The position numbers and the translations under genes were made by a program. DNA of 64,000 nucleotides from Owenia fusiformis (Eukaryota). Where the stretch lies: the NCBI GenBank assembly GCA_903813345.2, contig CAIIXF020000001.1:24118001-24182000 (forward strand), read 5' to 3'. The notes beneath the pieces were generated by a model. That model did no database searches. It saw only the letters and a program-made list of their open reading frames with translations, and was not told the DNA's origin. This document shows positions 1-64,000 of this stretch, piece by piece (positions within the stretch are counted from its first letter, which is position 1; every line of letters starts with the position of its first letter).

Positions 1-203
1 AAACTTAAAGATGACAATCATTTTGATAGGGCCTATCTGTTGGACTAAGTTAAGCAATAGAGCCCTTAAGAATATTTGAGAATGAATAAAAGTATCCTAA
101 TTAGATCAAACATCTAATTCAAAACAATGAACAATTAAAATAGAAAAACACAAAAATACAATAATAAAGAAGTTCATCACAACAACAAAGGAAGAAAGTT
201 TGC

Positions 204-293
204 CTTTTTGCTTCCTGCAAGTGATATTCTTGGATACAGGAATCCTCTGTGGCGATTTGGGAGGGAGGCCAGTAGGTTCTCCTAGTTTAAACA
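204..293 (-). CDS. Candidate CLASP cassette exon with GC donor: VFKLGEPTGLPPKSPQRIPVSKNITCRKQK, 90 nt, phase 1-1
   Basis: ctgatttgtccag acceptor and open frame in the CLASP phase. The donor would be the non-canonical AAG/gcaaac. Confidence 0.3.
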
Positions 294-590
294 CTGGACA
301 AATCAGTGAAGGAACAATCAATGGAAGAATAATAAATGTTTAATTCAGTATAATTCATAATCTAGTCGATATAAATTAACAAATACCAAAATCAAAATAT
401 AAATATGCTGAATCTAGAAATTGAACCAAAGATACATGTCACTGTGGTTGTGAACTACATGTACAACTGATAAAAAGGTTATAATTGCCATTGTTGAAGT
501 AGAGAAATATAGAATAAATAAGAAATAAGATCTACATTCATGTGACTCCTACAGTAGCTGTTAAATCTGCTTAACATGCATCTACATATA

Positions 591-659
591 CAGGGTGTCC
601 ATTATATAACCACTCTCCCTTAAGAGTGGGAAGAGGGTGCTTTTATAAAGGACAACCTG
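591..659. mobile_element. 69-bp MITE remnant, Tc1/mariner type
   Basis: TA-CAGGGTGTCCATTATA ... TATAAAGGACAACCTG-TA (14/16 inverted match). Confidence 0.6.
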
Positions 660-1132
660 TATTTATAAAACATCACATCATTGTGTTTATCGATACTAAC
701 CCAGATCTCTCAGATGACCTTGTATTCAAGTCCAAAAATAATTTTGACATAAATTGTATAACAAATGTCCCATCTGGGATAATTACATCACCAAGGAATT
801 AAGGATAAAAGAGAAGTGATTGTCGAGAGAAATTACGCTGAAAAAACAATGAAATCAATTGGGATCACTACCAAATCATAATATCATATCATAATATCCA
901 TGGTTACAACAAATGTTTTAGGATTTAAGAAATCATGTTTTTCTGGTAATGACCCTCGAGTAATTTCTCTTGAAAACATATGTTTATCTCTTAATTGCCA
1001 CTATAGTATGCTTCTTCTTCCAATGAGTATTTTTGGCCTAGCAAGGTCATATGACACTGAGGTATCTAAGGAAGTACTCTACAGAGAGATCAAAATAGTG
1101 AAGTATATAGTGTGTGATACATGAGAGTTTAC

Positions 1133-1186
1133 CTTCATGAGATTTAGTTCGTCTTCTGAATGAAGTCGTCTTTGCAAGTGATGACA
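1133..1186 (-). CDS. Candidate CLASP cassette exon: SSLAKTTSFRRRTKSHE, 54 nt, phase 1-1
   Basis: ctgattttgtttag acceptor and AAG/gtaaac donor; open in the CLASP frame. Confidence 0.5.
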
Positions 1187-2933
1187 CTAAACAAAATCAG
1201 TTAGGATAAGAAATTGTAATAAAAAAGTTATCTTTTTGTATATTTTGAATCATGATTCATGATACAAGCAAGGATGAATGAAACAAACAAAAAAAAGTAT
1301 GACATGAAAAACCTTGAGAAATATCTACAGCAAACATCGCTCTCGGCAACATCAGAATCTTATCTCCAATCAAGATTTTTTATTACAAGACATCCTTTTT
1401 TATCAAAAATCCTTTTTGTCAAAGGTCACAACATGTGAAATAGAATTCAGATTCTGATTAAAACTACTAATCCAACAACCGATATCTTAAAAATGCTAAG
1501 AGAAAAAAACTTAAATGACTGTTTTGCGTAATTAACCTGAGGGCCTGATATGGTATTTAGTTATATTAGGATTTATGGTAGATGTTTGGACAATATGTGC
1601 TAACAAAAGAAGGACTCTAAAGATGCAAGAGGGTGTTGGCCTGTGATTGGCATCTATGTTAACGATATGTTAGCCTCGGGTAGAATTCGGACAAAAACAA
1701 ATACATTACTCACGGACTTCACATCAATTGACAATAACATTGCTTTTCATAGCCTTTTTTCACAAAATTATTCCTAAGTATTCAAGTTTATGGATGTGTT
1801 GATGTTAGAGTGCTGTTTCAATGACAAAGTTGGTGATATAGATGCCAAAACCGCCAAAGGCTTCAAAAATGGTGCCAAAACGGGCACTTTATAACAATTA
1901 TTTAAACTCAATGAAGCAGGTGGATTAGCACATGGTACATAGTTACATATTGAATAGACCATTTTGTGTTCATTTGATACAGTCATATCCTTAAGATAAA
2001 AAGTTGATTCTGAACTTTTAAGCTTATAACATGGTCAACAAACTGTGGAGGCAAACCATTGCCAATACACCCCTGGGAGTAAAGACCTGTGTTATTAAAT
2101 GTCCCATATATAGTTAACATATAGAGTCATGAATCTATTGAACTATATGCTAAACCATACAAATTCAAGTTCAAATTGAACAGAAAATGAGAGTTATAAA
2201 TAGGTATACAATTTCGTTTAAATTGGTTTTCAAAAGATTGACAATATCCTGCCGTGTCTATGGCTTATGAAAAGATGTCCGCCATACCTCAAAAAATCAG
2301 ATAAAATCTCAATATTTATCATCAAGTTATATTTTCGTGTCAGATTAAAATTGCTGTCAAACTTTGAACAAAAACAAATTAAATATTTATTCAAAATGTT
2401 GATTATATTCTAAATTAGTGCAGACACATTAATGTTCTACTACCTGATATTTTACGTATTTCACAAAAAAATAAACGAAACTTCTCAGGACACTTTGATC
2501 TTATGGGTGACATATGCTTGATATATACATTGAAGATGGGTGGAGCTCAAATATACATCAGATATATATAGTTAAGATTTTGTTAAGCTGACACCAAACT
2601 GAACACTTAAATCTAAGAAATAAAAGAAAATGAAGGAGGTATTGACTTGAGTGATTATAGTAATCAAAAGTCCTCAATGATATTAGATGAGCCTCAAGAT
2701 TTTCTCATAGATTCTCAAGTAGACACTTACCTTATAATAAATTACATAAACAAATTATTTTATGAATAGCCTGGTTACTGAACTCATCATAAATAGTTGA
2801 AAACCTTAGAATTAAGTTAAAAGACATCAAAATCTGTATTAAATAACACAATCACACATCTGTGATGATAAATTCACAATAAGGATAGCCTGATAGTGTG
2901 TTATGTTATATATTCACTCAGGCCATCACTTAC

Positions 2934-3044
2934 AAACTTTGCTTATGCCAAATGTATTAGTCCATTGTGGTCTTGAGGAGTGAATGGGGGACTGGTTCTG
3001 GAGGACAGCCCCAAATGAACGGGAGCGTGGAGATGATTGAATAC
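2934..3044 (-). CDS. Candidate CLASP cassette exon: GIQSSPRSRSFGAVLQNQSPIHSSRPQWTNTFGISKV, 111 nt, phase 1-1
   Basis: tgtattgtcgcag acceptor and gtaagt donor; open in the CLASP frame; GC-richer than the flanks. Confidence 0.6.
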
Positions 3045-4182
3045 CTGCGACAATACATGCTCTATTACTACAACATATTGGGGCACAAACACACAGGGGA
3101 CAAACACAATATCAAAACTAAAATTTAACAAGGTTTAACTTTACCATTTGTATTTAAAGAATATGGGCATATAACTAAATATTGAACTTATTGGGGATAA
3201 TATTTCTATTTTTCAGTTTTAAGGATACAAAGGTCACCTTTTATTATTAAGAAATTATCATTACTATTAACTTATTCATGGTGCAAAATCTATTTGAAGC
3301 TAATCCAATGGAATAATAAGGCACCCTTTATAATGACAAATAATTCACTTTATTACACAATTTGACAAGGAAATATTAAAATAGTTTTGGAAAAGAAATG
3401 TTCAGTTTCCTACACATGGAAATCACAATTAGGCATCAATGTAAGGGGATATTCTCTGGGTCTGGAACAGGCCAAAAAACTAATTAGTTTAACCAAGAAT
3501 ATGTGTTGATGCCTATACTGATCTCAGTGCAGTATATGGAGGTAGAAAACCATATGCTACACCTTATAACATAAAAACAGAAGCCATGAGGTAAAACTTG
3601 ACCATGTCAAAATGTGAAGTATAATATGTGAGTATAATATGTTGGAGTATTCTTGATTGTGAAACCAGGAAATCTCAACACAGGGAGCTGTCAAACTGAA
3701 CAATATAAGCTCAATAAATTATTTCAACAGATTATTAATATTGGCTGATCTGACCTTAAACATGATTGAAGAATTCACCTGAATTTCAGCAACCCTGATC
3801 ACCCTTAATTGACTTATGTTCTCTTTATAGAGATTAATTACATCACTTAAGGTAATCCCTTCATTAAGACAAGGTCGTTCAGATTTGTAATTTACTTATT
3901 TTTGTATCATATTTTCAACTTTGATAACAGATAATACATGTAAAGCAGCCGACATAAATTGCTTAATTAGACCGGGAAAATATAATCAGCCACACCCTGT
4001 AATACTTCAAAATTATTACCAAGATTGAAAAGGATGAACTTATAGTCTATTCTGGAGTTTTGTATTTTAGGGTCAGAAATAAGCACTGGGGCCCTTTAAG
4101 AACAAAACTCAGAAGATACACTTGTAAGTATATGTACAGGTAAATTCTATCTGAGGAGGAGAGATTTATATCAGTGACTTAC

Positions 4183-4299
4183 CTGAGCCTGAAGACCGAC
4201 TGGTAGGCATCATGCTCTTACGTCCTGTGCTAGCCATCATCTTTTTTGGTGCCGCCCCATGGGGTTTGGCGAAATCTGTGTCATCATTTCCCCATAATG
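4183..4299 (-). CDS. CLASP1: CLASP TOG1-TOG2 linker exon: LWGNDDTDFAKPHGAAPKKMMASTGRKSMMPTSRSSGS, 117 nt, phase 1-1
   Basis: tgtatttgcag / gtaagt boundaries, open frame and a local GC rise. Position and composition (DD.D followed by Ser/basic residues) correspond to the CLASP linker exon. Confidence 0.8.
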
Positions 4300-7200
4300 C
4301 TGCAAATACAAAATATCAAATATGTTAAAAACAAATAAAAATGTTGTATTGCTGAAATATGTTTCCATCTCAACTGGGTGAGAAATTCTAATATTATCAA
4401 TTGTGCTAATGTCTGTATAAAATGGGTCAAAATATATATATATTTAATTTCATTACTCAATTGATTCTCAACTGAGAGCAATTAAATTTCAACTGTTAAA
4501 GGTAATTTTCAAATTCCCATTAAGGTGTAGCTACCAGATATTTCAATGTTGATGATATCACCATATCAAGTAGAATGACCAAGTTATTGAATATAAGGAC
4601 TAAGGAGGAGGAAGATGATAACTCAAAAATGTTGTCTACAACCTTTTTATCACACAAATATTTAAAACTACATATACAAGTTAAAAGGTTGCTTTAAATG
4701 TTAGAATAATACCTCATACAATTTAAAAATCAATTAAATTTGGTTGAGTTGATTAAAAGTACAGACATGTTCAAATATTTAAGTCTTAAATCAGGGTTAA
4801 AACTATTTTGAAGTGTGGCATTTTTGACAGAATGTGATTAACATCATTTTTTGCCTTTGATGCTGTTATTGTTAGTTTAAAAATTCAGTACTTGATCACA
4901 AGTGAGTTATAACCCCAGTTCTCAATGTACATTCATGATGAGATTTATCGAGTTTACATCTGCTGGAACTTGAACTTGAAACTGATGTTATATTACATTC
5001 TACCTAAGTCTATGATATTTATGAATAAATAAAGAAATGTAGTTCTTCCAAGTACATGTATTGTTGTTTTCTGCATATCAGAAATTCTTTTTGCACCCAC
5101 TTGAAAATGAAAAAAATATCATGAAAAATTGGTATACCTCAACCAAATTTTGTTAGAATTGTGAGAAAGAGAATTTTGCACCTGGTACCTATTAGAGAAA
5201 AAAACAAGTGAAATACTGAATCATTTGTAAATAAGAGGTTATATCTGGATATCTGGATAATTTGATATCAGCAGGATAAATCTAATACCACAGTCTGTAT
5301 GTGATGTTTAGACTGCAATATAACTTTGGGAATGCTTAACAGTATAGTAAGTACACATCCATCATTTTTCTGGTTAGGTTAAGTTACACCAGCTGCTTTC
5401 ATGATAAATCTGTTCAAAAATATACCAATTATACCAATTAGAACAGACAGAAATAAAACAACAAGGATGCACCCTGGGTGTACTCCAAAAATAAAATCAA
5501 AAATAAACATTTTTGAAACCTATATCCACTGGCTCATGAAACAATATAAAAAGAATTCAAATGATTGAACACACAAGATATGATATAAAGCTTGTCAGTT
5601 GACCTAGAAAGAATCTAGCTTACGCATACCTGTATTATTAAATAGAATTCAAGGTGTTCTTTATATTTATAGTAAACCTATCATTTATCCATGGCTAGCT
5701 TGTCACTGTCTATAGAGGAACAATCATTAGCATAAAAATACCTGGATAAAAAATGAAGACCCAGAAAAAACCGATGACTTGTGGGCAAAAATATACTTTT
5801 CACACAGAAGAAGCTGTTGCAATAAGATTTTATGTATTTTGAAGGAGTGTAAAGTTCAGCTACCTTATGACAGGCTATGGTTAAGTGCTGAAATATGTTG
5901 TCCTTTGAAACATAAACAATCTCAACAAAAATCTAAATATCATGTTAATAAATAATCACCAAATGGTCCAAAACCATCATGTCTATAAAACATATATTTC
6001 ATTCCCTTCAAATCTTCTTATCCTCACTTATCTAAATGAGAATCTAAAACTGAAATGAGCAAACTGAAACATTAAAAAAGATATAATAAATTTAATGTTC
6101 ATGTAAAACAAGATAAGATCATTTCCTCATTGCAATTAAAAGTGTTTCTATTTTTTAGTTCAATATCCAAGTTGATGTTTACCTTTGATCTCTTGACTGA
6201 CCATCAACTATTGATGTCCATGTATGTTTATATCCTTAAAACTGAAACATTCATAGTGCATCAACATGAGATACACTTGGTATATGTGAGTATCTAATAT
6301 GCCAGCTCATCCTCTGATGAAGAACAAAAACGTTGTATATGAGAAAAACTTGGAGCAAATCAGTAGACAAGAGACTCTACTGTATGAAACAAACCCTCAA
6401 GAAATGGCTCAGATTCTATATATTTATATAAGCAATGGTCATGTTTCCTCATAGCTGTGCCTGAGACTAACTGGGGTAACATACAGCCACAGATGACAAT
6501 TGTTACACATTGAAGGAAGCCTGTCCTCAACACCTGACATATATACATCTTTAAGTTAGATACCATAGAGCATCCCCGTTTCAATAGACTGATTTCACCT
6601 AAAAGAGAGCTTCACCTACAATACTAGCCTTTGGGCCCCAGGGAACAGAAAACAATGATTTACATGTGCCAATAACAACCTCAAAACATGAGTAAATGTC
6701 AACATAGTCTAACACCCTTCTCTGCAATTTTGAAAATCAAGAAATACTGATGATTGTAGTACATGAATACACTGCCATTTCATACTATGTAGGTTTGGTT
6801 TACAAGTTGTAAAAAACCAATCAATTTTATTCTGTCAAACAGAAGTTCTGTATCTTTTCTTGTTTTCATTCCCGAGATATATTTAGCAGACATACACAAG
6901 GAAGTGTTGAGGTAGGTCTGGGTGAACTTAACATGTGTTTTTTACAGTTTCACATTCCATCAACATAAGAAATCTAAACTTCCATGAGTTGAGATTTCAA
7001 GTTATCTTGGCTTTCCATATATTAGATTGATAACAGTTCAGTGTAAAGTACAGTGTACTTTGATTTTGGGTTTTGGTATGTTTTAAGTTCATGTGCAATT
7101 CTTGCAAACATTCCAAGATCTTCTCACTTGCAACTGGTTTCAGTTTGGAAAAGGAAGGCAAACATGGCCATGCAGATAAAGACATGATTGAAAACCATAA

Positions 7201-10200
7201 CAAAACTAAGGTCAGAAAATAACGGGGGAAATATGCAACATTTAGACTAAAATAAGTCTAGTTTGTAAGACTAAAAGGCAACATATTTTACTCCAATGTC
7301 CAAGATGTATCTAATCAAAAGTCTAACCACTAGTAAAGGTAATATGGTCAGCTGTCATTGTTTCTCACTATTGGCATTCCTTATGGTCCTCAATGACCAG
7401 ATAAGCTCACTGCCACACTCTTACATCAAACAATATAACTTCAGGATCTGAAGACTATTCAAACATTTACCTGCTATATAAATGAAGTATATATGCAAGA
7501 CAAATAACTCGTAATAGGCCACAATGGTAGTTCTTAGAACATTTACAAAACAATCAAAGTTCAAGTTATCATGGTCAAGTAGATCTTCAAGAAGCTAAAA
7601 ATATTATCTTTGATAACCTTATAACAGTAGAAAATCATGAACCCGGCACAAGGAAATAATTTTGAAAGTGAAACACACCTAGGGAAACTTTACACACAAT
7701 CCCACCTAACAAGGATAAAGGAGAATATGTGCCAAGACAGAGTGAATTATCACCACTCACATCAAACATTTGGTTTCTAGTTTCTATTCCTTAGTTATAA
7801 CATGTAGAAGGGAGGAGTACCCAGATTGTATGTGTATTTTCCTACCCGTATCCAAAACACAAAACAAAATCAAATGTTGATATTTAGTACATTGTGAAAA
7901 GAAACAAATAGTTTGTTACATTAAGAAGGTCTATCACCTGCACAACCAAAGTTTATGACAGAATAAAGATCAAGAGAAATGGAAAAATAGTTTAATGCCC
8001 ACTTGACTTTTTTGAGGAAGGAAGTCTGTATGCTTTTATAAAAAAACATGTTTTATACATATATGTAACATTGAACCCCTTACACATTGTTTCTTAAATA
8101 TATATTTACCATTCAATACTTTTAATACAGTGATATGAACTTAAGACCAGATGGCTGATAGGTGGAGATATTGAGTAATGAACTATTTGTAAAGATAACC
8201 CCATATGTGAAATCAGTTAATTATAATTATCATTGCCCAGAGTGCTAATCATTTACATACCTCAATATACATACATATATATGTATTAACATTGGCATAC
8301 AACATGTATATCTGACTATAACTATAATTGATTTTGATCATCTCATATTATTAGATTGAACAGAATATCATCATCCCATTAATATAAAGCTCTTATAATA
8401 CATCAATTAACTGAACAAAAAAGACCCTGTTCGTGATTAAACAATAAAATATATGTAAACAATATGTATGTTTCAATTTAATCAATAAATATTCTATCAA
8501 ATTGATTCAATAAATCATGCCCAAGAGCTAAACTGTGACAAGTATAAACCCATCTTCACAAACTAATATAACATAAACCACATGTACTTTTACATCTTTC
8601 TCAACTAAAACCCAAAGAAATCATCTTCCTACAAGCACTAAAACCAATAGACAATCAGAAAACTAGTCTAGCTACAAGCTCTTGCGACCCCCTCTCCAAT
8701 ACTTGACTCCGCACCTTCTTGCATACAAGAGCGGGTAAAGAAAACAGGGGGTGGGGGTACAGAGTATTGAAGAAGACTATAGGAAAACAAACCAGTGTTT
8801 AGGTACATGTACTTCAAAGAGGGCTATATGAGGGTCAGGATATGTTGTGGAGATTGTTGATTAGATGTATTCAAGGTATAGCAGCAGATCCTCACTCAGG
8901 TTGTTTATCTTCATTAGGACCATCATCACTATTCAATCAATCCTTCTTCATTTATCTTATTCTAAGATTCCAAATCAAGATTATATTTTATCAAAGCCTG
9001 TGAAAACATTACATGTTAATAAGACCCAAATGTGAGGTAAGGACAGAAAAGGAGGTCTGGGAACCAGAATGCATCATCACTTCTTTCTAAAGACTTGGCA
9101 GGCAACATGGGATCCCTTAGAAGTGAAGAACTGTGGGATGAGCTACCATGCTATTAGTTAAGGACATTTGAGTGACATTATTTCATGTTTAGCCAGAAGG
9201 TAAGAAAAGATAAATCGTGTCACAACCATCTAATAAGTTACAGCTCTACCAGGCATTTGTTGATTTTTTTATGAATTTGCTTAAGTAAACAACATCAAAG
9301 ATCTGGTCAAAAGAAAAGTATCCAAACTAGACAGTTTTAATAACAACCTGGGGACAATCTTTACATTTGGGATATTTAGCAATAACATAATTATTAACCT
9401 CAGATGATATCATGATTCAAATCAAGATTTTTTTCTGACTCTCACAATGTAAGGACAAATTATGAGCATATATAAATGGTCTATTTCACACTTTCAAATG
9501 TTTAACTGATCTTTATAGATACTAAAATTGGCAGCTCAAGGTAGCTAAGTATGAACCTGTACCTGTTTCTACCTGTTGATTAATGAGCCTCTAATTAGTG
9601 ATGTCATAAGCTTCAAATAGACTGTGATTAAAGGCCAAACACTAATGAAGAAATAACTAACTGGGTATTATAATATGATAAATATAAGGAGTAATATCAG
9701 TTTAATACTATAAGGTTTCAAGGTCTATCACTTTTCATGATCCTTTCTGGCTCAGTGATGGATAGAGGAAGTTGGATTAAAATATTTGAATTCATCCTTA
9801 TTTTAAAGTTCACCATTAAGTACTAACGGTCAAAACTAACCATCCCTTGTACAGGTTGAGGTTAGAGTACCCACACCCACACAAAGCTATTCAAACAAAA
9901 TTATATGACTTCTATTATCAATTATCAATCATTATATATGTCCCTACTTATCTGGAGTACTTTTATTGATGTGGAGGCAAAGGCAACGATAATAGGTGAT
10001 TTCAAGTCAGAAATGCTGGGGAAGCCAAATAATGAGAAGTTCTTTGTGAAAGTGTTATGCAAATACATACATCTGAAAGTGAAGGCAAATGCTTTGTTAC
10101 CATTTCTGTTAAAAGTTATGAAGGTCAACTTCAAACAAGTTAAATCATCAAATCTCCTTTTCAGCTTTTCTCAAGAGCAAGAACTCTAGTATAAACATAG

Positions 10201-13200
10201 CTTCTTTCACAAGTGAGGCAGGATAGATCCAACTAGATCCCTGTAGAATTTTCAGAATAACTTAGGTTATTAAAAATGTAAGCCCAGAGTCTCTCATTTT
10301 GTTCTGTTTGCTATGTGCTTAACCTTCATATTTTTCACATCTCTGAACATCTCAAGTGTTGAATATTGTGATTTCATGTTATATTTGACTGTGAATTAAG
10401 TAGTAAGATTGGAGCCATTGTAGAAGATCAGCTAGATCATATTTCAATAGCTACATGAACAAGCTCTTTCAGTACCTTGCCCTAAAACTTCTCAGGCAAC
10501 AGGAAAAATAGAAATCCAAATAGAAGCATAGGGATAAACTTAATTTGAACTCTAACTGTATTTTTGAGGAAGAAGAGAATAAACAACTGATATATTAGAA
10601 ATAAGATGCTTGTTTTTACCAAAACTTTTTTTTATATTCTCAAGTTCCAAGACCAGACTTAAGGCATGCTAAGAAAAATATATCAGTGTTTTTGATCTGC
10701 TTTATTGAGACAATGAAATGAGACTAGATTGGTATATTGAAGGTATGCATGCTTAGACAGTCAGAGATGAAGCTGATGTTTCTTCCAAACATGAAATACT
10801 AAAGATATGATAAATGTAAACGGTGACAGGTCAATATTGAACATGATGATATTACAAGTCAATGTTTCAAAACTATGGGCTAAATGTTACATAGTCACAT
10901 AATTACACAATGCGTAAAAAATGATTTCCGTTAATTATCAAATCACATGTCGCCTGGAGGTAACCAAACCTTGACAAACATCCAATGTTTCAAAAATAAG
11001 TTACCAGAAGTGACATTATCTGCCATGGGTCACATACCATTTGAAATAACAAATGATTACACAAGATTTCAACAATATGGAATTCAGTATCATTATTCAG
11101 TATCATATCACATGTTTCAAAGCATTATATGCTGTTTTCAACCATGTTAATAGATGCACTGGGATTTCTCTACAAGAGTATCTAGGTACCAATAATGACA
11201 ATGTTTTTAAGCATGTCAAAACTAACTCAAGATGACTAAAGAGTCAATCAGAGATATGCTGAACAAACTATGACAATCAACTTTGAAGTTTATCTCACCT
11301 ACTATAAATATAATATAATACTTTTAACAAACTTTGACTCCCACAGCCACTCTTACAATTTATATTCTTTGAATCAGGTAAATCCCACAAAACTACTTAA
11401 ATAATATATGATTAAGGAAGGAGCATTTGGTAATCCAACAGCAAAATTTGATTATGCTAATAATTTACACAATGACTACTCCAGATTCAGCTCCAATATT
11501 AATCTATAATCAAACTTCTATGAGCAATGTATATAAATAGTAAAATAATCGCCAATGAATCACATATTCAACATTTATCAAGCACATAACGAGCAACTGA
11601 TCAATTTGAGCTAATATATCAACTTCTATTAATGTGATAAAATATACACCACTAGGAGAAGTCGATATTACATCTTGACTGTTGTACCAAATTAAGACTA
11701 TCACTTCAACTTTCACTAAAAGAGCCCTACTCCGGTAAGTGTTAGTTGAGGTTGCTGTTTGAGCATTCAGAGTGCATGTAATCTTGTAATTTACAATATA
11801 ATGTCACCTCACACCCATATATAGTACAACTCCTGGTACATGCTAGGACAGCACTATTATGACACATGAACAAAGACATGAGAGATTTTTCAAACAGAGA
11901 AGTAAGAGCTTTATTGTGTCTCCTAAAACATAAACAGAGGTCTGGATGATGTGGGACAAAAAGGAGACGCTGCAATATCCCCTAACAAAAAATTCCAAGC
12001 ATTTATAAATACCCCTTTCTCAATAATGCCAATCACAAGATCAATCATTTTAACAATAAATAGAAAATTGACTTTTCTGGATACATCAAAACTTGTGGAT
12101 TCGAGCTTTCATTCCCTAACAAGATCACACATCAGTTTCATAACATGAAGGTTAAGGATAACAGTTCACTTACAAGAGACCTGTATATAAATCATATAAC
12201 AAAACTGTTGGAGTGTGGATGCACCATTGAGATGCATATGCCCCTGTGATCGGATCAACAGTTAAAGCAAGCTTGGGTTAATCCAAATTGTGGCTCAGGA
12301 AGTGTGCAAACATAGCCATTGTGTTTCTGTTGAAGTATTGCCAACAACACCTACTAAACTTTCTTTTGTGACAACTGTGACAAACTTGCACACTGAAGCT
12401 CAAAATATTGCATAGATTTTTACAATTTCACAAATGGGTCATTGTGTGGTATACCAAAACATGTCATTTTCATAAATTTTAAGGCCATACACAGTAGTAA
12501 ATACAATCCACAATAAAGCTCTTAATTTACTTAACTTTAAGTTAGCTTTGGTTAGTAATGTAGTCAATTAATTAAATGTACTATTGAAATTGTTTAATTA
12601 ATCAATATTGTAAAATATATACCATTGAACCAACATGCTTAATAGCATGCAGAAAACATGCAGTTTCTCACGAACACACAGAATCAAAAATTCATTCATT
12701 TTTATAATGTTTTCCCATACTTCAATTATGACACCTTCTCAATTTATTTTAATATTCAGAATTTGCACTCAATACAAAATAGCCCAGTATAAATATTTAC
12801 AAAGTGATCATGCACTAATATTCATTTTAATGAGAATATGAATGATCTAGAGAATGATTTCTGGAGATCTGTGTCGATGCACTTTCTTATTTCCACAGAG
12901 AAAGTATGAAAAGAGATGTCAGTCCTTGGCCTCTACAAATGCTCTGTCAATATTGTACTTAATCAGAACAGTTAAGACCCCCTCTGAAAAGCAATATTGA
13001 CAAAAAAGTTAACAAATTTTTAAATATTTTTAAGTTTCAAGTGACTTATTCTTAGGACTGTTCTTTTAGTGGCTTAGCTATGTATTGAAAGCTTCAAGAC
13101 CTACAGTTTCAATAGAAGGGGATTTCACATGCAAATATTTGTAAAGTTTCTACACAGGATAAATCTGACATTATGCTCAATATGAATTCACTTTTAAACT

Positions 13201-16162
13201 GATTTGAAAAGATGGGTTCATACGTAACACTATTAATATAATAATAATTCCTAATAGTGTGTATAATGAAAACAACCCCTCCCTTTATATTATACAAGAT
13301 CTATGTGCTATACCTTCAAGATGGTAAAGAGTAATAAAGACTGATGAACAATCTAGACATAGAGGACATATGAAACTAAGCAGAGACTGAAGAACCACTA
13401 GGAGTTGAGGAACAATAAAGAAAACCCAAACTAATAACCAACATCAACCTGTTAAATGATCAAAGCGTCCCAAAGTTGCTATGCTTAAATATGTTCAACT
13501 ATTTTATATAAACAGCTTGCTTTAATTTCATTATGAATCACTACCATACTAATTGTATATTTTTTCAAGCCTTCTACAAGGTTGTGACGTGGTAGGTACT
13601 CAAATGTATTTTTATGCCAATCTGTTACCTGCTCTGCTATGTGGCACACTGTGTAGGTCATTTAACATAACGAGAACTACCTACAATTAAACTTTTCAAA
13701 CTGTGCCTCACTCTAACATCAACTGAATGTACAATTCCCAGCGTGATAAAGTAATTTCTTAAGCTACGTGATTTGTGTAGAAAAGACTCAAAGATTGTTA
13801 TAGCATCTAACATTGAAACCATTTTAAATAAAATTGCTTTCACAAAAAACTTGCCACATACAAGCCAAGTGCACAAACTACTTAGACTCTCTGAATAAAA
13901 AATATAAACTGAGAAAACACACACTTGAGAAAACATAAACACAGTTTTTAATGTTTGGCAATCTTACAGTATTTCCCCAAACTTCTCATCTGTAAATCCT
14001 TCACTGTATGAAATCTAAACAAGATCTAATATTAGGTCTTACATGATATCAGGGAGGTTTCAAAAATCACTTTAAGATAGACCTTGTTAAGACACAAGTC
14101 TTTATGATAGTTTACATGTACAACCAGTGATAAAGATACTATAATGTGCCATTGAGAGCAGGTTGAATATAGTCACACAATGATCAACTGTTTTCACCTG
14201 ACTCTTTCAAACACATGAGCGGTAATTTTTCATCTTTAGCTACTCCCACGGACACTAATATGACCCTAATGAAGGTTAATAAGTACATTTGATCCTTAGT
14301 ACCTACAGTCATTTAAGGTAGTAAAGTGTATGCTACATTGCCACATATACAGTAAATAAAGGTGATGTCAGTTTAAGACGTCATCCATACCCATCAAGCT
14401 GTTGATTAATGTACATGCATCTGTGTTGTCAAAAACCTAACACAGTTAGAATATATCATTCAGATTACTCCATGAACATCACAAAAATCTATGCTTTTTT
14501 CTGATTTCCAAACTTTTGTAGTTGTGTTCAAATATGTTGCTAGAAGTAATGTTACATTTCATATGAATATGGCGTCACACTTGATTAAACATTTGACAGC
14601 ACATCCAATGGTTTAGCACACAAATTCACGGCAATGAACTGTGAAATTATTGAGGTAGTGCAAATTATAATATCAAGTCAGCATGGATTTTAGGCTGAAC
14701 ATCCAAATAATACTACCTTAACAACTGTCATTTTTTCATACGGTGAATTATCTAAAGAACATCATCCACAAAAAGTTGGAGACTAAAACAATATGTCATC
14801 ACTCAGAACTTGGAAATCCAAGATGTGATATCAACCCATGGTGAACATTCAAAGACATTGATCACACCAGATGGATGTAGCAAGTAAGAATGAGGATCAC
14901 ACCTAGAATTTCATGAAAGAAAGGTACAGAAAGGGATGAATTGAAATAGGTTGTCATAGGTCAGAGATACATGTACTTTGATGGGACTGCTAAAATATTT
15001 GGTTACACAGGTGTCGTATTTCTCTATCTAACATCAATTTATGATTCATGATCCACAAATTAACTTAGTACATACATGGGATCTTTTTTTAGAAACAAAT
15101 CAGGTTGCATGCTACATATGCTGTGAGAACTTGATTTTCTTAAATGTGGGTGACCATTAATAATAGCTTACTACACTAAGAGAGGGATATCTGTCGCCTT
15201 GTTACACAAAAGGTTATAACATTTTTTACATGCCTTTAATGTATAATTATTATGACCTTTCATGCAGTATTTCTTCTTCTATGGTATATTTTTTCATTAT
15301 AAAGCCTGGTTTAGAACTATACTGTGAATGAACGAATTACATGTGTCTTTGAATTGAGTTTTATGAATACAAACCTCTTGGCATTGAAAAGGTAGCTGTT
15401 GGAACTGTTAAAATACACACATCCGCCAATAATACACATATCTAACTGCCAAATCCTGCTCCTTTTACCTCTATAAAGCACCTCTAAATGTATGAGAGTA
15501 TCTTATTGAGAGCTATGACGTAGAGTGTACACAGTGTCTGTGTAAAATATAAAATACAACTAACAATGCATCAGAGACAGCTTGTACCGAGGACATGTTA
15601 AGGACAAACCCCTAAATCAATTAAAACTAGGCCAGCAAGGGTAGACCATCAACAAGATTAGAATCATTAAATAATCTCTAAAACTTTCAATGACCCTGGC
15701 TGGCACATGCCCTTATCTTAATATTATTATTTGTTCAAAAACAAATAGTGTGATATTTTGAAGGGGAAATATGTGCCAAATGGTTATGATTTAGAATTAG
15801 CACTATTCAAAGCCAGATAATAAATGCTTGATATCAGAGATGTATAATACCATTACCTAACCATTTGTTTGGTCTCTTAATCACTAACATAACTTTTGTG
15901 CTCTATCTACATGTGTGTGGACTTTTGAGATTTATTACTGCTAACATTAGTGAGAAATGTCAACCACAGCTATTAATTTGTTGAGTATTTTATGATTATA
16001 TGATCTTCAATACAGCTGTTTTTGGCTCTCTTATCCTATTTAATATTTGAAGTATTTATTTCTATACCTTTTTTACTTACAACTGCACATAAAATGTAGT
16101 GTGCTGGTACTCTCATGTTGGTTTAACAAAAACTAAAAGGGATTGAATAGGCTTGTACTTAC

Positions 16163-18032
16163 AATTTGGGCTTTCTCGAGCTGAATTCTGTACTGCAATA
16201 GGGCTGTTTGAAGAGCTGTGTGTCTTGGAGGTATTCCTGTGTTTCTTGACCGATGCATCAGAGTGATGCGGAGAATTATCTGAGTAATCAGAACGTTCAT
16301 GAGGAGAACGTTCATCGTTAGAGTCAACTATGGTACTACTACTAATATTGATTTCATCTTCGTACAGCTCAAAGTTCATCAGGCTCTCATTGTCAGTGGC
16401 ATCGGACAATGCCGGACTGGCACACCGCATACCACGCGGTGAGTTAACCTGAGATCTGCTCCGACCTCTCAAAGAACGTCTATTTCCTGAGTTTTTCTGC
16501 AAGCTCTCCAAAGGGCTCCCACCCTCACCATATAAATATTTGTCCAGATCTGCTGTTGGGGGTCCAGGTATCTTACTACCTGTTTTAGGCCGACCCCGGA
16601 ATGACCTTCTGGCTGTGGTGCCTCTCTCACCAACATCACCAGTCTTATTGTCTACATTCTCATTTACATTACCATCATTACTACCAACAGTCTTATTTTT
16701 ATCCTGTATGGCTTTATTAGTATCTTCAACAACTATGGTGGGAGTTTTGGGTCGTCGATTTGGAAGTGATTTTCTGAGAGGTGTGTTTCTATTGAAGCTA
16801 GAGGTACTGCTTATACTAATACTACTGCCCCTACGTGCAGTGGAGGCTTGAGGTAAGTTGGGTGAAGAAAAGACATTGTCTTCTGTGACTGGACTCTTAG
16901 GGCTTGTAAGTTGCTCGCTACCGCTTTTTACACCACGGGGACCCGGGATATGACTACTGCTTTGGGGTCGATTTTTCATAGATTTCCTCAGTTCAGTTAA
17001 TCTTTCACCTAGTTCATCCACTGGGCTTACAGGTCCAGGGGATCTAGGACTCAATGGCTCAGATCTGGAACTTGACCACCCAGACCTGCTGCTCGAGTAG
17101 TCTGACCTGTCACTAGGGGGATTACTACTTTCATTACGTGGACTATGAGAAGTGGTACCATATAAAAAAGCACTCATATCACCATTAGCTGGAACCTTAG
17201 GGCTCTTGGGTCTACGCTTTACAGTCACTCTAGCATTGCTATTCCTGTTAAACACTTGGGCCCCTGAACCATCTGAGCTAATACTACTTGGGGTAGAGCT
17301 GCGTGTCGTAAAATTCTCCCCATACATATATGGTTCACCTGCACTCTCTGAACTTGTAGAGCTTTTAGAGCTATGAGAATGTCTTTTATGAGAAGATTTC
17401 CTACTATCTGATGAGCGATCGCTAGTTTGACTACTAGGAGAAAGCATTTGTGCGTCCCTCTCGGAACTTGTTGATGTACTAGTATCTATAGACAACCCAT
17501 CATCAAATAGTCCATACCTGTCAGATAATCCATCTACTCCTAAGCTTGGGGTACGCCTAGTTTTCTTTTTAACATGGAATGATCGCCTGGAAGTAGGGTT
17601 TCCAAATAAGAACCTATTCCAATCAGTTTCTTCAGCGGGAGAGCTCTCTAAAGGCACAAGGGGAGGCTCATATTCATTATAATCCTGTGTTTTATCATTA
17701 TAAGGGTCTTCTTCCCGACCAAATAAGTACCTCATATTTTTTTTCCACTCACTTGATTTAAAAAATTTATATCCATCAGAATACTGATCTCCAGGCGAAA
17801 CTGGACTTTTGTTGAGATTATTCCGAACTTCTGTGCTGTGTTTTGGTTCAGAATTGTTCTGTTCAGCAAGTTCAGCCACCATACTTCCTAGGCTTGTATT
17901 AAGACTGTTGTCATTTATCATATTATTGTTGGCTTCTAGAGTGTTAGAGTTAGTGTTTATATCATGGTTATAAGTTCCCTGGTCTGCTTTAACCTGTGCT
18001 CCTACAGCAATTGTAGGCTGTAGAGCCTCCAT
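16163..18032 (-). CDS. Putative alternative first coding exon of CLASP (623 aa, Ser/Arg/Pro-rich, disordered, SxIP motifs)
   Basis: 639-aa ORF inside the CLASP intron on the CLASP strand, with a good start context (aacaacATGG). A gtaagt donor follows 16163 (1870 nt, phase 1), compatible with the phase-1 acceptor at 4299. SHIP and SKIP motifs are present. Confidence 0.75.
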
Positions 18033-21000
18033 GTTGTTTTACCTGTACAGTTACAATCTGTGGGAATAATACACATTATATATCACGTTAACCATATCTT
18101 CAACTAAATAAATATATCCAGTTACTTATTACTCCATAATTGCTTATCGTATTGTGTTGTAAGTTCCAAATGTCGGTTGTTATAGTTAATAATTCACTTT
18201 TCCTGCCATGTGTCCTCAAAGCTGTATTCCCTCTTTGCCTCTACCACACATAATAATGATGAGTGATTTTGAATGGAGCGGAAGGTAGTCGTGTCACAGG
18301 TCACTAGTCTCCAGTAATGTAAAGGCTGCCTACCTTCCTGACTGATCACTGGCTAACTGTATTAATATCAGCTATACTTCTGATAACACGACTCACCTGG
18401 TCCCGGTGAGGCCTCTAATGGGTAATACATACAAGCACAGTCCAGCAATAAATTACAGCCAATCAAATCAGCTGTATGCTACTGCTTATTAACAACACAC
18501 AGAACAACTAATGTTCATCCAACTGCTGTAATTAAACTGACGTTTTTTATCCTCCAGAGCATAGTGCGTCTTTAAGTGAAGTTTTAACATGGAGGTTGTA
18601 TTTACAGTCTTAACAGTGTTGTAATAATTGTAAAACGGCTCCATATATCCTATTAGAAAGTTGGCCATTGTATTATTACATTAACTGGATCTGTAAGCTG
18701 GATTGAAGGGTTTCAACCTCAGGGCTCTGGGGTAACATTATAAAGGTTAAGCTCATGTTTATATTAGGACATAGCCAATGAAAGCAGCGGAAATGTTGAG
18801 CTTTTTTAAAACTATACAAATACAGCAACATTCTATTTGATCTTTCATTGATAAAGAAAAACCTCTACATTGACTTGGCTGTTTAATGAGCTCACATTTC
18901 CTAGTTTGGCCCAAGTTTAGAAACACTTGAAAAATTACATTGTTTCGGTTTCAACATATGTCTCTCTAGTTTCTTGATATTTGCAAATTATTCTATATTT
19001 GCAAAGTGAAGGGAGTATTGAAGGCCAATTTGAAAGAGAGAGAGTTTGACTTTGAATATTGTTAACAATGTAAATTCAACTGCATAATCAGGCTAGTTTT
19101 AGTCAACTACCTTTTCCCAAAATTTAATTTGTATGTACTTTTGTTATTTACTTGGTTGTACTTAGAAGTTTTCACCACAATGCACTTATGATAAGGAAAA
19201 CGTCTGCTCATTGAAGTGTATTATGGGTAATCAAGACTTCCCCACAACACGAAATCTTCTCTTAAATATCATTCAAACCACAAGAAAGTAGGTTAACCTT
19301 GACACACCTAGCTACGATATGAAACCAGTTAGAAATACTAAAGAAAATATTTTCTGAGAACAGATGAGAAAGTGATCTCAGAAAGGGACAATTCTTCATT
19401 AAGAAAAATTCCTTTGTGGCTACTTAGGTGATAAAACGAAAGCCTGTGTAAAATCACATTTAAAGGTAGATAATACAGTTAAGTTTTATGATTTACATAG
19501 TAAGAGTAAATGGTGTGTAGTGATGGGTTTATATTTTATCTATGTCTCCCAAATGTTTTCAATGGCAAACTTAAAAGTTGAAAGAGTTGAGACATTGTAC
19601 TGCTCTGATTTATCTGACATTTTAATTAAATTATACTGGGATGATAATAATGTAATTTAGGATATTTCACTCTTATTCATGTATTTCTAAATGAATGTAA
19701 AGTCAGTATATCTTGTGATATTTTATGGGAGGGATGTGATATGATGCCAGACAACAGGTAGCGCTTGGTACAGAGGAAGCCTATCGTAATGCCCCAAGGC
19801 ACACAAATAAAATCGAGTGCCAAAAATGTTGCAGCAAATGTTTTAAGTTTTGTTATTGCGACATAAAAGGGACATCAGTATTGAACATAGGGTTTGAATA
19901 CCACTTTTGAATCACTGCTCTTGATTTCATTCAACATGTCATAAAAATTGAAATATGAAATAAATGGAATTCAATCACATTCTTAGGGTTGAAGTTTACA
20001 TTTTGAATTGTAATTATGAAACTACTTTTATTAAGGTTATTGACAATATGTTAAATGATTTGAAGTATTTCAATGGCTTTTGAAAAATGTCATGTTGAAA
20101 ATAAACAGGGAAGAAAATAATTTTTCACACAAAATGAGCTTATTGAGAGAGAATTGAAAAGTAGTTAAAAATACAAGTTGGTCCTTTGTAATGTGCTAGA
20201 TCTTTTGCCTGCGTAAGTAATATGTGCTTCAATGGAGAAAGAATGCTTTTGTTATACCTCACGACTTTTACTATTTCTTCAAGTTCACCAGATAACACTC
20301 CAAGTTTAACATTTACCAGGTATTCTTCCTGTCTTGGACTTTATTTTATGGTTTCTAAATCTCCCTGGATAATTTTGATTTATTTTTCTGGGTATTACAT
20401 TTGATTAATTGTAGGATCCACAGTCAGTTCTATCACTTGGAATAGACATCTCTCACAAGCTTTAGATAAAGAGAGACTGGGGCAAATCAGAATAGATTCT
20501 ATTGTAGATGTACAGTACATGAAATCAAGATGACATTACCCAGATTCATCAAAACTCATCTTTATCTAAATAACTTGATGCATAAATACATCAATGATCT
20601 ACTTAACAAAACATAACCTGGATATGTGAATTGCAATTTAACTTTCGGTTCAAGTGTACACATGAAAATACACAGACAAGGAAACCTATTTAAAAATATA
20701 CTTGTTAATTCTAGGTATTCAGAAGTTCAAGTGATTTGGTCTTAACCTTGAAGCATGTAGTTAAATGAGATAAAAATACAAACATTCATACATCCGATGA
20801 CACTGTAATATGTTATAATATCTTTTTATAACTGAAAAAATAACATTTAACTCTAAAGAAATCTTTTAAATCTTTAAAATCTACCTAATAAATCACTGTT
20901 TACTGACTGAATATGTGTTCACCGAGTGGATATGTCATCAAAAATTGTGTGAAATGTTTTTTCAACAAGTTATTTGAACATACTTGGTGCCTGGAGTTGA

Positions 21001-22774
21001 ATTTGTTGGTACGAAAGGAAATAATATGTATTTGTACTCAATTTGACATATTTTGCTAAAGATAGAATTCTCACTAGTAAATTTCTCTGGAATATTTTGT
21101 TAACCCCATTACGTGTTATGTACTGGGTGTTGCAATCACTTCAAATGAAATAAGGGCAATCAAGAATTAATTCATTTGACTTAATTATTAATACATACAA
21201 ATGGTGGCTTAGATGATAAATCCCATTAATTTCAATGAAATAACTGATAAATAACTTAACATAATCTGTAAATAATTAATAATTATTAAACTTTAAATAT
21301 GTGTTATCTTATTATCAACAAAACAAATGTATTAAATCTCAGTTGTATTTCAAAAAACTAAAAGCCCCAGTTGGACATCTTAGTAAATGGACTTTGTGCT
21401 TTTTTACTTTTTAAAAGCAAACACATTAATTTTTCTTGATGAATATGTATCGCAACAGGGGATTTTCTGCTCAAAAGAAACATCATTGATCATAAATTGA
21501 GACACAATTACAATTCAATTCACTATTTAAGGTCAGATCATTGGTTTAATATTTTCATAGATAAAAGCACCATTACCCCAAATGAAACACTCAACCATAG
21601 GCCATTAAAACATTAGAGAGGTGTAAATAATGTAAATAATGTGTGTTTGTTTGTCTATGATGGACAGGTAAACATTATACTCAGAAAACATATTTGTTGA
21701 CCATCAGCATTTGATGGTTTCTCACATTTAAAATATTAGAATGTACCTGGCTGACCATTTTACCTCAAGTGTTTTGAGGACAGCAATATTTGGATTGGAT
21801 TTTTTCAACCTTTGAAAGTGATGATATTATGAGCATGTTCATTGATGACTCAGCTCACTGTCAATGTATCATCATATTATTCTAACTCTCTTGCATAACT
21901 GATAATCTAACGAAGATCAACGGGGAACAATATCAAATTTCTGTATGCTCTAAACAATGTTCTGACACTGATATTATGTGTTTGTTGTGTCTTGGTTTGA
22001 TACAGAAGCATACATTTCCAATCAATTAAATATATTATATAATTATTTAAAGCAAATTGGGTTAAGCATTGCATGAAATAATTTTTGGATTTTTATAGCT
22101 TTTAAAACAAAGTTGGATGCATGCTAGAGTGGATGATGTCTCGAGCCTGTATTTGGAGGATGGACCAATACATGTTCTTCATTGAGGAATGCATAGTTGG
22201 GACGATGTCAGACAAAACAACAGGGATTTCAGAGAAAGTATGTTCTAGTATATCCCAAGCACATACCCAATGGGTTAAATTGACCATAGACACTAATGAG
22301 TGAAATTAGCACCTAGCTGTTCAGTTAATTAAAACCATTGCCTTCTACTGCATTTCATTTACATCTCAATGTGAAGATTGCAGGATATGCTATGTTAGTT
22401 ACCATAGTGAACATAATACCCCTAATATGAGATATTGAGATATTGCACAACTGAATGCAATTCTGATCTTTGACTTCCTGACTTGCCAACCATTTTTCTT
22501 ATTTCAAAGACAGTGAGGCCTCACCGGGAATCTTTTAACTGCAACAATTAATCAAGCAGTTGAAAAACCCCAGAGTTTCTATTATGAAAAGTGCCAAATC
22601 GGAGAACTGACCTTTTGAATACCCAGAGTGATGGATATATCTATCACACAATTTTCCACTAAAATGCTGCTACATTTGACAAATTTTGATCACTTCACTC
22701 ATATCATATATCAAAATATGTAGAATTGGTTTATGTAGTCAAAAAAAAAAAAATGCTCTGCTATTCAAGATGTT

Positions 22775-23216
22775 AATTACTCAGATGCGAGTAGGCAGTT
22801 ACCAGTTTCGCCACCAGGTGGCTGATTCGGGGGAAATAACATGGCAAGGTATTACAAAATTCCCTTTAACTTGAATATGCATCAGTTTTAGTGGTTCACT
22901 TTTCAAATTACGCTTATGTATTTAATAGTTACACAAATTAAAATATGTCCAGTAAAAGAAAATATTATCTGCCCAACACAAAAAAAGATATTTCACTTTT
23001 TGTAGTTTTACAACATGGGGTCTATGGGGAATCTCCCCGACCTAGAAGTCACATTTTCAGAGAAAATTAAATTTTCAAAGTTGATAAACTCTTTTCAAAA
23101 CCACATTTTTAGATGTAATTTTATATGTAGATTCCAAATATGACACCAGTTTGACTGAATTGTGAATTTTTAATGACGTAAATCAAGATTATTTCTACTC
23201 GCATCTAGGATATTCC
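22775..23216 (+). mobile_element. Non-autonomous ~440-bp DNA element with (sub)terminal inverted repeats CAGATGCGAGTAG / CTACTCGCATCT
   Basis: Inverted repeats at 22782 and ~23195-23206. A second, inverted copy lies at 32406-32635 plus 49620-49834. Confidence 0.8.
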
Positions 23217-26035
23217 ATGGGATCACAGTGACATATGCTTTATGATCTCCTTGTTTAAGTATAATTATGTTATTATAATGCAACACATGTAACTGGTCAC
23301 CATTATTCATCCATTACATACGATCATTATGGGGTAATTATTTGAACTATACCTGAACTAACAAGTTCCCACAACGTTTATGCCAGGTAGACATACTGTT
23401 CAGGTGATGTCACTCATCATATATTCAAGCTTGTTGCCATATAGGAATTCACTAATAATTCAATTAAAGTTAATTATTACTGAATGATAATGATGATGAC
23501 TGATGCTTACCCTTTTTAAGAGTTTGTTATAGTGATGGACATAATACTCTTTAAATGAGTGATAAAACTGAAGTCAGTCAGAGTGCAGCACAGTGGCTAA
23601 TGAATGATTTCAGCAGGGTAATTAATGATGAGCGCATTTCATGTGTTGCATATACAGAACAGTCTTTTAATCCTACTTATCAGTGAGGATTTAGATATGT
23701 TATATGTCACTAAATATAGTATATGAACATTTGATAAGGTTGCAGTATTACTCATTTTGGTCATACTGTTAAACCAGCATATTCCTTTATGGATCAGGAT
23801 GCACTTTGATATGTTCAAAGAAGTCATCTTGGATTTCCAAGGTATGATATTTCAAATCCACAGGAATCAATTCGAATATCTTAATGTTTGGGATCTCTGA
23901 TTTACTTTTATCTATTTGCTCACCCTACTAGATAAAAAGACATAACTGAATTCAGCCCAGCATCAAACAAGATTATTCGTAAATATATAGAATAAGAACC
24001 AGGTAGAAAGTAACCCTGCCTGGTATTTCCTTCCAGTCTAACCTGTCTGAAATTTCAAGAATTTGCAATTTTTGGCATTTCAAAGCATGGTCACAGTGGC
24101 ATATTGGTTGGTATATCATAGAAACTGATATAAACCTCACAATTTGTTGCTAATTCAAGTCTAAACATGAGAATCCAGATGTTGATGAGGTAACATATCT
24201 TTGTTTAGAATGAAGGGTGTAACATGTACATATCATACATACATGTATATTGACCATAGCATTCCACATGGGGACATGATCACTTATTCAAACAACATAA
24301 CTGACCTACAAATATTTAACCTATACACCATGTATCCGCTTTAGATATTTTGTTTTTACTTAATGTTAATGAACCTGATTGCAGGTGGATCAGATTAAAA
24401 AGGACATTGCCACAGAGTTGTATTTTAAATGAAGGGAAGTAAATATCGTAAAAAATTTAAAGGAAATGAAGGTCTCTTGAATATAAGTTTTATGGAGGTT
24501 TTGTGAGATATAAAAAAAGTTGATCATTTATTTATTCAACCTGTGTCCAAACGTCCACAAAGTTCACCCTTTGATAACATTAAATAATGTATTGGACACA
24601 TTCCATATAAAAATGTTTGACGTCAACTCATTTTTTATGTATAAATACACATGATATCAAATGAACTTTCTGTTGATATTGTAACCAAAGCAGTGTCATT
24701 ACAAGAAAAAAGTGACAACATTAGGTATCAAAAGAAACAAGAAATGCTATATATTATGAAACATAACACTACAATATAAAGATAAAGACAATATATCATG
24801 TGAAGTACTCCTGTGATTTTTGGAACCCTACTTTGGAGGCCTCAGTTACAATCAGTAGTTCATTGAAAGTATCTGATATCTCCAATACACATACAAACAT
24901 TTGCATGACAGAGCTATCAAAATGGCCAACAACCAGCCTAGAGCTAAAACAATATTTCATAAATGTGTTTGATCCTGTGTTATATAAGCTCATTACCATC
25001 AGGTATATAATGCTAAAAATACATCCTCCCATAATGCACCTGACACAGCAGACGGTTTGTCCCATAATCAAACAAGATCAACATGCCATATGTTCTCTTA
25101 TAAAAACAATATACATTTTGAACCATTTCACAATAAACCCAAGAAAAATAGATTATACTGTTTTTCCTAAGTATCAAGCCATTCTTATTAAGGTGAGCCA
25201 AACAGGTTATACTTTGCATTACAACAGAGGTGTACAGCTGGATAAGGCAATGCCAGGGTGTGTATAGTCTGCATATTTACCTTACCACCTTCCATATGGT
25301 TCAAATAATTATTTAACTGTCCAATTATCATCATCAAACTGACCTCAATGGTATGTATGATGATAACCAAGCAGAGGATAGTGATATGACCAAACCCAAT
25401 GACTAAACATTCACAAATAACTTCTTATATTTCATTTCAGGCCATGTTTGTCCGAGTGGGAGTAACTGTGAGACACTCTTTAAATAATTAATGACATTTT
25501 TGAGTGGTCACATTTCATTTTTTCACTCTTAAGCTTATCAAATATGACAAGTATTGGAGCCAAGATTAGGACATCTATTTGAATAACACCAGAAAAAAAC
25601 TTTAAAAATTCAAAAACATTATCTACTGAAAAGTCGTTCATTTATTTATTTATAATCTTGACTTCAACGAGCATTGATTGAGGAGATATAGATGGATTAT
25701 CTGCTCTCTCCTGACCACAAACACACTTAACTTTGATAACATGCACTTCACCTATATTGAATGAGGTACTGCTTTTTAAAAATACCACAATGAAACTAAC
25801 CTTTGATTTTACCTGACAATCTCACAAGAAATCATTTTTTAGATAAACAGATCAATATATACTCAACCCAGGTTACTACATAAACTTAATAAACTCATAA
25901 AAAAAACAATATCATTGTACATGTTAGTGAATCATTAACTTCATAAAAACCTTAACACATGTAATACAATTGCAATCATCAAGGAGTAGCCTACTTATTA
26001 TTAGAGTATTATTCTCAGATCACGTTTGTTTTAAA

Positions 26036-26246
26036 CAGTAAAACTTGTGAGATGGGGCACCTCTGTAGGTGGAACACTTCAAAAGTGGAACACCTACAAA
26101 AGTGGAACAACTCTATAAGTGGAACACTTTAAAGTACAATCACCATTAATTTGATGTAAAATAAACCTATGCAAGTGGGATACATTCTAAAATGAATTAT
26201 AATTTTGATGTACCAAAGGTGTTTTATGTTCACATGTTTAACTATA
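26036..26246. mobile_element. Degenerate MITE with internal AAGTGGAACAC tandem units (related copy at ~53139-53284)
   Basis: CAGTAAAAC...GTTTAACT ends and four ~18-bp gtggaaca repeats. A similar CAGTTAAACC...GGTTTTACTG element with gtagaacac / ggtgttcc lies at 53.1 kb. Confidence 0.45.
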
Positions 26247-27009
26247 CAAGTACTGGACTTGGCAATGTCATAAAATGAAGTTAAATTTCACCCAAAATTC
26301 TAATTTGATCACACATCTAAAAACATTGCCGTATGTTTTATACTGCAACCTCTTTAGCAAAATTTATTACAAATAACAGTATGCTTGAAACCATGGTAAT
26401 ATCTCATAATGGTTCACTTTAGTTGAATATCCTCTTTAAAACTTTTAACTGAAAAAACTTGAATCGTACAATTTCAAATGCATCAAACTATAAATCACTC
26501 CACAGGCCCAGCAGGTATAAAAACACATCTATTTTCTTCAAAACAATTTTACTTGAAAAATGGTTTATTTTTTACATTCAAGCTTTGAAAAGGATTTTGA
26601 GGTATGTTTACCACTGTTGCATTTATTACATATCTTTGAATATTAATAGACATAAAAAACAGATACAGGCATTCAAAAGATCTGAAAAATTCACACGCAA
26701 ACAAAAGAAACTGAATGTCAGATAGAATACATATACAATACTGCCATCTTTCAAGTGTTTCTATAAATTAAAGTTGAAATTGAAAAACAACACTAGTGCC
26801 ATCTTTCAATTAAACAGGATCAGGTTGTCGAGATGTTTCAGATATTCAGTAATATAGGAAAATGAATTTGGCAATTTGGATACTTTTGGCATGTTGTATA
26901 GGACAATATCATGACACAGGTAACGTCCATGTCCAATTTGATCAGCATATCTGAAATCTAGACCCTAGCTAGAAAGAGTCATATGAAATATTGTATTTAT
27001 GTCACTTAC

Positions 27010-27080
27010 CAAGGTCTGCTGTAGGAAGCATGTCTCCACTACGTTTCACTTGATCAAACCTTTCAAACAGAATTTTTAAT
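27010..27080 (-). CDS. CLASP1: CLASP exon (end of TOG1): LKILFERFDQVKRSGDMLPTADL, 71 nt, phase 2-1
   Basis: atttcag / gtaagt boundaries; matches CLASP1 LNVIFTKFDEVQKSGNM. Phase is compatible with both neighbouring exons. Confidence 0.92.
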
Positions 27081-27484
27081 CTGAAATAACATAACAGAAT
27101 TGAATCATTGCCGAGATGAAAATTTATTTAAAGCTAGAATCGGAGAAAAATTGTTACAAAATTGCAAGCAAATACACCACTTTCAGCAATAATATTGAAT
27201 CATCAATAGTTGCAGAATAATGTTCACCTTCAAAAATGGTGAATTTAAAGAAACTGCTGGTTTCTTGAAACTAAATAACATCATAAAGGAAGTTAGTCAA
27301 GGATTCAGGAAAGCACAACATTGTAATTCTCTACCATCTTAATACATGAAAATAGTAGAAATGCTACAATAATGGGGATATCAGGGTGATTTAGACACAA
27401 TAATATTATATTATTATATCACAAATGTTGCAATTGATTATTTCTTTTTGTCTGAAGGTATGAATATTAGATGAATATACATAC

Positions 27485-27582
27485 TTGGATGCGCTAATTT
27501 CTTTTTTACTGAGATCATTCCGTACCCTCTCCCCTACATGGCGATATATCTCAACTAGTGCAGCAGTAGCAGCATCTCGGAC
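27485..27582 (-). CDS. CLASP1: CLASP exon (TOG1): VRDAATAALVEIYRHVGERVRNDLSKKEISAS, 98 nt, phase 0-2
   Basis: ttacag / gtatgt boundaries; nearly identical to the CLASP signature VRDAA...LVEIYRHVGERVR.DLSKK. Confidence 0.97.
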
Positions 27583-28503
27583 CTGTAACAAGCACAAAAT
27601 GCATGGATAAATAAAAGTGTTTGCCAAAAGTGCAATACAAAGCATTAACATGCAAAATGTCACTACATGCAATTTGTTACAAATGCCAAAAACACTGAAA
27701 ACCAACTCGAGTCACAGGAATTGCAGAAAGACATCAAACACAGTTTGAGTTGCTTTGGAGACCATAGGCAAACATGCTCGTATACATGGATAAAACACTT
27801 TAAAAGTTCTGAATTTACTTTGGAACAAAATATTTGGTTTCAAAGCAAATTCAAAACTTTTAAAGTGGGTAACTGGGTACTTCTAGATCAACATTTAACT
27901 TCCCAGTTTTATATTTTAAATATAAATGAAGTAATAAGCAGTTTTCACAAAATGACTTCTTGGATAGGCACATAGAAATCGGGTAAGTTTGATTGCAAAT
28001 CTAACTGATGGAAATCCTGATTAATTGGCATAAAAGCACTAAAGTAATCAAAGAATTCAGTCAATGTTTCACTGCGTAATGAAACAACTCAATGCAGTCA
28101 TACATCACACATCTCCTAGGCAATGGAAGAGTCAACAGATAATTATCAAGGCATAGTTTTTGCTTTAAATGCTTTCACTGTAATGTCCTGCTCTATCTTC
28201 TCAGGGCATAACATGGATGATATGAGATGAATTCAACAACTCTGGGAGGCAACAACTAAGGCATGATTACTTAAATGTTTCTGATATATATTATTTAGGA
28301 TCCCTCTTTTATTCTAGTTGTAGACATACACAAAATGACCATCATTCACTAGCAATGAAAGTACTTAGATTTTTGATTTTTTGACAGGTGAGATGCCATC
28401 TGCACCATAACTGTTGCCTTCTATTTAATATTAGAACAATATATAGAATCACAGTATGTAAAATTTGAGCTAATGCATAAACAGGATTGGCAAGATTACT
28501 TAC

Positions 28504-28579
28504 AGGTCCACTTTGGTCTTCAAGACACTTGCATATGGAAGGAACAATCTTGGACAATGTGAGAGATTTGGCACCATAA
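28504..28579 (-). CDS. CLASP1: CLASP exon (TOG1): YGAKSLTLSKIVPSICKCLEDQSGP, 76 nt, phase 2-0
   Basis: ttttcag / gtaagt boundaries; matches CLASP1 GAQTLTLSKIVPHICNLLGDPNSQ. Confidence 0.95.
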
Positions 28580-29125
28580 CTGAAAAAAACAAATACGCTT
28601 CTTTTTTCATTCAATGGGATGACCATATATACAAGCTGGATTTAGTATGATATTTTCTCACAAACATTCACATTTAAGAATTAAATGAAAACATGAGTTT
28701 AAGCACAGCAGATCATCTTCACATTTATAATCGGCACTTAAATTATTGTAACACATTTTGAGGTACATCTTTTTATTGGACTTTTTAAAAGAATGTTTCA
28801 ATGTTAATTGAAAATCTGCTGTATAGGAACTTTGACACATACTCCAAAATGTCAACTATTTAATTCATTGGTAAACATTTTATAATTATTAGGGCAGAGC
28901 ATTTAATTTCTACATTTAGCAATATTCTGTTTTGTGATTCTAAGACTACAAAAGCTAGATATCGTATCATATCCAGCTGTGTAAAGTAACAAAATCAAAT
29001 GTTTCATTTTCAATTAATGTCCCCTTGACTTTACAATGTTGTTTAATATTTGGATAAGATCTTTAAATATTTTATGTATCTTCTCTAGCCTTAAGTGCTA
29101 TCTTACATGTTTATATCGGACTTAC

Positions 29126-29217
29126 TGATTTATAGTACTGGCTAAGCATAACAGCACTTGTTCTCGCACTCTCCATAACTTGTGCTTGAAACCTGTCATG
29201 ATACGGTCGAACACATA
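29126..29217 (-). CDS. CLASP1: CLASP exon (TOG1): YVFDRIMTGFKHKLWRVREQVLLCLASTIN, 92 nt, phase 0-2
   Basis: gattgtag / gtaagt boundaries; matches CLASP1 YVWDRMLGGFKHKNFRTREGICLCL. Translated by hand because it is absent from the ORF track. Confidence 0.95.
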
Positions 29218-29769
29218 CTACAATCAAAAGAAAGTAACATTGGAAAATAAATTTAAAAAAATTACATTAGTACGTGGCAGACATATTTGTTTTCAATTTG
29301 CTTCAATTAGAAATATCCTTTCCTCAGCACAGCACATTTTGGTGTTTGACATCAGATCAAGATATTATCAAAATAGCAAGCCATAATCAAAAGTGGGAGC
29401 TGCATCACAGCAGCTTGATCTGTTCTTGCTAAAGACATGGAATGAAATGCCATGAGTACAATGGAAATTTAAACCCAGTTCTTCACACTTAATATGACAT
29501 CATTGGTATATTTCACATTTCATTGTTGAAATAGACATAGAAACAATTATAAAAGCAGATTGAGAATTAGCCAATATGACGATCTCAGTGAGGATTTCAG
29601 CAAACTTCCCTCTGGTTAAAAATCCTTTCAAAATCATGAAGTTTATCACAATTCTGAGCACTTTCCAAGTGGTTTTGGGCCAAAGTTGTCAAATGTGAAC
29701 TTCCCCGGAAGTTTTAGTAAGTGATCCCTCTTGGGAAAAGCTGGATATGGGCCTCTGCGATTGACCTAC

Positions 29770-29873
29770 CTGGGCGGATGAAGCTGGCACCATAAGTTTA
29801 AGCAGGAGATCCTGTGCTCCCTCTCTTACATCATCCTTGTTGTCTCCTAATCGGTTCATCACTGCAGGAAGAA
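29770..29873 (-). CDS. CLASP1: CLASP exon (TOG1): (I)LPAVMNRLGDNKDDVREGAQDLLLKLMVPASSAQ, 104 nt, phase 1-0
   Basis: gtttcag / gtaggt boundaries; the RLGD.K..VRE HEAT-repeat motif matches CLASP1 VLPSLIDRLGDAKDSVREQDQTLLLKIM. Confidence 0.95.
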
Positions 29874-30713
29874 CTGAAACATACAAATATCACAATTAGA
29901 ATGTATGGTAAATATTTTCATACTTTGTATATACAGTACTGCAAAATATGCAAAAACATGTATAATTATGTTTTATCAATGTTTCTCATTACACGTATAA
30001 CAACGATTTTTAGCAGTAGATACATATGATAAACAATGTTTTATATTCTCAGTCAGCTTTAGATTGCTAATTGCCAAAGGAAAGATGTGATGAGTGGCCT
30101 CAGTGGGATGACCGATCAATCCACTCAATTGTAGTCTAGTTAAATGTCTTTATCTAAAAAGACAGACATTACACCACACAAAATGTCTCTCTTCAGTTCA
30201 TATTTACAATGAAATCAGTCTGGAACACTAAATGAACATTGCAAGAATTGTGAGATATGATACTATTCTGCAAGACAGCAATAAATACATTATTCATGGA
30301 AGTATGATTTACTCTTGCCGATACATAGTTTACTTGAACAATTATGGCCTGCTCTGTTAACCAAAATTTTACTTGAAAATAATTTTTATAGTTAATGTTA
30401 AGACACTTATTACAGTTATTGACAAGGTATAGTAGGATGTATCAAATTGAAGACTTATATTTTATAAGGAAATGTTCATTATCTCATTTAACAGTTTTTA
30501 AATATAAATATCACATCTGCCACATTTATGAACTTGATGAACACATAACAACCTGACTGGTGATATCAGAAACTACATGATACTGTTGATACCTGTATTC
30601 ATAATTTACAAGTTTGATATTTATCCCAACCCCTTATCTCAGAAATCAAAGATGGACAGTGCTAGCATATTTCATATTCATCGTTCAAGGTATATACAGT
30701 ACATGTACATATA

Positions 30714-30837
30714 CCATATTCCCTCTAATAGACGCACATACTGTAATAAACACACCCCCTAATTTCCATGGGACTCTGACAACTGGAGTAACAAAAATCA
30801 AGAAAAAGTGAATTTTATTTTATTAGAGGGAATATGG
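30714..30837. mobile_element. 124-bp MITE, Tc1/mariner-pogo type
   Basis: Perfect 17-bp TIR CCATATTCCCTCTAATA / TATTAGAGGGAATATGG, flanked by TA on both sides. Confidence 0.8.
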
Positions 30838-32635
30838 TATGCATGCATGTACATATGATGGCCTGTCATTTATGTATAGAATTTTGTAAATAAATGGTGT
30901 AAAAAACCTATATCTTAAACCGTAAATAGGAACTGTTTAGCATGCTATAGAGTGGTTAATTTGAAAGATGCACAGAAGTGTATCAATGTTATTATCGCTC
31001 TCACATCTCAGGAAAATCTATATGCAAATGCAGTAGAATACTCATATATATCAGAGTAGAAATTACTACTTGCAAGATAATACTACATTATGCAAATCAG
31101 AAATCATTTTCATCATCAACCTCCAAAGTGAATTACTTCATTTTGTTCTACTCAAACACTACAGCTTCTCTCCAGACTTGGATTAAAAATATCATTTTAT
31201 TTGCATATTCTGGTGAAAATGTGTAAAACAAGTCAATGTATCAAGTGCAAATGGATTTCCAACATGGTATAATTCAATGTAAGGCTATCCTTTTTTAATA
31301 GAATTATAGGTGGTATTATCGGTAATTCCGCATAGGCAAGGTTATCGGTGGATGCCAGCAATGAAATTAATGAACGAAAAAGAAATAATAATTATAAAAA
31401 TTAAAAAGTTCATATTTTTTTAGAACATTTTTCAATGCCAGCGATTAACTATTAATGATACGGCATCAAGATGTGGTAATACCGGCACCATTTTCCAATG
31501 CAGCTCCAAGGCCTAAGTAATTTCATTTTACTTGTTTATATGTTCATCTTGATAGTAATTCCTACTAGGTTCTAGGTCATAGGGAAATGCTACAGAGATC
31601 AATGCACCAATTCACAATAGTACATCAGGGACAGTTAAAGCACCTAATTCAATGTAAGGCAACCCTTTTCAATAATTGCATTTTATTGAGAAAATCTTCA
31701 TAGTAATTCCTACTTGAAGATCAGGTTCTAGGTCATAGGGAAACACTACAGAGATCAATGCACCAATACACAATAGTATATCAGGGACAGTTGATAGTGT
31801 GTTGTAAGTAGATATAATATACTCATAAATAGAGCACAACATTGAACTATGACTCAGAGAGACTTTATCTATCTCTGATTTCATTCTGCTATCTATGGTA
31901 TTATATCTACTGATAGATGTGCATGGTTCAATATAGCCTCAAATACACAGAGGTTGCAATTCCCATGCTTTGAGTCGCAACCTAAAAAATAAATCATTGA
32001 GAGAAAATGATTGTAAATTGCATATTAAAGTCACTAAGCATGGTTTATGGAATGGAAAAATTGATTGATTCAGACAATAATAGTAAAAAATGTATTTCAG
32101 CAGCAACAAATCTATAAAACAGAGTGCATGCTGTTCAATTGTTCAATAAAAAAGTCCTTATATATTTGATATCACTGCGCTAATATTGCAGTACACTGAG
32201 ATGCAGTGATGTGTAAAGTCTGCTAAAAGAGTAACATTAATTTGTTTGATGTTTCGAAAAGCACTGTAATGCAATGGTAAAGCGGCCATATCAACATATC
32301 CAATACCTCCCAATGGAGACACAATATTCAGATTGAGTGTACTAGTGCATTTGCATACTGTGTTTGCTATTCAACATGCATCCATGTGCGTATATATTGC
32401 ATTAAGGAATATCCCAGATGCGAGTAGAAATAATCTTGATTTACGTCATTAAAATTCACAATTCAGTCAAACTGATGTCATATTTGGAATCTACATGTAA
32501 AATTACATTTATAAATGTGGTTTTGAAAAGAGTTTATCAACTTTGAAAATTAAATTTTCTTTGAAAATGTGACTTCTAGGTCGGGGAGATTCCCCATAGA
32601 GCCCATGTTGTAAAACCACAAAAAGTAAAATATAT

Positions 32636-35600
32636 TGTCGGACCTGGCCAAAATCTGGTAGTGTGGTTGTGGTCGGGTCACGAACAATTTATTTAATATG
32701 GGATTCTCACTGGTTTTATGTGGGCGCAGACCTGGTTTGGTGGTACTGCTTTCACTGAAAGGGGAGGTGGTTACACATTTATATACAAAATTCAAATATA
32801 TAGGTTTTTTATAATTTATTAACACTTTAATTTTGAAAACAAATAAAACACAAATGTCCATGTAATAAATATCTCTGAGTTGTCTTGTTGCTCTTCTCTT
32901 GTTTGCACTCTGCTCTACTTTTACTCTTCTTCACTCTGCTCAGGGGTTACTCTGCTTTACTCTTCTGTTCTCTGACGTCATTTACTCTGCTTTAGTTTCA
33001 CTCTGTTCTGCTCTGGTTACTCTTTATTCCGCTCTGCTCTACTTTACTCTATTCTGCTCTGGTTACTCTTTATTCCGCTCTGCTCTACTTTACTCTGGTC
33101 TGCTCTGGTTATTCTTTATTCCGCTCTGCTCTGCTTTCTCTCTATTCTGTTCTGGTTACTCTTTACTCCTCTCTGCTCTGATTTACTCTGTTCTGCTCAG
33201 GTTACTCTTTACTCCTTTCTGTTCTGTTCTGCTTACTCTTTACTCTGCACTGCTCTGCTTACTCTTTATTCTGTTCTGCTTACTCTTTACTCTGCACTGC
33301 TCTGCTTACTCTTTCCCCTGTTCTGCTCTGCTTACTCTTTATTCTACTCTGCTTACTCTTTACTCCTATCTTCTCTGCTCTGGTTACTCTCTACTCCTAT
33401 CTGCTCTGTTCTGCTTTAATCTGTTCTGCTCTGCTTTACTCTTTACTCTACCCTCGTCTCTGCTATTCACTCTGCTTTACTCTTTTCTGCTCCGCTTACT
33501 CTTTACTCTGCACTCCTCTGCTTTACTCTTTACTCTACCCTCGTCTCTGCTATTCACTCTGCTTTACTCTTTTCTGCTCTGGTTACTCTTTATTCCGCTC
33601 TGTTCTGCTTTAAATCTGTTCTGCTCTGCTTACTCTTTACTCTGCACTGCTCTGCTTACTCTTTCCCCTGTTCTGCTCTGCTTACTCTTTATTCTACTCT
33701 GCTTACTCTTTACTCCTATCTTCTCTGCTCTGGTTACTCTCTACTCCTATCTGCTCTGTTCTGCTTTAATCTGTTCTGCTCTGCTTACTCTTTACTCTGC
33801 ACTGCTCTGCTTTACTCTTTACTCTACCCTCGTCTCTGCTATTCACTCTGCTTTACTCTTTTCTGCTCTGCTTACTCTTTACTCTGCACTGCTCTGCTTT
33901 ACTCTTTACTCTACCCTCGTCTCTGCTATTCACTCTGCTTTACTCTTTTCTGCTCTGGTTACTCTTTATTCCGCTCTGTTCTGCTTTAAATCTGTTCTGC
34001 TCTGCTTACTCTTTACTCTGCACTGCTCTGCTTACTCTTTCCCCTGTTCTGCTCTGCTTACTCTTTATTCTACTCTGCTTACTCTTTACTCCTATCTTCT
34101 CTGCTCTGGTTACTCTCTACTCCTATCTGCTCTGTTCTGCTTTAATCTGTTCTGTTCTGCTTTACTCAGGGTTACTCTTCTTCAACCTGGGTTACTCGTC
34201 TTTACTCTTCGCCGCTCTGCTCTACTCAGGGTTACTCTTCTTCAGCCTGGGTTACTCTTCTTTACTCTTCGCCGCTCTGCTCTACTCAGGGTTACTCTTC
34301 TTCAGCCTGGGTTACTCGTCTTTACTCTTCGCCGCTCTGCTCTACTCAGGGTTACTCTTCTTCAGCCTGGGTTACTCTGCTTTACTCTTCGCCGTTCTGC
34401 TCTACTCAGGGTTACTCTTCTTCAGCCTGGGTTACTCTGCTTTACTCTTCGCCGCTCTGCTCTACTCAGGGTTACTCTTCTTCAGCCTGGGTTACTCTGC
34501 TTTACTCTTCGCCGCTCTGCTCTACTCAGGGTTACTCTTCTTCAGCCTGGGTTACTCTGCTTTACTCTTCGCCGCTCTGCTCTACTCAGGTTTACTCTTC
34601 TTCAGCCTGGGTTACTCGTCTTTACTCTTCGCCGCTCTGCTCTACTCAGGGTTACTCTTCTTCAGCCTGGGTTACTCGTCTTTACTCTTCGCCGCTCTGC
34701 TCTACTCAGGGTTACTCTTTACTCTGCACTGCTCTGCTTTCTCTCTATTCTGTTCTGCTTACTCTTTACTCTGCACTGCTCTGCTTACTCTTTATTCTGT
34801 TCTGCTTTACTCAGGGTTACTCTTCTTCAACCTGGGTTACTCTGCTTTACTCTTCGCCGTTCTGCTCTACTCAGGGTTACTCTTCTTCAGCCTGGGTTAC
34901 TCTGCTTTACTCTTCGCCGCTCTGCTCTACTCAGGGTTACTCTTCTTCAGCCTGGGTTACTCTGCTTTACTCTTCGCCGCTCTGCTCTACTCAGGGTTAC
35001 TCTTCTTCAGCCTGGGTTGTTCAAAACAAGACTAGTAGTTCGGGAATATCAATCAAATTATGAGATTAGACCCCAATTACCAGTCCAAAAGGAAATAACT
35101 CTACTGCTCAACAAAATACTTGCTCCGGATGGAATCAAGAATGTCGATCAAATCCTGAGATTAGATTTGATCCACACACTTCAATGAGGATAAAACTACC
35201 GCTCAAAAATAAGAAAATGCTTGCTTTAAGGAACGAGTAGTTCAAGAATGTCAATCAAATTCTGAGATTAGACTTGAACCACACGTGGACCGGAAGTCAT
35301 CCAAGATGGCGGAATTGCAAAGGATTGTGGGGAGTGTATGATGCAATCACCAAAATCTCAATGTCAAATCGGAAAAAAAACATCAAATTAACCTTTTGAT
35401 TGTATCACAAAAAGGAATTATAGGAATATATCAGCACTTACAAAATCTGGAACATGTTCTTTAGGCGTCTCTAACTGCTAATTCACTCACAGTTCTCCTT
35501 GTTCGCCCACATCACACCATGCCAAATGGTCCTATATCCACGTGTCATGGTATTTTCCGTCACGAAACGATAAATATACTCCAACTAACGCTAATCCACA

Positions 35601-36621
35601 CTTGGTTAATCTCCAGACTTCCTCAGATTTATCAGCATCCACAAACACAATAAACATCCAATAATAGAATCAAATTTTCCATTATATTCCCGATTTAGCT
35701 TTAAAAATGATGCTACACATCCTCACACTTTAACATTTAAAGCAAGACTAACATCAGGTGATCAGATTATCTCCTATCTTAACCCACTAATGAGATGCAT
35801 AAGGAAGCTATCTGATTGGCTACAGCTGGACTAAGCTGGTGTGTTTACTCCATTTGGTGATGCATTGTGGGAAATCACTATGACAATGTCAATCACAGAT
35901 CCTTTAATTGCCGATGACTCATAACCATGTGGCATATTTCTCCTATGGGTTGACCAATTCTAGGACAAGGGTTCCCGCACAAGCAAAGAGTAAGGTTACT
36001 CTTACTCTTACTCCCAGCTTACTCCTTGAGTTTATGGTTACTCCTAAGTTACTCTTTGAGATTTGCACTTACTCTTAGTTTACTCTTTTTATTAGTTTAG
36101 GTTTTTGGGGTTAAACTACCGAAGACCAGGCATAGCACGTAAGCATAATAAGGATGGCACTGTTAGAAGAAAGAGTAAGTTACCCAATCCCCGGAAATAT
36201 GAATTTAAACTATTACAGAAGTAAGGAACGTTATCCCTAATTGTTCCCAGATAATATAAAACATAAATGTATATCAGAAAAATACCCTACTAGGGGGGTC
36301 ATGAAGTTATAACCACAAAGTAATTTGACCTAGATATTCGAAAAAGAAAGTAAACACAACTCGAACGAAAAAAATTCTACTCTGCACGATCATTACATCT
36401 AAATTCAGGCAAGTTTCTCTTAGATTATCACATAATATTACTCTTGATACTTATATGAATGAAGGGAATATAAAAATAAATGGAAACCTACCAGGAGATC
36501 GCAGGAAAGGAGCCTTTTTTTTAAATTTTGAAATGACAATTCTCGTGTATTTGAAATTTAAGAACTAGCGCCCTCTAGCGTAGATTAAATTTTGAAAGGT
36601 GGGAAATTCAAATTTCCCACA
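32636..36621 (-). repeat. 3' LTR (3986 bp)
   Basis: Preceded by the PPT on the minus strand. Only 4 substitutions seen by eye against the 5' LTR. Confidence 0.97.
32890..35017. repeat. ~2.1-kb tandem/low-complexity array in the 3' LTR (nested CTCTG/TTACTC units, then 60-bp repeats from ~34160)
   Basis: The 60-bp unit tttactcttcgccgctctgctctactcagggttactcttcttcagcctgggttactctgc is visible line by line at 34201-34718 and 34807-35017. Confidence 0.95.
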
Positions 36622-36639
36622 CACCCCCCATCTTTACTC
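36622..36639 (-). promoter_or_regulatory. Polypurine tract
   Basis: Minus strand GAGTAAAGATGGGGGGTG lies immediately before the TG start of the 3' LTR. Confidence 0.85.
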
Positions 36640-37111
36640 AATGCGCCCTCGCATTGCTCCTATAATCTTAACCATGAGCAACAACCATTGGAGTAAAAAA
36701 ACAACTTATGAGTAACTTTTAATCAATCATATAACATGCTACATGATAATTTTTATAACATAGTCTCAAACTCAATTACCAAGTCACCATCAATGCACTT
36801 CAACTAAAATAAACTTCAGTAAACACCATCACATTCTAGAGATGCTTCTAAAAAGTCTAACTATCTCAAAAGTCTCTGATCAATGCCATAAACAATCATT
36901 TCTGTGCATGTCTTTCTGTCTCTCTTTGACATATGAATCACTTTTATAAGATAACAAGTTTACGAATAATGAACATACAACTTAAAGTCAATAAAAAGTA
37001 GAGAAATTTCACTTTAAAGTCTCTATCTCTCTCTCTACATGATATGAACGAGCTATATTAAGTAACAAGTTAAAAGTTAACATAACATCTTAAAATCTGT
37101 GAGAGACCAAC

Positions 37112-40100
37112 TTAGAAATATACTTGATCTACATGTACGTATACGTTAGGTGCGAAGGAAGGTCCATGAGTCTGGGTTCCGATTGTCCTCACTTCTGGTG
37201 ACCTAGCCGTAGCAGACGGTACGCTTGCTTGTGACTTGGTGCTGGTTTCCTTCCCTTTAGGTTCCGACTTGTTTTCCTCTGGAATGTCAAGAGTAATAGG
37301 AGGACTCTCACCCTCGACCTCCCGTTCCTGTCTACCATCTTGATCAGTGTCACTAGAATAATGATCCTCTGCCAATCCATCTTTATGTTCCCGTGTACTG
37401 GCTTTACCATCCCCTGACTCTCCATCTGCCTCCGAGGTAGGTGTTTCATGGTCTTGTTCAACTGGTGAATCATCAACTTCCTCCTCTAAATTCGGGGTAA
37501 GAGGAAAGAATGGCACCTTTGGCTCTTCTCCTAGACTAGTAGTATCTATCCCATGAAGGTGTCGCATGTGTCGCTGGAGGTTAAACTTCCTTGTGAACAC
37601 TTGGGCACATAACGAACACACATGGGAAGTGTCTGTCTCTGGACCAACTTTGGCGGATTCTGCTGTCGGGCAGGAGATGCTGCTAATAAGATTTACAGCG
37701 CTAGTCATTCTTTCCTGGAAGTTGTGAGAGGAGTCTAATCCATCCCGATGATCAGTTCCTGAGGTAGATTTGGTGGAGAATCCTGTTGATCCACTGGTTC
37801 CAGTCTTATGATGACTACTGGAGAGTGTCTGATCAGATCTTTTGACATGGGAATCTGGGGACTTGTGGGTGTCCAGCCTTTTCTTCTTAGAATCCCCCTT
37901 TGAACTTGCCACTGCTTTGATTTCACTTTTAACATAGTTTTTCGTGGCCGCTATCATCTTCCCAAATGGATGTACACCCAACTTTCTCTCCTGTCTTTTG
38001 GGACTACGGTCCCGGTTGGGAGGCTTCTCTCTCTCCTGTCTTTTGGGACTACGGTCCCGGCTGGGAGGCTTCTCTATCACAACGCGCCTCCTTGTAGGCT
38101 CATCTTTTCTAGATACATGTTCACTCTTCTTCTCTTCAGCATGCTTGTGATGAGCTTTTCTGTCTCTGGACTGCTCTCTTCGTCTTCTAGATCGGGATCT
38201 TGACCGTGCCATCTCATCAACTGCAAACAGAACGAAATCATTATATCTACTGGGTTGTTTCTTTTGTCTTTTAGGAAGAACACCCCCCTTTGATTCATTT
38301 TGCAATGGCTCAATTTTAGGACAACGTTCCCTTTTCCCTCCCGCTTTTTCTGTTTTAACCAATTTTCTGACTGGGACCTTTTTTAAACAGGGGGGAGCCT
38401 GGTCTTGGAGTTTATCCCGGAAACCATCTTTCAATTCTTCTCCGTGTTTTATAGGTTTTTCCTCATTCAGCCATGTAGGATCACTGCATTTCTCTTCAGG
38501 TTCCTCTTTCAAATGATCGTTGGGTCCTTCTGGGGCTTCCATTGGTGGTGGACTCTCCAACTCTTCCTGATTTGGTAATTCATCTTTTGCATCAAAGTTA
38601 GTGTCCTTATCTGGTTTGTGTTCTTCCCCACACCTTTTATCATCTTCTGGCATGGTTAAGTCTCTCAAGGGATCAGAAGAGAGAACAGGTTTGTCCCTAA
38701 CAATCTCGTCTACTCTCGGCCATTTCTTAGGGAGTGCACAGTGGAATGGTTTGAGTAGGTTGAAGTGGACAATACGTGGTTTACCTGTGCCCTTCTCACG
38801 TATCCTATAGGTCACTGGTGATAATTGGCTGACAACTTGGAAAGGCCCCACCCATCTCGGTTGTAGTTTTGGAGATCTTCCTTTCCTCCTTGTTTTGTTC
38901 ATCAGCCAAACTGCACTTCCCACCGGATAGAGCTCCTCATCCACTTTCCTATTGTAGTCCAATCTTTGCCTCGAAACAGCCAGCTCCAACACATCACGGG
39001 CTTTCTCATGGACCTCCTCCAAGCATCGGCGCAACACCAGAGCATGGTCTGTTGCTAGTTCGCTTGTCTCTGGAACTGCTATCATCCTTTCGAGCGAGGC
39101 TTTCATTTCTCGACCCATCATCATCATGCTAGGTGTCTCCCCTGTCGCCTTGTGCACAGATGATCTGTAGGCCATTAAAGCTAAGGGTACCTTGAGGTCC
39201 CAATCATCTTGACAGTAAGTTGGAGCAAGTAACTTAGTGATGTTATCTACAAGGGTATGATTGAACCGTTCCACTAAGCCATTCGACTGGGGGTGGAATG
39301 GTGTCGTCCTGGTCTTGTCTATTCCCATCAGTTGACACACCTCCTGGAATACTTCAGATTCGAAGTTGCGCCCTTGATCACTGTGAAGTTCCTTTGGAAC
39401 CCCCCATCTGCTACATATTTCACCCACCAACTTGTTGGCTACCGTCACAGCAGTTTGATCAGGAAGGGGAAACACCTCCGGCCATTTTGAAAAGTAATCA
39501 GAGCATACAAGCAAAAGCTTGTTACCTCTTGGGGTCTCTGGAAATGGCCCTAAAACGTCAATTCCCCATCTTTCCATCGGTGCTCCCACTCTGAGTTGTT
39601 GCAGAGGAGCCTTTTTTCTCCGAGGTGGATTCTTTCTAGATTCACATATCTCACAGGTCCTACAATATGATCTAACATCAGCAGAGAGGTTAGGCCAATA
39701 GAACGCCCTTCTGCATCTTTCTAGAGTCCTCTTCACCCCATGATGTCCTGCTGTTGGAGAAGAATGACCCAGGTCCAATACCCTTGGTTTTAAAACTCCA
39801 GGAGTAACCACTTGGAGTCGAGTGATGGAGCCATCCTCCTCCTCCCAGACTCTACATAGTACCCCGGATTGCAGTTGCAGTCGGGACCACTGTATCCACA
39901 GCTTTTTAACTGTAGGTGACTTGGAACTGATGTCCTCCCAACTCGGCTTCTCCTTGTTCTCTTCCAGAGAGTTGATGATCTGAGTAAGGTCCCGGTCTTC
40001 TCTTTGGGCTACTCCTATATCCTCCAAAGTCCATTCTTGCTCCAGAGAAACAGTCAAAATATCATCTTCTGATTGCTCTTCAATCTGTTCTTCTACGCAT

Positions 40101-43100
40101 CGTCCCTCGCAATGGTCGCACTGCTTGCATGGCACCCGGGACATGAGGTCTGCATTCTGGTGCTTTGGTCCTGGTCGGTACTCCGTCTCAAATTGGAACT
40201 CTTGCAAGCTCTGTATCCATCTGGCTAACTGACCTTCTGGCTCTTTGAAGTTTACCAACCATCTCAAAGAGCTATGGTCAGTTCGCAGCAAAAACATCAC
40301 TCCATACAGAAACTGCTTGAAATAACGAGTATAATTGACGACAGCTAACAGTTCACGTCTTGTCACACAATAATTTCGTTCATGTCGATTCAATCTCTTG
40401 CTGGCATAGAATAACACCTTCTCCTCACCTTCTTGGATCTGCGAGAGTACTGCTCCTATAGCCTCAAGACTGGCGTCTGTATCCAATATGTATTTGCATC
40501 CCTCCTTTGGATAACCCATCACTGGAGCGCTCATGAGTTTCTCCTTTAATGTTTTAAACGCCTCCTCGCAGTGTTCATTCCAATGGAAAATGACATTCTT
40601 CTTTGTCAGTTCATGAAGTGGGCCTGCAATCATTGCGAAGTCCTTAATATGTCGTCTGTAATAGGAAACTCCGCCTATAAATTGACGCACTTGTTTGACA
40701 CTTTTTGGGGCTGGATACTCTGCTATCTGCTTAACCTTTTCTGGATTCGGAGTAACTCCCTCACGCGAGACCACGTGTCCCAGAAACTCAACTTCTTTGC
40801 GGAAAAGAGTACACTTAGATGGCTTCAGTCGAAGTCCAGCCTCCCTCAACCTTTCAAAAATTTCCTGCAGTCTCTCTACAGCCATCTCGAAGCTACTCCC
40901 AAAGGAGATGACGTCGTCCAAATATACGAGTGAGGTCTTAAGAGTCAGTCCCCGTAAGACTCTCTCCATGAGCCTACAGAAGGTAGATGGGGCTCCAGTC
41001 AAGCCAAATGGCATCACCACCCACTGGTATTGTCCACCTCTGACAGAAAAGGCTGTCTTCTCCCGATCTTTAGGATCTACCGGTACTTGCCAATAGCCGC
41101 TACATAAATCTAAGGTGGAGTAGAATTCGCTGTTTCCCATCAGGTCCAATGTCTCAGCAATGTTAGGAATTGGGAATGCATCCTTCTCGGTCACCTGATT
41201 TAAGCGCCGGTAGTCAACACAAAATCTCCACTTTCCGCCTTTCTTCTGAACCAACACAATAGGCGCTGACCAAGGACTCTGACTGTTTTCTATTATTCCT
41301 CGCTGCAACAAGTCTTTAACCTGTTTGTCCACCTCTAACTGTCGACCAGGAGGTAGACGCCGATATGACTGCTTAATCGGTTTGGCATCCCCCGTTGGAA
41401 TTCTGTGTTCAGTCCACTCAGTCCGGCCAAGATCAGCATCAGATGACGCAAAAATATCAGCGTTTTGTAATAATAGTCTTCTTACTGCAGTACCTTGTTG
41501 ATTACTCAGACCCTGAGTACTTCGCAAGAGTAAATCCTCTAAATACTCTGGAAAGGTCTCTTGCGGAGAGTACTCCTCATGTGAACACTGCTCTTCCCCG
41601 ATCTGCTCTTTACATCTCCCCGAGTAATCCTGTTCATCCTGACGAACTTTAAAGTCGGCCACTGGGGAAGTCTTGCTCGTATCGCCCTCTGTCATAGTTG
41701 GACTCAAATCTTGATTTTCTTCTCTCACCCATGAAATGTTGTGTAGATTTTCCTCTTCCTGGGATATGCAATACACCTTTCCAGTACATGGAGTAGCTAC
41801 TCCCACTATACTCCCTTTTGTTAACTCCAGAGGAAGAGCAGATAAATTCCAAATCTCTGCAAAGCTGCTTCCATCGTTAATGGTAGTTAAGGTTGTAGCT
41901 AGTTCAAAAGCCTGGCTGGATCGCTTAAAATTAAAGTTGTTATCAATCAGGACTTCGTCGGTGCTCCCTGAGCAGTCAACCTCAATATCCACCAGTTTTC
42001 CACAGTAAGGCGAAATCACAACATCCTCTGCTATATGGCAGAGCCACTCCTGAGACAGCTCCTCCTTCTTGTGAGATGCACTGGAATACTGCTCAGATGA
42101 CTCGCCTCTCTCACAGGGCTCTGCACTTCCACTCCTTGGTGAGTCTCCTCTTTGTAGGTGAATATCTTTATTACTCTTTGGCGCTTTGGTCCCTTCGCCT
42201 AGTAGTTGTTCAGCTGGAGTAGTCTTTTCTTCCTCTATTGGCGGTAACCCCAGTGCCCAGGAAACTTTACTCTTTAAAAGGCCATCCATCTTTTGTAGTT
42301 CTTTTGCTCTTCTCTGTGAATTGGGCATCGTTGTATCAAACTTTGCAAGTTTACTCCCTGACGGACCGGAGACACCATGCTGTTGTAGTCTCTCTCTTTT
42401 CCGCAATCTCTTGTGTGTTGTGACTTTGCTCCCTTGGACTGGGTCTCCATCTGGTGACTTACAATCAGGAGTTAACTCTGATGTCGGACTAGACCTTGAC
42501 TCTTTACTCCCTGAAGCCTTGCTCCTAACTGAGCTATTCCTAAAGGTATTACACTGTTCCCTACTTCTCGGAATTTGGTCTACTGGAGTAAACTTCTCCT
42601 TCACATACTCTTCAGACTGGGAGCTCTTGTAGATTCTTGACTCTTGGTACAGAGTATTTTTACTCTCAAGCTCAGCTCCCTGAGTAACTCCTACTCCCCG
42701 CTCTGGATCTTGATTACTCCTACTCAGTTCACTCTCTAGGTGATTGTCTTTGAACCTAAATGCCTTGTTCTTGCTCAAACACAGCTCATCAACTGGGATG
42801 CCTTCTCCTTGCCCGGAGGAATTGGTCAGCTTTTCATAACATTGATCCTCTTCAATTTGCTCCTTCTCTAGCGCTGAAGTATTCCCCTCATCTTCCTGGC
42901 TACTCTCCTCAATTCCTGACTCTTTGTAAAATTCCTCCCCCGGATCTGTGTCGTCTTCATCCACATTTCGATCAAATGTTGTCTTCCTGGTCCCCTTTTC
43001 TCCAACTTCCTCTCTAGTTGGTCTAAGTGAGGTAGAGTTAGCAGTACATTGTATTGATTCCTCATCTGTTTTTCCAACTTCGTTGTCTTCCTCAGGGTTC

Positions 43101-45577
43101 TGGAAGTGCATCTTTAGGTCAGCATAGTCAATGATTGCTCTACTGGCAGATAAATACTCAGAGCCGAGAATCCCATCTTGAGCAATATCAGCCACCACAA
43201 TGTTCATTGGAGTATTCTTGCCATCCAACTCAATGTCACATGTTAACATGCCATAAATAGCTAGATGCGACCCATCTGCCTGGGTAAAGAGTCGAGTAGA
43301 TGGCCTCAGAGAAGGACGACGTCTCCTTGGGATTCGGTTATAGCAATCTCGCCCTAACATTGTGCTCACAGCTCCTGAGTCGACAAGGAATTCCATTTTG
43401 GTTCCACAGATGTACACTTCAGCCATAATTTTCCGAACCAGCTCCTCACTGTTCTCCCCAGTCACCTCCTCGTCCCTATCCGCCATGAACCTCACAGGAC
43501 TCATTGAATTTGTGTTGTCTGTTCTTGGTGAGTTTTTCTCTCTTCTTGGTTTCTCTGGCAATGGACAGTCGTATGATAAGTGACCTGGTTTGTTACAATT
43601 GTAGCAAGTCAACGTGGGACACCGCCTCACTATATGTCCCTCCTCTCCACATTTTTTACATGTGGGTAACCGTTTTGATGAAGACCCGCTGTTTGTGATT
43701 TCAGCTACCCTTTTACTTATTTCTTCCATCTTTTTCTGCATCTGCTGGAGTTTAACGCTGACATCGTTACCCTCTTCCACTTGTAGGACTTTATGATCTC
43801 TTTTTGGTTTAAGACCCCTCCGTATCCTCTCCGATTCCTGGTAACTTTCCTCTTTTAAAGCTACTTCGATAGCTTTATCAAGAGAATCTGGGTCTTTCCT
43901 ATGAATTGCCTGTCTTAAGTCATCGTCTGGTATTGCTTGTTCGAAACTTCTTCTGGCCAGCCGGTCTTGAGCATTCCTACTCATCTCTGGGTAAGCCAGT
44001 GAAGTCAAACGTCGGATACTCTGACCTAAACTCTGAAGGGATTCTTTTGGCCTCCGGGTGCGACTGCACAGTTCAGCCTCATAGACATCCGCCTTCCCTC
44101 CCGGGCCAAACCTCTTTTCTAATGCCAGGAGTAAATCTTCATAGGAGTATCCTTCATCCAGCTCCAGGACCAACTGTTGGGCATCTCCTCTGAGGTTTGT
44201 TGCCAGGTATTGTCTCTTTTCTTGTGGAGACCAACCATTGTTCTCCACACAAGTAGCGAAGTAGGCCCTGTAATCCTTCCAAGGAGTACTGCCATCAAAT
44301 GTCTGTGTGGGCTTGATTCTTGTTCGGGTAGTAGGACTCTTGTTGGACTCTATCAATTTTGAACACATGTCCACCATCTTGGCCATGAGCATCGAGTTTG
44401 ACTCCTCTTGTACAAGCCTACTTGGCTGGGAATTTTCCTGCACTCCTGTAGGTCGTCTTCCTTCAGATTCACCCTCATCAAGGCCAGGTGCATAACCTGT
44501 CAGACCGTCTTTTTTCTTTCCATCAAGGCGTCCAAGATAGGACTCTGCAGAGTGCGGTTGGGAAGGGCCTTTACTCCTTTGCAAGTTACTGTTGCCAAGC
44601 TCGCTTGCTCCATAAAAGTCTGTACTCTTGGATAGCTGCCCTTGGGGAGTTGGTTCTGAACTCCTGTGTCTTTCTTCCCGGAGTAGGGGAGTAGGCTGTA
44701 ATAGCCTTTCCTGTAGTTCTGGGGCACTTTGACCATCTTTCCCGGATAATGGCCATCTATTACCCCCCATCTTTGCATCTGGTGCCCATGCCCGTCCAAG
44801 ATGTGATGCTAACTCTTTCCCACTGTATCCATCTTGTCTCTGTAGTGATGGTTTCTTTGTATAGATCCCAGAGCACACTTCTCCATAGGCCTGTGAACTG
44901 ACTCTACTCTTTTGCTCTGGCTCCAAGTTTGCAGTCCCCATATTTCTGCTACTCATCATTTGCTCCTTCTCCAAGTTTTCGGGAGTCACGCGACTGTCAT
45001 CTTGAGCAGCAGGGAGGCGCTGTACTATCTCAGACAGGAAACCCTTGAATTCTTGTTGAGCCTCTTGATGAGTTGTATTCAGCTTCTCTATCTGTTTTTG
45101 TATCTCCCCTTTACTCAAATGTACTTCTCTTCGAAGGTCTTCCTGCCCCGAGTACACTTCTCTTCTCAGGTCTTCATACATAGTTTTGTTCTGCAGCGCT
45201 TGTGCCTTCATCTGGCTGCTGAACACAGAGATCTGGAGTTGCTGACTCTGTAACTCCTGATCCATGGGCATGGTGACCCCAGGAGATCTTCCCTCCAGCA
45301 CAGTCGAAGTTAAAGGAAAGCCTCTCGATGGCGTCATCCCATACCCTACTCCTGGTACCATATAACCCGTCTTGGACCTTGCTCCTTCGGGATTTTCTTC
45401 CACTTCTCTTGTAGAATCTACTCCACACATCCCTGGCACTGTATCATCTAGCTCCATGTTCACTTGGGTGTAGTCCCCCTTGAAGAACACAGTGTTGTCC
45501 GCAGACTCATCTTCCTGTTGTCCTCCTTCCATCCTGGAGACTATACCATCAGGGCCTTCTTCTTGTCTAGAAGCCAT
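37112..45577 (-). CDS. Single-frame Gag-Pol polyprotein, 2821 aa: Gag with 2 CCHC knuckles, aspartic protease, RT, RNase H, integrase, and a C-terminal RS/C2H2 extension
   Basis: Knuckles CKKCGEEGHIVRRC and CYNCNKPGHLSYDC (~43565-43660); protease FLVDSGA (~43375); RT LVYLDD (~40913-40924); RNase H LDTDAS; integrase H..H..C..C, DVLGPF/SDQG/ERFN core and WVGPF (GPY/F) motif; C2H2 CSLC..H..H (~37553-37618). No internal stops or frameshifts. Confidence 0.97.
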   Translation of the reverse strand: MASRQEEGPDGIVSRMEGGQQEDESADNTVFFKGDYTQVNMELDDTVPGMCGVDSTREVEENPEGARSKTGYMVPGVGYGMTPSRGFPLTSTVLEGRSPGVTMPMDQELQSQQLQISVFSSQMKAQALQNKTMYEDLRREVYSGQEDLRREVHLSKGEIQKQIEKLNTTHQEAQQEFKGFLSEIVQRLPAAQDDSRVTPENLEKEQMMSSRNMGTANLEPEQKSRVSSQAYGEVCSGIYTKKPSLQRQDGYSGKELASHLGRAWAPDAKMGGNRWPLSGKDGQSAPELQERLLQPTPLLREERHRSSEPTPQGQLSKSTDFYGASELGNSNLQRSKGPSQPHSAESYLGRLDGKKKDGLTGYAPGLDEGESEGRRPTGVQENSQPSRLVQEESNSMLMAKMVDMCSKLIESNKSPTTRTRIKPTQTFDGSTPWKDYRAYFATCVENNGWSPQEKRQYLATNLRGDAQQLVLELDEGYSYEDLLLALEKRFGPGGKADVYEAELCSRTRRPKESLQSLGQSIRRLTSLAYPEMSRNAQDRLARRSFEQAIPDDDLRQAIHRKDPDSLDKAIEVALKEESYQESERIRRGLKPKRDHKVLQVEEGNDVSVKLQQMQKKMEEISKRVAEITNSGSSSKRLPTCKKCGEEGHIVRRCPTLTCYNCNKPGHLSYDCPLPEKPRREKNSPRTDNTNSMSPVRFMADRDEEVTGENSEELVRKIMAEVYICGTKMEFLVDSGAVSTMLGRDCYNRIPRRRRPSLRPSTRLFTQADGSHLAIYGMLTCDIELDGKNTPMNIVVADIAQDGILGSEYLSASRAIIDYADLKMHFQNPEEDNEVGKTDEESIQCTANSTSLRPTREEVGEKGTRKTTFDRNVDEDDTDPGEEFYKESGIEESSQEDEGNTSALEKEQIEEDQCYEKLTNSSGQGEGIPVDELCLSKNKAFRFKDNHLESELSRSNQDPERGVGVTQGAELESKNTLYQESRIYKSSQSEEYVKEKFTPVDQIPRSREQCNTFRNSSVRSKASGSKESRSSPTSELTPDCKSPDGDPVQGSKVTTHKRLRKRERLQQHGVSGPSGSKLAKFDTTMPNSQRRAKELQKMDGLLKSKVSWALGLPPIEEEKTTPAEQLLGEGTKAPKSNKDIHLQRGDSPRSGSAEPCERGESSEQYSSASHKKEELSQEWLCHIAEDVVISPYCGKLVDIEVDCSGSTDEVLIDNNFNFKRSSQAFELATTLTTINDGSSFAEIWNLSALPLELTKGSIVGVATPCTGKVYCISQEEENLHNISWVREENQDLSPTMTEGDTSKTSPVADFKVRQDEQDYSGRCKEQIGEEQCSHEEYSPQETFPEYLEDLLLRSTQGLSNQQGTAVRRLLLQNADIFASSDADLGRTEWTEHRIPTGDAKPIKQSYRRLPPGRQLEVDKQVKDLLQRGIIENSQSPWSAPIVLVQKKGGKWRFCVDYRRLNQVTEKDAFPIPNIAETLDLMGNSEFYSTLDLCSGYWQVPVDPKDREKTAFSVRGGQYQWVVMPFGLTGAPSTFCRLMERVLRGLTLKTSLVYLDDVISFGSSFEMAVERLQEIFERLREAGLRLKPSKCTLFRKEVEFLGHVVSREGVTPNPEKVKQIAEYPAPKSVKQVRQFIGGVSYYRRHIKDFAMIAGPLHELTKKNVIFHWNEHCEEAFKTLKEKLMSAPVMGYPKEGCKYILDTDASLEAIGAVLSQIQEGEEKVLFYASKRLNRHERNYCVTRRELLAVVNYTRYFKQFLYGVMFLLRTDHSSLRWLVNFKEPEGQLARWIQSLQEFQFETEYRPGPKHQNADLMSRVPCKQCDHCEGRCVEEQIEEQSEDDILTVSLEQEWTLEDIGVAQREDRDLTQIINSLEENKEKPSWEDISSKSPTVKKLWIQWSRLQLQSGVLCRVWEEEDGSITRLQVVTPGVLKPRVLDLGHSSPTAGHHGVKRTLERCRRAFYWPNLSADVRSYCRTCEICESRKNPPRRKKAPLQQLRVGAPMERWGIDVLGPFPETPRGNKLLLVCSDYFSKWPEVFPLPDQTAVTVANKLVGEICSRWGVPKELHSDQGRNFESEVFQEVCQLMGIDKTRTTPFHPQSNGLVERFNHTLVDNITKLLAPTYCQDDWDLKVPLALMAYRSSVHKATGETPSMMMMGREMKASLERMIAVPETSELATDHALVLRRCLEEVHEKARDVLELAVSRQRLDYNRKVDEELYPVGSAVWLMNKTRRKGRSPKLQPRWVGPFQVVSQLSPVTYRIREKGTGKPRIVHFNLLKPFHCALPKKWPRVDEIVRDKPVLSSDPLRDLTMPEDDKRCGEEHKPDKDTNFDAKDELPNQEELESPPPMEAPEGPNDHLKEEPEEKCSDPTWLNEEKPIKHGEELKDGFRDKLQDQAPPCLKKVPVRKLVKTEKAGGKRERCPKIEPLQNESKGGVLPKRQKKQPSRYNDFVLFAVDEMARSRSRSRRRREQSRDRKAHHKHAEEKKSEHVSRKDEPTRRRVVIEKPPSRDRSPKRQEREKPPNRDRSPKRQERKLGVHPFGKMIAATKNYVKSEIKAVASSKGDSKKKRLDTHKSPDSHVKRSDQTLSSSHHKTGTSGSTGFSTKSTSGTDHRDGLDSSHNFQERMTSAVNLISSISCPTAESAKVGPETDTSHVCSLCAQVFTRKFNLQRHMRHLHGIDTTSLGEEPKVPFFPLTPNLEEEVDDSPVEQDHETPTSEADGESGDGKASTREHKDGLAEDHYSSDTDQDGRQEREVEGESPPITLDIPEENKSEPKGKETSTKSQASVPSATARSPEVRTIGTQTHGPSFAPNVYVHVDQVYF

Positions 45578-45614
45578 TTTCTTCTCTTAAGTCTTCGTTC
45601 CCCGTCAGCAAATA

Positions 45615-45632
45615 ATCCCACCGCTGCCACCA
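45615..45632 (-). promoter_or_regulatory. Primer-binding site, tRNA-Leu (AAG/TAG type)
   Basis: Minus strand TGGTGGCAGCGGTGGGAT begins 1 nt after the LTR end. It is complementary to the tRNA-Leu 3' end ...ATCCCACCGCTGCCA-CCA. Confidence 0.9.
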
Positions 45633-45633
45633 A

Positions 45634-48600
45634 TGTCGGACCTGGCCAAAATCTGGTAGTGTGGTTGTGGTCGGGTCACGAACAATTTATTTAATATGGG
45701 ATTCTCACTGGTTTTATGTGGGCGCAGACCTGGTTTGGTGGTACTGCTTTCACTGAAAGGGGAGGTGGTTACACATTTATATACAAAATTCAAATATATA
45801 GGTTTTTTATAATTTATTAACACTTTAATTTTGAAAACAAATAAAACACAAATGTCCATGTAATAAATATCTCTGAGTTGTCTTGTTGCTCTTCTCTTGT
45901 TTGCACTCTGCTCTACTTTTACTCTTCTTCACTCTGCTCAGGGGTTACTCTGCTTTACTCTTCTGTTCTCTGACGTCATTTACTCTGCTTTAGTTTCACT
46001 CTGTTCTGCTCTGGTTACTCTTTATTCCGCTCTGCTCTACTTTACTCTATTCTGCTCTGGTTACTCTTTATTCCGCTCTGCTCTACTTTACTCTGGTCTG
46101 CTCTGGTTATTCTTTATTCCGCTCTGCTCTGCTTTCTCTCTATTCTGTTCTGGTTACTCTTTACTCCTCTCTGCTCTGATTTACTCTGTTCTGCTCAGGT
46201 TACTCTTTACTCCTTTCTGTTCTGTTCTGCTTACTCTTTACTCTGCACTGCTCTGCTTACTCTTTATTCTGTTCTGCTTACTCTTTACTCTGCACTGCTC
46301 TGCTTACTCTTTCCCCTGTTCTGCTCTGCTTACTCTTTATTCTACTCTGCTTACTCTTTACTCCTATCTTCTCTGCTCTGGTTACTCTCTACTCCTATCT
46401 GCTCTGTTCTGCTTTAATCTGTTCTGCTCTGCTTTACTCTTTACTCTACCCTCGTCTCTGCTATTCACTCTGCTTTACTCTTTTCTGCTCCGCTTACTCT
46501 TTACTCTGCACTCCTCTGCTTTACTCTTTACTCTACCCTCGTCTCTGCTATTCACTCTGCTTTACTCTTTTCTGCTCTGGTTACTCTTTATTCCGCTCTG
46601 TTCTGCTTTAAATCTGTTCTGCTCTGCTTACTCTTTACTCTGCACTGCTCTGCTTACTCTTTCCCCTGTTCTGCTCTGCTTACTCTTTATTCTACTCTGC
46701 TTACTCTTTACTCCTATCTTCTCTGCTCTGGTTACTCTCTACTCCTATCTGCTCTGTTCTGCTTTAATCTGTTCTGCTCTGCTTACTCTTTACTCTGCAC
46801 TGCTCTGCTTTACTCTTTACTCTACCCTCGTCTCTGCTATTCACTCTGCTTTACTCTTTTCTGCTCTGCTTACTCTTTACTCTGCACTGCTCTGCTTTAC
46901 TCTTTACTCTACCCTCGTCTCTGCTATTCACTCTGCTTTACTCTTTTCTGCTCTGGTTACTCTTTATTCCGCTCTGTTCTGCTTTAAATCTGTTCTGCTC
47001 TGCTTACTCTTTACTCTGCACTGCTCTGCTTACTCTTTCCCCTGTTCTGCTCTGCTTACTCTTTATTCTACTCTGCTTACTCTTTACTCCTATCTTCTCT
47101 GCTCTGGTTACTCTCTACTCCTATCTGCTCTGTTCTGCTTTAATCTGTTCTGTTCTGCTTTACTCAGGGTTACTCTTCTTCAACCTGGGTTACTCGTCTT
47201 TACTCTTCGCCGCTCTGCTCTACTCAGGGTTACTCTTCTTCAGCCTGGGTTACTCTTCTTTACTCTTCGCCGCTCTGCTCTACTCAGGGTTACTCTTCTT
47301 CAGCCTGGGTTACTCGTCTTTACTCTTCGCCGCTCTGCTCTACTCAGGGTTACTCTTCTTCAGCCTGGGTTACTCTGCTTTACTCTTCGCCGTTCTGCTC
47401 TACTCAGGGTTACTCTTCTTCAGCCTGGGTTACTCTGCTTTACTCTTCGCCGCTCTGCTCTACTCAGGGTTACTCTTCTTCAGCCTGGGTTACTCTGCTT
47501 TACTCTTCGCCGCTCTGCTCTACTCAGGGTTACTCTTCTTCAGCCTGGGTTACTCTGCTTTACTCTTCGCCGCTCTGCTCTACTCAGGTTTACTCTTCTT
47601 CAGCCTGGGTTACTCGTCTTTACTCTTCGCCGCTCTGCTCTACTCAGGGTTACTCTTCTTCAGCCTGGGTTACTCGTCTTTACTCTTCGCCGCTCTGCTC
47701 TACTCAGGGTTACTCTTTACTCTGCACTGCTCTGCTTTCTCTCTATTCTGTTCTGCTTACTCTTTACTCTGCACTGCTCTGCTTACTCTTTATTCTGTTC
47801 TGCTTTACTCAGGGTTACTCTTCTTCAACCTGGGTTACTCTGCTTTACTCTTCGCCGTTCTGCTCTACTCAGGGTTACTCTTCTTCAGCCTGGGTTACTC
47901 TGCTTTACTCTTCGCCGCTCTGCTCTACTCAGGGTTACTCTTCTTCAGCCTGGGTTACTCTGCTTTACTCTTCGCCGCTCTGCTCTACTCAGGGTTACTC
48001 TTCTTCAGCCTGGGTTGTTCAAAACAAGACTAGTAATTCGGGAATATCAATCAAATTATGAGATTAGACCCCAATTACCAGTCCAAAAGGAAATAACTCT
48101 ACTGCTCAACAAAATACTTGCTCCGGATGGAATCAAGAATGTCAATCAAATCCTGAGATTAGATTTGATCCACACACTTCAATGAGGATAAAACTACCGC
48201 TCAAAAATAAGAAAATGCTTGCTTTAAGGAACGAGTAGTTCAAGAATGTCAATCAAATTCTGAGATTAGACTTGAACCACACATGGACCGGAAGTCATCC
48301 AAGATGGCGGAATTGCAAAGGATTGTGGGGAGTGTATGATGCAATCACCAAAATCTCAATGTCAAATCGGAAAAAAAACATCAAATTAACCTTTTGATTG
48401 TATCACAAAAAGGAATTATAGGAATATATCAGCACTTACAAAATCTGGAACATGTTCTTTAGGCGTCTCTAACTGCTAATTCACTCACAGTTCTCCTTGT
48501 TCGCCCACATCACACCATGCCAAATGGTCCTATATCCACGTGTCATGGTATTTTCCGTCACGAAACGATAAATATACTCCAACTAACGCTAATCCACACT

Positions 48601-49619
48601 TGGTTAATCTCCAGACTTCCTCAGATTTATCAGCATCCACAAACACAATAAACATCCAATAATAGAATCAAATTTTCCATTATATTCCCGATTTAGCTTT
48701 AAAAATGATGCTACACATCCTCACACTTTAACATTTAAAGCAAGACTAACATCAGGTGATCAGATTATCTCCTATCTTAACCCACTAATGAGATGCATAA
48801 GGAAGCTATCTGATTGGCTACAGCTGGACTAAGCTGGTGTGTTTACTCCATTTGGTGATGCATTGTGGGAAATCACTATGACAATGTCAATCACAGATCC
48901 TTTAATTGCCGATGACTCATAACCATGTGGCATATTTCTCCTATGGGTTGACCAATTCTAGGACAAGGGTTCCCGCACAAGCAAAGAGTAAGGTTACTCT
49001 TACTCTTACTCCCAGCTTACTCCTTGAGTTTATGGTTACTCCTAAGTTACTCTTTGAGATTTGCACTTACTCTTAGTTTACTCTTTTTATTAGTTTAGGT
49101 TTTTGGGGTTAAACTACCGAAGACCAGGCATAGCACGTAAGCATAATAAGGATGGCACTGTTAGAAGAAAGAGTAAGTTACCCAATCCCCGGAAATATGA
49201 ATTTAAACTATTACAGAAGTAAGGAACGTTATCCCTAATTGTTCCCAGATAATATAAAACATAAATGTATATCAGAAAAATACCCTACTAGGGGGGTCAT
49301 GAAGTTATAACCACAAAGTAATTTGACCTAGATATTCGAAAAAGAAAGTAAACACAACTCGAACGAAAAAAATTCTACTCTGCACGATCATTACATCTAA
49401 ATTCAGGCAAGTTTCTCTTAGATTATCACATAATATTACTCTTGATACTTATATGAATGAAGGGAATATAAAAATAAATGGAAACCTACCAGGAGATCGC
49501 AGGAAAGGAGCCTTTTTTTTAAATTTTGAAATGTCAATTCTCGTGTATTTGAAATTTAAGAACTAGCGCCCTCTAGCGTAGATTAAATTTTGAAAGGTGG
49601 GAAATTCAAATTTCCCACA
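45634..49619 (-). repeat. 5' LTR (3986 bp)
   Basis: Copy of 32636-36621 at offset 12998. Termini TGTGGGA...TCCGACA form an imperfect inverted repeat. Followed by the PBS on the minus strand. Confidence 0.97.
45888..48015. repeat. Same tandem array in the 5' LTR
   Basis: Copy of 32890-35017 at offset 12998. Confidence 0.95.
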
Positions 49620-52600
49620 ATATTTTCTTGTGTTGGGCAGATAATGTTTTCTTTTACTGGACATATTTTAATTTGTATAACTATCAGATACATAAAGGTA
49701 ATATGAAAAGTGAACCATTAAAACTGATGCATATTCAAGTTTAAGGGAATTTTGTAATACCCTGCCATGTTAATTCCCCCGAATCAGCCACCTGGTGGCG
49801 AAACTGGTAACTACCTACTCGCATCTGAGAAATTGATTGATAATAGAAACATGATGATATGCCTATTTAGACAGTGACAGGACAAGGTGGTCTTGCATTC
49901 TTACATGGAAGTCTCAATCAGTCAGACTAACCTAGAATAGCAATGTAGCTTTATCACCTGTTTATGCCAAAATCAATAGCCACTTACTGGCTATACTGAC
50001 ACTGTACCCTCCTTTACAGTCAAACGTATAGCCATAACATAATGCCTCATGTATTAGCCAATCTTTCTATTTATTTAGAAGTGTCAATAACCTCATTGCT
50101 CTAGTTTAGTATTATTATATCCCTCTATACTACTGAAATCACCTGTAAAAAAACAGTAAAGATGTAGTGGGAATTTCATTTATTTGCATCTTCAACTTCC
50201 ATGATTATGAGCCTCGGAAAGAACAACTAAATCCTTCAAAATAAAGATGGACAAAATGTTAACATTACTTTCTCATCTCACCATCTTGATATTCTTATTG
50301 TAAGCTGTAGATTCAATCTATTCAATGAGGTGAACACAGGGTTGATGCTGAAGGAATATTGTATGTCAAGCATGTTGTTTTCTACAATTTCTCTTGTGAT
50401 AAAGACAGAGAACATTTTGACATTCTATCATTTGAGAGCTTCACATCTTTTGCTTGTTAATGTGCAATTTTCAATTTTTGCATGTAAAAGTGTAATTACC
50501 AATGGAGATTGTATTTCAGTTGTACAAGAATTATATTCAAAATTTAAGGAATTAAAGGATAACATTTACAAAACATTTTCAACATGTGTTTTCACTATGA
50601 AGACATAATGAAGTGTCCCAATATGATTATCTGAATGAAGTATTAAAACAATAATGCCATGTAACTGTATGTATCAAGTTCAGAGCAAACATGCTTTTAT
50701 ATTTGACTTGTTGTGAAACAAGGTTAACATGGTAATCCCAATGCAAACACCACAGATCCCACACCAGCCCACGACATATATGACTACTGTTTTCAATCAA
50801 ATTGATTCAAAAAATTGAAACTGACACTGGCAATGCATTTCCCTGAGGCTAAGAACCTAACCTTCATCCAGAGGTTCAATCATAGAAAATATTATGTTTC
50901 AGAAAACAGTCTAATGATTAACAAGCTCTGATTAGTTCAGCAAAGGAAAGATTTATCAGTAGCCAAACATTATGTCAATGGGGCATGGCGGGACCTCCAT
51001 ACACTTAACATTGCGTGTGACCTTTGCAAATGACCTTGTGGGCCTTCATGAGATTTCGCTCCAGAGACTCTGTGGGACTTTGCCCGATGAGGCAAGTTTA
51101 TTGGGCTTAAATAGTGAGACAACCACTTTTACAAAGGGTAATAATTATCCTACCAACAATTTCCCTTTTCATGGTAAAAGAAAATTTGGCAGTAAAATCA
51201 TGTAATAAAACCTAACATGTATGTCAAGTTAATTAATGCACATACAAGTTATACACCTGTTCATCACTCAAGGCGATATGACCAAAATATCCTAAATTTT
51301 ACTATTTCTAAATTAATGTCACATTTATATCCATGCCCCAGTCAAATCACGATCTGCTCAAGCTCATTAGATAAAAAACAGGGCATCGATACATTTTGTT
51401 AAAATAGGTTTCATGTATTTATCCTGCTAAACTGCAATATAGCCGATATTCAGTACTAGGCAGAGGGTAGTTTATAACTAGACTTTGCACGCAGGGTAGT
51501 AATTATCTTTATATCATAATTTACTTTCATGATGAACCATGGCATCTCAATTTTTCTAAAAATATGTGATCAGTATCAGAATGATGGTTTACAAGTTCCA
51601 TGTTTCTTGTTCAAGTTCCCTGTTTCTTTATCTTGTTCAAAAGTCATAATATTGATTAAAAATAGATAATTTTATTTAGCTATTTTTAGACATCTTTTGG
51701 TGTTGCTTTTGAGCAATCGAAGATAGGGCCCGCCCAGATAAGGACTTGGTACGATGGTATTATGTCACCGCGTCTACACACAACAATGAATTCTATCTGA
51801 TATTGTTCTGCAATATCTTGCATCAAGACTATGTCCCCCTCCTGTATCCTTCACCTTCCAAAATAAAGGGATACACAGTCTTGGGGCAAAACTAGCTCTG
51901 TAATATATACATCAAATCAAATTAATAAATAATGTATAGTTCTGTGGGGGTTAGGTAAATACATTGTATATAACACCTTACCTAGAGGTATATTTAAATG
52001 ATTTTAAGATATTCACTAAACCAAAACCAAAACAAGTTATTAGAGGCTACATCCAAAATTTCCTCTTTATTAAACCTGACCTTTTGACAGTAAAATCAAA
52101 ACCACACACTTAATATCATAACAAGAAAAATCTCAGAGTTAATAGGCCAAATATGCATGAGATTTATAAAGGATATTAATCGCAGTATATTGATAACATT
52201 CTCTATTTTCTTAAGCTGAAGCAGGTTGTGGAAAATGTTTTCATATAGTTTTTAATATCTTACAATTTCTTTAGTTGGACTAATCTAAGAAATCTGATAT
52301 GATTATGAGAACTTCTCAATAGCTTAGAGAGAGTCTAGCATTAGCTTCAAGAGACTGCTTTGCACTTTAAGAAAAGTAACCTATATCTAGAATTGAACAA
52401 ATGTAGCTTATTATAAGCTCATTGAATATTAAATTGAATAAATACAATACAGTTAGGTTGTATATTTTATGTATATATTTGGCTAGCGGTGAAAATGTCA
52501 GAATTTGAAATTAAGTGCAAAACCCTATGTGCTATGATAATGAGAGAGTCACTTTGACACTGCAGCCAAAAATATTCCAACTGCACAATCTCTAGATTAG

Positions 52601-53490
52601 CATTGGCTTGAGAATCTTCAATATATCACAGTCTGATCATCTTGCCAATAGTTGAACTTTTTAAACCATGGTAACCTCACATCTCCAAACAGGGTTCTTT
52701 GAATGAAATCAAGAAAATTTGTAGTAGGTTGAATATTTAATTTTCAGATCTTAAAGCAATTTATGAATTGAAATTTTATTTTTAAGACATCGAGATGAAT
52801 TCTATAATCCTCGTATACGACAGTACGTATATTTGGTTTATTAATCTTCATCAATAGGCAAGGAAGTATATTACATTTATGGGGTCTCTTCTCGTTTTCT
52901 AAGGTAAATTAAATCTTAAGAGAGATAAAGAGGGGTCCTTCCAAGAAGCCATTGATGTAAGACAGGATCTAGGATTGCTGAGACAGTTTAATGCATAACT
53001 TGAAGAGGCTGTTAATTTGAAGGTATTGGGCGTATGCGTATAATATATTCACATGATCTAATATTGTGGGCGTAGATTGTAGCATGTGCTTCTGTTTATA
53101 AATATATACACAAGTTCATTGACATTCTATTACATGTGCAGTTAAACCTGTATACTAAAGTAGAACACTTTAAGTTGAACCCTTTTCAGAGTCCATAAAC
53201 AGTTGGCTCAATGAGCCTCTCTGAGTTGAAGTTCTACTAAGAACACTTTTTAGAGGTAACAAAGGTGTTCCACTGGTTTTACTGAAATCTGAATCTAAAA
53301 TTTCATACATATGCGTACTTGTTAGACACTAGTTATCATTCTACAATATTCTTTCTGTTACATAAAAGTTGCAGGATTTCCTAAGTATAATTCTATTTTG
53401 ATTGACAAGGTTTGAGTTGTTCTTTCCATATACCACATTTACCACCATGGAAGTTGAAGATGTATAATGTGCATGTATTGATGAACTTAC

Positions 53491-53569
53491 TATTGCTGAC
53501 ATGCATCTTGAAGTTCTCCCCACACCTGTTCACCAATAGTCCCAGCACCTCCAGGCCATTTAAAGATAC
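53491..53569 (-). CDS. CLASP1: CLASP exon (TOG1): VSLNGLEVLGLLVNRCGENFKMHVSN, 79 nt, phase 0-1
   Basis: Acceptor cttctttgcag and donor gtaagt. The peptide resembles vertebrate CLASP1 VVLLGMDILSALVTRLQDRFKAQIGT (from memory). In frame with the exon starting at 29873. Confidence 0.9.
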
Positions 53570-56500
53570 CTGCAAAGAAGATACAAATATTAATCTATCA
53601 AAACAAAGAAATCATTTCTATATATACTGTATTATCATTTTAAAATGATCTTGATTGTAACCATTAAATATCAAGAAATCAATCAGTTTCATTCCTTTGA
53701 TTTATACCTTTCATTAATTCACATAGGGTGGGTGTAATATTTAGAAAAAAGGTCTACTGATACCAGTGTGGTTGAAAATCAAAGTGGTGAGTATGTAGGG
53801 GAGGGCCTGTGGAACATACTTGAGACTAGCTATCTTACTTTAAATTGGACATGATCTGAGTTCTTAAAGTATTTTTGTAGAAGAACCAATGTTTATCATA
53901 GTTCATACATAGAAAGGATGCTACTATGTGCTTCAAAAGGTGTAGTTTAAAGATAAGTCAATGCTATTGAAATTGTTTCAACCAATTTAACATTTGGCAC
54001 AAACATTTGAAGTTAAAGGTCACAAAATATGTTAGTTAAAGTCAGGTCACAAGACAGGTGCCAAACACTTCATAATTACCTTACTTTTTAACATAACTAT
54101 AATGATCAAATCATGTATTGCACAAAAACTGAGTTAACATTTCTATCAGTTTATGTTATTTAGCATTTGTATGAATCCTTTAAGTTTGAGGTGACTTGTT
54201 AAATAGTAGAATAGAGAAATACAACAACAGATACACCTCTGTTCTTCAATGAGATAAAGCCATACAGTACCTCTATACATAAGGTCAACTTTAGAGCTCT
54301 TCAAAACATATAAAATTGACAACCCTTACAATAATCTTTTAATGCACATCTTATCCTATATAGTACATATGGATGTTAAAGAGCTATGATTTATCTAAAT
54401 TGGTATACAGCCTACACATCCGCATATATACGCGTATAAAATGAAAAGACACAACTTGAATCACATCATTTCCAAACATCAACAAAAATATGTTAGATGT
54501 GTAGAAGGGCGTAATCCTCATGTACCTTAACTCTCAGAGACAGTTTAGAGCACTTTAATATATGTATGACCACTCAATAAGATAAAAGTCATAAAATGAT
54601 GATCTACCAAAATCTCACATTACAGTTTTAGAGATACTGTTCTTATTCAAAATGGTAAATGTATCACAGAACAACACAGACCCTATATTTCAAATGCTGT
54701 ATCAATCCATTATTGAAAGAAGCTGGAGATGACATCACATACTCAGCATGTCCCTGTTTAGACTCTTGACTTAAATTACAAACTATACCCTGGGCAAAGT
54801 CTAGTTAATAAACTACTCTGCCTTGTATCTAGACAGTTTAGCAGCCCAATCCCCACTGGTGCCCATGACAGACTGGGTCACAAATAATTTCAAACTTATA
54901 AGCAATCACTAAACTGGCAGGAACAAATGCTAAATGCGTGATCATTAACTATACGGTGATGTCAGATATATTAAGTTTTTAGCCGATGAACTCTGATTGG
55001 CTCAGTGAGATTTATTTTAAACTGAAAGAGTGAAGACAAAGCTCTCTTTTAAGAAGTGAAATCGAACCAATGCAAAGGGTATCTATACCAAAACTTGTTG
55101 GACAAAAGTCAACATTTTGACAATGATGAGTCTCAATCTACCTTATTACAATCAGCAAAACAAATTTTGAGGACAGTTTATACTGTAATTTGGTATTTAA
55201 GAGAGAAGTCTTTTTGGGTTTAAGTCAACATTTTGACAATCGTAAAAACACATTTGAGGACAGTTTATACTGCAATATGCTATTTAGAGAGGTATTTTAG
55301 AGTGAAACATATTTTTGGGTCTAATCATAATCAACTGTACCATATTGAATTAAGTGTTAAGAGTGAGGGGAGGGGATTAAATAATCATCTCTTGGTTGGT
55401 ATCTGTGCCTATCGTCGGTTCCCACGTTCAATCACTACGTTCTATGAGGACAGGTCCGAAGCTTGATGAAGCAAGATGATCTGTGCCAACCATGAGGAGA
55501 TTATGTGTGCTAAGGTTTGGCTCTCATTTTTGTTCTATACTAGTTTCTCCAGACTCATATACTAGTAGTGTAATAGGTGATACGTGGACTCAATAATTAT
55601 TCGCCAAATCCTCTAAAATATCCTCTGAATATTCCAGTTAGTCAAAGTAGGATTTTTTCAGGAGTCCCACCACAATCACATTTTCATTCAGAAGGATTCA
55701 GTTCTCTTTTTAGACCCAGTAGAAAGCGACAATGCCAATATCGTATAACATTACTAACATTGACCATATCAGTCTGCCCCAGGGCTATTTATAGTTCCTG
55801 ACTATGTTACTACTCATAGCAGACCATCTTTTGCAAGATTCATTTCTGATTTAATCAAGTTGTATGATTGTACAGCCTATGAAAAAAGGTTAAAATCTTA
55901 ATTAAATGATGAAGAAACAACAGGTTGGCGATTTACTTGGATTTACATTATAATGTTTTTCAGATGTTGCCCCTTTCCCCCTGCTGGAAAATAAATACCA
56001 TGATCTGTGATTATTTCATCAAACCGACCTTTGTCTACATGTACTGCTGTAGTACTATGGCCTGGGGTGGCTGGAGCTCAAGGTCTTCTTCCATTTTTTC
56101 CCAGATAAACAGGATGATCTATTATCTGTGTATGGCTAGCTAATTATGTATTTGCACCTTACCAGATATCAATACCAGCATATAGACTATAAATTAGCTC
56201 ACCTGTATTTCCCTGTAAGTGATACATTGATAAGTATCCAGAGTCAAAATAAGCAATATGGACACTTAATGGAGAATATGGTTTCTTTGTAGACTCCATT
56301 TTTGTATCAAGTCTATTTAACGTATACATAAAAATATTGGGTGAGACTTGAGATAATGTATGCGGCGCCAGTCAAAATTGAAACTTCTGATTGGGTTCGA
56401 AGCCGAGATGCCCGGATATGTCCCAGCAAAAGCCGGAATTCACGTGATTTTTCACGAAGAAGGGGCGGAGTTTAAGCGAGATTCATCGAGACTTCTTCGT

Positions 56501-56675
56501 GTCAATCCCTGCATTGCTTATTGTTAACTCCACCTTTTTGCCCATATATGGAGTTGGAGATGCCACTTGCGAGCGTGAACAGTTCAGTCTAGAAATAGAA
56601 ATTTCTTAAGCGATGTCTTTCTTCAATTTTTCTACACGATATCTCGATAAATAGTGGACATATTTGTACCATTCT

Positions 56676-59633
56676 TTCGTCAAAATGAGGGTATCGCTGG
56701 AATACATATTTCCAATCTGTTGGTCAATAGATTTATTCATTGATACTGGCAGGAATTAGATCGTAATAAACATGCTAAAATTGTAAAACTTGGAACGTTT
56801 GACAGTAATCTCCGAGTAATGTATGAATTGCATCGGGAGAAAGCAGGAGAAAAGATGGGACAGTCTGTTGTGTGGAGTTTGCAAAGCAATCCCGGATATA
56901 AATGACGTCATCTTAGCAGTTTACATGGTTTCGAAAGTGATATATTTTTGTGTCGTAGTGATGAGTTTGAATTATGTCGATTATTCGATTGTTATATATA
57001 AATAAACATCGATCTTCGGCGAAGATAAAGTAAGAACAACATATATATCCGAGAAACATGTTGGTAAGTACAGTATTTCATTTATAATGGCAGAAAATCA
57101 AATTGAATCGAAATCGAATTTTCAACTTTTTCAATTTTTTTTCGTTCGATTATTTTGATTTTCAATTTGATTTTTACATTCTATCTTCTTCGTCCTGCGG
57201 GACTATACTAGGCATAGGCCCGGAACATGTATAACATGAGTCAAATTCACTTAAATAGAACATGCTGTAAGCTTTATTTCTTTACATTTTTACGGGCCTA
57301 TGCCTGGGCTATGACTCTAGGCCTAGACTACTAGATCTAGACTATAGGACTTAGACTAGCCTAAAGCTAGAGCCTTAGATCTAGCTCTTTCAGAGGCTGT
57401 GACTGATATGTTAGAACAGCCTTTAGAGCCCCCTATCAACCGCTTCAAAATTGTGTTAGTGTCCTCCTTGCGAAAATCGAAAAAAATTAAAAGGTGCTTC
57501 TGTGCCGAACAGCAAATTCTCATTATACATTGAGAAGCTACTCTTTACCAAGAAACCAAAAATGGAAGTTTTGACGGAAAGACATGACGTACAAGTCAAA
57601 ATCTCTGAATCTTGCTAGGTACATGACAGATAAAGAGAATTTAAATCCTGATCGGCAAAAAAGCGGCTAATAACTTACATATTTTCTCAACAAAAAGCAC
57701 TGATGTAGCTCACATTGGGAGATAGTAGTAAGCACTTGAAGTTGATTTCAGTAGATCAGTTACACCTGTCATGATTTCAAGGAAAGACACAAAGTATCCG
57801 TCAAAAGAGAAAAGCTTACATAAATGCGAGCAAAATCTGCAGATTTATTATAGCTATTGACTTCTCGAATATGTTGAACGCACTACTCTAAACAATACTT
57901 GAAATTGAATAAAATTGACAAAATATGAGAAGACAGTCTAAAACCTAACTGGGAGAGCTGCCATTGTTTGCCCGGAAATCTTCAGAGATTTTGACTGGTA
58001 CTTTGTGTCTTTCCATCAAAATTGCCATTTTGGTTTCTCGCTGGGTAATTTACAGATGAAGAGAAATCTTGATTGACAAAAATACAGCTGATAGCTAACA
58101 GCTTTTCTTAAACAGAAGATAAAGGAAGATATAAAGGAACCTGTTATGATTTTGTTCGTCAAAATGAGGGTATCGCTGGAATACATATTTCCAATCTGTT
58201 GGTCAATAGATTTATTCATTGATACTGGCAGGAATTAGATCGTAATAAACATGCTAAAATTGTAAAACTTGGAACGTTTGACAGTAATCTCCGAGTAATG
58301 TATGAATTGCATCGGGAGAAAGCAGGAGAAAAGATGGGACAGTCTGTTGTGTGGAGTTTGCAAAGCAATCCCGGATATAAATGACGTCATCTTAGCAGTT
58401 TACATGGTTTCGAAAGTGATATATTTTTGTGTCGTAGTGATGAGTTTGAATTATGTCGATTATTCGATTGTTATATATAAATAAACATCGATCTTCGGCG
58501 AAGATAAAGTAAGAACAACATATATATCCGAGAAACATGTTGGTAAGTACAGTATTTCATTTATAATGGCAGAAAATCAAATTGAATCGAAATCGAATTT
58601 TCAACTTTTTCAATTTTTTTTCGTTCGATTATTTTGATTTTCAATTTGATTTTTACATTCTATCTTCTTCGTCCTGCGGGACTATACTAGGCATAGGCCC
58701 GGAACATGTATAACATGAGTCAAATTCACTTAAATAGAACATGCTGTAAGCTTTATTTCTTTACATTTTTACGGGCCTATGCCTGGGCTATGACTCTAGG
58801 CCTAGACTACTAGATCTAGACTATAGGACTTAGACTAGCCTAAAGCTAGAGCCTTAGATCTAGCTCTTTCAGAGGCTGTGACTGATATGTTAGAACAGCC
58901 TTTAGAGCCCCCTATCAACCGCTTCAAAATTGTGTTAGTGTCCTCCTTGCGAAAATCGAAAAAAATTAAAAGGTGCTTCTGTGCCGAACAGCAAATTCTC
59001 ATTATACATTGAGAAGCTACTCTTTACCAAGAAACCAAAAATGGAAGTTTTGACGGAAAGACATGACGTACAAGTCAAAATCTCTGAATCTTGCTAGGTA
59101 CATGACAGATAAAGAGAATTTAAATCCTGATCGGCAAAAAAGCGGCTAATAACTTACATATTTTCTCAACAAAAAGCACTGATGTAGCTCACATTGGGAG
59201 ATAGTAGTAAGCACTTGAAGTTGATTTCAGTAGATCAGTTACACCTGTCATGATTTCAAGGAAAGACACAAAGTATCCGTCAAAAGAGAAAAGCTTACAT
59301 AAATGCGAGCAAAATCTGCAGATTTATTATAGCTATTGACTTCTCGAATATGTTGAACGCACTACTCTAAACAATACTTGAAATTGAATAAAATTGACAA
59401 AATATGAGAAGACAGTCTAAAACCTAACTGGGAGAGCTGCCATTGTTTGCCCGGAAATCTTCAGAGATTTTGACTGGTACTTTGTGTCTTTCCATCAAAA
59501 TTGCCATTTTGGTTTCTCGCTGGGTAATTTACAGATGAAGAGAAATCTTGATTGACAAAAATACAGCTGATAGCTAACAGCTTTTCTTAAACAGAAGATA
59601 AAGGAAGATATAAAGGAACCTGTTATGATTTTG
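56676..59633. repeat. Head-to-tail tandem duplication, 2 x 1479 bp (56676-58154 and 58155-59633)
   Basis: Identical text at offset 1479, and duplicated ORFs in the track (56823 and 58302). Confidence 0.95.
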
Positions 59634-62350
59634 AAGCGGGTGATAGCCGATAGGGGGCATGTTAAGGCTGTAAGTAGAGGGTGTAGCCGAATAAATCTAA
59701 CCCAAATAGAGTTTAACACATCTCAGTATAGGCAAAATTAAAATTCATTAAAGTTTCATCACTTTAGCATGTGTACATTTGCTGGCCTTCTAATATTTTG
59801 CCAATAGATTTGTTAGGCTTGATTGCAAATTCTTATGAAATATAAGAGTGTATGGTTTCAATGTACTGTACTCCCGATATTTTTCGCGTGCAATTTAGTT
59901 TCGTGCTTTTCGCGATTGTGTAAAAATCACGAAAATTAATAGTCGCGAATATCGCCAATTAAAGGCTGAGGTCCAACATGCCATTGACTAAGATCTAGAG
60001 ATTGTAAATCTTATCCAAAGTATATGATATTGGGTAGGTGTAATTACTGTAGATAAGATAAATTAATTTTGAGGATTCAGAGAATAATGGAAGTTAAACC
60101 TTTGATATCCGCAAAATTTAATGGCCGCAAAATTGGTATTTCTCAAAATTCATGAAATTTAAACTCGCAAATTAACCGGTAGTACAGTATTTGCATGTGG
60201 AATAATTATGATATTGAGAGCATTGATGAAACAAATGCAATGAACTGATTTGATTGGCCAAGGGAGCATTGGAATTTTGACCTGAAGTTCACATGATTGT
60301 TGCTATAGGCCTTATGATTTTTTGGAATTCCAGTAATACTATTAATGTCTATTATACTTATACAGTAAAACCTGTCTTATCCAAATGCCACCGCTACAAA
60401 TTAAAAACATTCAGATTTAAACGTCTGATTTCGAGGTTTTTGCATCCGAAAGATTCTTGATTTTGAAAAAATATTAATGCATTTTCACTTAATATTACTA
60501 GCATTGTAGGCGTTATGATTTTTTGGAATTCCAGTAATACTATTATACTTATACAGTAATATCTGTCTAATACTTATACAGTAATATCTGTCTAATCCAA
60601 ATGCCACCATGACCAGTTAAAACACCATGACCAGTTAAAAAAAACATTCAGATGTGGAGGTGATCGGATTTCGAGGATTTTGCATTCGCAAGATTCTGCA
60701 TTTTAAAAATATAAATGCATTTTCACTAAAAAGTATTAAGATTACTTTTGACCGCATAGCTTTATGACATTCCAAAATCCAAATCGAATGCTTGAAAGGT
60801 AAAACAGAAGTGTGCAATCAGAGATGATAGATACTATTGCATGAGTATATGAAGGCCATGTGTCAACTCTTCGATTGATAATACGCCTCGAAATAAACAC
60901 CCACTGGCTTGGGAAAGCTATTTTCCCTCTTAATAAATGCCTGTCCCCTTGGAAAAATGTTTTCAATTTCCCTCTTAGTCTTAATAAAAGCCAATGGCAT
61001 TTATTTTGAGTTCTTTCTAATAAAGGCCCTGTGCAAAATAAATGCTCAGTGGGCCTATATGTTCGTTGAATTTAAAATTTCCCCTTCTACTCAATTTTTA
61101 TAAATGTTTTATGCATCAGTATGTTGCATTTGGAGACACAAATAAACTCTTAAAAGGAAAATATTTTCTCTTTAGTATGTTAACTTTGTCTACAAATGCA
61201 ACATATTAATGTGAAAACATTATAAAAAAATGGAAGGAACTGAAAATCAGGAAAACATTTTTGAAAAAAAATGTTGATGGGGTCTTTGCACCTTCCCTGT
61301 CTCAATCTCCAATTTTTTTTATCATCTGTATGAGTACTTTTCCTTTAGATAATGCATTAACATACACACCTTACATTTTCAGAAAATTTCTGCAATTCAA
61401 CATATGACCGTCTAAATTCTGTTGCGAAACCTTTAGTATTCTTTCAAGAAATTTCCTGCTTACATGAAAGTCTTTTACAGTTTTACATTCTGTTTTTTTA
61501 ATGTAACATAATGGCTGATACCAATATTGTTCAAAGTTGTATATGTTTACACTATGGAACTAATCATTCTTTGAATTGAGTTCGATTCCTGAACAACTGG
61601 ATATTTGACTAAACATTCCTTGGATTTGATTTGGTTTGATGAAGAGAAATCTTGACTGACAAAAATGCAGCTGATAACTAACAGATTTTCCCAAACAGAA
61701 AATATAAAAAAAATTTAAAGTGAGCACTTGATTTCAATAGTTTAGTTTCACCTATGCTTTTGAAGCAGGTGATAGCTGATAGGTGTCATGTAAAGGCTTT
61801 AAGTACATGGTATAGCAATAATTAAAGGTAAGAAGGTACTGTTTCATTCATATTTCTTGGTTTTAAAAACATTTAATCAAATAAGCTGGAAATTTTTTTG
61901 AGAAATGATATGATGGTGAAAGAAATAGATACAAAATTATAAAAAATTTATAATTAGCGAAAATTGATATCCGCAAAATTTCAAAATTGCAAAATTGTGA
62001 AAGATAACAGCATCAAATATTAGTGGCAGTACAGTATTTGCATGTGAAATAATTATGATATATTAATATAATAATATAATAATTGATGAAACAATTGCAA
62101 TGAACTGTTTTGATAAGCCAAGGCCAGAGCATTGGAATTTGAACTAAAGTTGAGTATAATGTTATTGTATAAATTAAAAAAATAATTATAGAGACTTCTT
62201 ACAAAGTTGATCTTCATTCAAATAGCTGAGAATATTTCCCAAAATAGATTGACTAGGCCTTCAAATTTTTTTAATTTCAGTATTACTTTTACTCATACAG
62301 TAAAACCTGTCTAATCCAAATGCCACCGTGCAGTTAAAAACATTCAGATT
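59530..62350. repeat. Older diverged local duplications (~59530-60420 vs ~61635-62350; ~60306-60500 vs ~60506-60730)
   Basis: Shared blocks in the same order, e.g. gatgaagagaaatcttga, agtacagtatttgcatgtg and cagtaaaacctgtct...ccaaatgccacc. Confidence 0.75.
59866..60187. mobile_element. ~320-bp TA-flanked MITE with imperfect TIR CTGTACT...AGTACAG and subterminal TTTTCGCG / CGCAAAA motifs
   Basis: TA-CTGTACTCCCGAT... and ...ACCGGTAGTACAG-TA, with CpG-rich subterminal repeats. Confidence 0.65.
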
Positions 62351-64000
62351 GGGAGGTGTTCGTTATCACAATAGATTATAATCATATCATTGATAATTTA
62401 GAGTTTATTCAAAGATGGCAGCAGCATTCTCAGAACAAAACAATCAGAATCTCATTAATCTTTTGTTCACGTTAGTTATTTAAACTTTATATTCATATAT
62501 AGATGGCAGTTCTTAAATATATGATAGACACCAATAATTCAACATCATAATTTAACCTTTTCCATTAAATATACCCTGTATCAAGCACAGAAACGTATTT
62601 ACACCCTTTACTAAAATGGCAACCCCTGTATCACGCACTTGTTTCTCCTTAAATATATTTACACTAACATTTTGAAGATATCCCAGTAAAATTACACATA
62701 ATGCTGTTCCTCAAAGTAGCGTTTTTGGGACTCCTCAGAAGCCCAAAGAACATCACATCAAAATTCTGAAAAATGCATCCCTAATTACAAATATGATGTA
62801 ACAGACTAACTCCCTTATCTTGTTCTATTCTTGACTTTGAAAAAAGGTATAGGGCAACAGGGGCTAAACCTAATTTTTCAGAAAGTTCAGAAGTTTTCTT
62901 TCAAGAACTGTAAGATTAGATTTGAAGATGTGACTATGATTAGTGATTACTCTTTGCATTAGTTTGACTTCACTTGCTAAAAGGGGGCTTCATCTACAGG
63001 TAATTGAAACTCTCCATTCAGGGTAGATTTATGTACTAGACTATGACAAACTGACAAAATAATACAGCCTATCATTTTGAGATCTAAATTAATATTTTCT
63101 AATATGTTGTACACATTTTTTATCAATCTAAGGCGAAAATGTAACTTTAGAGTTGCTAAAGTAGCAATGTAACCTTTCAGAAATACTGGAATATTTTCAT
63201 TACACAGCATGATTGCGTACATCCTAAATACCTGTTGGAAAAACCTAAGTAGCTGCTCAAGATACACTAGATATACGAAGTGATGATGTTCTCTCAAAGC
63301 TAAAAAGGGAAAGTTTTAAGCATCAAAGAAGTCTGAACGTAACATTTCTGATAAAACTCTAAAAATATGAGGTATAACTCCGAAAGGCTCTCTCAAAAAC
63401 TAAACAATTATTTTGTATTTCACATAGCACTAATTATACAATGTCTTACCATAATTCTGATAATAGTATACTTGCTTATGTTAGCAAGAATCAAGACTGT
63501 GAAAGTACTAGCAGAATGCACATCTCTTAAATGAAGAATATCTAATATTATTATCAAGTTAATGAGTTAATCCCCTGATAGCCATTAAGACATGAATGCA
63601 AGTAAAACATACTCGTACTTCATTAAAGCATGAGAATCTCTAAGCTAACTGGCTGCCTCTCAGCTTATAATAGCAGGCATATAAAACAATTTTAGCATAT
63701 AAGATATGAGGAAAAATTATATTATGAAATCTTATCACTGATGTTATCAAACTCATTAGAATGCTTCCATTTTAGTAATCTATACATTATATAATTGTAA
63801 ACCTAATGAAAAATCTTTCCTCACTGCTTTCTAACAATGTAGTAGTACATGTAGATGCATGAAATGATACACATATTATCACCTAATAATTTAAAAATAT
63901 TATTTTCTTCATATTATTGATGATTTTGGTGTTTTTACTCATTCCAAAATAACAATTAGAAATCGAGAACTCTGCATAGTAACATATCCTAACAAACATA

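Follow-up and report, generated by a model that had tools for sequence, protein, structure and literature searches.

A candidate C2H2-finger module in frame behind the integrase of a young Ty3/Gypsy element

Where does Pol end in a Ty3/Gypsy element whose reading frame stays open well past the integrase, and is the additional sequence part of Pol, a separately spliced gene or a functionless passenger? This question is raised by a minus-strand element within the window (the whole 64-kb stretch of DNA analysed), in which a 366-codon tail follows the integrase in a single gag-pol frame (Table 1). The element is of the Ty3/Gypsy type (Metaviridae) by its TG...CA LTRs, target-site duplication, PBS- and PPT-like sites, and by its domain order of CCHC gag, protease, RT, RNase H and integrase with GPY/F. 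The two LTRs, of which the 5’ copy contains large tandem arrays, differ by 4 mismatches in 3,986 bp (99.9% identity), and the duplicated target ATAT flanks the element at 49623-49620 and 32635-32632. The PBS-like stretch is presumably of the Leu tRNA type. The near-identity of the LTRs, their termini, the ATAT duplication, the priming sites and one full-domain ORF indicate that the element is intact, very young and recently inserted. The tail-bearing element was read at one locus, and no second copy was found elsewhere within the window.

Table 1. Features of the element, its gag-pol frame and the tail (positions in the window; residues of the 2824-aa ORF or of the 366-aa tail).
Feature	Position	Strand	Residues	Remarks
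Whole Ty3/Gypsy element	32636-49619	minus		16,984 bp
5’ LTR	45634..49619	minus		3,986 bp, TG...CA; repeat at offset 12,998
PBS-like TGG... stretch	45614..45632	minus		one base past 5’ LTR
Stop-to-stop ORF	45586..37112	minus		2824 aa, single frame
Gag-pol ORF, first ATG to stop	37112..45577	minus		CCHC knuckles, protease, RT, RNase H, integrase
zf-CCHC			ORF 660	Pfam
Protease			ORF 723-813	Pfam
RVT_1			ORF 1446-1605	Pfam
RNase H			ORF 1669-1797	Pfam
Integrase_H2C2			ORF 1929-1986	Pfam
rve (integrase core)			ORF 2002-2099	Pfam
GPY/F domain, Integrase_p58_C (SH3-type)	38747..38848	minus	ORF 2247-2280	
Putative ancestral Pol C-terminal motif	38228..38275	minus	ORF 2438-2453	PKRQKKQPSRYNDFVL
Acceptor-like tract	38221..38238	minus		tttcgttctgtttgcag; 12/17 pyrimidines, CAG; codons for DFVLFAV
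In-frame ATG	38210..38212	minus		gagATGg context; starts 366-aa tail
Added module (P0002)	37115..38212	minus		366 codons; stop at 37114-37112
Basic RS-like region	37973..38212	minus	tail 1-80	pI 11.7
Single C2H2 zinc finger	37553..37624	minus	tail 197-220	
Acidic region, predicted disordered	37115..37546	minus	tail 223-366	pI 4.3
3’ UTR	36622..37111	minus		AT-rich, GC 0.32, stops in all frames
PPT-like	36622..36635	minus		AAAGATGGGGGGTG; directly precedes 3’ LTR
3’ LTR	32636..36621	minus		paired with 5’ LTR

The ordinary end of Pol was assessed from relatives of its C-terminal part. An exhaustive phmmer search with ORF residues 2200-2824 against 1.84 billion representative proteins gave 2,370 matches at E ≤ 1e-3. 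The best 150 of these 2,370 comprised the tail itself (1), zinc-finger arrays (2) and integrase C-termini (147), and within this best 150 the integrase-type matches extend no further than query position 184. With the element’s own entry and the two arrays set aside, the 147 relatives were scanned for a basic cluster followed by P-x(1,2)-[RKH]-[FYWL] downstream of the GPY/F anchor; in the ORF described here, a basic cluster and a P-S-R-Y motif lie downstream of the GPY/F domain. The anchor is present in 125 of the 147 and the motif follows it in 41. Pol ends no more than 10 residues past the motif in 35 of these 41 and no more than 30 past it in 38, and the median distance from the P-x-R-Y motif to the stop is 3 residues. 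The present frame continues for 376 residues past its terminal motif, reading YNDFVLFAVDEMAR across the pol-tail junction (ORF residues 2448-2459). An earlier note on this DNA had likened the segment QPSRYNDFVL to the usual Pol C-terminus, and the 35 relatives that stop so soon after the motif bear this out. Judged by this comparison, the tail lies past the ancestral Pol end as a genuine addition. The closest version of the motif, PKRYKDFILL, belongs to a protein of 706 aa (P0063; its source names it an uncharacterised protein of a brittle star), which likewise runs past the motif, by 97 acidic residues. This extension lacks a finger and an RS-like part and does not match the tail.

The tail is clearly coding, as indicated by its GC content (0.477 compared to 0.318 in the 3’ UTR), by its stop-free frame (0/12/33 stops in the three frames, as compared to 14/14/12 in the 3’ UTR) and by the low chance of such openness (analytic P 2.6e-9; 0 of 20,000 DNA shuffles open). 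GC at the three codon positions is 0.54/0.48/0.42, similar to the remaining ORF. This unbroken composition argues against an assembly chimera or sequencing artefact that fused pol to unrelated sequence, as do the contigs of an independent, DNA-like run from another sample. These span the whole internal region at a flat depth of 17-28 between 36400 and 43935, and one unbroken contig crosses the pol-tail junction (38046-39283) with 8 substitutions and no gaps. Nothing was found in favor of an artefact, which we regard as extremely improbable. No indel in the tail is among the differences listed for the other sample’s contigs.

Within the tail, the N-terminus following the in-frame ATG reads MARSRSRSRRRREQ, and 11 of the 13 RS/SR dipeptides fall in the first 80 residues. 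A unit of 15 codons is present twice, as EKPPSRDRSPKRQER and EKPPNRDRSPKRQER, in a 45-nt tandem duplication (37985-38075, 97% matches) that preserves the frame. Basic stretches (RRRR, RRR and KKKR) also occur, whereas the last 144 residues hold 33 D+E compared to 12 K+R. The finger, CSLCAQVFTRKFNLQRHMRHLH at tail residues 199-220, has the exact canonical C2H2 pattern (C-x2-C-x3-F-x5-L-x2-H-x4-H), which arose in 27 (loose form) or 2 (strict form) of 200,000 residue shuffles. Its match to Pfam zf-C2H2 (PF00096; E 3.2e-4) scores 21.4 bits, under the 25.2-bit cut-off, and it aligns weakly with the DNA-binding fingers of ADR1, ZFAT and CTCF in the PDB (E 0.026-1). Disorder is predicted for almost the whole tail (single-sequence AF2 mean pLDDT 49.6, pTM 0.22; Atlas model pLDDT 0.44), and AF2 modelled no beta-beta-alpha fold at the finger. 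The RS/Arg-rich start, duplicated unit, single finger and acidic end had all been listed in the earlier note and were located where it placed them. Two identities were considered for this arrangement and rejected. An SR protein is not indicated, as no RRM match was found with Pfam and the RS/SR dipeptides are so few. In the case of a GAGA-factor-like single-finger binder, there is no match to PF09237, and the neighbours of the finger are neutral or acidic, with no adjoining basic region.

Searches with the tail itself returned little beyond zinc fingers. Among word-indexed proteins of 201-641 aa, only the tail’s own entry and one generic zinc-finger protein (E 4e-3) were matched; no match was found among those of 642-2000 aa or of 1553-4942 aa. 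A local phmmer comparison with 171 proteins matched three zinc-finger proteins only, and no relatives were found in metagenome and viral contigs. The clusters returned by an Atlas feature search were all generic C2H2 ones, with a top score of 0.92 and 162 shared features, where true family matches typically share 170. As a lead only, just 12% of the members of the cluster nearest to the tail carry GAGA. Origin by internal duplication, or kinship with the neighbouring 641-aa ORF, was rejected (best E 0.87). The tail appears to be an orphan, its kin among the searched proteins, within the best 150 of the 2,370 matches, being limited to generic zinc fingers.

The start of the tail raises the possibility of a separate protein. 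At this point the minus strand reads cagtagatataatgatttcgttctgtttgcAG followed by ttgatgagATGg. The earlier note had correctly placed the AG (38222-38221), the ATG that is in frame (38212) and, 5 nt upstream of the latter, an ATG that is out of frame (38217-38215). A splice donor within the leader or early gag could be joined to the acceptor at 38221, and the resulting subgenomic mRNA, translated from the ATG at 38212, would give a nuclear RS/zinc-finger protein that regulates element RNA in a Rev-like or CERV-like way, whether or not the Pol fusion is made as well. In line with this proposal, an ATG with the context gagATGg lies 9 nt after a T-rich tract and CAG, exactly where the added module starts. 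The combination of an RS-like region and a single finger resembles the arrangement of RNA-processing proteins. There is also a precedent in the CERV protein of Cer1 in C. elegans, which is made from a spliced mRNA of 5 exons that ends with the ORF at the env position (PMC10309623). However, the tract is explained by the codons of the conserved residues NDFVLFAV, and 14 of the 329 YAG sites (among 949 AG in 9.2 kb) have an equal or higher pyrimidine count, so the acceptor-like site by itself is not beyond chance. The out-of-frame ATG further argues against translation from such an mRNA, and continuity with the pol frame would be superfluous for an ORF expressed from it alone.

RNA reads and public gene models were also compared with the two modes of expression. 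Three raw RNA-seq runs carrying the same species label (11-12.7 million records each) were mapped to 36400-45800. No joints, and no loose end at 38221, were listed, in an underpowered set of just 22, 21 and 19 reads per run over 9.4 kb. In one run (X9) reads go on past 38221 in the upstream direction, over part of pol (bins 38284-39225), which speaks against splicing, whereas in another (X10) reads lie on the tail and LTR end with none in 38284-45505, an anecdotal pattern of about 21 reads in its favor. A public NCBI/UniRef entry corresponds exactly to the 366-aa product and no entry of 642-4942 aa contains the tail. This, too, would suit a separate protein, but the gene model shows neither expression nor a junction and may have arisen simply because the recognisable Gypsy sequence was masked. 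A separately spliced gene is unsupported, and we consider a separate accessory protein quite unlikely. Of the inference drawn in the earlier note, the integrase-tethered module fits the sequence, since the tail is in frame with the integrase with no intervening stop; the hidden spliced gene does not gain from a tract that encodes NDFVLFAV and is one of 14.

We lean, without great confidence, towards a lineage-specific module of about 370 codons that was added right behind the ancestral pol end and, when translated, extends Pol/integrase at its C-terminus. Because no stop separates integrase from tail, every ribosome completing Gag-Pol on genomic RNA would make the tail as such an extension, although protease cleavage might remove it from Pol. 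The tail’s own ATG, in good context and 12 residues past the motif where relatives stop, suggests that the module came as a ready-made ORF, which could have been captured from coding sequence of the cell or of another mobile element, or have been a former ORF3. Fusion to pol would then have occurred by loss of the pol stop. The most likely role would be that of an integrase-attached adaptor, in which the basic stretches may help it to enter the nucleus or bind nucleic acids and the finger may contact DNA or chromatin, as the chromodomain does for chromoviruses.

The same module could be a functionless passenger, a coding piece recently picked up (for example by template switching in reverse transcription) and open because it is young. 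Its orphan and mostly disordered state and the very young, 99.9% identical LTRs are consistent with this, and the at least 4 variants listed for the tail in the other sample’s contigs (2 synonymous, 2 non-synonymous) reveal no constraint. The spacer between protease and RT, also domain-free, shows 5 synonymous and 9 non-synonymous differences among those listed, which suggests that the element tolerates long low-complexity inserts. However, a donor gene was not found, although this genome’s public proteins are within the searched collection, and the module starts exactly at the ancestral stop and has its own stop before the AT-rich UTR. The in-frame 45-nt duplication, together with the tail-bearing contigs of another sample, demonstrates its propagation. 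On this evidence a passenger is unlikely. That an active animal Gypsy element has here evolved a functional innovation specific to its lineage, with the tail acting either as an integrase-finger fusion or as a CERV/Rev-like nuclear regulator spliced at 38221, is a tentative proposal that we rate as somewhat doubtful. If true, the fusion would steer nuclear entry and target-site choice, and would parallel in nature the integrase-finger fusions that have been engineered.

Added domains and ORFs in LTR retrotransposons are already known as a kind, and a finger-bearing in-frame tail would be a variant of that kind. Plant LTR retrotransposons reportedly carry additional ORFs (aORFs). An AlkB ORF has been acquired by an orchid Gypsy element, and fixed domain additions to LTR retrotransposons are regarded as rare (PMC9289625); captured ORF3s are described for bdelloid rotifer LTR retrotransposons (PMC5408684). 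Such elements share with the present one a lineage-specific extra coding sequence downstream of pol. Their captured ORFs are separate and often recognisable as enzymatic or env-like domains, whereas the tail is fused in frame and its finger is the sole recognisable part. In the open-access literature searched, no Gypsy element is described whose integrase is followed by a C2H2 finger.

The env gene of errantiviruses (ORF3 of the Drosophila gypsy type) occupies the same position after pol and is expressed from a spliced mRNA. Its product is a membrane glycoprotein with an anchor or signal, whereas the tail is highly charged and has no hydrophobic segment (Kyte-Doolittle 19-residue mean ≤ 0.67) and therefore no predicted transmembrane anchor. 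CERV is a nuclear protein with a Cys-containing motif that handles the element’s own RNA, is required for export of the unspliced genomic RNA and is reported to be without homologues outside nematodes (PMC10309623). CERV and the tail are both orphan, lineage-restricted ORFs that a Gypsy-type element carries at the env position; the first exons of CERV use the gag frame, whereas the tail is continuous with pol, and the two are likened by description and not by sequence.

In chromoviruses, which also belong to the Ty3/Gypsy type, the integrase ends in a chromodomain, and chromodomains account for heterochromatin targeting. The tail gave no Pfam Chromo match even at E up to 10 and, by its predicted features, is without env-like or chromodomain character. 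In contrast to the chromovirus arrangement, the module here comes after the whole of the ancestral C-terminus; most of its roughly 370 aa are predicted to be disordered, and it has a single C2H2 finger. It is a well-defined candidate, apparently an orphan, at one locus. Like the chromoviruses, this element carries an extra in-frame module behind the GPY/F integrase domain that may act as a chromatin tether. If functional, the tail of this young and intact element, with a finger of the DNA-binding type and a basic, import-like segment joined to the integrase, would provide a natural test case for the gain of target or nuclear-entry specificity by LTR elements.

The element is a bona fide member of the Ty3/Gypsy group. 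Its two LTRs, unusually long at 3,986 bp each, begin with TG and end with CA and differ from one another at 4 positions, and an ATAT duplication flanks the LTR-bounded element on both sides. A primer-binding-like TGG... stretch, presumably a match to a Leu tRNA, starts one base after the 5' LTR, and the purine tract AAAGATGGGGGGTG directly precedes the 3' LTR. The whole Gypsy domain set was found by Pfam, in order, in a single frame, and GC content of the element's ORF is ~46% as compared to ~32% in the host background. Two stretches of the polyprotein had no Pfam match: 427 aa at the N-terminus ahead of the capsid-like part (44297-45577, minus strand) and 571 aa between protease and RT (41387-43099, minus strand). 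The LTR interiors (33000-35200 and 46000-48200) consist mostly of nested tandem arrays with spacings of 60 nt and roughly 87/289/350 nt, which give rise to spurious plus-strand open frames as long as 772 aa.

Features of the element, its gag-pol frame and the tail
Feature	Position	Strand or frame	Details
Ty3/Gypsy LTR retrotransposon, complete	32636-49619	minus	16,984 bp; LTRs and target duplication
Single stop-to-stop frame	45586..37112	minus	2,824 codons between the LTRs; first ATG at 45577
CCHC knuckles	near residue 660	gag-pol frame	Pfam
Protease	residues 723-813	gag-pol frame	Pfam
RT	residues 1446-1605	gag-pol frame	Pfam
RNase H	residues 1669-1797	gag-pol frame	Pfam
Integrase zinc-binding domain	residues 1929-1986	gag-pol frame	Pfam
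Integrase core	residues 2002-2099	gag-pol frame	Pfam
GPY/F-type C-terminal domain	residues 2247-2280	gag-pol frame	Pfam
Basic start	tail residues 1-80		pI 11.7; 31 K+R; 11 RS/SR dipeptides
15-codon tandem duplication, EKPPSRDRSPKRQER / EKPPNRDRSPKRQER	37985-38075	minus	45 nt x 2.0, 97% matches
Single finger	tail residues 199-220		exact classical pattern C-x2-C-x3-F-x5-L-x2-H-x4-H
Acidic end	last 144 tail residues		pI 4.3

Residues 2200-2824 were searched exhaustively against 1.84 billion representative proteins. Three of the best 150 matches were removed (the entry of the window itself and a pair of zinc-finger arrays), leaving 147 relatives, whose best stretch was the integrase C-terminus, reaching query position 184 at most. 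An anchor, W-x-G-P-[FYCL], was present in 125 of these 147. A terminal motif, defined as a cluster of four or more basic residues and then P-x(1,2)-[RKH]-[FYWL], both downstream of the anchor, was present in 41 of the 125; the 84 anchored relatives without it, many of them short fragments, were left out. The earlier note had pointed to a likeness between this segment and the usual C-terminus of Pol, and rightly so: 35 of the 41 motif-bearing relatives end within 10 residues of the motif (median 3), and 38 within 30. The element's own motif, PKRQKKQPSRY, lies 195 residues past the anchor (54-328 in the relatives, with one outlier at 676 that is probably a chance match and also one of three long post-motif tails), and the element continues for 376 residues beyond it. 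By this comparison of sequences, the tail lies beyond the normal end of Pol. The start of the added module is thus no more than about a dozen residues from the ancestral stop, right at the ATG. In the case of P0063, an integrase relative of 706 aa with the most similar motif (PKRYKDFILL), the protein continues past the motif by 97 residues of acidic sequence that hold no finger, and a second basic motif stands at the end of this extension. Continuation beyond the usual end of Pol may thus recur in its group.

The positions first assigned to the acceptor AG (38222-38221), the in-frame ATG (38212) and an out-of-frame ATG (38217) were all correct. Translation from ATG 38212 gives a product of 366 aa with four parts (see table). 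The tail is coding. Its own frame has no stops, while the two alternative frames contain 12 and 33, and its GC of 0.477, with 0.54/0.48/0.42 at codon positions 1/2/3, resembles that of the RT-IN core (0.54/0.40/0.48). The 490 nt beyond its stop have a GC of 0.318 and 14, 14 and 12 stops in the three frames. At the tail's composition, 366 codons would stay open by chance with an analytic P of 2.6e-9, and 0 of 20,000 shuffles were open.

When tail residues were shuffled, the finger pattern arose 27 times in 200,000 in its loose form and twice in 200,000 in its strict form. The Pfam zf-C2H2 match (E 3.2e-4, 21.4 bits) falls under the 25.2-bit cut-off, and solved classical fingers (ADR1, ZFAT, CTCF and others) aligned weakly (E 0.026-1). 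Basic runs (RRRR, RRR and KKKR) are present. Single-sequence AlphaFold gave a mean pLDDT of 49.6 and a pTM of 0.22, and the identical sequence is present in the ESM Atlas with a pLDDT of 0.44; on these models, intrinsic disorder surrounding a single small finger is the best description of the tail. The highest Kyte-Doolittle mean over 19 residues is 0.67, so the tail lacks a hydrophobic segment and is therefore not an env. Neither a chromodomain nor an RRM was found by Pfam in the element's frame or the tail.

A sequencing run from another sample, X1, behaves like DNA, with a flat depth of 17-28 over 36400-43935. One of its contigs spans the pol-tail junction (38046-39283) with 8 substitutions and no gaps, and no indel within the tail was listed in the comparison; that the tail is an artefact is scarcely credible. 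Another X1 contig ends at 45360 in a 19-letter sequence that we take to be tagmentation-adapter-like, and the run's contigs carry some library artefacts. Differences from the other sample's contigs were classified for the 37 shown, with 9 more left out. Among the 37, the RT-IN core had 8 synonymous and 3 non-synonymous differences, the protease-RT spacer 5 and 9 and the tail 2 and 2, which are too few to read. That this open, coding region is a functionless passenger is a doubtful though real possibility.

The earlier note interpreted the tail as a hidden accessory gene in the env position, made from a spliced mRNA and/or serving as an integrase-tethered targeting domain. An add-on beyond Pol is borne out by the ends of the relatives; the spliced gene is not. 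The acceptor-like tract has 12 pyrimidines in 17 positions, 10 of them T, followed by CAG. The 9.2-kb transcript region holds 949 AG and 329 YAG, and 14 of the latter, this one included, are comparable sites, about 1 per 650 nt. The tract is T-rich because it encodes D-F-V-L-F-A-V, with which the conserved terminal motif comes to its hydrophobic end. From three raw RNA-seq runs with the same species label (11-12.7 million records each), the reads matching the 9.4 kb numbered 22, 21 and 19; at this depth no joints were listed and there was no loose end at 38221. A few reads cross from the tail into pol in run X9, and a few lie on the tail and LTR end only in run X10, at a depth too low for meaning. 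A public entry (NCBI, UniRef, nr), located on a 62.2-Mb contig, is identical letter for letter to the 366-aa tail, so a gene model starts at ATG 38212; it may rest on RNA evidence or reflect masking of the part recognisable as Gypsy. No longer entry containing the tail was found among proteins of 642-4942 aa, and the nearest in-frame ATG upstream is residue 2349. A separate spliced product, whether as the main form of expression or in addition to the fusion, is unlikely. In X10 and X11, 5 and 6 reads respectively agree with the LTR end as far as 45634, where they depart into varied sequence; within 45634-45800 there are further loose ends at 45664, 45718 and 45747, and X1 depth climbs to 91-212 toward the 5' end. 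Other loci therefore carry LTR copies or related elements, which are transcribed or read through.

Searches for the origin of the tail found no relatives among proteins of 1553-4942 aa and of 642-2000 aa, and, among those of 201-641 aa, nothing beyond the tail's own entry and a single generic finger protein. Within the best 150 matches of the exhaustive search, only finger arrays matched the tail besides the window's own entry, and when 171 stored proteins were compared with the tail by local phmmer, again only finger proteins matched. The best match, P0004, is 3,179 aa long and repeats an 83-residue unit 38 times in tandem; every unit contains one finger followed by acidic sequence and reaches only about E 0.003 against the tail (phmmer). 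This odd array of near-identical single-finger (C2H2) units, from a 29-kb JGI/IMG contig, was the only non-self protein with a strong score among the matches listed. Metagenome and viral contigs gave no match, and no second copy lies within the window. An internal duplication was rejected, as no internal similarity was found. The composition and length of the tail make it unlikely that it arose de novo from the AT-rich 3' region. Elsewhere in the window, a 641-codon open frame (16113-18038, minus strand; GC 0.42 in a 32% GC background), Ser-rich and of low complexity, had no Pfam match and no similarity to the tail, and probably represents a large host-gene exon.

We lean, if only slightly, towards the tail being an in-frame extension of Pol/integrase, a captured module. 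Because the module lies within the pol reading frame, Gag-Pol translation would give it attached to integrase. It may have been acquired by capture, as an ORF that already had an ATG, and then fused through loss of the pol stop. Such a module would act as an adaptor carried on integrase, with the finger contacting DNA or chromatin and the basic runs used for nuclear import or for binding nucleic acids.

Added ORFs or domains in LTR retrotransposons are already known: the ORF3s of bdelloids (PMC5408684), the AlkB ORF of orchid Gypsy elements, with giant planarian elements also mentioned (PMC9289625), and plant aORFs (PMC7264820). Cer1 CERV is an orphan env-position ORF with a spliced 5-exon mRNA, required for genomic RNA export (PMC10309623). 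Searches of open-access full text found no report of a C2H2 finger following the integrase of a Gypsy element. The element is not a chromovirus, as it is without the chromodomain of that group, and it does not bear the env of errantivirus-type elements. Its tail is an orphan seen at a single locus, and makes a clean candidate, open to testing, for an integrase-finger fusion of natural origin.
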